This document shows positions 1-46,167 of a stretch of 46,167 nucleotides of DNA, piece after piece. A program made the translations under genes and the position numbers. The notes under the pieces are model-generated. The model worked only from the letters and a program-made list of their open reading frames with translations. It made no database searches and was not told where the DNA came from. Source of the DNA: an uncultured bacterium (GTDB lineage Bacteria > Fidelibacterota > Marinisomatia > Marinisomatales > UBA1611); NCBI GenBank assembly GCA_964478995.1, contig CAYZJY010000004.1:1-46167 (forward strand), read 5' to 3'. Numbering within the stretch: the stretch's first letter is position 1; each line of letters begins with the position of its first letter.

Positions 1-2
1 CA

Positions 3-1502
3 TACCAAGCCATTAGTGCATATAATGATAGATTGATCCATACTCCAAATATCGACCGCATTGCTGAAGAAGGTGCACTATTTACAAATTCCTGTGTGAC
101 GAACTCGATTTGCGCTCCTTCCAGAGCAACCATTCTAACAGGCAAGCATAACCATGTTAATGGTAAGATCGATAATCGTTCACCATTTGATACGACTCAA
201 ATGACATTTCCTCAATTGTTCCAACAGGCTGGATATCAGACAGCCATGTTCGGAAAACTACATTTTGGTAATAATCCAAAAGGTGTAGATGATTTCATGA
301 TCCTTCCTGGTCAGGGGCACTATGTGAACCCTGACTTCATTACTAACCATGGTGATACCACCATCACTGGCTATGTGACCAATATCATTACAGATCTAAC
401 ATTGGACTGGTTACAAAATAAAAGAGATGAAGAAAGACCATTTCTAATGATGTATCTACATAAAGCACCTCACAGACCCTGGTGGCCGGACCCAGAGAAG
501 TTTAAAGAATTTTCAAAAAAACAATTCCCTTTACCTGAGACATTATTTGATAATTATGAGAATAGAGGAACTGCGGCCAAAACTGCAGAGATGAATTTGC
601 TAAAGGATCTGAGGTATGGACATGACTCAAAGATCAGACCAGAGACCATGGCATCAATGAATGACATTGAACCATTTGTTCAGCCATATAACTGGGGCGG
701 ATCTGATGGCTTTACAACTTCCTATGTTCGGTTTAATGAACAGCAAAAGGCTATGTATGACCCAGTAATAGATTCAATAAACGTATGGTTCCAAACCAAT
801 TGGCCACAGATGACAACTAAAGAGAAAATGGAATGGAAATATCAGCGTTACATGCAAGACTATCTTGGATGCATCTCTTCTGTTGATGATAATTTGGGTC
901 GTGTTCTAGACTATTTAGATCAAAATGGGTTGGATGAGAATACAATTGTGATCTATACATCTGATCAAGGGTTTTACTTGGGTGAGCATGGTTGGTTTGA
1001 TAAACGATTCATTTATGACGAGTCCTTTAAAACGCCATTTTTAATTAGATGGCCCAATAAGATAAAGCCAGGGATAAAAAGAACTGAAATGGTACAAAAC
1101 TTGGATTTTGCACAAACGTTCCTAGATGCAGCCAATATCACTCAGCCAAGAGACATGCAGGGGCAGAGCATGCTGCCCTTGTTACTTGAAGAAGAGAAAG
1201 AATGGACAAGGGATGCTGTCTATTATCACTATTATGAATATCCATCCGTTCACATGGTCAAGAGACATTATGGTATCGTGACTGAAAAGTATAAATTGGC
1301 TCACTTTTATTACGATGTGGATGAATGGGAATTATATGATAGATATGCCGATCCAAGTGAAATGAATAATGTTTATGATGACCCAGCCTATAAAGAAATA
1401 GTAGAAACTCTCAAGGTTAGTTTGGCCGACCTCCGCCTAGAGTACAATGATTCGAAAGAATTAGATCAATACTATATTGAAAAATATCTCAGTCAGAGAT
1501 AA
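3..1502 (+). CDS. Cys-type (formylglycine-dependent) sulfatase, 5'-partial (open to the left window edge)
   Basis: The frame stays open from nt 3 to the listed ATG at 33 (..YQAISAYNDRLIHTPNIDRIA..). It has the sulfatase signature C-A-P-S-R (Cys codon 111-113) followed by ATILTG, and a later SDQGFYLGEHGWFDKR motif typical of the arylsulfatase / N-acetylglucosamine-6-sulfatase family. Confidence 0.9.
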   Translation, partial: YQAISAYNDRLIHTPNIDRIAEEGALFTNSCVTNSICAPSRATILTGKHNHVNGKIDNRSPFDTTQMTFPQLFQQAGYQTAMFGKLHFGNNPKGVDDFMILPGQGHYVNPDFITNHGDTTITGYVTNIITDLTLDWLQNKRDEERPFLMMYLHKAPHRPWWPDPEKFKEFSKKQFPLPETLFDNYENRGTAAKTAEMNLLKDLRYGHDSKIRPETMASMNDIEPFVQPYNWGGSDGFTTSYVRFNEQQKAMYDPVIDSINVWFQTNWPQMTTKEKMEWKYQRYMQDYLGCISSVDDNLGRVLDYLDQNGLDENTIVIYTSDQGFYLGEHGWFDKRFIYDESFKTPFLIRWPNKIKPGIKRTEMVQNLDFAQTFLDAANITQPRDMQGQSMLPLLLEEEKEWTRDAVYYHYYEYPSVHMVKRHYGIVTEKYKLAHFYYDVDEWELYDRYADPSEMNNVYDDPAYKEIVETLKVSLADLRLEYNDSKELDQYYIEKYLSQR

Positions 1503-1523
1503 GTGCGTCCAATGTCCTATAAC

Positions 1524-1550
1524 AAAAAACCCGCTAAAAGTAGCGGGTTT
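1524..1550. terminator. Bidirectional rho-independent terminator between the convergent sulfatase gene and tRNA
   Basis: Perfect 7-bp stem CCCGCTA / TAGCGGG (1530-1536 / 1541-1547) with a 4-nt loop AAAG. It is flanked by an A6 run upstream and TTT downstream, so it reads as hairpin plus U-tract on both strands. Confidence 0.7.
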
Positions 1551-1569
1551 CTGATTTGTGATTTACAAG

Positions 1570-1643
1570 TAGCGGAGGAGAGACTTGAACTCCCGACACC
1601 CGGATTATGATTCCGGTGCTCTAACCAGCTGAGCTACTCCGCC
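1570..1643 (-). tRNA. tRNA with CAT anticodon (elongator tRNA-Met, or tRNA-Ile2 if lysidine-modified)
   Basis: The reverse complement GGCGGAGTAGCTCAGCTGGTTAGAGCACCGGAATCATAATCCGGGTGTCGGGAGTTCAAGTCTCTCCTCCGCTA folds by hand into a 74-nt cloverleaf. It has a 7-bp acceptor stem, a GCTC/GAGC D stem, a CCGGA/TCCGG anticodon stem with loop AT-CAT-AA, and a TTCAAGT T-loop. No CCA is encoded. Confidence 0.9.
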
Positions 1644-1728
1644 ATTAATTTGTTTTTTAAAGCCAGGAAAATTATGTGATACTTGCCTCTAAAACCAATG
1701 AGAAATAGGAATGGAATTTTCCCTTTAT

Positions 1729-1758
1729 CTGACATTTCTTTCCCTTAATTTTTAGCAT
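1729..1758 (+). promoter_or_regulatory. Possible sigma-70-type promoter for gdhA
   Basis: CTGACA (1729-1734), an 18-nt spacer, then TAGCAT (1753-1758), about 25 nt upstream of the gdhA ATG. This is a pattern match only, and promoter consensus in this lineage may differ. Confidence 0.2.
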
Positions 1759-1774
1759 TACTATTCACAAATAG

Positions 1775-3121
<1,347 letters not shown>

Positions 3122-3127
3122 GCAGGC

Positions 3128-6106
3128 TCATATGCCACTTGATTCTTCCTCATCCATGATGATCAATTCTTTATTCTCCATGGGTTGGTAGATCTCCCCT
3201 TTGCCTGTTGTACCATTCAAAGTGATGGTCATGGGCTCATCAAAATGATACCATTTAGTATACTTGTTTGATTTTTTCAAATGGTCATCGCGAAGCCATC
3301 CTAGGTCTAGTTGATCATCCTTATTCTTTGGATTCACTGTAAAATATGCCACATGTAGACTTGTAATGTTTTGGAAGAAATGACTACCAAATGAAGGGTC
3401 GATGGGGAGATCTTTCAACCCAACCTCAATAATTGCCTTCGCTTGAGATATCTCACGCCATTGAACCGGTATTCCTAGCCAAGGGTCTGCAGAGCCCCAA
3501 CGTCCAGGACCACATATTACGTATTGTTTTTTATTTTTGAATTTTTTATTGAAGGAGGACACCTCTTTAGCAATGTCTTTTGTTTTACTAGGGTCAAATG
3601 TTTCTTCTTTGACAATGACCAGATCTCTTATGTCATCGATCATACCATCCCCCAAGGTGACACTACTTTTGCAAAATCTTGCCTTTGATTCAATCTTTTC
3701 ATCTTTTGACGATCGATGAAGGCCTGTCACGACCATGGGTTTGATCTGTAATAAGCAAAATTCAGGTTTCTTTTCTTCATGCATGTTAACCGCAAATTCT
3801 ATCTCTACTGGACAGCCTAATGCCTTTTTTCCTAGAGAGAGCACCTCTTTTGCTAGTTTGGAGAAGGGGATCGAATTCCATTTCAAGATGGGAGCAAAAG
3901 AGATAATGCGTGATCCAGATGTGGATAGCGAGTCTCTTATTGTACCATCGTCATGAGAAATGACGCTCCCCGACCATTTGAGTGAACCATCGTCTTCTGC
4001 TTGTTTTAGGTCATACAGTAGTAGATCATCTTTACTTTGGTCTTTTGCCTTAAGTGGTAAGGCGTAGAATTCATTCTGTGAACTTTGTTTGGTTGACTTG
4101 ATCGAATAGAATTGAGGGAGTATGGTAGGATATTCTGGTGATATTCTAAGGCATTTTTCGCCATCAACGATGGTTCTCCCAAAACCTAAGGCAAGGTAGG
4201 CAACACCCTCATCACGCTTCATGTACGAAACCGGGTAGTAATTGATGCTTTGTAACACTCCACTAAATGTAGGATAGAATCGTTTACCCTGATATGGCTG
4301 TCCAACTACTTCCTGTATCAAAATAGCCATTTTTTCTTCTTGAATTCTATGGGCAGTATTATCCAATAAAGATCTTGCCTCGCCTTTGAATGTTGATGAG
4401 AAAACCTTTTTTATGGCTTGGGTCAATTCATTCAGTCTTTTTTTAGCAGATCTTGAATTATTTGCTAACATGTATGTTTCGTATGTTCCTGATAGTGGTT
4501 GGTATTGTGAGTCCTCTAATAAACTAGATGAACGTACCGCCAAGGGATATGTATTATCTTTGATGAAAACTTCCAATTTTAAAGTTAGGTCTATGGATAG
4601 TCTTGCCTTCATGAAGGTCTTTTCTAATTTTTTATCATCAGTGCCTAGTAGTGCAATCTCCCATAGTTGATTATCCTTCATGAATTGATCGAATTCATTT
4701 GTACCTATGACGGCACATTTTGGGACTCGGATATTTATATCCTTGAATTTTGATTTTACACCTGAATTATTGATCATTGATCGTGCAAATCCAAGTCCAC
4801 GTGCCTTTCCACCCAATGATCCACCGCAAAGTCTGAAAAATTCTGACCTATCTCTATCGAATCTCGAAGATGCATAGTCCAATACCCGTTCCTTTGATTC
4901 CTCTTTATTTGAATAAAGGAGTTTTAGTAAATATGACCTTAGGGATTCACCATCTTTAAATTCATGTGCGAATACTTGTCGAAGTTTAGATGCAAGTCCA
5001 AATTCTGTTCTTGCTGCGAGCCAGTTTGAAAAATGGTGGCTACTGGCATGGTGGAGCAATGATTCTACAGGTATGGTTTCTATTCCTTGGACAAACTCTT
5101 CTATGGTAGTTGCTCTTTCAACTTCTTTTTGGTCGGGGAGTCTAAATATGAAATCACCAAAACCAAAATTATTGATCATGAATTCACGAAGGTCATTGAG
5201 GAGTGTAGGTGACTCCTTATGTAAAAAGTTTGATTTTACCTCATCTGCCATCTTCTCATTTTCACTTTGGGTAGATTGAAGCAGGATCGGTATGGATGGG
5301 TCTATTTCCCTAGCCCATTTTGCGAAATCAAGTCCAGCCTCTGAATATTTAATCCCTTTTCTAGGAAATCGAATATCAGAGATGATTCCTATCATGTTAT
5401 CTTTATATTGTTTAAAGAATTTTTGAGCAGTTTCATAGTTCGGTGTTAATAGTATCTTAGGTCGTCCTCTCAAATGTAGCAGTCTTCTTGATTGACTAAG
5501 GCTACGATTTACAAGGTTCTTTGTTTGGTACATGATCTCTTTATATATGAGTGGTAATAAAACAGAATACATTCTAGGGGAATCTTCTATCAGTAGGATC
5601 GAGCGAACATTTCCATTTGTAATGTCTTGTTTGGCATTTTTCCTATCTTCAATATATTTGATGATGGCAGGAAAAACACTTGCATCACCTGACCATATAA
5701 ATACCCTATTAATAGACTTTGGAGATATCTCATTAGGTAATTGTTTAAGTTCTGTTTCATCGAAAGAGAGTAATATGACAGGTTTTTTTGGGTATGATTC
5801 TTTAATTTTTTTCCCTAACGAGATCGGATCTTGGTCTTCGATCCTCAGCATGAGAATGATAAGGTCAAATTTTTTCTTTTTTATGATCCTCATTGCCTGT
5901 TGGCCAGTGGAAACTCTTGTGACTCTTGGAGCATAATGAAAATTCATTCCTATGTATTCCGTAAGAATTTGCTCGGTCAGGTGTCCATCTTCCTCCAAGA
6001 TGAAAGCGTCATAAGGGCTTGCAACGAGTAAGATCTCATGGACTCTATGCCCCATGAGGTCTTGAAAATCTATTTTGGTATTGTTTCCAACAAAAAAATC
6101 AGCCAT
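3128..6106 (-). CDS. Pseudo-receiver + receiver domain protein fused to a PEP synthase/PPDK-type ATP-grasp (PEP/pyruvate-binding, PPDK_N-like) domain and an uncharacterised C-terminal domain
   Basis: 992 aa. Residues ~22-125 look receiver-like but lack the acidic pocket (ILLVASPYD; LIILMLRIED where the phospho-Asp is expected). Residues ~167-300 form a canonical receiver (ILLIEDSP, IGIISDIRFP, ILLQST). Residues ~420-790 carry GGKARGLGF and VRSSSLLEDS as in the nucleotide-binding domain of PEP synthase / pyruvate phosphate dikinase. I saw no TSHAA-type phosphohistidine motif. The C-terminus has a conserved-looking block GPGRWGSADPWLGIPV...DPSFGSHFFQN. Confidence 0.75.
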   Translation of the reverse strand: MADFFVGNNTKIDFQDLMGHRVHEILLVASPYDAFILEEDGHLTEQILTEYIGMNFHYAPRVTRVSTGQQAMRIIKKKKFDLIILMLRIEDQDPISLGKKIKESYPKKPVILLSFDETELKQLPNEISPKSINRVFIWSGDASVFPAIIKYIEDRKNAKQDITNGNVRSILLIEDSPRMYSVLLPLIYKEIMYQTKNLVNRSLSQSRRLLHLRGRPKILLTPNYETAQKFFKQYKDNMIGIISDIRFPRKGIKYSEAGLDFAKWAREIDPSIPILLQSTQSENEKMADEVKSNFLHKESPTLLNDLREFMINNFGFGDFIFRLPDQKEVERATTIEEFVQGIETIPVESLLHHASSHHFSNWLAARTEFGLASKLRQVFAHEFKDGESLRSYLLKLLYSNKEESKERVLDYASSRFDRDRSEFFRLCGGSLGGKARGLGFARSMINNSGVKSKFKDINIRVPKCAVIGTNEFDQFMKDNQLWEIALLGTDDKKLEKTFMKARLSIDLTLKLEVFIKDNTYPLAVRSSSLLEDSQYQPLSGTYETYMLANNSRSAKKRLNELTQAIKKVFSSTFKGEARSLLDNTAHRIQEEKMAILIQEVVGQPYQGKRFYPTFSGVLQSINYYPVSYMKRDEGVAYLALGFGRTIVDGEKCLRISPEYPTILPQFYSIKSTKQSSQNEFYALPLKAKDQSKDDLLLYDLKQAEDDGSLKWSGSVISHDDGTIRDSLSTSGSRIISFAPILKWNSIPFSKLAKEVLSLGKKALGCPVEIEFAVNMHEEKKPEFCLLQIKPMVVTGLHRSSKDEKIESKARFCKSSVTLGDGMIDDIRDLVIVKEETFDPSKTKDIAKEVSSFNKKFKNKKQYVICGPGRWGSADPWLGIPVQWREISQAKAIIEVGLKDLPIDPSFGSHFFQNITSLHVAYFTVNPKNKDDQLDLGWLRDDHLKKSNKYTKWYHFDEPMTITLNGTTGKGEIYQPMENKELIIMDEEESSGI

Positions 6107-6277
6107 GGGTAATGTTAACTAATGCTGAAAGAAAAATGCATTTTCTTTCAAACGACTTTGGGATGTAGATGTAAATAATCATAATTTACGGCTTATCTAA
6201 TGGCTTTTTTGACAAAAGATCTACTGACTATTCCATTTGTGGCGATGCCACCATTGAACACCATTTTTTAACTTTTA

Positions 6278-7465
6278 ATGATAAAGACACTTAAAGCCTT
6301 CGATCTTCTAGGGAAGAACATATTGATTCGTACTGATTTTAATGTCCCCATGGATGGAGAGAGAGTTGCGAATAATTTTAGAATAAAGGCAGCACTACCA
6401 ACTATAATGACCTGTCTGGATGCAGGTGCGGCTGTAGTGATCATGACGCACATGGGTAGGCCCAAGGGTAAGATCGTTGAAGACCTTAGCCTAATGCCAG
6501 TGGGAGAGGAATTGGCTGGACTTTTAGAAATGCCGATCAAATTCTCAGACAATTGCGTATCAACAGATGCCATTGATACGTCCATTAGTCTAAAACCAGG
6601 CGAGATCCATTTATTGGAAAATTTACGTTTTCATGATGGTGAGGAATCCAATTCCATGGAATTCTCCACGCAACTTGCAAGACATGGTCAAATATTCATC
6701 AATGATGCTTTTGGCACTGCACATAGGTCCCATGCTTCAAATATAGGTGTGATACCTCATTTCAAGAACGCAGGCATAGGTTGGTTAATGGATAAGGAAT
6801 TAAACTATTTAGAGAGATTCATGTCTAGGCCAAAAACTCCATTGACCCTTGTTCTAGGAGGAGCAAAAATAGATACCAAATTAGGATTGATCGATCAATT
6901 TCTAGATAAAGCTGATTATATTGTGATCGGTGGTGGGATGTCCTTCACCTTTTTAAAGGCAAAGGGAAAGAATGTAGGAGGTTCACTTGTTGATGATGCG
7001 ATGATATCGACAGCAAAGGCCATCATGAATAAGGCAAGGGTCAAAGGGGCAAAATTAGTTTTACCATCTGATGCACTTTGTGCCAGATCATTAAAAGATA
7101 ATACCCAGGAAGGACCTTTCCCCATTGAGGATATTCCTGATGACTTGATGGGATTAGATCTTGGTCCTGACTCCATTCATCGGTTTAATAGTATTTTAGG
7201 GAATTCAAAAACCATACTCTGGAATGGACCAATGGGCGTCTTTGAATTAGATGGATTTGAGTCTGGCACCAGAGACATGGCCATCCACCTCGTTAGTTGC
7301 GTTGCCAATGGATCAAAGGTCATTGTAGGCGGAGGTGATACGGCTGCGGCATTGGAAGGTTTTGGATTAATGAAGGAAATGACCCACGTATCTACAGGAG
7401 GCGGTGCTTCTTTGGAATTATTAAGTGGAAACCCATTGCCTGCAATAACTGCATTGGAGAGATAA
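6278..7465 (+). CDS. pgk: Phosphoglycerate kinase
   Basis: 395 aa with LIRTDFNVP, FINDAFGTAHRSHAS, GGAKIDTKL and VIVGGGDTAAA hallmarks. Confidence 0.97.
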   Translation: MIKTLKAFDLLGKNILIRTDFNVPMDGERVANNFRIKAALPTIMTCLDAGAAVVIMTHMGRPKGKIVEDLSLMPVGEELAGLLEMPIKFSDNCVSTDAIDTSISLKPGEIHLLENLRFHDGEESNSMEFSTQLARHGQIFINDAFGTAHRSHASNIGVIPHFKNAGIGWLMDKELNYLERFMSRPKTPLTLVLGGAKIDTKLGLIDQFLDKADYIVIGGGMSFTFLKAKGKNVGGSLVDDAMISTAKAIMNKARVKGAKLVLPSDALCARSLKDNTQEGPFPIEDIPDDLMGLDLGPDSIHRFNSILGNSKTILWNGPMGVFELDGFESGTRDMAIHLVSCVANGSKVIVGGGDTAAALEGFGLMKEMTHVSTGGGASLELLSGNPLPAITALER

Positions 7466-7466
7466 A

Positions 7467-8225
7467 ATGAAAAAAACACCCATAGTCGCGGGGAATTGGA
7501 AGATGCACAAACTTCCATCAGAAGGAACATCCTTTGTTGGTGAGGTGATGAACTTGGTTTTGGATATCAAATCTGTATCAGTTATCTTCGCGCCGCCGTT
7601 TACGGGGCTCTTTGAAATGAATGTTGAACCACCATTTCATGTTGCTGCACAGAATTGCCATTGGGAAGAGACAGGTGCATTTACTGGTGAGATATCGATT
7701 CCCATGATCAAAGATTGTGGAGCCAGTCATGTGATCGTCGGACATTCTGAGAGGCGACATGTCTTTGGTGAGACCAATGAGTGGATCAATAAGAAAATGA
7801 AGGCATTACTTACCCATGGGTTAAAGCCAATTCTATGCATAGGGGAAACTCTCGAGCAAAGAGAATCTGGCTCAACTGAACTTGTTATAAAAGAGCAATT
7901 GGAAAAAGGGTTTTCTTCGATCAATGACATTGATAATTGCATTATTGCCTATGAACCGGTATGGGCAATAGGTACTGGTATTACGGCAAATATGGAGCAG
8001 GTGGAAATGGCCCATGAGTTAATTCGGGAGATCATTGGTGAAGATCATGACGGTAGCAATGATATGCACATTTTATATGGTGGCTCTGTAAATTCAGGGA
8101 ATGCAGAAGACCTAATTCAGATAGAAGGGGTTGATGGATTTTTAATTGGAGGTGCAAGTTTGGATGCTAGTTCATTTGCATCGATAATAAGAACTGTTGA
8201 AGAAGTTCAGGAGAATATAAAATGA
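7467..8225 (+). CDS. tpiA: Triosephosphate isomerase
   Basis: 252 aa with AGNWKMH, VIVGHSERR, AYEPVWAIGTG (catalytic Glu) and LIGGASL. It starts 1 nt after the pgk stop. Confidence 0.97.
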   Translation: MKKTPIVAGNWKMHKLPSEGTSFVGEVMNLVLDIKSVSVIFAPPFTGLFEMNVEPPFHVAAQNCHWEETGAFTGEISIPMIKDCGASHVIVGHSERRHVFGETNEWINKKMKALLTHGLKPILCIGETLEQRESGSTELVIKEQLEKGFSSINDIDNCIIAYEPVWAIGTGITANMEQVEMAHELIREIIGEDHDGSNDMHILYGGSVNSGNAEDLIQIEGVDGFLIGGASLDASSFASIIRTVEEVQENIK

Positions 8226-8569
8226 CAGGATTTTTAATAGTGATACATACAATTGTGAGTCTTCTACTCATTGCAGTTGTCCTAATGCAGGCCAGTCAAG
8301 GTGGTGGTCTATCAGGTACATTTGGTGGAAATGCTGCTAGTTCTGTGCTTGGTGGCCAGAACGCAGGAAATGTACTCAGTAGGGTAACAACTTGGCTTGC
8401 AACCTTATTTCTTGTTTTAGCGGTAATTATTAGCGTTCTAAGTGGCCCTGGTGATAGCAGTGGAACTTCATTGGTTAGGCAGGCTGCAGAAAATAGACCT
8501 GAGGTACCTGCTGTAAATGTCCCACCCGTTGATGGCGAGGCAACCTTGGATCTTGATGGAGGAGAATAA
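8222..8569 (+). CDS. secG: Preprotein translocase subunit SecG
   Basis: 115 aa. Two hydrophobic segments flank the Gly-rich loop MQASQGGGLSGTFGGNAASSVLG. It overlaps the tpiA stop in an ATGA junction. Confidence 0.9.
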   Translation: MTGFLIVIHTIVSLLLIAVVLMQASQGGGLSGTFGGNAASSVLGGQNAGNVLSRVTTWLATLFLVLAVIISVLSGPGDSSGTSLVRQAAENRPEVPAVNVPPVDGEATLDLDGGE

Positions 8570-8627
8570 TAATATTTAATTAGCACTATTTTAGGATCAA
8601 CGTAGTTTGCAAAAGCCACAAGATCAT

Positions 8628-8714
8628 GCCGAAGTGGTGGAATTGGTAGACACGCATGCTTGAGGGGCATGTGGGGGAAACCCCGTGCCGGTTCGAGTCC
8701 GGCCTTCGGCACCA
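8628..8714 (+). tRNA. tRNA-Leu (GAG anticodon), class II with long variable arm, CCA encoded
   Basis: GCCGAAGTGGTGGAATTGGTAGACACGCATGCTTGAGGGGCATGTGGGGGAAACCCCGTGCCGGTTCGAGTCCGGCCTTCGGCACCA. Acceptor stem GCCGAAG/CTTCGGC, anticodon stem CATGC/GCATG with loop TT-GAG-GG, variable arm GGGGG-AAA-CCCC, T arm GCCGG-TTCGAGT-CCGGC. Confidence 0.95.
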
Positions 8715-8721
8715 ACAAAAA

Positions 8722-8747
8722 AGCCCAACATGTTGCGGGCTTTTTTT
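8722..8747 (+). terminator. Rho-independent terminator after tRNA-Leu
   Basis: AGCCC (8722-8726) pairs with GGGCT (8737-8741) and is followed by a T7 run. The stem is short, so confidence is moderate. Confidence 0.55.
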
Positions 8748-8760
8748 ATTTTTCAATCAG

Positions 8761-8789
8761 TTGACCAAGAGCTTGCAATAATTTAGATT
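8761..8789 (+). promoter_or_regulatory. Possible sigma-70-type promoter for the coiled-coil protein gene
   Basis: TTGACC (8761-8766), a 17-nt spacer, then TAGATT (8784-8789). It sits just downstream of the terminator and about 25 nt upstream of the ATG at 8814. Pattern match only. Confidence 0.3.
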
Positions 8790-8813
8790 CCGTTGCTAAA
8801 GAAGTCGCATCAC

Positions 8814-9953
8814 ATGGTAAAAAAACTCATAGTCATTATACTTCTTGTGACAGTCAGAGTATCTGCACAAGACTTATCCATTTTCTTTCTCAAAGATGGT
8901 TCGATCGTCCAGGGTCAAGTTGTCAATGAGAATCAATATAGGATATTCTTAAAAACAGAACAAGGTACCATAAAATTATTACCTTCTGATATTCTTGGAA
9001 GAGAAGATGCTGCAAAGAAAGGTGATCTTACGTTTGTATCTGAGAGATTAGAATATTTGCAAGGCAATGTTAATCATTTAACAGGTCAGGTCAATCACTG
9101 GAATGATTCCTTGAAGACCGCCCTTACTGACCTACATGAACTTTTCAAAGACCTAGAGGTATTACAAAATGAATTTGAGATAGACCTTCTAAGGTTGCAT
9201 TCCCAAGGTCGTGAGCAAAAAAAGAAGATGGAATATGTTCAAGATGACCTTGTCAATCAGAGAGTGGACATTGCTTCAAATAGACAAGAAATGGGGGGCA
9301 TTGATGATACAGTATCTACTCTGAATGAAAATTTTTCAAAAGTTAGTCAAAAGTTGGACGTTACTGCAAACCAATCCTATTTATTGTCGGGTAATTTGTC
9401 ATCAATCAAAAAAGACATACAATCCATAAGAAGCATACAAGAAAACCAGCAGAATCAAATTGACATGATGGCTGGTGCATTGGCAAATAACATTCAAGAA
9501 GTCATTAGAGTTCAAGGAAAATTTGGAGATGTTGAAGATGGAGTCAATGATAATCAAGTGGAAATCAAAAAATTAAACCATAGTCTTGATGAAAAGACAG
9601 ATCAACTTGCACAGGACATGAGGTCAATGCTTAAAGATCTAACCAATCGTTTGGATGTGATATCAACAAAGATAGAGGACATGGATAAGAACGCTTTGAA
9701 AGCACGTAAGAAATTGGCAACAGATCTAGGTGATCTTGCAAATGAATTGGAGATCATTGGTGAAAAAGTGATCACATTGACAAGGGATTTTCGCACCAAT
9801 GAAGAAAAATTAAGTTCAATTGGTGATAAAGTTGATAAAGTAGATGGTAAGGTTGACAAGGTGGATGGTAGTGTTAAAAAGTTGAATGATAGTCTAACAA
9901 AACTTAAAACTCAAGTTGATGACATTCCACTTCCAGCATCGACAGAGAATTGA
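8814..9953 (+). CDS. Secreted coiled-coil protein of unknown function (small N-terminal beta domain plus ~300-aa heptad-rich region)
   Basis: I prefer the ATG at 8814 (MVKKLIVIILLVTVRVSAQ signal peptide) to the listed TTG at 8793, which falls inside or just after the putative promoter. The rest is Leu/Asn/Asp/Lys-rich heptad sequence and ends in GDKVDKVDGKVDKVDGSVKK. Confidence 0.7.
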   Translation: MVKKLIVIILLVTVRVSAQDLSIFFLKDGSIVQGQVVNENQYRIFLKTEQGTIKLLPSDILGREDAAKKGDLTFVSERLEYLQGNVNHLTGQVNHWNDSLKTALTDLHELFKDLEVLQNEFEIDLLRLHSQGREQKKKMEYVQDDLVNQRVDIASNRQEMGGIDDTVSTLNENFSKVSQKLDVTANQSYLLSGNLSSIKKDIQSIRSIQENQQNQIDMMAGALANNIQEVIRVQGKFGDVEDGVNDNQVEIKKLNHSLDEKTDQLAQDMRSMLKDLTNRLDVISTKIEDMDKNALKARKKLATDLGDLANELEIIGEKVITLTRDFRTNEEKLSSIGDKVDKVDGKVDKVDGSVKKLNDSLTKLKTQVDDIPLPASTEN

Positions 9954-10043
9954 TTGATTTCTGCTAATCTTCATTATTTAGTATTAAAATCTGCTATTCG
10001 TATTTTGTTCATTAACAATAAAAATTTATATAGATGAGGTAAT

Positions 10044-11339
10044 ATGTTTTTTTCTAGGTACATTACAATTTTATTATTGTCAACTTTGGTTTTTGGGCAA
10101 GATCCAGAAGCCTTACTCAATGAAGGTGAGTCAATGCTTTCATCAGGTGATGTAAGTGGTGCAGAATCTTTATTTAATAGCGCTTTAAAGGTCGACCCTT
10201 CTTTTGCGCCTGCTCTTAAAGCCCTATCTAAATTAAATCTTCATAAAGGTGACTTGAAAAAGGCTAATGAATATTCAATTCAAGCTGTCCAGGCTGATGA
10301 GGATTTTCGTGACTGGTCGGAAAAGATAGGAAAGATCACAGAACATATTCAAAATGGAAATCGTAATGTTCAGCAGAGTTTATTTGAAGAGGCGATCGAA
10401 GAATATGATAAAATATCCCAAGCACATCCTTATTTCCCTGATGCAGAATTCTATAAAGGCCTAACAAGATTCAGACAGAAAGACATAGAGGGTGCAGCCA
10501 GGCATTTCAGTAATGCTTTAAAAATTTACTCTGAACATAAAAAAGCACGTAAAGGTCTGGATAATGTGACAAAGCAGTTTCTTAATGCAGGAAATAAATC
10601 CTATAAACGTGGTGACCTAGGAAAGGCAACCAGTTATTATGAGAAGGCCCTAGAGTTCGATCCAGAATTCTATCTTGCTTATTTTCAATTAGGAGTATTG
10701 CAAAAGAAACAGGGCCAATCGAAGGCTGCCATTGAGTCTTTGAACCGAGTGATTGAGATCAAACCAGACCATGATAAAACTTGGTTTACCCTTGGTACTG
10801 CATATGAATCGGATGGTAATGTAGACATGGCAATTGATCACTATAAAAAGGCCATTGATATTAATCCAGGATATTCAAAGGCTTATGGTAATCTAGGAAA
10901 ACTTTATACTGATAAGCAGGAATTCAAAGAAGCAGAAGATGTTTTAAAAACAATTGTTCAGATCGACTCTGATTATTCAGATGGTTTCATGCGCTTAGGG
11001 TTATTGTACATAGAACAAGAAAATTATGAAGATGCTGCAAATAATTTGAAAAGATCAACTGAGTTAGATGATAAAGACTATAATAAATATTTTAATCTTG
11101 CTAGTGCCTATAACCATCTTGAAAAATGGAATAATGCGGCAACAGCAGCACAGTCTTGTATTGATCTTAAAAAGAAATTTGGTGGAGGGTGGTTAGAACT
11201 TGGTCTTGCTGAGATGGGTCGTAAAAACAAGACGAGAGCAAAAAGACATTTTGAAGAAGCTCGTAAAGATAGAGATTGGAGAAAAATGGCTGAAAGAAAG
11301 ATAGATGAAATAAATAATCCAGCTAAATACGAAAAGTAG
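10044..11339 (+). CDS. Secreted tetratricopeptide-repeat (TPR) protein
   Basis: 431 aa with signal peptide MFFSRYITILLLSTLVFGQ. It has multiple 34-residue TPR units, e.g. AYFQLGVLQKKQGQSKAAIESLNRVIEIKPDHDK, TWFTLGTAYESDGNVDMAIDHYKKAIDINPGYSK and AYGNLGKLYTDKQEFKEAEDVLKTIVQIDSDYSD. Confidence 0.85.
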   Translation: MFFSRYITILLLSTLVFGQDPEALLNEGESMLSSGDVSGAESLFNSALKVDPSFAPALKALSKLNLHKGDLKKANEYSIQAVQADEDFRDWSEKIGKITEHIQNGNRNVQQSLFEEAIEEYDKISQAHPYFPDAEFYKGLTRFRQKDIEGAARHFSNALKIYSEHKKARKGLDNVTKQFLNAGNKSYKRGDLGKATSYYEKALEFDPEFYLAYFQLGVLQKKQGQSKAAIESLNRVIEIKPDHDKTWFTLGTAYESDGNVDMAIDHYKKAIDINPGYSKAYGNLGKLYTDKQEFKEAEDVLKTIVQIDSDYSDGFMRLGLLYIEQENYEDAANNLKRSTELDDKDYNKYFNLASAYNHLEKWNNAATAAQSCIDLKKKFGGGWLELGLAEMGRKNKTRAKRHFEEARKDRDWRKMAERKIDEINNPAKYEK

Positions 11340-11348
11340 TTTAAATCC

Positions 11349-12041
11349 ATGGAACAGATCAGGGGTGTAATTTTTGATTTAGACAATACTTTACTGGACT
11401 TCATGAAGATGAAGGAGTTTGCTGTTAAAGCTGCAATAAAAGGCATGATAGAAGCTGGCTTAATGGTTGATGAAGAGTCCTCCTATAATGAAATCGTTGC
11501 GATATATGAACAATTTGGATGGGAAAACCAGAAAGTATTTGATGTCTTCATTGAAAAGCAGATAGGCAGGGTAGAACATAAATACCTTGCTGCAGGCATA
11601 GTTGCTTACAGAAGAGCGCGAGAGGCTAATTTAATGGCATACCCCAATGTAAATAAAACATTGATGGCATTGGCCAAATTAGGTATAAAACTTGGTGTTG
11701 TATCTGATGCTCCCAGCAGAGAGGCTTGGATGCGTATATACTATCTTAATCTTTATCATTTTTTTGATGTGGTCATAACCTTTGATGATACAGGTGAAAG
11801 GAAACCATCTGAGAAACCCTTCAAAATGTCATTGGATTCTTTGGGATTGGAACCCCAGGAAGCAATAATGGTAGGTGACTGGCCTGAAAGAGATGTCGTT
11901 GGTGCAAAGCAAATTGGAATGAAAACCGCTTTTGCGCGCTATGGAGACACCTTTGGAACTGTCAATTCAGGTGCAGATTGGGATTTGAATGACATATACC
12001 AATTAGTTATGATCATTAATGAATTTAATGGAAGCGCCTGA
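11349..12041 (+). CDS. HAD-superfamily hydrolase (phosphatase, subfamily IA-like)
   Basis: 230 aa with motif I VIFDLDNTL, motif II VVSDAP and motif IV MVGDWPERDV. Confidence 0.85.
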   Translation: MEQIRGVIFDLDNTLLDFMKMKEFAVKAAIKGMIEAGLMVDEESSYNEIVAIYEQFGWENQKVFDVFIEKQIGRVEHKYLAAGIVAYRRAREANLMAYPNVNKTLMALAKLGIKLGVVSDAPSREAWMRIYYLNLYHFFDVVITFDDTGERKPSEKPFKMSLDSLGLEPQEAIMVGDWPERDVVGAKQIGMKTAFARYGDTFGTVNSGADWDLNDIYQLVMIINEFNGSA

Positions 12042-12393
12042 TATATACTTGGGCAATGACCTGATAGAAGTATCTAGGATCCTATCTTCGATCAATAAAA
12101 TTGGACAAAGGTTTTTAGATCGTGTATATACCAAAGTAGAGCAAGATTATTGCCAAACTAAGGTAAATCCTCAAATACACTATGCGGGAAGATTTGCTGC
12201 CAAAGAGGCAGTGATGAAAGCATTAAAGTCATCTGGGTTTCAAAAACCCATTGCATTTAAATCCATAGAGATCAGGTCAGGAGATAATGGAGAGCCCATT
12301 GTTAATCTAGATCTCCCTTGCCATGGCAAATGTAGAGTTTCTATTTCTCATACAGATAGTCATGCGATCGCATCAGCGATTTATATTTTGTAA
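12019..12393 (+). CDS. acpS: Holo-[acyl-carrier-protein] synthase (4'-phosphopantetheinyl transferase)
   Basis: About 121-124 aa with LGNDLIEVSRI, FAAKEAVMKAL and ISHTDSHAIA blocks. The start is either ATG 12019 or ATG 12028, and both overlap the HAD gene end. Confidence 0.85.
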   Translation: MNLMEAPDIYLGNDLIEVSRILSSINKIGQRFLDRVYTKVEQDYCQTKVNPQIHYAGRFAAKEAVMKALKSSGFQKPIAFKSIEIRSGDNGEPIVNLDLPCHGKCRVSISHTDSHAIASAIYIL

Positions 12394-13925
12394 TGAGATT
12401 ATTGACCTCTGAGCAAGCCCATTTCCTTGACAGGGTCACAATAGATGAATTTAAAATTCAAACTAGTGTCCTGATGAAAAATGCTGGTCAGGTCATTGCT
12501 GACCAGGCCAAGGTAATGATAGCTGAATTTTCCAATCCGAAGATATTGATATTTTGTGGAAAGGGAAATAATGGCGGAGATGGTTATGCAGCGGCTTCCA
12601 TATTGCATCATGAAGGTTGTTCAGTTAACATCCACTCCATTAGAGAGGAAAATGATATTAAAGACGATTCTTTGCCTTTCTACATGGATTGCATGTCTCT
12701 TGGGATTCAAAATTCATTTGGTGAGGATTTAAAAAAATTAGAAGATGCTGATCTGATAATTGATGGGATATTGGGCATTGGACTTAAGGGTCCTGTGAGG
12801 GAAAGTCTTAGACCATTATTAAATTGGATCAACAATTCAGAAAGCAAGGTGTTATCAATTGATGTTCCTTCAGGATTGGATTGTGATACAGGTATCTATG
12901 AACCCATGTCAGTAAAGGCAAATGTCACCTTGACCTTTGGATATCCTAAAATAGGTATGTACTTAAGACAAGGCCCTGAATATTGCGGGGATATAATTGT
13001 CAAGGATATTGGTTTTCCATCATTAAACAAGGTAGAACTGCCAGGCTTGGAATGGACATTGAATGAAAAGAAAAATATCCAAGAGCATTTTGTTAAACCA
13101 AAAAATGACATAAATAAATATTCAGCAGGAAAGGTCTTAATTATTGCAGGATCTCGCGGAATGACCGGAGCTGCAATATTATCAACATATGGTGCATTGA
13201 GGTCTGGTGCTGGACTCACAATAACCACCAGCCCTTCTTCTTTGAATGAGATCTATGAGAGATCCATTATTGAGGGTATGACATTGCCATTGGATGATAA
13301 AGATACTGGTCTTTTAGGCTATGAACATTTTGATTTGATCATGGAGAAGGTAGAGTGGGCAGATTCTGTCTTGCTTGGTCCAGGACTTGGTCGACATCTT
13401 TCAACCCAGCGCCTGATCAAAGAGTTGTTCTTATCAATAGAAAAGCCACTTGTACTTGATGCTGATGGTTTTTTCCCTTTTTCAGGTGATATTGGAAAAT
13501 TATTTGAAAGAGAACACCCTTTAATAATTACACCTCATTTTGGGGAATTTTCTAGGTTGCTGGGCCAAGAAAAAGAAAAGATCATGTCAGAATTTCCAAG
13601 ATTCATGACCGAGTTCATGGAAAATTTTGATCAAACATTACTTGTTAAACAAGTACCAGTTTGTATTGCCAAAGGTAATGATATTGAAATTAATGTTACC
13701 GGAAATCCCGGACTGGCTACAGCGGGAACCGGCGATGTACTTGCAGGTATAATTTCAAGTTTGGTCTCTCAGGGATTCAACTGTTACGATTCAGCGTCCA
13801 TCGGTGCATATGTTCATGGGATGGCAGCAGACCATCTGGTCTCAGAAAAAGGGTTTAGAGGACAAATTGCTTCAGACCTGCTTCAAATGATACCAGAAGT
13901 AATAGGTTCATATGAAAAATCATAA
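12393..13925 (+). CDS. nnr: Bifunctional NAD(P)H-hydrate repair enzyme Nnr (epimerase + ADP-dependent dehydratase)
   Basis: 510 aa. The N-terminal YjeF_N half has CGKGNNGGDGYA. The C-terminal carbohydrate-kinase half has KYSAGKVLIIAGSRGMTGAAIL and GLATAGTGDVLAGII. It shares a TAATG junction with acpS. Confidence 0.93.
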   Translation: MRLLTSEQAHFLDRVTIDEFKIQTSVLMKNAGQVIADQAKVMIAEFSNPKILIFCGKGNNGGDGYAAASILHHEGCSVNIHSIREENDIKDDSLPFYMDCMSLGIQNSFGEDLKKLEDADLIIDGILGIGLKGPVRESLRPLLNWINNSESKVLSIDVPSGLDCDTGIYEPMSVKANVTLTFGYPKIGMYLRQGPEYCGDIIVKDIGFPSLNKVELPGLEWTLNEKKNIQEHFVKPKNDINKYSAGKVLIIAGSRGMTGAAILSTYGALRSGAGLTITTSPSSLNEIYERSIIEGMTLPLDDKDTGLLGYEHFDLIMEKVEWADSVLLGPGLGRHLSTQRLIKELFLSIEKPLVLDADGFFPFSGDIGKLFEREHPLIITPHFGEFSRLLGQEKEKIMSEFPRFMTEFMENFDQTLLVKQVPVCIAKGNDIEINVTGNPGLATAGTGDVLAGIISSLVSQGFNCYDSASIGAYVHGMAADHLVSEKGFRGQIASDLLQMIPEVIGSYEKS

Positions 13926-14259
13926 GTTATATTTCTATTTATATTTATTATTGGTTATATCTGCATCAAGCATACCAGGAAACTCAGTACCAAGCGTCAT
14001 TGGACTAACATGGGATAAATTACTTCATTTTTTTGAATATTTTATTTTGGGGGTACTAGGTTTTAGAGCCTTTTACAAGGATGATAATTTTAATATTTAC
14101 ATTTTATGCCTATTTGGTATTTTATTTGGATGTTTTGATGAATTATGGCAGAAAATGATACCAGGTAGATTCTCGAGCCATTATGATATTATTGCAGATG
14201 GAATTGGTGTAATTTGTGGTGTGTGGACTAGTCATTATATCTTAAATAAAAAATCATGA
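13912..14259 (+). CDS. VanZ-family small membrane protein
   Basis: 115 aa with 3-4 hydrophobic segments. It has the DKLLHFFEYFILG and DELWQ..IPGR.....D motifs typical of VanZ-like proteins. Confidence 0.7.
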   Translation: MKNHKLYFYLYLLLVISASSIPGNSVPSVIGLTWDKLLHFFEYFILGVLGFRAFYKDDNFNIYILCLFGILFGCFDELWQKMIPGRFSSHYDIIADGIGVICGVWTSHYILNKKS

Positions 14260-15857
14260 TTCAAAGATTATACATTAAGAATTTTGCAATTATTGATGAA
14301 ATTGACATTGATTTCCAACCTGGTCTAACAGTTGTAACTGGTGAAACCGGTTCAGGCAAATCAATATTATTAGAGGCTCTTGGGGTTGCCCTTGGGGCAA
14401 AGGCTGACAAGATAATGGTACGAAATGGCGCAGAAAGGGCAGTTGTTGAAGCAAAATTCAACGATATGGAGATTCGAAGAATAGTGTCTGATAAAGGACG
14501 TACAAGATCTTATATGGATGATGAATTTGTTTCTCTGATAGATCTAAAAAAGGAAAATACTAAAAGAGTAGATTTCCATGGACAACATGATCAACAATTT
14601 ATTTTAGATAGAAACAGCCATGTTGATTATCTTGATAGATATTGTGAACATCAACATGAAGTTTCAGAGATAGAAAAGATCTACTCTGAATTGGTCAGCA
14701 TGAGATTGGAACTTAATAGATTACAAAAGGAAGATCATCAAAAAAAAGAGAGACTAGATCTTTTGAATTTTCAGGCAAATGAGATTGACGTAGTGGCACC
14801 TGTTGTAGGAGAAGACGAAAAGGTAAAGAGGGCATTTAAAAAAATAAGCAATCTTGAAGAAATATTAAGTTCTCTAAGAAATATAAAAAATGAAATTTCG
14901 GACTCGAATCACAGCATGACCGAGCAATTAAATTCCACATATCATGAATTGACCAAGATTGAAAAACATGATCCCAATATTTCTCGCATTAGTAGTTTAA
15001 TATCTGATTCAATTGTTCAATTGGAGGAAGCAAACTCAGAGATCAACTCACAATTAATGGAATTAGAATTTAATCCAGAAGAACTTAATACCTTAGAAGG
15101 TCGATTAAATGCCTTAGAATCATTGAAAAGAAAGTATGGAGGGTCAATAGAGGCTGTCATTGAGGAAAGAAAAAGGATCAAGCAAGAGGTCATTGCTGTG
15201 AATGACCTCGAGAAATCCATGGCATTGCTCGAAAATACCATAAGACAAAAAGAAAAGGAATTTTCCAAAAGAGCAATTACCATACACAAAAAACGTAAAA
15301 TGAGATCAAAGGAATTATCTGATAAAATTGTATCTGCAATGGCAGATCTAAACATGGATGGTTCGCGTTTTGATATTATTCTAGATCAAGAGGAAAGTGT
15401 GGAAGGCTTTGTGGAATTGAATGGAAGATCATATGATGCATCTGAAAAAGGCATAGACAGGGTTGAGTTTTATCTCTCGGCGAATCCAGGCGAACCTACC
15501 AAACCATTGGCATCCGTTGCTTCTGGAGGCGAAATATCAAGGATAATGCTTGCAATAAAGACCGTTTTCCAAGATATCGATCCAGTTGGAACATTGGTTT
15601 TTGATGAAATTGATTCAGGCATATCTGGTAAGGCTGCAGAAAAGGTCTCAAAACATTTATTGGAATTAGCCCAAAAAAAACAGGTTATTTGCATTACCCA
15701 TCTGTCACAAATTGCCAATCAGGCAGATCACCATTTACATGTCAAAAAATATGTTAATGGAAAAAAAACCTTTGTAGACATGGAATATTTGAATGAACTA
15801 GAGAGTTCAAGGACCATTAGAGACCTTTTCATTGGAACAGAAACATTTAATGCATAA
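14256..15857 (+). CDS. recN: DNA repair protein RecN
   Basis: 533 aa with N-terminal Walker A GETGSGKSILLEAL, a long central coiled coil, a C-terminal SMC signature SGGEISRIMLAIK and Walker B LVFDEIDSGISG. Confidence 0.95.
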   Translation: MIQRLYIKNFAIIDEIDIDFQPGLTVVTGETGSGKSILLEALGVALGAKADKIMVRNGAERAVVEAKFNDMEIRRIVSDKGRTRSYMDDEFVSLIDLKKENTKRVDFHGQHDQQFILDRNSHVDYLDRYCEHQHEVSEIEKIYSELVSMRLELNRLQKEDHQKKERLDLLNFQANEIDVVAPVVGEDEKVKRAFKKISNLEEILSSLRNIKNEISDSNHSMTEQLNSTYHELTKIEKHDPNISRISSLISDSIVQLEEANSEINSQLMELEFNPEELNTLEGRLNALESLKRKYGGSIEAVIEERKRIKQEVIAVNDLEKSMALLENTIRQKEKEFSKRAITIHKKRKMRSKELSDKIVSAMADLNMDGSRFDIILDQEESVEGFVELNGRSYDASEKGIDRVEFYLSANPGEPTKPLASVASGGEISRIMLAIKTVFQDIDPVGTLVFDEIDSGISGKAAEKVSKHLLELAQKKQVICITHLSQIANQADHHLHVKKYVNGKKTFVDMEYLNELESSRTIRDLFIGTETFNA

Positions 15858-17110
15858 TGGATAGATTAGTAATTCAAGGTCAAGAACCACTTTCTGGTTC
15901 TATCAAGATCAGTGGTGCAAAGAATGCTGTCCTTCCTATCATGACAGCTGCATTGATGGCAGAGGGTGAATGCATTATTACAAAAGTGCCTGACCTACGT
16001 GATACAAGAACCATGATAAAATTAATGGAAATTGTTGGTGCAAAGTGCTCTTTTAAGGAAAACATTTTAAAAATAGATAGTTCAACAGTTAATAATCCTG
16101 AAGCTCCTTATGACCTAGTTAAGACCATGAGGGCATCATTCTATGTTCTAGGGCCTCTATTGGCAAGATTTGGAACCGTTAGAGTATCTCTACCTGGTGG
16201 ATGTGCCTGGGGCCCACGCCCTGTAGATTTTCATTTAAAAGGGTTAGAGAAACTTGGAGCAAAGATCACCTTGAAAAGTGGTTATATATTGGCCGAAGCA
16301 AAACGATTGAAAGGAACAAAGATCAGTTTTGAATTTCCTTCTGTTGGTGCAACGGGTAATATTGCCATGGCAGCCGCAACTGCAGAAGGAACTACGATCA
16401 TAGAAAATGCAGCAAGAGAACCTGAAATAGTTCAATTATGCGAGTACCTAAATCAGATGGGTGCCTCAATAAAAGGAATAGGAACATCAAAGATCATCAT
16501 TGATGGCGTAGATGCACTTCACTCTGCAAATATAGAGGTCATACCTGATCGCATAGAAGCAGGAACATTTTTGATGGCAGGTGCACTACTAGGAAAAATC
16601 ACACTTACAGATGTCAATCCAAATCACTTGGATACAGTTTTACTAAAATTAAAAGAAGTAGGTAGCCAAATAAAAACAACCTCTAATTCTGTGACCATTG
16701 AGCCTAGAAAATTAAAGTCAATCGACATGACGACAGCAGTTTATCCAGGATTTGCCACTGATCTTCAGGCACAATGGGTAGCCTTAATGTCCTTGGCAGA
16801 AGGCTCGTCCATGGTAACTGACACAGTATACCATGACCGTTTTAGTCATGTCCCGGAATTAAATCGTTTTGGTGCAAATATCAAAGTTGATAACAATACT
16901 GCCTTTATTAGGGGAGTCAGGGAGTTGGTTGGTGCTCCGGTCATGTCCACAGATATTAGAGCCAGCGCTTCTCTGATCATTGCTGGGTTAGTGGCTCGAG
17001 GAGAGACCACTGTGAGTCGGATCTATCACATCGATCGTGGATATGAGAGAATTGAAGAAAAGTTTCAATCATTAGGTGCAAAAATACATCGAGAAAACCC
17101 AACTGGATAA
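15857..17110 (+). CDS. murA: UDP-N-acetylglucosamine 1-carboxyvinyltransferase
   Basis: 417 aa with ISGAKNAVLPIM, LPGGCAWGPRPVDFHLKGL (catalytic Cys), FATDLQAQW and IYHIDRGYERIEEK. Confidence 0.97.
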   Translation: MDRLVIQGQEPLSGSIKISGAKNAVLPIMTAALMAEGECIITKVPDLRDTRTMIKLMEIVGAKCSFKENILKIDSSTVNNPEAPYDLVKTMRASFYVLGPLLARFGTVRVSLPGGCAWGPRPVDFHLKGLEKLGAKITLKSGYILAEAKRLKGTKISFEFPSVGATGNIAMAAATAEGTTIIENAAREPEIVQLCEYLNQMGASIKGIGTSKIIIDGVDALHSANIEVIPDRIEAGTFLMAGALLGKITLTDVNPNHLDTVLLKLKEVGSQIKTTSNSVTIEPRKLKSIDMTTAVYPGFATDLQAQWVALMSLAEGSSMVTDTVYHDRFSHVPELNRFGANIKVDNNTAFIRGVRELVGAPVMSTDIRASASLIIAGLVARGETTVSRIYHIDRGYERIEEKFQSLGAKIHRENPTG

Positions 17111-17169
17111 ATTGTTTACTTATCTTAAAAAAGAAGTAATTTTATAGAATATCTTATGAGTCTTGAAAG

Positions 17170-18522
17170 ATGAAAGTTGTTATTATTGGCGGTGGAGAAG
17201 TAGGCTTCCATGTTGCTAAAGCTTTAAGTGAAGAAAATTATGACATCACCGTTGTTGATATTGATCCCATAAAGTGTCGTAGAGCCTCAGAAAATCTTGA
17301 TGTCATTGTTGTTGAAGGTAATGGCGCAAGCCCCAACACTCTAAATGAAGCAAAAGTTGGTGATGCTGATTATGTGTTATGCCTGACAAGGGTTGATGAG
17401 GTTAATTTAATTGCATCTCAGCAAGCTCATAAACTCGGTGCCAATAGGATAATTGCAAGACTGCGAAATCAGCAGTATACCACGCAAGATTCAATCATAC
17501 GTCCTGAAAAATTTGGAGTAGATATTGTTATCCATCCCGAGAAGGCTGCTTGTGAAGAGATTACAAGATTGGTCAAACATCCTTATGCTGTCCAGGTAAT
17601 GGATTTTGAGGCTGGTCGCTTGACAATGTTGGGACTGACAATTGACATAGCATGTGAAAGTATCGATGGTATTCCTCTAGGCCAGATAGCAAAGAATAAT
17701 AGTCACTTTAGGTTTGGTGTGATTGCTGTATTAAGGGGGCAAGAAACAATAGTACCATGGGCAGAGTTTACCTTTCAAGAGGGTGACATAGGGTATTTTG
17801 TAATAAAGACCGAAGACATCCAAAACTTAATGACACTATTATGTAAAGAAGTTACAACTACTAAGCGCGTGATGATCATAGGAGGAAGTAAAATTGGTCG
17901 ATCTCTCGCAAAAGAATTACCTAATGAATCTGTAAATGCTAGACTTATAGAATATGACCGTCCAAAAGCAGGATTGATATCTCATTCAATCGATGAGTCC
18001 ATGATAATATATGGTGATGGAACTGACATAGAATTTTTAAAATCTGAGAATATCCAAAATGTAGATAGTTTCATATGTGTTACTGAGAATGAGAAGACGA
18101 ACCTTATTGCTGGACTATTGGCTAAACATCTTGGTGCAAAACAAAGTATTATACATGTCTCTACTACTGAATACATTCCAACGATTCAAGAAATTGGTGC
18201 AGGAGCAGTCATTAGTAAGAATTTATCCACAGTAAATGCGATTCTCAGAGAATTGCATACTGACATCACTGAAATTCCAGTAGTAACCTTTGATGAGATA
18301 GAGGTTGATGTAATTGAATTTCAACCTGAACCGAATAGCCCTGTGACCCAACGTCCTTTAAAAGAATTGAATTTTCCTAAAGATTGCATTGTTGGAATGA
18401 TCAATCACCACGGAAAGATTAGAATCGCACATGGAACTTCCATTTTAACAGAAGATGATACAGCATTGGTTTTTGCTAAGCCTAAAGCCATAAGTAAAAT
18501 AAAAAAATTATTTTCATCATGA
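17170..18522 (+). CDS. trkA: Trk potassium uptake system protein TrkA (tandem RCK/NAD-binding domains)
   Basis: 450 aa with two Rossmann-type repeats (MKVVIIGGGEVG and VMIIGGSKIGRSLA), each followed by an RCK_C-like segment. Confidence 0.92.
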   Translation: MKVVIIGGGEVGFHVAKALSEENYDITVVDIDPIKCRRASENLDVIVVEGNGASPNTLNEAKVGDADYVLCLTRVDEVNLIASQQAHKLGANRIIARLRNQQYTTQDSIIRPEKFGVDIVIHPEKAACEEITRLVKHPYAVQVMDFEAGRLTMLGLTIDIACESIDGIPLGQIAKNNSHFRFGVIAVLRGQETIVPWAEFTFQEGDIGYFVIKTEDIQNLMTLLCKEVTTTKRVMIIGGSKIGRSLAKELPNESVNARLIEYDRPKAGLISHSIDESMIIYGDGTDIEFLKSENIQNVDSFICVTENEKTNLIAGLLAKHLGAKQSIIHVSTTEYIPTIQEIGAGAVISKNLSTVNAILRELHTDITEIPVVTFDEIEVDVIEFQPEPNSPVTQRPLKELNFPKDCIVGMINHHGKIRIAHGTSILTEDDTALVFAKPKAISKIKKLFSS

Positions 18523-19988
18523 GGTTTAGGCCACTTCTCAATATTATTGGCGCGCTCCTTTCAATATTAGGCACTACAATGGTAGTGCCTATTTTTATTT
18601 CTTTAGGTTATGGTGAGTCTGATTTAAATGGATTTTTGATATCCTCTGTTTTATGTATTGGTTTAGGATTGCCATTATGGTTAACAACAAGATACTCGAG
18701 AACTCTAACTAATCGAGATGGTTTTGCCATTGTAACATTTTCATGGATTATTACTGCGATCATTGGTGCTCTACCTTTTTATTTTTCTGGTGCCATTCCT
18801 GATGTTACAGATGCATTCTTTGAGTCCATGTCAGGTGTGACAACAACAGGAGCATCCATCCTAGGCAGTACAATCACACATCCTCATTTAGAAAATGGAA
18901 TTGAAAGTTTACCCCATGGAATTCTTTTTTGGCGTTCCTTCATTCAATGGATCGGAGGAATGGGCATTGTAGTGTTCTATATCGCCATACTTCCACTGCT
19001 GGGTGTTGGTGGTGTACAATTATTTAAAGCCGAGGTGCCTGGGCCAGTAGCTGATAAGATAAAACCCAGAGTACGGGAGACGGCTAAATTCCTTTGGATT
19101 GTATATGTAGGAATTACCCTTGCGGAGGTCTTAGCATTAATGGGTGCTGGCATGGACGCATTTGATTCAATTTGTCATGCATTAACAACAATGCCTACTG
19201 GTGGTTTCTCTACAAAAAATGCGAGCATCGGTCACTATGATAGTTCGATAATTCATTACATAATAATATTTTTCATGTTCATAGCTGGGGTGAATTTCTC
19301 GTTGCATTTTCGAGCGATCAATGGTGACATGGGTTCATATAAAAAAGATACTGAATTTATTGTATACATCATTGGAATGGTTGCTGTCACTCTATTGATC
19401 TTCTTTTCAGTTGCATCCCAAAACAATGAATTCTCACAATCAAAATTTAGAGAATCGTTATTTGTAACGGTCTCAATCTTTACTACTACAGGGTTTGGTT
19501 CTGCTGATTATGAATTATGGCCAGTATTTGTACAAGCGGTGCTCTTAACTTTGATGTTTGTAGGAGGCATGGGTGGCTCAACTGGTGGTGGAATGAAAGT
19601 GATCCGATGCATGCTTTTAGTGAAATATGCAGCATTGGAAACTAGACGAATGCTCCATTCAAGGGCATTGATACCTGTAAGGATAGGAAAACAATTGATA
19701 AAAGAAGATGTAGTGAGAAATACTTTGGGTTTTTTCTTATTTTTCATGTCTGCATTCATTATTGCTACAATTTGCCTTTCATCAATGGGACTAGATCTGG
19801 AATCTTCAATAGGTGCAGCCGCATCAGCAATGGGTAACATAGGTCCTGGACTAGGAGACTTTGGGCCTACGGATAATTATGCATTATTATCCGATCCAGG
19901 CAAATGGGTACTGACTTTTTGCATGTTATTAGGCAGACTGGAAATTTTTACAGTAATGGTATTATTTAGTAAGACCTTTTGGAAATAG
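18519..19988 (+). CDS. trkH: Trk potassium uptake system membrane protein TrkH
   Basis: 489 aa polytopic membrane protein with selectivity-filter-like repeats (SGVTTTGAS, MPTGGFST, TTTGFGS, GSTGGGMK). It overlaps trkA in an ATGA junction. Confidence 0.93.
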   Translation: MRFRPLLNIIGALLSILGTTMVVPIFISLGYGESDLNGFLISSVLCIGLGLPLWLTTRYSRTLTNRDGFAIVTFSWIITAIIGALPFYFSGAIPDVTDAFFESMSGVTTTGASILGSTITHPHLENGIESLPHGILFWRSFIQWIGGMGIVVFYIAILPLLGVGGVQLFKAEVPGPVADKIKPRVRETAKFLWIVYVGITLAEVLALMGAGMDAFDSICHALTTMPTGGFSTKNASIGHYDSSIIHYIIIFFMFIAGVNFSLHFRAINGDMGSYKKDTEFIVYIIGMVAVTLLIFFSVASQNNEFSQSKFRESLFVTVSIFTTTGFGSADYELWPVFVQAVLLTLMFVGGMGGSTGGGMKVIRCMLLVKYAALETRRMLHSRALIPVRIGKQLIKEDVVRNTLGFFLFFMSAFIIATICLSSMGLDLESSIGAAASAMGNIGPGLGDFGPTDNYALLSDPGKWVLTFCMLLGRLEIFTVMVLFSKTFWK

Positions 19989-19997
19989 GAAATTAAT

Positions 19998-20768
19998 ATG
20001 TTCATCAATAAAAAAATTATGGACCAAATTGGTATTTTAACAATTGATAGACAAGACTCATTAAATGCAATGAATCCTGATGTCTTAAAAGAATTAGATC
20101 AATCAGTTAAAGGATTTATTAGTGATGAAGATTTAGGTGTCATAATAATCACTGGTGCTGGAGATAAAGCATTCATTGCAGGTGCAGATATCAAATTAAT
20201 GCAAGATCTTGATACAAAAGGAGGTCTGGAATTTGGAAAGTTAGGTCAGGAAGTGACAATGACCATAGAGGATTCACCAAAACCTGTTCTTGCTGCGATC
20301 AATGGTTTTGCATTGGGTGGTGGTTGTGAGATCTCCATGGCATGTCATGTAAGATATGCTAGTGAAAATGCAATATTTGCACAACCTGAAGTAAAATTAG
20401 GACTTATTCCTGGTTGGGGAGGTACCCAACGGCTTCCAAGAATAGTGGGCATGGGTAATGCAACAGAATTAATCATAGGTGGTCATATGATAGATGCAAG
20501 GGAAGCTTTGAGGATTGGTTTGGTCAATAAAATTTTCCCGCTTGAAAATCTTTTGGAAGAGACTATTAACTTTGCCAAAGAAATACTAAAGAATGGGCCG
20601 GACTGCATAGCGGAATCATTGAGATGTATTAATAATTCTGCTGGTCATTCTCTCATGGAAGGCCTAGATATTGAAGTTGAGGCTTTCAGCAAACTATTTG
20701 GCACAGATGAGACAACAGAAGGATTGAATGCATTTGTTGATAAGAGAAAACCAAAATTTAGAGGTTAA
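19998..20768 (+). CDS. Enoyl-CoA hydratase/isomerase (crotonase) family protein
   Basis: 256 aa with ITGAGDKAFIAGADI, AAINGFALGGGCEISMACH and PEVKLGLIPGWGGTQRLPR. Confidence 0.92.
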   Translation: MFINKKIMDQIGILTIDRQDSLNAMNPDVLKELDQSVKGFISDEDLGVIIITGAGDKAFIAGADIKLMQDLDTKGGLEFGKLGQEVTMTIEDSPKPVLAAINGFALGGGCEISMACHVRYASENAIFAQPEVKLGLIPGWGGTQRLPRIVGMGNATELIIGGHMIDAREALRIGLVNKIFPLENLLEETINFAKEILKNGPDCIAESLRCINNSAGHSLMEGLDIEVEAFSKLFGTDETTEGLNAFVDKRKPKFRG

Positions 20769-21806
20769 ATGCCACGCTATGTGATCTTAGCTCATGGAGC
20801 ATTTGATTATATTTACAGTAAGACTGGCAACATGCTTATTCGATATCAACCTAAGGATGTTGTTGCAGTAATTGACTCTAGCCAAGTTGGTAAAACTGCA
20901 GATGACGTATTGGGATGGGGTGGAAGTATCCCTTGTGTTGCTAGTTTTAATGATACAAAACAATTTTCGCCAACTCATCTAATCATAGGTAGCGCACCTC
21001 AAGGTGGTTTTCTAGATGATCTAAGTTTAATTGAAATAAATAATGCAATTGATTCTGGTTGTCATATCGTTAGTGGTATGCATGTCTTCTTAAATGAAGA
21101 TAGATCGCTTGTAAAAAAATCTATTGAAAATAACGTAAAACTAATTGATTTGCGCAAACCTCCTGATCCGCCACATTTTCCCAGTGGTAGTTGGAAAAGC
21201 CGTAATTTTCCAGTACTGATGGTAGTTGGTTCAGATTGTGATACAGGCAAAATGACCACTGCTTGGGAGATCACTCAATTATTAAAAAAAAATAATATGA
21301 ATGTTGAGTTTCTTGGTACTGGTCAAACCGGAATTCTTCTTTCTGGAAAGGGAGTTCCCATTGATGCAGTGACGGCTGATTTTCTGGCTGGAGAGATGGA
21401 GTATTGCCTTGATCAATATGAAGATGACATCGATCTAGTTGTTGTTGAGGGACAAGGAGCATTGAATAACATGTTCTATTCTGGAGTGACATTGGGATTG
21501 CTACATGGTTGCATGCCGGATTTTTTGATATTGACTCATGAACCTGGTCGCGAAGTTGATGTTTCAGATCATCCAATTCCTCCATTAAAGGAATTGATGG
21601 AACTATACCTAGACCTATTAAAGCCTTTTAAAGATTCAGCATTTTTAGGGATGAATTTTTTAACATTAAAACTTGATGAAGACTCTGCTCTGGAATATAT
21701 GTCAGATACTCAGAAAGCATTTAATATTCCAGTAACAGACCTAATTCGTTTTAAAGATAAGGAATTGGTTTCTACTATCAAAAATGCAATAACGGAATGG
21801 AAATAG
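20769..21806 (+). CDS. DUF1611-family protein (DgcN-like putative N-acetyltransferase)
   Basis: 345 aa. The size and the blocks VVGSDCDTGKMTTAWE (P-loop-like), GTGQTGIL and VVVEGQGAL match my memory of DUF1611. It is coupled to an enolase-superfamily epimerase gene by a 10-nt overlap, which is the usual genomic partner of this family. Confidence 0.65.
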   Translation: MPRYVILAHGAFDYIYSKTGNMLIRYQPKDVVAVIDSSQVGKTADDVLGWGGSIPCVASFNDTKQFSPTHLIIGSAPQGGFLDDLSLIEINNAIDSGCHIVSGMHVFLNEDRSLVKKSIENNVKLIDLRKPPDPPHFPSGSWKSRNFPVLMVVGSDCDTGKMTTAWEITQLLKKNNMNVEFLGTGQTGILLSGKGVPIDAVTADFLAGEMEYCLDQYEDDIDLVVVEGQGALNNMFYSGVTLGLLHGCMPDFLILTHEPGREVDVSDHPIPPLKELMELYLDLLKPFKDSAFLGMNFLTLKLDEDSALEYMSDTQKAFNIPVTDLIRFKDKELVSTIKNAITEWK

Positions 21807-22828
21807 ATTACATACCCTATAGAATTAAATTAAAACATACCTTTGGCATAGCAAGGAGCACGAATGATTGGTATGATATTGTAATTATTTATATCAAGGA
21901 TGGAACAATTATCGCAAGAGGCGAGGCTGCTCCATCTGCTCGTTATAATGAGTCTATTGACCATATTATCGCAGTATTAAATAAATTAGTACTCTTACCT
22001 GAAGATTGCTCTGATAGAAAAAAGATATGGGAATATATTCATCCTCAATTAGATGGAATAAAGTCCCTAGAAGCAGGTTTTAGTATGGCATTATGGGATT
22101 GGTGGGGGCAAAAGGTGGGTAAACCAATACATGAATTATTGAATATTGATTCTTCAAACATGCCCCATACCAGTTATACAATTGCCATTGGGAAGTTAGA
22201 TGAAATTGGTCCAAAAGTAGATGAAGCCAAACCTTATTCCATCTTAAAGGTCAAACTAGGTACCCCTGAAATGGATAAAGAGATTATCAGAGAAGTTAGA
22301 AGGCACACTGATAAATTGATCAGGGTCGATGCTAATGAAGGATGGCGAACCGATAATGCATTAAAGATGTGCCATTGGCTGGCAGACCAAAACATTGAAT
22401 TTATTGAACAGCCATTTCCTGCAAATGAATTGGATCTAACTGCAAAATTAAAAGATCTGTCCCCCTTGGATATATATGCTGATGAAAATAGTTTATGTTC
22501 AAATGACATACATGATATAAAAAATGCATTTGATGGTATTAATATCAAATTAATGAAATGTGGTTCCCTAGAAGAAGGCAAGAGCATGATTGATGTGGCA
22601 AGATCTTATGACTTGAAGGTGATGCTAGGTTGCATGGTTGAAACTTCAATAGGCATTACTGCTGCATCGCATCTTGCGGGGGATGTTGATGTGGCGGACT
22701 TGGATGGTAATTTACTTATTAATAATGATCCATACATTGGAGTGAATGTGGTAAATGGTAGATTGACCTTACCTAAACAAAATGGATGTGGAATAAAATT
22801 AGATCCAAAGATCAAAGGCTTGATATAA
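21797..22828 (+). CDS. Enolase-superfamily dipeptide epimerase-like protein (L-Ala-D/L-Glu epimerase / N-acetyl-D-Glu racemase DgcA-like)
   Basis: 343 aa with the KxK motif ILKVKLG, metal ligands in RVDANEGW, FIEQP and YADEN, a second catalytic Lys in INIKLMKCG, and C-terminal VADLDGN. Confidence 0.8.
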   Translation: MEIDYIPYRIKLKHTFGIARSTNDWYDIVIIYIKDGTIIARGEAAPSARYNESIDHIIAVLNKLVLLPEDCSDRKKIWEYIHPQLDGIKSLEAGFSMALWDWWGQKVGKPIHELLNIDSSNMPHTSYTIAIGKLDEIGPKVDEAKPYSILKVKLGTPEMDKEIIREVRRHTDKLIRVDANEGWRTDNALKMCHWLADQNIEFIEQPFPANELDLTAKLKDLSPLDIYADENSLCSNDIHDIKNAFDGINIKLMKCGSLEEGKSMIDVARSYDLKVMLGCMVETSIGITAASHLAGDVDVADLDGNLLINNDPYIGVNVVNGRLTLPKQNGCGIKLDPKIKGLI

Positions 22829-23235
22829 TGAAAATAATTGGTATAGAACATATTGGTATTGCTGTCAAAAACTTAGATAGAGATTCCAAATTTTGGAATG
22901 AAATACTAGGGATTAACCTATCTTCAACAGAGGACGTTGATGACCAAGGTGTGAAAACTGACATATATGATACAGGCTCAGGAAAAATAGAGTTACTTTT
23001 ATCAAAATACCCAAATTCACCGATTGATAAATTCATTCAAAAAAGGGGGCCTGGCATTCATCATATCTGCTTAGAGGTAGAAAATATTGATGATGCAATT
23101 AAATTTATGCTTAAGAATGATATAAAGTTAATTGGAGATGAACCTACCATTGGTGCAGAAGGATATAGGGTAATTTTTATTCATCCAACTTCAGCAGGAG
23201 GGGTATTAGTGGAGTTGGCAGAAAAGCCAGCGTAG
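22828..23235 (+). CDS. mce: Methylmalonyl-CoA epimerase (VOC/glyoxalase fold)
   Basis: 135 aa from the ATG at 22828 (TAATG junction with the epimerase stop). It has IEHIGIAVKNL, GPGIHHICLEVENIDD and IFIHPTSAGGVLVELAEK. The listed start at 22786 would overlap the upstream gene by 43 nt and adds non-homologous residues. Confidence 0.88.
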   Translation: MKIIGIEHIGIAVKNLDRDSKFWNEILGINLSSTEDVDDQGVKTDIYDTGSGKIELLLSKYPNSPIDKFIQKRGPGIHHICLEVENIDDAIKFMLKNDIKLIGDEPTIGAEGYRVIFIHPTSAGGVLVELAEKPA

Positions 23236-23238
23236 ATC

Positions 23239-24693
23239 TTATTTTTTTAGAAAACTAGGCAATTTGAAGATACTTTTATTTTTCTTTGCCTTTGATTTAT
23301 CCTTACGTCTATTCTTTTTTGTGTAATTCTTGAGATCTTCCATGGGGTTATCTCCTTCATCCAATACAATAAGTTCATCGTCGATCAATCTACCCATGTC
23401 ATAGACTGATTTTCTAAGAGGTAGGCCTTTTGAATCATATTGTATCCATTCGCCATTCTTTTTTGTACCCTTCATCAATCCTCTTTCCTTGACACGTCCA
23501 TTTCTATGGTATTTAACTATTAATTCATGGCCGGGAGGTGTTGTATTGGCTATGACTTCTCTACGTTTATCTACAACAGAAGTATCATATTTTACATATG
23601 TTTGTTTTACTAGGTTCTTTACTGTATCTTGGACCAATGTTGTATCAAATGTCAAAATTTTGAGAGTGTCAAAGATGACATTTTTATATTTCATTTCTGG
23701 ACCAATAAAAGTAGGATCTTGTGGTTTTCTTGTAATGGCTTGAACCACTGCTGTGGAATAGATCTCTTGAAGTTTTTTATATTCAACTTCAGCACGGGTC
23801 CAGTCACCACCTGCAGCATTCAAAGCTTGATTTATCCATCCTTGTGCAGATTTATCACCCATGTCTCTTGCTCTTAGTGCATCGCCTAATGTCTTGTATT
23901 TGGGAAAGGCAGATTGTTTTTGGTCTATCATGTCAGGAGTGAAATTATCAGGAAATTTACTTGAGTAGGTGTGGATGGTAACGGTATCATTGTTTGAGAC
24001 TACCAGTGTATCATATGTTTTTATAGTATCAACTGCAAAAAGCCAGATGGAATCCCTTACGACAGTAGTGTCGGTCGCATACACCCAGGTCGTATCATAG
24101 AAATATGTAGTATCATAAGCAAAGGCCCATACTGTATCTTTCATTATGGTTGTATCATAATTAACAAGAACAGTTGTATCCATCACAAAAATGGTATCAT
24201 AATTTGTTTGAATGACAGTTGTCGTATCATAGTTATTTATATAGACACTATCTATGAGAACCACTGTATCGTAAACTGTTGTAGTAGCATTTGTATATAT
24301 GAATGTTGTATCTAGGACCGTGGTGGTATCATAAAGGGTCGTATAAACAAATACAGTGTCATTAAGATTTTGAGACAGTTTCTCCTCATAGTTATTCTTT
24401 AATTCGTTGGATTGTTTTAGAAGTTCGGCAACCGTGTTTTTCAAACTGTCAAGTTCATTGCGATAAGTAGTCTCAACCTTTTTAGTACGGGCTAGAGCTT
24501 TGCTCTTTTCTATTTTTTGAACTCTTGGCTTTGATTTTTCTTTTTTATTTTCTTTCTCAAAGAGAGGACGCGGTGCTTCGATTATGGAACCAGATTGTGT
24601 TCTATAAACTTTTCTCTTTTTTTGACTAGAATTATCTTGTGCTGTCAATAGGACGCACAAAGAGAGTGCCACAGTTATTTGAACTCTACGCAT
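23239..24693 (-). CDS. Secreted repeat protein of unknown function (Lys-rich / coiled-coil N-region, 14-residue YDT repeat array, helical domain, MORN/YwqK-like repeat, Lys-rich tail)
   Basis: 484 aa with signal peptide MRRVQITVALSLCVLLTAQ. The repeat array spans residues 111-244. The C-terminal KYHRNGRVKERGLMKGTKKNGEWIQYDSKG resembles MORN-variant (YwqK-type) repeats. I recognise no characterised homologue. Confidence 0.75.
   Translation of the reverse strand: MRRVQITVALSLCVLLTAQDNSSQKKRKVYRTQSGSIIEAPRPLFEKENKKEKSKPRVQKIEKSKALARTKKVETTYRNELDSLKNTVAELLKQSNELKNNYEEKLSQNLNDTVFVYTTLYDTTTVLDTTFIYTNATTTVYDTVVLIDSVYINNYDTTTVIQTNYDTIFVMDTTVLVNYDTTIMKDTVWAFAYDTTYFYDTTWVYATDTTVVRDSIWLFAVDTIKTYDTLVVSNNDTVTIHTYSSKFPDNFTPDMIDQKQSAFPKYKTLGDALRARDMGDKSAQGWINQALNAAGGDWTRAEVEYKKLQEIYSTAVVQAITRKPQDPTFIGPEMKYKNVIFDTLKILTFDTTLVQDTVKNLVKQTYVKYDTSVVDKRREVIANTTPPGHELIVKYHRNGRVKERGLMKGTKKNGEWIQYDSKGLPLRKSVYDMGRLIDDELIVLDEGDNPMEDLKNYTKKNRRKDKSKAKKNKSIFKLPSFLKK
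23962..24363 (-). repeat. Coding tandem repeat with 42-nt (14-codon) period encoding YDTTxVxDTxWxxA/N-like units
   Basis: On the + strand the core appears as recurring GTATCATA (reverse complement TATGATAC = Tyr-Asp-Thr). Asp-Thr/Ser dipeptides recur at alternating 6- and 8-residue spacing through ten consecutive intervals. Confidence 0.8.
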
Positions 24694-24968
24694 ATATTAA
24701 TTTAATTTTATCTTTATTTGGATATTACTTGGATTACCGACCCTGAGTATACCACTCAATACAGAAGCATAACCATACTCAATTTTAAAAACAAATTATT
24801 TTTTTAAAAATAAAAAACGATTTTATTCATTTGCGTCAAAGGATGATCATGCTTTGTTCAGCAATTATAACCTTGAAATAAATATTAACAGTTAAAGTTA
24901 GATCTTAAATGATATTTTATCTTTTTTGTGAATAGTGCCTAATTTTTAATTGCAACATAGTCAATTTA

Positions 24969-26789
24969 ATGAAAAACCTTCTTCAGAAAAAGATCATGCA
25001 GGCACCTACAAAGCCTGGTGTTTATCACTTCCTCAATTCGAAAAATAGAATCATCTATATTGGAAAAGCAAAAAACATTAGAAATCGAATACGAACTTAT
25101 TTTCAGAAAAGTAATAATCGATCCCCAAAGAATATTACCATGGTCAAGCATGTGACCGATCTCGAGTGGATTGTCGTGAGAAATGAAGTTGAGGCACTAA
25201 TGACTGAGGCAAATCTGATAAAAGAGCATCAACCCCGCTATAATGTAGATTTGAGGGATGATAAATCATATCCATTCATAAGGGTGACCAATGAACCTTT
25301 CCCTCAAGTATTCTTAACAAGAAAAGTTATTCGAGATGGATCGAAGTATTATGGTCCATTTACTGATTCTCGGCGTTTACGAATGATATTAAAGGCATTG
25401 AATAAAGTTTTTCCAATTAGGAGTTGTAGTTATTTCATAGATGAAAATACAATAAAAGAAAAGAAGATCTCGCTTTGCTTGGATTATCATATAAAAAAAT
25501 GTGAAGGGCCCTGTGAAGGGCTTGTATCCAAAGTTCAATATTTGACAATGATTGATAGGATAGAAGATTTTTTGAAGGGTCGTACTAAGATAACGGAATC
25601 TTATTTAAATGAAATGATGATGATGGCATCTGAAGGTCAAAAATATGAAGAGGCCGCAATGTACAGAGATCAACTTAATGCAATAGAATCATTCAAAAGT
25701 AAACAAAGTCATGTCGCCACAGATTTTACTGAAAGGGATGTCATAACATTGGCGAAGGAGGGTAGCCTAGGTGTAGCGGTAGTATTAAGAATTAGAAATG
25801 GAAAAATATTTAGTCGAGACAAATTATTGCTTAAACAATTAAGCCAGGATGATGGAGTCACAATGAAAACGGTTATAATGCGATTCTATATGGATAGTGA
25901 CTTTTTACCAAAGGAGATCTCATTACAGTTTTCACCTAAGGATGAAGCTGATTTGATCCTTTGGCTAAAAAAGAAAAAGAAAGGTGCCATAAGGTTTATA
26001 TATCCAAAAAAGGGAGAGAAGGTCAAGGAATTAAAGGTTACCATGCAGAATTCCAAATTATTATTGGGAGAGTGGCTTATTAATAGACAGAAGAGAAAAG
26101 ACCAAGTACCTAGGCTTTTGGCGCAATTGAAGGAAGATTTGAACATGGATGAGCCTCCTAGAAAAATTGAGGCAATTGACATCTCTCATTTAGGAGGAAG
26201 CAATACTGTAGCATCACTCGTACATTTTTTTGATGGACAACCAAAAAGGTCACAATATAGGAAGTATAATATAAAATCTGTAAATGGAATAGATGATTTT
26301 GCAGCCATGAGAGAAGTTGTCTTACGAAGATATAAAAGGGTAAAGGAAGAAAATACCACTATCCCTGACCTTATTTTAGTTGATGGAGGTAAAGGGCAGT
26401 TGAGCATGGCCTTGTCTGCACTTAGAGAATTGGGGATGGATTATATTCCAATTATTGGTTTAGCAAAAAAACTTGAAGAGGTATTTGTTCCCGGTAACTC
26501 CGAACCACAAGTGATTCATAAAAGTAGTCCTGGACTCTTGTTATTGAGAAGAATAAGAGATGAGGCCCATCGGTTTGCAATTACCTTCCAAAAGAGTAAA
26601 AGGAAAAAACAATTAACTAAATCTATATTTGATGATATTAGAGGTTTAGGAAAAAAGAGGATGGTAAAACTTTTGCAAACTTTCAATGGGCCTAAGGAAA
26701 TTGCAGGGTTAACACCTGAAGTCATAAGTGCTGAAACTAAGATTCCTATAAAAATAGCAAAAGAAATAATTAAAGTAGCAAAAAAATAA
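24969..26789 (+). CDS. uvrC: Excinuclease ABC subunit C
   Basis: 606 aa with an N-terminal GIY-YIG nuclease (PGVYHFLNSKNRIIYIGKAKNIRNRIRTYF), a UVR motif, an Endo V-like domain (IEAIDISHLGG) and a C-terminal helix-hairpin-helix. Confidence 0.96.
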   Translation: MKNLLQKKIMQAPTKPGVYHFLNSKNRIIYIGKAKNIRNRIRTYFQKSNNRSPKNITMVKHVTDLEWIVVRNEVEALMTEANLIKEHQPRYNVDLRDDKSYPFIRVTNEPFPQVFLTRKVIRDGSKYYGPFTDSRRLRMILKALNKVFPIRSCSYFIDENTIKEKKISLCLDYHIKKCEGPCEGLVSKVQYLTMIDRIEDFLKGRTKITESYLNEMMMMASEGQKYEEAAMYRDQLNAIESFKSKQSHVATDFTERDVITLAKEGSLGVAVVLRIRNGKIFSRDKLLLKQLSQDDGVTMKTVIMRFYMDSDFLPKEISLQFSPKDEADLILWLKKKKKGAIRFIYPKKGEKVKELKVTMQNSKLLLGEWLINRQKRKDQVPRLLAQLKEDLNMDEPPRKIEAIDISHLGGSNTVASLVHFFDGQPKRSQYRKYNIKSVNGIDDFAAMREVVLRRYKRVKEENTTIPDLILVDGGKGQLSMALSALRELGMDYIPIIGLAKKLEEVFVPGNSEPQVIHKSSPGLLLLRRIRDEAHRFAITFQKSKRKKQLTKSIFDDIRGLGKKRMVKLLQTFNGPKEIAGLTPEVISAETKIPIKIAKEIIKVAKK

Positions 26790-26857
26790 TCTATCAATAA
26801 AATTAGATTAAAGTCTGCCATTGACCACCCTCGGTTAATCTGTGTAAATTAGACAAT

Positions 26858-28861
26858 ATGGCAGATTTTAAAATGCATTCAGAATTCACACCACAAGGTG
26901 ATCAACCTCGTGCTATTAGTGAATTAGTAAGTGGTTTGGGTAATAGAGAAAAGTATCAGACCTTATTAGGTGTTACCGGTTCAGGAAAAACATTTTCAAT
27001 TGCTAATGTAATAAAGGAGGTCCAGAGGCCAACTTTGATCATGTCTCATAATAAGACCTTGGCAGCACAGTTGTATGGTGAATTCAAGCAACTATTTCCT
27101 GAAAATGCTGTAGAATATTTTATTAGTTATTATGATTATTACCAACCTGAAGCATATTTGCCAGTTACAGATACATTCATTGAAAAAGATAGTTCAGTGA
27201 ATGAAGAAATCGATAAACTTAGATTAAAGGCTACCAGTTCTCTAATGTCAAGAGAGGACGTAATTGTTGTTAGTTCAGTTTCATGTATATATGGCATTGG
27301 CTCGCCGGATGAGTATTCTAAGGGCACTGTAAAAATATCTAAGGGTGATACGCTTGATAGGCGATCATTTCTTGCAAAAATGGTTCACATACATTATTCA
27401 AGAAATGACAAAGTCCTAGAGAGAGGCAATATCCGTGTTCGTGGAGATGTAATGGAAGTTTATCCAGCATATGAAGATACTTGCATTAGAATTGAACTTT
27501 TTGGGAATGAGGTTGACCAGATCAATAGATTTGATCCTATTACAGGAGAAATAAAAGAGGAATTAGATATCGTTGTAATATTTCCTGCAAAACATTTTAT
27601 TACGGATAAAGAGACCATTTTAAATGTAATAGAAAAGATACGACATGAATTATCTGAAAGACTTGAATCTTTACGAAAAAATAATAAACTATTAGAGGCA
27701 CAGCGTTTAGAACAGCGAACAAATTTTGATATTGAAATGATGATAGAGTTGGGCTATTGCGCAGGCATAGAAAATTATTCCCGATTTTTTGCTGGCCGTG
27801 AACCTGGAGAAAGACCATATACTTTGATAGATTTTTTCCCTGAAGATTTTTTAACAATACTAGATGAGTCTCATGTCACATTGCCACAAATACAAGCAAT
27901 GTACAATGGCGATAGGGCACGTAAGGAGACTCTAGTTGAGCATGGTTTTAGATTGCCTAGTGCATTAGATAATAGACCACTTAAATACGATGAATTCCAC
28001 AGTGCGCAAAACCAAGTGATCTTCACATCTGCAACGCCATCCCAAAGAGAGATGGACTTTTGTAATGGAGTCATCATAGAACAGGTTATTCGCCCAACTG
28101 GACTACTTGATCCTGAGGTTGAAATTAGACCATCAATGGGGCAGATCGATGACCTTATTGGTGAGATACGTTTCCGTACACAAAAAAATGAAAGGACATT
28201 AATTACTACATTGACCAAGCGTATGGCAGAAGATCTGACAGAGTATCTAACAAGTTTAAATATTCGTGTCAGGTATCTTCATTCTGAGGTTGAGACCTTG
28301 GAGAGAGTTCATATTTTGCGAGAGTTAAGGATAGGTGCATTTGATGTCCTGGTTGGAATTAATCTATTGAGAGAAGGTTTGGATCTTCCAGAGGTTAGTT
28401 TAGTTGCGGTCATTGATGCTGACAAAGAAGGATTTTTGAGGTCCAAGAGTTCGTTACTTCAGGTTGCAGGACGTGCGGCTAGAAATGAATCGGGATTGGT
28501 CATACTATACGGAGATAGACAAACTGAAGCAATGTTGCACTTGATCGAGACAAGCAAAGAAAGAAGAGAAATTCAGAGAGAGTTCAATGAGAAAAATAAC
28601 ATTGTTCCTAAAACGGTATATAAATCTATTGATGAAATATTGGACTCCACTGCGGTTGCAGATTCAATGAAAGAGAACGCTGAAGTATCCATGCCTATCT
28701 TTGATAAAGATCAAATAACCAACGAGGATAAAGAAATGATACTCGATGAACTTCGTAAGGCAATGTTATCTGCAGCAGAGGAATTAGAATTTGAAAAGGC
28801 TGCAAAGATCCGTGACGAGATAGTTGAATTTGAAAAAGATCTTGGAATAGCCACTGCATGA
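26858..28861 (+). CDS. uvrB: Excinuclease ABC subunit B
   Basis: 667 aa with PQGDQPRAI, Walker A GVTGSGKT, YYDYYQPEAY (beta-hairpin region), DESHVTLPQ, helicase motifs and a C-terminal UVR domain LEFEKAAKIRDEI. Confidence 0.97.
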   Translation: MADFKMHSEFTPQGDQPRAISELVSGLGNREKYQTLLGVTGSGKTFSIANVIKEVQRPTLIMSHNKTLAAQLYGEFKQLFPENAVEYFISYYDYYQPEAYLPVTDTFIEKDSSVNEEIDKLRLKATSSLMSREDVIVVSSVSCIYGIGSPDEYSKGTVKISKGDTLDRRSFLAKMVHIHYSRNDKVLERGNIRVRGDVMEVYPAYEDTCIRIELFGNEVDQINRFDPITGEIKEELDIVVIFPAKHFITDKETILNVIEKIRHELSERLESLRKNNKLLEAQRLEQRTNFDIEMMIELGYCAGIENYSRFFAGREPGERPYTLIDFFPEDFLTILDESHVTLPQIQAMYNGDRARKETLVEHGFRLPSALDNRPLKYDEFHSAQNQVIFTSATPSQREMDFCNGVIIEQVIRPTGLLDPEVEIRPSMGQIDDLIGEIRFRTQKNERTLITTLTKRMAEDLTEYLTSLNIRVRYLHSEVETLERVHILRELRIGAFDVLVGINLLREGLDLPEVSLVAVIDADKEGFLRSKSSLLQVAGRAARNESGLVILYGDRQTEAMLHLIETSKERREIQREFNEKNNIVPKTVYKSIDEILDSTAVADSMKENAEVSMPIFDKDQITNEDKEMILDELRKAMLSAAEELEFEKAAKIRDEIVEFEKDLGIATA

Positions 28862-28888
28862 ATATTATGCAAGATAAGGAGTAGTTTT

Positions 28889-30109
28889 ATGTTTGATATA
28901 GATAGATTGCAAAAACAATCTGGAATAATTGGTACCTCTGCAGGTATTCGTCAAGTACTTGAGATGATAACACAGGTAGCGCCAGTAGATATATCCGTAT
29001 TGATAACTGGAGAATCAGGGACAGGAAAGGAAGTGGTAGCGAAGGCAATCCATCAATTCAGTAAGAGGAATAATGAAAACCTTGTTGTTGTTAATTGTGG
29101 TGCGATTCCTGAAGGAATAATTGAATCTGAATTGTTTGGTCATAAGAAAGGTTCATTTACAGGAGCAGGGGAAGATAGGAAGGGGTATTTTGAACAAGCA
29201 AATAAGGGCACCATTTTTTTAGATGAGATAGGTGAGGCACCTCTTGAGACGCAGGTAAAATTATTGAGAGTGCTTGAAAGTGGGGAATTCATGCGTGTAG
29301 GCGAAGCCACAACTCGCAAAACAGATGTAAGGGTCATAGCAGCGACAAATAAAAATCTATCAGAATTAGTACAGAATGGTAATTTTAGACAAGATCTATA
29401 TTTTAGGCTTAAAACTGTTTCCATAAAAATACCATCATTACGTGATAGAGTAGAGGACATAAATGCATTCATTGAAAGATTTGCACTTGAGTTCACCAGA
29501 TCAAATGACATTAGATATCGTGGTTTCATGCCTGATGCAATACGACTAATGAAACAGTACGAATGGCCAGGCAATGTAAGAGAGTTAAAACATTTTGTTG
29601 AAAAGGTATTAGTTCTTGAAAAAGGTGAGAGAATTACCGCAGATGCAGTTAAGCGTGAACTTACAGATGTGTTACCTGAAAAATCATCCTTTAATCCTGC
29701 TCTGCCTGTATTGATATCACAATCTTCTGATAAGGCTGAGATAGATTTAATTTTACGGCAATTATTTATGCTTAAGCAAGATACAGAATTAATACAAAAA
29801 TTATTGGTTAGCGGATCAGTTACCCAACCTGTCAATGCTGGATTTCCTGAGATTGATTCAGCCGATAAGGGACTTAAAATACCGCAGAGATCCATGGAAA
29901 TAGTAGAAGATGGTTATAGATTTATCCGAGATGAAGCAATAGGAGACATGCTGATCAAGGATCTTGAAAAAGAAGCAATCAAACGTACATTGAAATTTTT
30001 TAATAATAATAGGCGTAAGACGGCAAGGTCATTAGGTACGAGTGAGAGGACATTATATCGTAAAATAGAGGAATTTGGAATAGAACCAAAAATCAAGAAG
30101 AGGAAATAA
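28889..30109 (+). CDS. Sigma-54-dependent transcriptional activator (bacterial enhancer-binding protein) lacking an N-terminal sensory/receiver domain
   Basis: 406 aa. The AAA+ domain begins at about residue 12 with Walker A GESGTGKE, sigma-54 contact loop GSFTGA, Walker B IFLDEIGE, RQDLYFRL and WPGNVREL. A ~100-aa linker precedes a Fis-type HTH RKTARSLGTSERTLYRKI. AAGGAG lies upstream of the ATG. Confidence 0.92.
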   Translation: MFDIDRLQKQSGIIGTSAGIRQVLEMITQVAPVDISVLITGESGTGKEVVAKAIHQFSKRNNENLVVVNCGAIPEGIIESELFGHKKGSFTGAGEDRKGYFEQANKGTIFLDEIGEAPLETQVKLLRVLESGEFMRVGEATTRKTDVRVIAATNKNLSELVQNGNFRQDLYFRLKTVSIKIPSLRDRVEDINAFIERFALEFTRSNDIRYRGFMPDAIRLMKQYEWPGNVRELKHFVEKVLVLEKGERITADAVKRELTDVLPEKSSFNPALPVLISQSSDKAEIDLILRQLFMLKQDTELIQKLLVSGSVTQPVNAGFPEIDSADKGLKIPQRSMEIVEDGYRFIRDEAIGDMLIKDLEKEAIKRTLKFFNNNRRKTARSLGTSERTLYRKIEEFGIEPKIKKRK

Positions 30110-30110
30110 T

Positions 30111-30659
30111 ATGCAACATATTATCATTTTCTTTCATTTTATTTTAGTATCCTGCGGGTTCTATTCAATGGCCGGTTCAATACCTCCTCATATTAAATCA
30201 ATAGCAATCCCCTTAATGGAAAACCAAACTGCTGAGTTTGGATTGGCAGAGAGTATTACGGATGGAATCTTGGAGCAATTCAATGATGCGGGAATCTTAT
30301 CCGTTACAGATCAAAATGTTGCTCATTCGATATTAAAAGGCACGGTGAAAAAGATAAGTGAGGGACCCTACACATATAGTAAAGAAGAGTCAGTTACAGA
30401 ATATCGGTATAAAATTGATGTCAAGATAGAGTGGTTTGATATTGCAAATGAAAAAAACATACTAGAGGGTGTCTATTCTGCATTTGGTGCCTATGGTCTT
30501 AGTGGAAATATTGCTGCTGATGGAATTGATAATGATAATGATGGTAAAATAGACGATGAAGATGACGATGAATTTGGGGAACCTAGGAGTTTTGCAACTA
30601 AGGTGGCCGTTCGTAAAATTGCAGAGGACATTTTGAATGATATTATGACAACGTGGTAA
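30111..30659 (+). CDS. lptE: LptE-like outer-membrane lipoprotein with an acidic EF-hand-like insertion
   Basis: 182 aa with lipobox L-V-S-C (Cys15). The N-terminal pattern IAIPLMENQTAEFGLAESITDGILEQF resembles LptE/RlpB-family proteins. Its position directly after a receiver-less sigma-54 EBP matches the arrangement I recall from Bacteroidota. The assignment rests on pattern and synteny only. Confidence 0.55.
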   Translation: MQHIIIFFHFILVSCGFYSMAGSIPPHIKSIAIPLMENQTAEFGLAESITDGILEQFNDAGILSVTDQNVAHSILKGTVKKISEGPYTYSKEESVTEYRYKIDVKIEWFDIANEKNILEGVYSAFGAYGLSGNIAADGIDNDNDGKIDDEDDDEFGEPRSFATKVAVRKIAEDILNDIMTTW

Positions 30660-30669
30660 AGGAAAGAGA

Positions 30670-31965
30670 ATGGATATAGTAAATATTAAGGATTTAAATA
30701 GATACGAAGGTCAAGATGTTGAATTAAAAGGCTGGGTATACAACATAAGAAATGTAGGTAAAATATGGTTTATCATCTTTAGAGATGGTACAGGTTTATT
30801 GCAAGGAGTTGTCGTAAAAGGTGAGGCCACTGATGAGACTTTTTCCTTGGAACATGAATTGAGTCAAGAAGACTCAGTAATTATCAGTGGAACTGTAAAA
30901 AAAGAGCCACGTTCAGTTGGTGGGTATGAGTTAGGTGTCAAGGAGATAAAGGTAGTCAATCATGTTAGGGATGAATTTCCAATCTCACCCAAGGAGCATG
31001 GAGCAGACTTTCTTATGTCAAATAGACATCTTTGGCTAAGATCAAAACGACAAAATGCGATCATGAGAGTTCGTCATCAAGTGGTAAAGGCAATTCGTGA
31101 TTATTTCGATACAAATGGTTTTACTTTGATTGATTCTCCAATCTTTACAGGAAATGCTGTTGAAGGCACAACCACGCTATTTGAAGTAGATTACTTTGAA
31201 CGTTCGGCTTATTTAACCCAAAGTGGACAACTATACCAAGAAGCTGGCGCAACTGCTTTTGGTAAGACTTATTGTTTTGGCCCAACCTTTCGTGCTGAAA
31301 AGTCTAAAACACGGAGACACTTAACGGAATTTTGGATGGTGGAACCAGAGATGGCTTATGTAGACCTTGATGAAAATATGACCTGGGCAGAGAATTTAGT
31401 TGGATTCATTATTGAGAGAGTACTAGAACACTGCATCCAAGAACTTGAAGTTTTGGAAAGAGATTTAACTGTTCTTAAATCTGTAATCCCTCCATTTCCT
31501 AGGATCACCTATGATGAGGCAGCACAGTTACTGAAGGAAAAAGGTAGTGATTTTCAATACGGCAATGATTTTGGGGCACCTGATGAAACCCTTTTATCTG
31601 AACAATTTGATAAGCCACTAATGATACATAGGTGGCCTGCTGACATAAAGGCATTCTATATGAAAAGAGATGAACAAAATAATGAACTTGCATTAGGTAT
31701 CGATATGATAGCACCTGAAGGTTATGGTGAAATCATTGGAGGAGGTCAAAGAGAAGATGATCTTGACATATTAATTGATAGAATACGCCATCATGACCTT
31801 CCACTTGAGCCATTCCAATGGTACCTTGATCTTCGAAAATATGGATCAGTTCCTCATTCTGGTTTTGGTCTAGGTCTAGAAAGGACAGTGGCATGGATAT
31901 GCGGAACAAAACATATACGCGAAACAATTCCTTTTCCAAGAACAATGTCTAGGTTAGAGCCCTAG
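30670..31965 (+). CDS. asnS: Asparagine--tRNA ligase
   Basis: 431 aa class IIb synthetase with an OB-fold N-domain, FRAEKSKTRRHLTEFWMVEPEMAY (motif 2 region typical of AsnRS) and GFGLGLERTVAWICG (motif 3). Confidence 0.93.
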   Translation: MDIVNIKDLNRYEGQDVELKGWVYNIRNVGKIWFIIFRDGTGLLQGVVVKGEATDETFSLEHELSQEDSVIISGTVKKEPRSVGGYELGVKEIKVVNHVRDEFPISPKEHGADFLMSNRHLWLRSKRQNAIMRVRHQVVKAIRDYFDTNGFTLIDSPIFTGNAVEGTTTLFEVDYFERSAYLTQSGQLYQEAGATAFGKTYCFGPTFRAEKSKTRRHLTEFWMVEPEMAYVDLDENMTWAENLVGFIIERVLEHCIQELEVLERDLTVLKSVIPPFPRITYDEAAQLLKEKGSDFQYGNDFGAPDETLLSEQFDKPLMIHRWPADIKAFYMKRDEQNNELALGIDMIAPEGYGEIIGGGQREDDLDILIDRIRHHDLPLEPFQWYLDLRKYGSVPHSGFGLGLERTVAWICGTKHIRETIPFPRTMSRLEP

Positions 31966-32426
31966 TGGAACGACTAAAGAGAGTATCAGTATTTGGAGGA
32001 CGTTCAATCACCAATTCAGTGTATGATAATACTATTAAAATAGGTAGCAAACTTGCTGAAGAAGGTTGCCTCGTATTTTGTGGGGGAGGCGAGGGTGTAA
32101 TGGAAGCAATCTCAAAAGGTGTAAAGAACAAGAATGGAACTGTGGTAGGGATACTCAAAGGACAGGATATTAAAGAAGCGAATGATTACCTAACTATCCC
32201 AATTTCAACTGGTATAGGGATTGCTCGGAATGCAATTCTGGCATATAATTGCGATGTGGCAATTGCAATTTCTGGTCAATATGGTACATTAAGTGAAATT
32301 GCTTATGCATTTCAATTAGACAAGCCTGTAATTGGTTTTGAGACATGGGATATTGAGAATATCATAAAAGCTGAATCTCCCAATGATGTAATGATTAAAT
32401 TGAGAAAGGAATTAAAAAATGTTTAG
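31965..32426 (+). CDS. TIGR00725 / LOG-like (SLOG superfamily) Rossmann-fold protein
   Basis: 153 aa with a GTG start overlapping the asnS stop (TAGTG). It has VSVFGG, CGGGEGVMEAISKGVKNKNGTVVGI and ISGQYGTLSEIAYA, a LOG-type PGGxGTxxE-like motif. Confidence 0.7.
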   Translation: MERLKRVSVFGGRSITNSVYDNTIKIGSKLAEEGCLVFCGGGEGVMEAISKGVKNKNGTVVGILKGQDIKEANDYLTIPISTGIGIARNAILAYNCDVAIAISGQYGTLSEIAYAFQLDKPVIGFETWDIENIIKAESPNDVMIKLRKELKNV

Positions 32427-32694
32427 GATTCGTGTTATGATATCTGGAGATGTTCAGGGAGTTTGGTTTAGGGTTAGTGCCCAAGATAAGGCAAATGAAT
32501 TAGGATTGACTGGATGGGTGAAAAACCTTTTTTCAAATGCAGTAGAAATAATTGCCGATGGAGAAAGGGATAATCTATCTACTTTTACTGGTTGGCTTCA
32601 AGAAGGTCCACCAAATGCGACTGTTAATAAGATAAGCATTGAGTGGGAGAAAATACACGAAAAAGAATTTTCATCTTTTGAGATTCATAGATGA
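32419..32694 (+). CDS. acyP: Acylphosphatase
   Basis: 91 aa with VSGDVQGVWFRVSAQDKANELGLTGWVKN (the acylphosphatase V-x-G-x-V-Q-G-V-x-F-R signature) and EGPPNATVNKI. Confidence 0.92.
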   Translation: MFRIRVMISGDVQGVWFRVSAQDKANELGLTGWVKNLFSNAVEIIADGERDNLSTFTGWLQEGPPNATVNKISIEWEKIHEKEFSSFEIHR

Positions 32695-34298
32695 AGGTTG
32701 CACTATGCCAAATTAATACAATCCTTGGCAACTTTGACCATAATCGTGAAAAAATAATAAAGTATTACAATAATAGCATTGAATTAAATTCTGATATTGT
32801 TGTATTTCCTGAATTATCAATAACTGGTTACCCTCCACAAGACCTTCTTTTGGATGTTGAATTTCTCAATGAGAATCTTAATACATTGCATTCCATAGCT
32901 CGTATTTCTACAGTTCCTCTTATTATTGGTTATGTAAGAAAAGAAGGAAAAAATATCTATAATTCTGCAGCAGTATGTTATGATGGTGAGGTGCAGTCCT
33001 CCTATGATAAGATTCTTCTTCCTACCTATGATGTTTTTGATGAGGATCGTTATTTTACAAGTGGTTTGGAACCCAATGTTAGCATAGTACCAATTGGCAA
33101 TAAAAAACAACTAAAGGTAGGATTACAAATATGTGAGGATCTATGGGATAATGGGTATGATTGCAAGGTAAGTAAAATGCAAAAGAAATTAGGTGCAGAG
33201 ATCATCATAAATATTTCTGCTTCTCCATTTCATAAAGACCGTTTGATAAAAAGACGTTCCTTAATTCAAGAAAAGGTCAATGAGACAAAGTTGCCATTTC
33301 TTTATTGTAACATGGTTGGAGCACAAGATGAATTGATCTTTGATGGACAATCAATTGGGATATCCAAAAATGGTAATTTGATTGCTTATGGTAATCCATT
33401 TGAAGAGCAGATAATCCAAGTAGATACTGATTGCACTGATGAGATCAATATTTCCTATATATCAGCAGAAGAAAAGATGTATAAGGCATTGTGTCTTGGG
33501 GTTAAAGATTATTTTGATAAAACTGGACATGATGAGGCTGTATTAGGTCTTTCCGGAGGCATTGATAGTGCTTTGGTTGCATCAATTGCCACTGATGCAT
33601 TAGGCCCAGATAAGGTTCACGGAGTATCACTTCCATCAAAATATTCAAGTCACCATAGCCTTTCTGATGCTAAAGACCTAGCCAATTCCCTTGGTATTGA
33701 TTACATGGTGATTCCAATCCAAAAATCGGTAAATGAATTGGAATTATCTTTAAAGCCATATTTTCAGGGTAAACAGAAAAATGTTGCAGAAGAAAATATT
33801 CAGGCACGAGTAAGAGGTAACTTGTTAATGGCATTATCAAATAAGTTTGGTTGGATGGTTCTTTCCACAGGGAATAAAACAGAATTAGCATTAGGATATT
33901 GTACTTTATATGGAGATATGAGTGGAGGACTATCCGTGATATCCGATTTGAGTAAAATTGACGTATATGCGTTATCAAAGTGGATAAATACCATACACCC
34001 TGGTCGCATACCGCAGGGGACCTTGGATAAACCACCATCTGCAGAATTGGCACCAGAGCAATTAGATCCTTTCGACTATGATGTTGTAAGTCCTCTTGTA
34101 GATGCCATCATAGAGGAAGGTAAGACGATTCCCGAATTACATGGGTCTGGATTTGATGAAGATTTAGTAAATTCGATTTATAAAAAAATAAGACTAAGTG
34201 AATATAAGCGGCGTCAAGCAGCGCCTGGTCTTAGAGTATCATCAAAGGCTTTTGGCATGGGAAGGAGGTACCCATTGGTCAATCATTTTAAAAGTTAG
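32691..34298 (+). CDS. nadE: Glutamine-dependent NAD(+) synthetase
   Basis: 535 aa. The N-terminal CN-hydrolase domain has VVFPELSITGYPPQDL and LQICEDLW (catalytic Cys). The C-terminal NAD synthetase domain has VLGLSGGIDSALVA (PP-loop SGGxDS), TGNKTELALGY and KPPSAEL. Confidence 0.95.
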   Translation: MKVALCQINTILGNFDHNREKIIKYYNNSIELNSDIVVFPELSITGYPPQDLLLDVEFLNENLNTLHSIARISTVPLIIGYVRKEGKNIYNSAAVCYDGEVQSSYDKILLPTYDVFDEDRYFTSGLEPNVSIVPIGNKKQLKVGLQICEDLWDNGYDCKVSKMQKKLGAEIIINISASPFHKDRLIKRRSLIQEKVNETKLPFLYCNMVGAQDELIFDGQSIGISKNGNLIAYGNPFEEQIIQVDTDCTDEINISYISAEEKMYKALCLGVKDYFDKTGHDEAVLGLSGGIDSALVASIATDALGPDKVHGVSLPSKYSSHHSLSDAKDLANSLGIDYMVIPIQKSVNELELSLKPYFQGKQKNVAEENIQARVRGNLLMALSNKFGWMVLSTGNKTELALGYCTLYGDMSGGLSVISDLSKIDVYALSKWINTIHPGRIPQGTLDKPPSAELAPEQLDPFDYDVVSPLVDAIIEEGKTIPELHGSGFDEDLVNSIYKKIRLSEYKRRQAAPGLRVSSKAFGMGRRYPLVNHFKS

Positions 34299-34305
34299 AT
34301 TAGCA

Positions 34306-34737
34306 ATGAATAGACTAGTACTAATATTTATTTTTCTTTTTTCAGCACTGTATGGACAGAATACTTTACCAGCGGATTTTTGGATTGGTAATACCCAAGA
34401 AGAAAAAATTGCATTTATTAATGGTGCCTATGGAGCTATTGCTAAAATGAAATCTCATCACAAGTCAGAGGTCCGTAAACAATACATGCATGATGATAAT
34501 TGGGTCGAGCCATACTACATTGAACGTTTTTATCAAATTGCAGATGAATATTTATCGGATGAGGTTGGATATAATTTGAAGATAATTGCAATGCACATGG
34601 ATGCCTTTTATACAAATTCAGATAATTTGAAGATACCAGTTATGGAAGCTCTAAGAGTTGTCTCCCTAATGCAGGATGGTGAAAGAAAAACGGCCAATGC
34701 ACGTTTATTACGAGCACAACAAAAACACAACAAATAA
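34306..34737 (+). CDS. Secreted hypothetical protein
   Basis: 143 aa from the ATG at 34306 (MNRLVLIFIFLFSALYGQ signal peptide). The listed start at 34198 lies inside nadE. I recognise no motifs. The gene ends in three consecutive in-frame stops TAA-TGA-TAG. Confidence 0.6.
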   Translation: MNRLVLIFIFLFSALYGQNTLPADFWIGNTQEEKIAFINGAYGAIAKMKSHHKSEVRKQYMHDDNWVEPYYIERFYQIADEYLSDEVGYNLKIIAMHMDAFYTNSDNLKIPVMEALRVVSLMQDGERKTANARLLRAQQKHNK

Positions 34738-34755
34738 TGATAGCAGGTAAATATT

Positions 34756-35022
34756 ATCAAGATTGAGGTAAGGAAAATAAATCAAGATGACCTTGAAAGA
34801 CTTAATGTCTTATCATGGCCTATATGGTCTTGTGAGAAATCCAAGTTTCCCTGGTATTATGAAAAAAAAGAGTCATGTTACATTATTAAAGGATATATTG
34901 AGGTTGAAACTGAAAATGAAACGATCCAAATAAAAGAACAGGATTTTGTGACATTTCCTAAAGGGCTTTCTTGTTGGTGGAATGTGAAAAAGTCTGTCAA
35001 AAAACATTATATCTTTGAATAA
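34756..35022 (+). CDS. DUF861-type small cupin (cupin_3) with no canonical start codon (ATC/ATT start or start-codon/frameshift lesion)
   Basis: This ORF is not in the supplied track. It is open from 34744 to TAA 35020-35022 and translates as ..IIKIEVRKINQDDLERLNVLSWPIWSCEKSKFPWYYEKKESCYIIKGYIEVETENETIQIKEQDFVTFPKGLSCWWNVKKSVKKHYIFE. That closely follows the family pattern I recall (MKIEV..., SWPIWE, W.Y...E.CY.L.G...V, V.FP.GL.C.W.V...V.KHY.F). The first in-frame ATG/GTG/TTG is GTG at 34948, far too late. AGGT lies 8 nt upstream of ATC 34756. Confidence 0.6.
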   Translation: MKIEVRKINQDDLERLNVLSWPIWSCEKSKFPWYYEKKESCYIIKGYIEVETENETIQIKEQDFVTFPKGLSCWWNVKKSVKKHYIFE

Positions 35023-35071
35023 ATAAAATATTTTCTCTATACAAGTTGTTTAATATTGATATTTATCTCTT

Positions 35072-36874
35072 ATGAATACGAAACAAATTAGAAATTTTTG
35101 TATTATTGCCCATATTGATCATGGTAAGTCTACTCTTGCAGATAGATTGCTCGAAGAGACAAAAACATTATCAGATAAAGATATGAAAGCACAAGTTCTA
35201 GATAGCATGGATCTAGAAAGAGAAAGAGGAATAACGATTAAGAGTCATCCCATCCGCATGGAGTATGACCATTCTGATGGTGATACTTATATTCTTAATC
35301 TCATTGATACTCCAGGCCATGTGGATTTTTCTTATGAGGTATCTCGGTCTCTGGCTGCTTGCGAAGGTGCTTTGCTATTAGTTGATGCTGCGCAAGGTGT
35401 GGAGGCCCAAACTGTATCAAATACCTATCTAGCGATTGACAATGATCTGACTCTCATACCCATAATCAACAAGGTCGATCTTTCTTCAGCAATGGTAGAT
35501 GACGTTAAGTCCCAGATAATCGAATTGATTGGTTGCGAAGCAAATGATATCATAGAGGCTAGTGCAAAAAGCGGTATTGGCATACCAGAAATATTTCAAG
35601 CCATTATAGAGCGTATTGATTCGCCAATTGATAGGCATGGTGAAAGTTGTAGGGCATTGATATTTGATTCAATGTACGATAATTATAAAGGAGCCATACC
35701 TTATGTGAGAGTATTTGATGGAGTCATCAAACCTGGGGATACTGCAAAATTTTTTGCACATGATAGAGAATATGAGATCACTGAGACAGGTCACTTTATA
35801 TTAGATAAGGTTAAGACCTCTGAATTACGTTCAGGAGATGTGGGGTACGTGGTTGCAAGTATAAGGGATATGGGGCATATCGAGCCAGGTGATACGATCA
35901 CAACAAAGGAAACTGAGGCATCTGAAGCCTTACCAGGTTATAAGAAAATAAAGCCAATGGTCTTTTCAGGATTATATCCAGCTGATGCAGATGATTATGA
36001 CCAATTACGACAAGCATTAGAGAAATTACAGTTGAATGATGCTTCGTTAGAATTTCTCCCAGAGACAAGTGAGGCTCTTGGTTTTGGTTTTAGATGTGGC
36101 TTTTTAGGTTTATTGCATATGGAGATTATTCAAGAAAGGCTTGAAAGAGAGTTTGATTTAGATCTTGTTACAACTACACCCAATGTTATTTATCAGATCA
36201 ATACAAGAAGTGGTGAGGTATTAGATGTAGACACACCAGCAAAAATGCCTGGAACTGGTGATATAGACTCCATATTAGAACCCATTGTATCATCTGAAAT
36301 TCTTACTCCTAAGGAATATATTGGAAGTATTATGACTCTCTGCCAGAAAAAGAGAGGCATTTATAAGACTACGAACTATCTGTCACCTGAAAAGGCACAA
36401 TTACATTATGATCTTCCACTTGGAGAGATTATTTTTGACTTCTATGATAAGTTAAAATCAATCTCAAGTGGATATGCGTCATTTGATTATGAGTTCAAGG
36501 AATTTTCTAAGGCTAGTTTGCAGAAATTAGATATCATGATCCATGGCGAACCCGTAGATGCCCTATCTATTATTTGTCATTCAGATGATGCTTATCACAG
36601 AGGTGTTGCACTATGTAGCAAATTAAAGGAACTCATTCCTAGGCAAATGTTTGAGGTAGCCATACAAGCTGCATTAAATAATAGAATTATTGCAAGAACA
36701 ACAGTTAAGGCCTTGAAGAAAAATGTGACAGCAAAGTGTTATGGAGGAGATATTACACGAAAAAGAAAACTATGGGAAAAGCAGAAAAAAGGAAAAAAGC
36801 GGATGAAAATGATAGGCAAGGTAGAAATACCCCAAGAAGCATTGCTGGCTGTATTGCAAGTTGAAAGTGATTAA
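35072..36874 (+). CDS. lepA: Elongation factor 4 (LepA)
   Basis: 600 aa with IRNFCIIAHIDHGKSTLADRLL (G1), DTPGHVDF (G3), NKVD (G4) and the LepA-specific C-terminal domain ending KKGKKRMKMIGKVEIPQEA. Confidence 0.97.
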   Translation: MNTKQIRNFCIIAHIDHGKSTLADRLLEETKTLSDKDMKAQVLDSMDLERERGITIKSHPIRMEYDHSDGDTYILNLIDTPGHVDFSYEVSRSLAACEGALLLVDAAQGVEAQTVSNTYLAIDNDLTLIPIINKVDLSSAMVDDVKSQIIELIGCEANDIIEASAKSGIGIPEIFQAIIERIDSPIDRHGESCRALIFDSMYDNYKGAIPYVRVFDGVIKPGDTAKFFAHDREYEITETGHFILDKVKTSELRSGDVGYVVASIRDMGHIEPGDTITTKETEASEALPGYKKIKPMVFSGLYPADADDYDQLRQALEKLQLNDASLEFLPETSEALGFGFRCGFLGLLHMEIIQERLEREFDLDLVTTTPNVIYQINTRSGEVLDVDTPAKMPGTGDIDSILEPIVSSEILTPKEYIGSIMTLCQKKRGIYKTTNYLSPEKAQLHYDLPLGEIIFDFYDKLKSISSGYASFDYEFKEFSKASLQKLDIMIHGEPVDALSIICHSDDAYHRGVALCSKLKELIPRQMFEVAIQAALNNRIIARTTVKALKKNVTAKCYGGDITRKRKLWEKQKKGKKRMKMIGKVEIPQEALLAVLQVESD

Positions 36875-37593
36875 TGTGGCTCAATAGATATTGGAATAAT
36901 ACTCGGTCACCCCTTTACAGTTTCCTATTTACTGTACCACTTTTTATTATATATGAAATAGGTATCTTGCTTTCTTCATCAAAAGATATGATCTCAATGC
37001 GCAATGGTGCTGATGCGCTTATGAGGCAAATACTCTCAACTCTTGGAATGAATGGTTTTTATTGGATGGGAGGAGTTTTTTTTATTGGTTTTATAATTGT
37101 TTACCTGTTCCAAAAACAATATTGGAATGATATTGAAATAATTGGTGAGCATTTACTTTTAATGATGTTAGAAAGTTTTATGTGGTCGATTGCTCTTTAT
37201 TATTTTATGTCAAATGTATATGTCCTTTTAATGAGCCCGAGTGGATCAATGATGATACAACAAGTAACCCTTGCGGTCGGAGCAGGCATTTATGAGGAAT
37301 TCCTATTTAGAGTTATATTGATAACTGGAATTTCAAGTATCCTTGCTTTCATTTTTCAATGGAATATTAAACTAAGAAATTGGATTGCAATGATTCTAGC
37401 CGCAGGAATTTTTTCTGCATTCCATTTTATTGGTGAATTTGGTGACTATTTTTCATTTAATATTTTCATGATTCGTTTTTTTGCAGGTATTATTTTGGGT
37501 GTTCTATATTTCTTGCGTGGATTTGGAATTACAGCATGGGCTCACTCCATTTATGATCTAATAGTAATTACAAAAATAACGATACAACAATAG
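36874..37593 (+). CDS. CPBP-family intramembrane glutamic endopeptidase (CAAX protease/Abi-like)
   Basis: 239 aa multi-TM protein with motif 1 EEFLFRVIL (EExxxR), motif 2 FSAFHF (FxxxH) and motif 3 AHSIYD. It shares a TAATG junction with lepA. Confidence 0.85.
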   Translation: MWLNRYWNNTRSPLYSFLFTVPLFIIYEIGILLSSSKDMISMRNGADALMRQILSTLGMNGFYWMGGVFFIGFIIVYLFQKQYWNDIEIIGEHLLLMMLESFMWSIALYYFMSNVYVLLMSPSGSMMIQQVTLAVGAGIYEEFLFRVILITGISSILAFIFQWNIKLRNWIAMILAAGIFSAFHFIGEFGDYFSFNIFMIRFFAGIILGVLYFLRGFGITAWAHSIYDLIVITKITIQQ

Positions 37594-37709
37594 AAGAATG
37601 AATTATTAATTTGGTGTGGAACTAGTGCTATGGTTTTTACGTTGAAGATTGCAGATTCGATATTGATTATTGAACAATTTGATTAAAATAAACGCATAAG
37701 GAGAGTTTA

Positions 37710-38561
37710 GTGTATCCGATCATATATGATTTTGGAGAGATTGACCTATTTGGATTTCAGTTTCATTTTGCCATCTATTCCTTTGGTTTGATGCTAGTGA
37801 TTGCGTTTTATGCCTGTTACTTTTTTTTAGACCACGATCTTAAACGAAAAGGGTTTGATGATAAATTGGCATCTGATATTATTTTCTGGTCAGCGTTGGG
37901 TGGTATAATAGGTGCAAAGGCATATCATGTAATTGAAAATTTAGACCAGATATTGGCATCTCAAAATCCAATGTCAATGATCTTTAGTGGATCTGGTCTT
38001 GTATTTTTGGGAGGCTTGATCGGTGCAGTGTCTGCTGTGACCATAATATTGAATAAAAATAAGTTACCCTGGCTTAAGTTTGCTGACCAATTGGCTCCTT
38101 TGATATTATTGGGTTATGCTATAGGGCGTATCGGGTGTTTCCTTGTTGGCGATGATTATGGTATTCCTTCAAGTCTTCCATGGGCAATGTCATTTGCAGA
38201 AGGATTACCTCCGACAACGACTAGCACTTTTACTTCTCAATTTCCATGGATAGATATTTCAGATCAGTCACCAGGATTAATTACAGTACATCCTACTCAA
38301 CTATATGAGACATTCATATGCGGTGCATTATTTTATTTTCTATGGTCAAAACGTGATAAGATCATGGTTCCCGGTAGTTTATTTTTTCAATATCTCATTT
38401 TTGCTGGATTAGAGAGATTTTTTGTTGAATTCTTACGAACAAATGAAAAGTATCTATTTGATATTTTATCAGGTGCACAGGTTTTATCTTTATTGATGGT
38501 ATGTATTGGATCATACTTTTTAGTAAACCCAATTTCTGCAGTTGAGCCTGATACTGCGTAA
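37710..38561 (+). CDS. lgt: Prolipoprotein diacylglyceryl transferase
   Basis: 283 aa with a GTG start and AAGGAGAG a few nt upstream. It is polytopic, with FGFQFHFAIYSFGLMLVIAF, GGIIGAKAYH, LGYAIGRIGCFLVGDDYG and HPTQLYE blocks typical of Lgt. Confidence 0.9.
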   Translation: MYPIIYDFGEIDLFGFQFHFAIYSFGLMLVIAFYACYFFLDHDLKRKGFDDKLASDIIFWSALGGIIGAKAYHVIENLDQILASQNPMSMIFSGSGLVFLGGLIGAVSAVTIILNKNKLPWLKFADQLAPLILLGYAIGRIGCFLVGDDYGIPSSLPWAMSFAEGLPPTTTSTFTSQFPWIDISDQSPGLITVHPTQLYETFICGALFYFLWSKRDKIMVPGSLFFQYLIFAGLERFFVEFLRTNEKYLFDILSGAQVLSLLMVCIGSYFLVNPISAVEPDTA

Positions 38562-39384
38562 ATATTCATTAATATTAAATTTTTGTCTTTATTTTGTTTC
38601 AGGGCAAACTTCAAAACTTGAGATCAAAGAATATCGCCCTTTTCCTGTAGAGATTGATTTATTAGAACTTAACCCAACAAAGTTTAATTGGTCCATTGGT
38701 AATCGTTTTATACTATTGGATGAAGTGAAAAATCAATTACTGGAGATCGATCTATCTGGCGAATTGAATCTTCCTACGGGAGATGGAATAGAGAACTCTG
38801 TTTATGGCCAAATTATTTGGATGGGGATAGCACCAGAGGGAATACGAGTAGTGGACCGATTAGAAAATGAGATCCTGCATCTTGATTATAGATTGAATTC
38901 TATCCAAAAAACTTTGATTGAACCAAGATTGTACCCTGAAATGGTCACAATTAATTCTTGGGGCATAATGTATCTATACTCCCAGACATATAATGCGGTC
39001 TATTCCTTTGAGAGATCGAGAATTAATTATATTCCATTCATAGACCTATCGAAAGAACGACTTCCAAGTAATTGTTTTATTGATATGGCATCTAATGAGA
39101 ATGGCGACCTTGCCTTATTATCTTGTGAAGGGATAATCCATATATTCAGTCAAAATGGAAAATTAAAACTGTCATTCCCTTGTAATATTAAAAGTCCAAA
39201 GCACATTATTTCCCTTAGAGATGATTGGTTGGTATTGAATAATGATGGAAAGATGGAGTCGATTGAATCAAGCAAGCAGTATGCGATTCCGGCTTCAAGC
39301 ATACCTATCCTTGATGTCCAATCAATGAATAGAGCAATTGTTGTGTTGGCACAAGACCATATATTGATTATAGATGTTGAGTGA
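38542..39384 (+). CDS. Secreted hypothetical protein, beta-propeller-like (about six ~40-residue blades)
   Basis: 280 aa with a TTG start 20 nt inside the end of lgt and signal-like N-terminus MSLILRKYSLILNFCLYFVSGQ. The blade pattern recurs: RFILLDEVKNQLLEIDLSGEL, GIRVVDRLENEILHLDYRLN, IMYLYSQTYNAVYSFERS, DLALLSCEGIIHIFSQNGKL, DWLVLNNDGKMESIES, AIVVLAQDHILIIDVE. Confidence 0.6.
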   Translation: MSLILRKYSLILNFCLYFVSGQTSKLEIKEYRPFPVEIDLLELNPTKFNWSIGNRFILLDEVKNQLLEIDLSGELNLPTGDGIENSVYGQIIWMGIAPEGIRVVDRLENEILHLDYRLNSIQKTLIEPRLYPEMVTINSWGIMYLYSQTYNAVYSFERSRINYIPFIDLSKERLPSNCFIDMASNENGDLALLSCEGIIHIFSQNGKLKLSFPCNIKSPKHIISLRDDWLVLNNDGKMESIESSKQYAIPASSIPILDVQSMNRAIVVLAQDHILIIDVE

Positions 39385-42300
39385 AAAAAGATTAATCGTC
39401 TTTCTTCTGTCTATTTCGCTTAAAACATTTGCTCAAATCTCGAGCGCAACAGATACATTGATTTATTTCAGAAATTCTAATGCTATAAAACTAGATCATC
39501 AGTTTATTATTGAATCATCAATAAAGGTTATTGGTCAAGAAGGTTTGATATCACCAATTGAAGTTAAATCCATTATTGGGGAAGTCATATTTGCAGATAA
39601 TCTTGATGATCAAACAATAGTAATCAAGTATGATTATTTGAAAAATAGACTCCCTTTATCAATTGGACCAAGATGGATGAAACTTCCAATTCTTGATTTA
39701 AAATACAGTAAGAAGGATTCTATTAAGGAGGTGAAAAATTTAGAAAAAAATAAATCGAATATCTTCTCTTCAGGTAGTTTATACAGGCAAATACAATTAT
39801 CTCAAATGGGTGGTTCTAGTTTTGTAGGGGGTCTTCAAATGCAGATAAATGGGAAGATATCTGATGAAGTGAGTATTAGTGGCATATTAACAGACCAGGA
39901 TTTCCCAATTCAGCCAGAAGGTTCAACTCGGGAACTTGATGATTTGGATAATGTCCTTATTAAGATATCGCACAGTAATTTAAATTTAGATGCTGGTGAT
40001 ATTTATTATAAACATCGTAATATAAATAGAAAACTCATTGGGTTAAATAATAACTTTAAAACAAAAGAATTTAGTGGCTCCGCTGTTTATGCTAAATCAA
40101 AAGGTGATTATAAATACTTAGAGTTAAAGGGAAGAGATGGGGATCAAGGCCCATACCAATTAATGGGAAATGATGGTAATCAAGATATAGTAATACTAGC
40201 AGGTACAGAAAAGATTTGGGTTAATGGGAAGGAATTAATTCGTGGTACAAACTATGATTACATTATTGATTATTCAACTGCAGAAGTAACCTTTACACCG
40301 CAAATTATGATCAATTTTGATTCAGATCTTGCTTTTGAATATCAATATTCTGATTATCAATATCAGAAAACCTTTATGGGTGGTAATCTAAAGAAGAAAC
40401 TAGGTGAGTCTTCCATAATTGATATAGGTCTATACAATGAAGATGACCGATATAATGAACATGATTTAGATGATGATTATTTCAATTCTCTTTCATCTGT
40501 TTCAAGTGGTTCAATTACTGTGCCCACAGTCATTATAGATGTGAACGGAGACTATGTAATTAATAATGGTATCTATGAATATGACCCATCTAAAATGAGT
40601 TCTGATTCAATTCGTTATCAGGTTGTATTTCAATATGATGCAAATGGAGAATATGAAAGAAGAATTTCAGATCAAGGAAGGATCTATTATGCATTTATTC
40701 CAAATTCTGACAGAACAAAAACGATTCAACTCTATAGTCCTTTCAGAATAATTCATGCACCTAAAGTCCATCAATTTGGTTATTTTGATTATGACTATAA
40801 GGTGAATGAACATTTTAAAATTATTGGTGATCTATCAGGCTCTATTATTGATCAAAATAAAATGAATGCAACCTCATTAACTCGAGGAACTTCCTATAAG
40901 TTTGGTATTAACATAGATTCTCTGGGCTTAGGACTAGGCAGGTTGAATCTAAATATTCATAATTGGAAAAGGGATTCAAATTACAAACCCATAGGGCGGG
41001 AAAATGAAATTATGCATACTCGTCTATGGAATTTGGATTCCTCAATTAGCAGAGGAATTAATGAGATCTCCGCTCGCTCTGATTATGTAATTGATAATTT
41101 AAGTAAATCCTATTTGGAGATAGCTCAACTAAGATATGATGGTGAAAATAATACAAGGCTCAATCTTGAGCAGAGATTGATAAACAAAAGATTTGGTCAA
41201 TCTTTTTTTAATTATCTAACTGTAAAAAATTCAATTAAGACTTTTAGTAGATCCCAGGCAAATCTTCAAATTAATATTGGCAGTTTATCACCATTTTTAG
41301 CGTACTTAAATGAAAATGACCCATCCAAGGGTAATTTCTCCAAAATTGGGTTTGGATTTGATCTTGATGAAGAAGATAGAAAAGTTACCATCGGGTTTGA
41401 TCTACGTAATGATGAGAGCATAATTAATTCTAATGAGAAATTTCAAACAAGAGATTTGGTTGGAAGTATTAAATACCAGAAAAGAAATAATAATGGGATC
41501 AATCAAAATATAATTTTCAAAAAGCGTATGAAAAATGGTGGCAATAATACTAATGATTATGATTATTCAATGTTTGACATTGATATTATAAAACATGAGT
41601 TTAGTAACCCATTGCGATGGGGTATAAAACTAAGGAAAGAACAAACGCTTGTTCAAAATCGTACAGTTGTATATGACTCAGTAGGGTTGGGAATGGGCCA
41701 ATATCGATATGACCCCGTATTTAACACGTATATTTCTGATCCGAATGGGTCATTTGTTTCTTATAGTGTTTTGAGTGGTGAAAAAATCCCAAATACAGTT
41801 ATTAGAGGGTCACAAAATATTACATTAGACATGGAAAAGTTTATAAATCTATCCAATACTGTCATAAGGTTCAATTCAAGACAAGAATTCCAAGGCCAAA
41901 ATTCTGGATTTAATCATATTTTTCAGCCAGAGATAAGCGACAGTTCTATATCACAATCGAATATTTTCAATAGATTTGAAATAAATTTTAATAACCTTAG
42001 AAGATTAATGATTTGGTTAGAAGATTCACAAAATTTCAACGGATTGGATTCTCGAGGTAATAATATTTTTTATTCCAATGAAATAGGATTTGATTTCAAC
42101 CAACCATTATCAAAAACCTTATCAATACGAAATCAAAGTGAGATTAGATCAATTAATGTAGAATCGACTGTATCTGCTCTTAGAAATCGTAATTCATATG
42201 GTTGGTGGAATGATCTAGAAATACAGATGAGATTAAATTATTCATTCGATCTTGACTTCGGTTTTTTACTAGGATCTGAAAATGGAGTGCAGAAAGAAAA

Positions 42301-42595
42301 TAATTTTAATGGAAATGCCATTGGCATGAATCTATCAAGTAGAATACTACTTAATGAAAAAGGTCGTTTCCAGACAGAGATCAACTATGTTAAAGTCGTT
42401 GAAGAAAATAATCTAATGTATTTGCCTCCAGAGACATTTAATGGTTTTCCCCTTGGAATTAGTCTCAGGACCAATTCGAGACTCACCTATTCAATTAGCA
42501 GGTCTATTTCGATAGTAATGTCATTGAATACGATTGATGATAACAGATATAGTAATTTCATTTCATTTCAAGGAGAGGTTCGTGCGTATTTTTAA
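39374..42595 (+). CDS. Large (1073 aa) secreted protein, predicted outer-membrane beta-barrel, function unknown
   Basis: The ATG lies 11 nt inside the upstream ORF. The signal peptide is MLSEKRLIVFLLSISLKTFAQ. The sequence is Asn/Ser/Tyr/Gly-rich with alternating hydrophobic strands throughout, and the C-terminus ...LTYSISRSISIVMSLNT...FISFQGEVRAYF ends in an OMP-type beta-signal with terminal Phe. Confidence 0.65.
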   Translation: MLSEKRLIVFLLSISLKTFAQISSATDTLIYFRNSNAIKLDHQFIIESSIKVIGQEGLISPIEVKSIIGEVIFADNLDDQTIVIKYDYLKNRLPLSIGPRWMKLPILDLKYSKKDSIKEVKNLEKNKSNIFSSGSLYRQIQLSQMGGSSFVGGLQMQINGKISDEVSISGILTDQDFPIQPEGSTRELDDLDNVLIKISHSNLNLDAGDIYYKHRNINRKLIGLNNNFKTKEFSGSAVYAKSKGDYKYLELKGRDGDQGPYQLMGNDGNQDIVILAGTEKIWVNGKELIRGTNYDYIIDYSTAEVTFTPQIMINFDSDLAFEYQYSDYQYQKTFMGGNLKKKLGESSIIDIGLYNEDDRYNEHDLDDDYFNSLSSVSSGSITVPTVIIDVNGDYVINNGIYEYDPSKMSSDSIRYQVVFQYDANGEYERRISDQGRIYYAFIPNSDRTKTIQLYSPFRIIHAPKVHQFGYFDYDYKVNEHFKIIGDLSGSIIDQNKMNATSLTRGTSYKFGINIDSLGLGLGRLNLNIHNWKRDSNYKPIGRENEIMHTRLWNLDSSISRGINEISARSDYVIDNLSKSYLEIAQLRYDGENNTRLNLEQRLINKRFGQSFFNYLTVKNSIKTFSRSQANLQINIGSLSPFLAYLNENDPSKGNFSKIGFGFDLDEEDRKVTIGFDLRNDESIINSNEKFQTRDLVGSIKYQKRNNNGINQNIIFKKRMKNGGNNTNDYDYSMFDIDIIKHEFSNPLRWGIKLRKEQTLVQNRTVVYDSVGLGMGQYRYDPVFNTYISDPNGSFVSYSVLSGEKIPNTVIRGSQNITLDMEKFINLSNTVIRFNSRQEFQGQNSGFNHIFQPEISDSSISQSNIFNRFEINFNNLRRLMIWLEDSQNFNGLDSRGNNIFYSNEIGFDFNQPLSKTLSIRNQSEIRSINVESTVSALRNRNSYGWWNDLEIQMRLNYSFDLDFGFLLGSENGVQKENNFNGNAIGMNLSSRILLNEKGRFQTEINYVKVVEENNLMYLPPETFNGFPLGISLRTNSRLTYSISRSISIVMSLNTIDDNRYSNFISFQGEVRAYF

Positions 42596-43910
42596 TTACG
42601 TTTATTTTATTTTCTCAATTTTGATGGCACAAAATGAATTGATTGTTATAGAATCATTAAATCCTGACACAATCTTACAGGACCTGACTGTTAAGCTAGA
42701 TGAAGATGATAGACTATCCTTATTTTTCGAACTCGAATCATTCACATTGGATGGTGATAATTCAACTTATAGAATAATTGATAGCATGAAGTTTATTGAT
42801 ACATTATTGATTGGTCATAATAATGATATTCGTGAAAATATCTTATATCAAATATTTTCCCCTTATAGGGATGCAAAAATTGGAAAGAAGTTCAATGCTA
42901 TTGGAAAGGAACTTGTATCAAGATATTTTTTTATTAATAATGAACCTAATTATCAACTAGGATTAATTAATAATAAACTGGGAGCATCTTTTTCATTTAT
43001 TCCTACGTTTGAAAGCAATTTTTCAGGAATACTTGGGATGAATAAAACAGAAAATAATTGGAATCTGAATGGTGAGTTAAATTTTCACATGGAAAATTTT
43101 TTCATGAATGCAGAAAATATAAATTTTTACTGGAAGCGCATAGACTCTCTTTCACAGGTAATTAAATTAGGCTTTGCATTTCCTCATCCTTTTGGCTGGA
43201 ATACAGGAATAGGGATGAAATACCGACATGAAATATTTAATGGTTTATATGCTTCCATGGAAAATAGATATATTTTAGATACCTTTGTACCCTTATTAAA
43301 TAGTTTAGGTATCGGTTATGTTTCTGGAAGCATAAGAGCAACGGAAAAGGGAAGAGTATATGGCTATGGGAATATAGGTTACAAAGCCTTTTCATTAATT
43401 TCAAAAAAGGATGATACAAATCATAGATTATTGCCTACATCTGGAAAAAGAATCAATACTATGATCGATGGTGGTTTAGAAGATAAAAAGCGTTTCATCA
43501 ATTGTAATATAATTTTAGAGAGGTATTTCCCCTTCAGCAAAAGAATGCATTTCAAACTTAAACTGAATGGAAAGGGTATTGCATATTGGAAATCTAGTGT
43601 GCCAAAGACAAGGTATTATTGGTTTGGTGGTGCATCATCTCTAAGAGGGTATGCAGAACAGGAATTTTCGGCAACACAATTCCAAGTGACCACAATGGAA
43701 ATAGGGTATAAACCAAATAGATCAATGCAAACTATTGCTTTCATGGACATAGGTTCTGATAGATTAAATTATTCCGATAGACGTTGGTTCGGATATGGTA
43801 TTGGCATAAGTCAATTAACCAAGGACTCCATTATCAATATTGAATATGGACTATCTGGATTTTCCATGGATTCTGGAAAACTACATATAAAATGGGTTTC
43901 TCGTTTATGA
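42582..43910 (+). CDS. Short Omp85/D15 (BamA/TamA-superfamily) outer-membrane protein
   Basis: 442 aa from the GTG at 42582, preceded by AGGAGAG (42571-42577). The signal peptide is VRIFNYVYFIFSILMAQ. The Omp85 barrel hallmark is YWFGGASSLRGYAEQEF, followed by GSDRLNYSDRRWFGYGIGIS. The ~190-aa N-terminal region leaves room for at most 1-2 POTRA domains. The listed start at 42534 gives a non-signal N-terminus. Confidence 0.7.
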   Translation: MRIFNYVYFIFSILMAQNELIVIESLNPDTILQDLTVKLDEDDRLSLFFELESFTLDGDNSTYRIIDSMKFIDTLLIGHNNDIRENILYQIFSPYRDAKIGKKFNAIGKELVSRYFFINNEPNYQLGLINNKLGASFSFIPTFESNFSGILGMNKTENNWNLNGELNFHMENFFMNAENINFYWKRIDSLSQVIKLGFAFPHPFGWNTGIGMKYRHEIFNGLYASMENRYILDTFVPLLNSLGIGYVSGSIRATEKGRVYGYGNIGYKAFSLISKKDDTNHRLLPTSGKRINTMIDGGLEDKKRFINCNIILERYFPFSKRMHFKLKLNGKGIAYWKSSVPKTRYYWFGGASSLRGYAEQEFSATQFQVTTMEIGYKPNRSMQTIAFMDIGSDRLNYSDRRWFGYGIGISQLTKDSIINIEYGLSGFSMDSGKLHIKWVSRL

Positions 43911-43926
43911 AAAATAAATTGATCAA

Positions 43927-44931
43927 ATGTGGATGAAATTTAGACAAATATTATTTTGCTTAATTATTATAGTTAATGGTTGTGAGAATAAACGTGAAGC
44001 TTTAGGTGCTGACAATGAGATACGCGTGATTTGCTCTAAGATTGATCGAACTATGGTAAATGAATATTTATCATCCATATTTATTGACACTCTTTTTACT
44101 CCAGAGCCTGAACCATATTACCATTTGAAATTCTCAGAACCAGAGACATATAACGAATTAAAATCTCAATCTCAGGTTATCATAGCGGCGATTAGTCGAG
44201 ATAAAAATAATTCTGGATATCAATTAGTTAAGAGATTGCTTCCCTTAGATCAGTTTGATCTTACAGAAAATGGTGACCCCATAATTCTTGCAAAGGATGT
44301 ACATGCGAAAAAACAATTATTCATGATCATTAATGCTGCGTCAAAAGAACATCTGATGATGAATATTGATGGGAAAAAGAATCAATTCAGGAAATACTTC
44401 CATGACCAATTCATCGATCGTCAAAGTAGATACATTTTTGGAGAAGATAGAAATAAGAAACTTGAAGACTCATTGAAATCAGAGTATGGTTGGACACTCA
44501 AAATACCATGGGGATGGGATAGAATAAAAAATCGTCCAGACTCAAATTTTGTATGGCTTGGTAAGGAAATGCCATTTCAGTGGATTGGAATTGGTTGGGC
44601 AAAAGGAAATCTGACGAAAGACGAATTGTTGGTTGGTGAATACTTTTGGAAATGGCCTAAAGAAAACTATGGTTCCATTCAAATAAATAATTACAAGTTC
44701 AAATTAGATAAGGCAAATTACGGTGATGATTTTGCTTGGAGAGTGCAGGGAATATGGGAGACAATAGATCTTAAAGAATCTAAAGGCGGGCCATTCCGAT
44801 CGTACCTTTTCTATGACTCAGTTAATGACTTGACTTATCATTTGAATTATTTAATTCATCATCCAGGTAATGATAAGTCTATATTCATGAGACAAATGGA
44901 TATGATCATAAAAACTTTTAAAATATCATAG
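43927..44931 (+). CDS. Lipoprotein of unknown function (DUF4837-like by recollection)
   Basis: 334 aa with N-terminus MWMKFRQILFCLIIIVNGCENK, i.e. lipobox V-N-G-C. The early block NEIRVICSKIDRTMVNEYLSSIFIDTLFTPEPEPYYHLKFSEPETYNELKSQSQVII resembles what I recall of DUF4837, but this is unverified. Confidence 0.5.
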   Translation: MWMKFRQILFCLIIIVNGCENKREALGADNEIRVICSKIDRTMVNEYLSSIFIDTLFTPEPEPYYHLKFSEPETYNELKSQSQVIIAAISRDKNNSGYQLVKRLLPLDQFDLTENGDPIILAKDVHAKKQLFMIINAASKEHLMMNIDGKKNQFRKYFHDQFIDRQSRYIFGEDRNKKLEDSLKSEYGWTLKIPWGWDRIKNRPDSNFVWLGKEMPFQWIGIGWAKGNLTKDELLVGEYFWKWPKENYGSIQINNYKFKLDKANYGDDFAWRVQGIWETIDLKESKGGPFRSYLFYDSVNDLTYHLNYLIHHPGNDKSIFMRQMDMIIKTFKIS

Positions 44932-44935
44932 ATAA

Positions 44936-45802
44936 ATGAGAATTTTAATTACAGGTGCATTTGGACAACTGGGTTTTGCCTTAAGCAAAGTTCTTGATAA
45001 AGTTAGTCACTATGAAATAATAAGGACAGGTCGCTCGATTCCAATTGGGCAAAAAGGTATTTTCCTAGATATACAAAATAAAGTACACCTTAAAGAGGTT
45101 ATTAAATCTACTGAGCCTGAATTGATTATCAATCTTGCTGCAATGACAAATGTTGATGTATGTGAACAATACCCAGAACTTGCTAAAGAAATTAATATTG
45201 CGGGGTTGCAGCATATATGTGATTCTTTTGATGGAAAGATCATTCATCTCTCGACTGACTATGTATTTGATGGTGAATCTGGCCCATATGAAGAAGAAGA
45301 TCAAACATGTCCAATCTCAGTCTACGGTAAAACGAAATTGGCATCTGAGCGAATTTTATTGAATAATAATCCCAACCATCTGGTGATAAGAGGAAACGTG
45401 ATTTATGATTATTCTACAGTATCAAATGCTAGTTTTTTGAATTGGGTGGTATCATCATTAAAAGAGGATAAGGAAATAAAAGTCGTTGAAGATCAAATTA
45501 ATAATCCTACTTGGGCTCGATCAATGGCTGATGTCATCAATTTATGTATATCCAATGACCTTAATGGCGTTATCCATTGGGGTGATGCAGATTATGTAAG
45601 TAGATTTGATTTTTCAAAAATGATAGCCGAAAGATTTTCACTCAATTCAGAATTGATCAAACCTATTTTGACCAAGGAATTATGCCAAACTGCACCCAGG
45701 CCTCTACAGTCTGGACTAATGACCACTAAAATAGTTAAAATATTGGATGTCATACCACCATCCATTAGTGACTGTCTGGATGAAATAAGTATTTTAGAAT
45801 AG
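44936..45802 (+). CDS. rfbD: dTDP-4-dehydrorhamnose reductase
   Basis: 288 aa with MRILITGAFGQLG (Rossmann), NLAAMTNVDVCE, HLSTDYVFDG and SVYGKTKLASE (YxxxK catalytic motif). Confidence 0.9.
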   Translation: MRILITGAFGQLGFALSKVLDKVSHYEIIRTGRSIPIGQKGIFLDIQNKVHLKEVIKSTEPELIINLAAMTNVDVCEQYPELAKEINIAGLQHICDSFDGKIIHLSTDYVFDGESGPYEEEDQTCPISVYGKTKLASERILLNNNPNHLVIRGNVIYDYSTVSNASFLNWVVSSLKEDKEIKVVEDQINNPTWARSMADVINLCISNDLNGVIHWGDADYVSRFDFSKMIAERFSLNSELIKPILTKELCQTAPRPLQSGLMTTKIVKILDVIPPSISDCLDEISILE

Positions 45803-45803
45803 A

Positions 45804-46167
45804 ATGAAAACCTTAATTATATCTCCAACCTACAATGAAAGAAAAAATATTCAAATCCTGGTAGACCAAGTTTTCGGACAAAATACAGACTATCATCTAC
45901 TGATTATTGATGATAATTCTCCCGATGGTACATCAATAAAAGTAAAGGAATTGCAGAAGAATTATCCAAACCTACATTTAGAGGAACGGCCTGGAAAAGC
46001 AGGATTGGGAACTGCTTATTTATTTGGATTTAAATGGGCATTAAAAAATGATTTTGATGCTATCGTACAGATGGATGCTGATCTATCACATGACCCCAAA
46101 GATATACCTAAATTAATCGAAAACTTAGATGCAAATGACCTTGTCATTGGTAGCAGGTATGTAGAAG
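45804..46167 (+). CDS. GT2-family polyprenol-phosphate mannosyl/glucosyl-transferase (Dpm1-like), 3'-partial
   Basis: It is open to the right window edge. It has ISPTYNERKNI, LLIIDDNSPDGT, GLGTAYLFGF and VQMDADLSHDP, typical of dolichol/undecaprenol-phosphate mannose synthase-like enzymes. Confidence 0.85.
   Translation, partial: MKTLIISPTYNERKNIQILVDQVFGQNTDYHLLIIDDNSPDGTSIKVKELQKNYPNLHLEERPGKAGLGTAYLFGFKWALKNDFDAIVQMDADLSHDPKDIPKLIENLDANDLVIGSRYVE

Follow-up and report, generated by a model that had tools for sequence, protein, structure and literature searches.

A predicted giant outer-membrane barrel encoded between an NHL propeller and a BamA-like Omp85 paralogue in a gene order conserved across bacterial phyla

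The window (the whole 46,167-nt stretch of DNA from an uncultured bacterium of the GTDB lineage Marinisomatia, analysed here entirely by computation) carries a run of envelope-related genes on its forward strand. The first, lgt (37710..38561), encodes prolipoprotein diacylglyceryl transferase (PF01790, E=2.6e-53; TIGR00544, 124 bits against a cut-off of 118.9) and is an upstream neighbour outside the conserved module. It is followed by orfA (38542..39384; TTG start), encoding a secreted protein of 280 aa predicted to be a degenerate member of the six-bladed NHL beta-propeller family; by orfB (39374..42595; ATG start, stop codon at 42593-42595), encoding a giant outer-membrane beta-barrel protein of 1073 aa with a signal peptide at aa 1-20; by orfC, encoding a BamA-like Omp85 paralogue, which begins at a GTG at 42582 or a TTG at 42534 and ends at 43910; and by orfD (43927..44931), encoding a DUF4837 lipoprotein of 334 aa. 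Two context genes complete the run: rmlD (44936..45802), for dTDP-4-dehydrorhamnose reductase (PF04321, E=8.5e-68; TIGR01214, 224.0 bits against a cut-off of 224.05), and the 5' part of a GT2 gene (45804..46167), which by its translation encodes a DPM1-like polyprenol-phosphate glycosyltransferase, starts 1 nt past the rmlD stop and extends past the window end; PF00535 was found at the orthologous position in the Marinimicrobia locus L005. Overlaps of 20 nt (lgt/orfA), 11 nt (orfA/orfB) and 14 nt (orfB/orfC) are seen in the ORF list and the sequence, gaps of 16 nt and 4 nt separate orfC from orfD and orfD from rmlD, and a Shine-Dalgarno-like AGGAGAG (42571..42577, + strand) lies 4 nt 5' of the orfC GTG, from which the product is 442 aa long, the length of most close homologues. 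A preliminary description of this DNA placed the four ORFs with their overlaps and gaps, together with the Shine-Dalgarno site, the orfD lipobox and the orfB beta-signal, and all of them, like its parts list of propeller, giant barrel, Omp85 and lipoprotein, proved correct. It also took translational coupling as evidence for a module, and there we differ: by our reading of the ORF list, of 24 further same-strand junctions in the window about 15 are overlaps or have spacings of at most 10 nt, so tight packing is general in this genome, and the overlaps in the cluster are no more than typical of a compact genome and prove little. A scan for promoters and terminators gave numbers no higher than the chance level. 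The signal above chance is comparative synteny and not gene spacing.

Judged from the loci compared, the conserved unit is three genes, orfA-orfB-orfC, rather than four. The order is found in Marinimicrobia (L005, L009-L014), in KSB1 (L007, L026 and L031, with orfB-orfC on the short contig of L044), in Calditrichia (L060 and L075; L047 has orfB-orfC, and L021 has orfA-orfB, after which the locus ends), in Eiseniibacteriota (L055) and in several further MAGs, and a Cloacimonadota locus (L074) has orfA-orfB. Among 23 triad loci the only common genes are orfA, orfB and orfC. When 51 metagenomic loci were seeded from the Omp85 side, orfB lay directly upstream of the Omp85 gene in 39, the gap between the two was at most 15 nt in most loci, and orfA preceded orfB in 24 of the 25 with room for it. 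Because orfB identity falls to ~25% across loci that keep the order, the persistence of order, orientation and spacing in at least four phyla would scarcely be expected unless co-expression were selected for, and it strengthens the link between Omp85 and giant barrel that was first suggested from this one locus. One could instead envision an inherited order without specific partnership, in which orfC would be the TamA analogue of these phyla, a second, general-purpose BamA-type insertase with many substrates, and orfB a large, abundant porin or structural protein that happens to be its neighbour. Consistent with this, 12 of the 51 orfC-type genes have no orfB upstream (most are in a pfkB-Omp85-ubiA context), orfB occurs without orfA or orfC in unrelated contexts in Bacteroidota, Ignavibacteriota, Chlorobiota and Balneolales, with most Bacteroidota-type loci having orfB without orfC, and in the Bacteroidota MAG L087 a true BamA gene ends 1.5 kb upstream of orfB. 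That orfB and orfC are also found apart means that a partnership is not obligatorily encoded in cis; however, near-zero spacing kept over such divergence, with no other neighbour conserved, makes the reading without partnership quite unlikely.

Of the four-gene module first proposed, then, orfA-orfB-orfC recurs across phyla, whereas DUF4837, lgt and rmlD/GT2 adjoin the triad in Marinimicrobia only and are not core parts. OrfD matches PF16125 (DUF4837) over profile positions 2-295 of 295 (E=9e-27; 94.2 bits against a cut-off of 25), its lipobox reads IVNGC, with C19 invariant in eight orthologues, and no relatives of it were found in the PDB. A DUF4837 gene follows the triad in each Marinimicrobia-type locus (L005, L009-L014) as it does in the window, even past an intervening gene, and this, with the invariant lipobox cysteine, would suit a four-part version for Marinimicrobia in which the lipoprotein, perhaps an LptE-like plug or a BamD-like partner, is a genuine fourth subunit and the placement of lgt marks a functional envelope supra-operon. 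We regard such a version as highly doubtful, since the triad loci in KSB1, Calditrichia, Eiseniibacteriota, Cloacimonadota and further MAGs lack DUF4837, an RNase R-type gene splits orfC from orfD in L005, L013 and L014, lgt lies upstream in three loci only (L009, L011 and L013), and packing is tight throughout the window. The DUF4837 lipoprotein is thus better described as a Marinimicrobia-specific neighbour, possibly accessory.

The AlphaFold2 model of OrfB (pLDDT 85.5, pTM 0.72) is a beta-meander of ~40 long strands. A small N-terminal beta domain, presumably periplasmic (aa 22-90; 39437..39643, + strand; DSSP strands 22-31, 45-53 and 80-89), is joined by a disordered linker (aa 99-125; pLDDT <50 at residues 99-105 and 107-125) to the barrel region (aa 129-1073; 39758..42592, + strand), in which DSSP and direct coupling analysis (DCA) delineate an up-and-down meander of ~40 transmembrane-type strands. 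For 450 homologues, mean-field DCA gave 27 sequential antiparallel pairings at z=5-10, some of which bridge both inserts, and identified residues 775-794 as a hairpin excursion rather than a wall strand; the strand count after this correction is ~40. Insert 1 (aa 253-317; 40130..40324, + strand) forms a small beta domain whose sequence (QGPY...AGTEK...DY.IDY..ITF) is conserved more strongly than any other block of the family, with Q258, G259, P260, Y261, L263, G277, E279, G285, R290, G291 and F307 invariant; strands 246-252 and 318-324 co-vary across it, four of 40 family members match DUF2460 weakly there (best E=3.6e-6), and it is a candidate plug or docking site. Insert 2 (aa 360-460; 40451..40753, + strand; DSSP) is a mixed alpha/beta domain between two wall strands, with strands 347-353 and 469-475 pairing across it at z=10.2. 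The translation ends in a beta-signal, SFQGEVRAYF (42563..42592, + strand), of which R1070, A1071 and F1073 are near-invariant. A single-chain closed outer-membrane barrel is expected to have a signal peptide, an even antiparallel meander, an aromatic C-terminal beta-signal and hydrogen-bonded first and last strands. OrfB has the signal peptide, the meander and the aromatic beta-signal, co-variation of its first and last strands (z=3.2, rank 155 of 76263 windows) was not significant after multiple testing, and closure is implied by the confident model together with structural matches to barrels only.

Those matches, obtained with Foldseek, were all large outer-membrane barrels (SprA, SlpA, LptD and MtrB) with TM-scores of 0.11-0.24. 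Because Foldseek assigned a probability of 1.0 to SprA, LptD and TonB-dependent transporters, and because the orfC family is closest to BamA, one might take OrfB for a divergent LptD, SprA, TamB/AsmA-like protein or TonB-dependent receptor beside the ordinary BamA or TamA of the genome; this view is largely refuted and we consider it exceedingly improbable. The window OrfB has no match in Pfam or NCBIfam and none in the PDB by sequence or profile, a 68-member family profile searched at E<=10 retrieved nothing from the PDB, which does contain SprA and LptD chains, and 40 diverse members gave nothing relevant in Pfam (no LptD, OstA, TamB, SprA, Plug or TonB_dep_Rec at E<=1), in keeping with the original statement that the 1073-aa protein fits no characterised family. 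LptD is defined by the PF04453 barrel, an OstA/LptA-like beta-jellyroll (PF03968) and a 26-strand barrel plugged by LptE. OrfB resembles it in that an N-terminal periplasmic beta domain precedes a large barrel and that, in Marinimicrobia, a lipoprotein is encoded nearby; however, that domain spans only ~70 residues, TM-scores to LptD are 0.11-0.15, neither PF04453 nor PF03968 matched OrfB or 40 relatives at E<=1, and DUF4837 is not LptE, which has a separate gene elsewhere in the window (30111-30659), pointing to a separate LptD/E route. A TonB-dependent receptor would combine a Plug (PF07715) with a 22-strand barrel (PF00593), for which 40 members gave no match at E<=1, and PF04357 (TamB) was likewise sought in OrfB and 40 relatives and not found. 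SprA/Sov, the type IX secretion system (T9SS) translocon with 36 strands, is likewise a giant single-chain outer-membrane barrel restricted to the same FCB superphylum, with a lumen big enough to need capping partners, and it provides the top Foldseek match (8gl8_A, E=3e-9). Membership would call for a sequence match to SprA models or solved chains and a 36-strand barrel, whereas OrfB has 1073 aa against 2100-2300 residues in solved SprA chains, ~40 predicted strands, an NHL propeller and an Omp85 as neighbours, and no sequence relationship in Pfam, NCBIfam or a PDB profile search; the structural match (TMq only 0.24) is generic. Deinococcus SlpA, a 30-strand barrel joining outer membrane and cell wall, shares the succession of N-terminal periplasmic domain, linker and very large C-terminal barrel and ranks second structurally (7zgx_A, TMt 0.22), but OrfB has no SLH domain, coiled coil or sequence similarity to it, and the phyla differ.

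The OrfB family is far from the rarity that the single locus had suggested. Members occur throughout the FCB superphylum (Marinimicrobia, KSB1, Calditrichia, Ignavibacteriota, Chlorobiota, Balneolales and Bacteroidota) and form 5200 clusters at 50% identity, with uniform lengths of 1050-1200 aa; at 90% identity a single Flavobacteriales query returned over 5300 clusters. Neither Pfam nor NCBIfam has a model for the family, and we found no paper in the literature that describes it.

OrfC is a member of the Omp85 superfamily, of the BamA/TamA type. Such proteins are recognised by a PF01103 score above the gathering threshold, a 16-strand barrel, an L6 motif (V/L)RG(Y/F) and one or more N-terminal POTRA domains. 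OrfC matches PF01103 at 40.1 bits against a cut-off of 24, carries YWFGGASSLRGYAEQEF, and has the L6 motif SLRGY, with R355 and G356 invariant; its AlphaFold2 model (pLDDT 86.1, pTM 0.75) shows two POTRA-like domains (aa ~20-138) behind a signal peptide, followed by a barrel of 16 strands (aa ~146-441), and PF07244 (POTRA) is matched by 13 of 21 orthologues. Foldseek placed the model near BamA (4k3c, E=9e-17), with the best TM-score to E. coli TamA (4c00, TMq 0.63). The family profile also matches BamA (E=2e-38; range ~1e-35 to 1e-38): its alignment with the E. coli protein begins near residue 187, within the POTRA region, and runs on into the barrel, whereas for the longer orthologues of other phyla (561-690 aa) the alignment with BamA begins earlier in that region. 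In line with the preliminary description, this is not an ordinary BamA, TamA or TamL. A housekeeping BamA has five POTRA domains and scores at least 297 bits on TIGR03303, whereas the window copy has two POTRA-like domains and no TIGR03303 match at E<=1, and its orthologues reach 46-138 bits, starting at model positions 190-272, against 352 bits for a control BamA (L087). For TamA the threshold is 625 bits on NF047950, and for TamL 400 bits on NF052279 with an N-terminal lipobox, in either case beside TamB (DUF490); the scores were at most ~33 bits for the former, the best E was 1.6e-7 for the latter, well under the cut-off, and the N-terminus of OrfC, MRIFNYVYFIFSILMA/QNE, is devoid of cysteine and hence of a lipobox. 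TpsB proteins (FhaC/ShlB) score above 22.7 bits on PF03865 and adjoin a TpsA cargo with a TPS domain; OrfC scored a sub-threshold 17.7 bits, and there was no TPS-domain or haemagglutinin-type match among the neighbours scanned.

The assignment of OrfA is made at family level. An NHL propeller is recognised by its PF01436 repeats and by resemblance to NHL propellers of known structure. The window OrfA alone has no Pfam match, and it joins the propeller family through iterated HMM searching and gene position; a profile built from 22 orthologues identified by position finds solved NHL propellers (E=3e-58), and 15 of these orthologues themselves match PF01436, on which grounds we take OrfA to be a predicted six-bladed NHL beta-propeller. 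It is not BamB, an eight-bladed PQQ-like propeller lipoprotein: the propellers matched are NHL and six-bladed (DUF5128), and a canonical lipobox is absent.

The set as a whole recalls the BAM core, in that an Omp85 with POTRA domains, a 16-strand barrel, an RGY L6 motif and a profile aligning to BamA is encoded with a periplasmic propeller next to a substrate that has a C-terminal aromatic beta-signal. It differs in the two POTRA-like domains of OrfC (longer orthologues are still shorter than BamA), in the blade number and missing lipobox of OrfA, in the lack of a BamD-like TPR lipoprotein in the module and in being tied to one giant barrel gene. A shortened Omp85 beside one very large partner is also the arrangement of TAM (TamA-TamB) and of Bacteroidota TamL-TamB; however, OrfB has a cleavable signal peptide, a ~40-strand meander and a beta-signal, whereas TamB is an inner-membrane-anchored, AsmA-like groove with DUF490, and TamL, unlike OrfC, is a lipoprotein. 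We tentatively favour, at a little under even confidence, a reading in which the BamA-like paralogue and the propeller are dedicated partners of a giant plugged barrel, with orfA-orfB-orfC as the core. OrfC, a BamA-derived paralogue with a shortened POTRA arm, and OrfA, a periplasmic six-bladed NHL propeller, would form a small BamA/BamB-like pair, which would take the OrfB beta-signal at the lateral seam of the Omp85 and fold or insert the oversized barrel. Both would probably remain associated with OrfB after insertion, closure of the lumen, ~7-8 nm by geometry, would fall to the propeller or the inserted domains, and the barrel would serve as a gated large-bore channel for cargo.

Alternatively, the three proteins may form a stable working translocon assembled by the general BAM machinery, in which the Omp85, docked on the giant barrel, is an operating subunit such as a TpsB/TamA-like gate for secretion or insertion, and the propeller recruits cargo. 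Omp85 proteins act as operating subunits in two-partner secretion and TAM, which lends this arrangement a precedent; it draws on the same synteny as the insertase reading, on the sub-threshold ShlB/FhaC match of OrfC and on the top structural match of OrfB, the T9SS translocon SprA, which is partner-bound in the 8gl8 complex. However, no TpsA-like or TamB-like cargo or partner gene is present in any locus and the resemblance to SprA is generic, and we judge a translocon of this kind unlikely, while recognising that the data do not separate it from the insertase reading. A broader reading, which we hold to be possible but somewhat improbable, is that the OrfB family represents an unrecognised outer-membrane machine of the FCB superphylum, a single-chain ~40-strand barrel that in the non-Bacteroidota FCB phyla has its own BamA-derived insertase and NHL propeller cap and, apart from BAM, TAM, Lpt and T9SS, may serve as a second translocon of large bore or as a dedicated pathway of biogenesis.

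The orfA-orfB-orfC set matches no described system, and we found no published description of it in the literature. A March 2026 preprint still names SprA as the largest known beta-barrel; if the model is right, OrfB, at ~40 strands against 36, would be the largest single-chain beta-barrel yet proposed, raising the question of how so large a barrel folds and what passes through it. The triad could point to an unstudied envelope machine across Bacteroidota-related phyla, and the pairing of OrfB with a BamA paralogue and a propeller offers a testable case of a substrate-dedicated Omp85, bearing on how BAM-type machines handle very large barrels. Experiments would become possible if cultured relatives carry the orfB gene; a Chitinophaga pinensis MAG (L078) and the isolate Balneola sp. 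EhC07 (L040) both have orthologues.

The gene order orfA-orfB-orfC, encoding a propeller-type secreted protein, a 1073-aa giant barrel and a short Omp85 protein, recurs across phyla. When ORFs were called in 88 homologous loci and searched with iterated HMMs, this order was found in every Marinimicrobia-type locus (L005/6 and L009-L014), in KSB1 (L007, L026 and L031; the short contig L044 carries orfB-orfC), in Calditrichia (L060 and L075, with orfB-orfC in L047 and orfA-orfB followed by the end of the locus in L021), in Eiseniibacteriota (L055) and in several other MAGs; a Cloacimonadota locus (L074) has orfA-orfB. The precomputed Pfam labels of L005 and L007, which are independent of our own searches, read NHL, giant gene and Omp85 in that order, and clustering of all ORFs left orfA, orfB and orfC as the only genes common to 23 loci with the triad. 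The preliminary description had proposed an outer-membrane module of four genes, the fourth being orfD; three of these genes are indeed co-located across phyla, but all four together are not, and the module must be reduced accordingly.

The excluded gene, orfD (43927-44931, + strand, 334 aa), encodes a lipoprotein assigned to DUF4837 (94 bits; cut-off 25), and the cysteine of its lipobox is invariant. It has no relative among solved structures, and literature searches found no paper mentioning the family. In the clustering of the 23 loci, DUF4837 was restricted to Marinimicrobia-type loci, as were the GT2 and rmlD genes, and lgt was present in three loci of this type. An RNase R-type gene separates orfC from orfD in L005 (12778-14922), L013 and L014, which shows that the tie between DUF4837 and the triad is a loose one. 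A complex of four subunits that includes the lipoprotein would suit the Marinimicrobia, where orfD lies nearby, but given the confinement of DUF4837 to this one type of locus we regard it as distinctly improbable. The envelope supra-operon with lgt and glycan genes that had also been suggested fared no better, since this adjacency is specific to one lineage, and for the same reason a role in lipoprotein or polysaccharide export deduced from these neighbors is unsupported.

In the window itself, lgt (37710-38561), orfA (38542-39384; TTG start, 280 aa), orfB (39374-42595), orfC (42582-43910; GTG start, 442 aa), orfD and rmlD (44936-45802) follow one another on the + strand with overlaps of 20, 11 and 14 nt and then gaps of 16 and 4 nt. 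Our ORF list reproduced the coordinates, overlaps and gaps of the preliminary description, and the AGGAGAG motif (42571-42577, + strand) directly 5' of the orfC GTG also reads as described there. An alternative TTG at 42534 would extend orfC to 458 aa; the GTG is favored because 442 aa is the length of most close homologues. The RmlD domain match of rmlD in Pfam is strong, and its TIGR01214 score of 224.0 bits lies marginally under the equivalog threshold (224.05); a DPM1-like GT2 ORF begins 1 nt past rmlD and extends beyond the window end. The overlaps, although exact, do not by themselves constitute evidence for a module, because, by our reading of the ORF list, ∼15 of the 24 remaining junctions between same-strand genes of the window also overlap or are spaced by ≤10 nt. 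Together with a promoter and terminator scan of the window, in which counts were at chance level, this indicates that the proposed translational coupling reflects a compact genome.

The association between orfB and orfC was also approached in the reciprocal direction, by a metagenome scan seeded with six KSB1-type orfC sequences, in which a locus was counted if ≥1 kb of upstream sequence was available. orfB lay immediately upstream of the orfC-type Omp85 gene in 39 of 51 such loci, mostly with gaps of ≤15 nt, and orfA preceded orfB in 24 of the 25 with room for it. Most of the 12 exceptions have a common context, composed of cdsA, a radical-SAM MiaB/RimO-type gene, a GWxTD protein gene, pfkB, Omp85, ubiA and rnhB; in L156, L159 and L162-L168, an orfC-type Omp85 of ∼590 aa is found without orfA or orfB, in the order pfkB-Omp85-ubiA-rnhB downstream of the gene for the GWxTD-domain protein. 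Because the ubiA of these loci is most similar to the gene after orfC in a triad locus (L018), the exceptional Omp85 genes look like orthologues that have parted from orfA-orfB. One could envision a gene order that was simply inherited, with no specific partnership among the products, and such partings would be in keeping with it; orfB identity, however, drops to ∼25% across loci in which the order is conserved, and we consider mere inheritance quite unlikely.

In Bacteroidota, Ignavibacteriota, Chlorobiota and Balneolales, orfB is solitary and is found in lineage-specific housekeeping contexts, such as the nudix-pfkB-IF-2B family gene-recO-htrA neighborhood of Ignavibacteria-type loci, or that of Balneolales, where rpsF-rpsR-rplI-dsbD precede and exbB-exbD-exbD follow. 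The neighbors of the solitary genes, being housekeeping genes of this kind only, gave no functional clue. A stable translocon with the Omp85 protein as a working subunit would agree with the conserved gene order of the triad loci, but we hold this arrangement to be unlikely.

The orfB family is large. The window protein retrieves 245 matches, all without Pfam domains or names, but with a Flavobacteriales orthologue as query the search returned >5300 clusters at 90% identity, and an exhaustive profile search returned 5200 clusters at 50% identity, of which 2808 had E≤1e-30. The members are uniformly 1050–1200 aa long, and a scan of GTDB species genomes confirmed at least 570 relatives. Those listed come from Marinimicrobia, KSB1, Calditrichia, Eiseniibacteriota, Cloacimonadota, Ignavibacteriota, Chlorobiota, Balneolales and Bacteroidota, the last represented by Flavobacteriales, Chitinophagales (including a Chitinophaga pinensis MAG), Cyclobacteriaceae and Bacteroidales. 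One full-length homologue (P0182) bears the JGI label "CRISPR/Cas system CSM-associated protein Csm2 small subunit", an evident mis-annotation.

No characterized family claims this protein, as the preliminary description had supposed. The window copy matched nothing in Pfam or NCBIfam, and PDB sequences gave no match by phmmer or with a 68-sequence profile. When 40 diverse relatives were compared with Pfam at E≤1, none matched LptD, OstA, TamB, SprA, Plug or TonB-receptor families; the sole matches, to DUF2460 and SdrD_B, were weak and fell on a small inserted domain. An AlphaFold2 model built from a 68-sequence alignment (pLDDT 85.5, pTM 0.72) predicts that the signal peptide is followed by a small beta domain (aa 22-90) and a disordered linker (aa 99-125); from aa 129 onward the chain forms long antiparallel strands up to its C-terminus, with two inserts (aa 253-317 and 360-460). 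Foldseek searches of the PDB with this model returned large outer-membrane barrels only, led by SprA (8gl8_A, E = 3e-9), SlpA, LptD and MtrB, with TonB-dependent transporters next; as every TM-score was ≤0.25, the fold class is clear but there is no specific relative. The match to SprA is generic, and membership of a characterized family is highly improbable. A conventional LptD/E route, distinct from the giant barrel, is implied for this genome by an LptE gene that the window also contains (30111-30659, + strand, 182 aa; PF04390, E = 2e-7), 1 nt before which a sigma-54 activator gene (28889-30109, + strand) ends.

Co-variation, used as an independent check of the topology, agrees with a sequential meander. 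Mean-field DCA on 450 homologues (Meff 350) yielded 27 sequential antiparallel pairings (z = 5–10), among them pairings that span each insert (246-252 with 318-324, and 347-353 with 469-475, the latter at z = 10.2), and identified aa 775-794 as a hairpin excursion rather than a wall strand. The DSSP strands, after this correction, give a predicted number of about 40. Co-variation between the first and last strands (z = 3.2, rank 155 of 76263 windows) was not significant after multiple testing, so barrel closure, like the strand count, is a prediction from a single AlphaFold2 model. The C-terminus (..EVRAxF) is nearly invariant in the family. In a March 2026 preprint on strand counts, SprA with its 36 strands is still given as the largest beta-barrel known; the survey in that preprint leaves out barrels above 26 strands (10.64898/2026.03.07.710327). 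Our literature searches (DUF4837; Omp85 with NHL repeat; barrels of >36 strands; surface-lipoprotein export machinery) found no description of the orfB family or of the triad.

The window copy of orfA had no direct match in Pfam, NCBIfam or PDB, but forms one family with positional orthologues from 21 other loci. The profile of these 22 members finds solved six-bladed propellers of the NHL type (E = 3e-58), and 15 of the 22 match PF01436; judged by its family, the window copy is an NHL propeller in degenerate form. Its N-terminus is hydrophobic and has no canonical lipobox.

orfC matches PF01103 (40 bits, cut-off 24), and its AlphaFold2 model (pLDDT 86.1) has two POTRA-like units and a 16-strand barrel, with BamA (4k3c, E = 9e-17) and TamA (4c00, TMq 0.63) as best structural neighbors. 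The alignment of a profile of 21 orthologues to Escherichia coli BamA starts in the POTRA region, at about residue 187, and extends into the barrel (E ∼1e-35 to 1e-38); the profile is nearer to BamA than to TamA (3e-29). However, the orthologues score only 46–138 bits on TIGR03303 (BamA; cut-off 297), as compared to 352 bits for a control BamA from a Bacteroidota MAG (L087), ∼33 bits or less on the TamA model (cut-off 625), and under the TamL cut-off of 400; these scores place orfC outside the equivalogs of every named Omp85. The window copy is not a lipoprotein, as its signal peptide lacks a cysteine. At ∼440–505 aa, Marinimicrobia copies are 60–250 aa shorter than the sampled KSB1, Calditrichia and Eiseniibacteriota copies (561–690 aa), apparently through loss of one or more POTRA domains. 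The control BamA gene (L087:2558-5050) ends 1.5 kb upstream of a giant-barrel gene (6524-9997), and this is the only Bacteroidota locus with a same-strand Omp85 near orfB. In Balneolales (L001:1632-2795, − strand; also L022, L036 and L039), the strand opposite to the giant barrel encodes, ∼5 kb upstream of it, a 387-aa Omp85 that is too short for a POTRA arm; its NF047779 score is 165 bits, and its orthology to orfC is not clear (BLASTP E = 0.04).

These comparisons, entirely computational, establish a conserved unit of three genes, whose products are an NHL propeller of the periplasm, a giant beta-meander protein bearing an OMP beta-signal, and an Omp85 that derives from BamA and has a shortened POTRA arm. 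The unit belongs with outer-membrane barrels that have a partner of the Omp85 family, and both its barrel family and its Omp85 subfamily are uncharacterized. It shares with the BAM core and TAM the logic of a shortened Omp85 adjoining one very large partner, but fails the defining tests for BamA, TamA, TamL, TpsB, LptD, SprA, TamB and TonB-dependent receptors. We tentatively infer, with slightly less than even confidence, that the Omp85 and the propeller are a BamA/BamB-like partner pair, an insertase dedicated to the giant barrel. Under such circumstances, orfC and orfA would accept the orfB beta-signal at the Omp85 lateral seam, assist in closing the unusually long sheet, and probably stay bound to it. 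Standard barrel geometry predicts for a circular barrel of 40 strands a C-alpha diameter of roughly 7–8 nm. Such a barrel would need plugging, for which the highly conserved first insert, the second insert, the ∼45–50 Å propeller and, in Marinimicrobia, the DUF4837 lipoprotein are candidates. A dedicated Omp85 that replaces the extra BAM subunits of Bacteroidota, BamG and BamH, was rejected because these have been reported in six of the seven other FCB phyla (PMC12611786).

The remainder of the window (GC content 31–42%) is ordinary chromosome, with pgk, tpiA, a murA-like EPSP synthase fold, trkAH, uvrBC, an asnS/aspS-type synthetase, nadE and lepA. A 484-aa ORF (23239-24693, − strand) is without a Pfam match, and one of 386 aa (8793-9953, + strand) has a sub-threshold match to DUF1664 and no Pfam family above threshold. 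A 992-aa protein (3128-6106, − strand) carries an unusual fusion of a response-regulator receiver domain to PPDK_N, the pyruvate phosphate dikinase ATP-binding domain.
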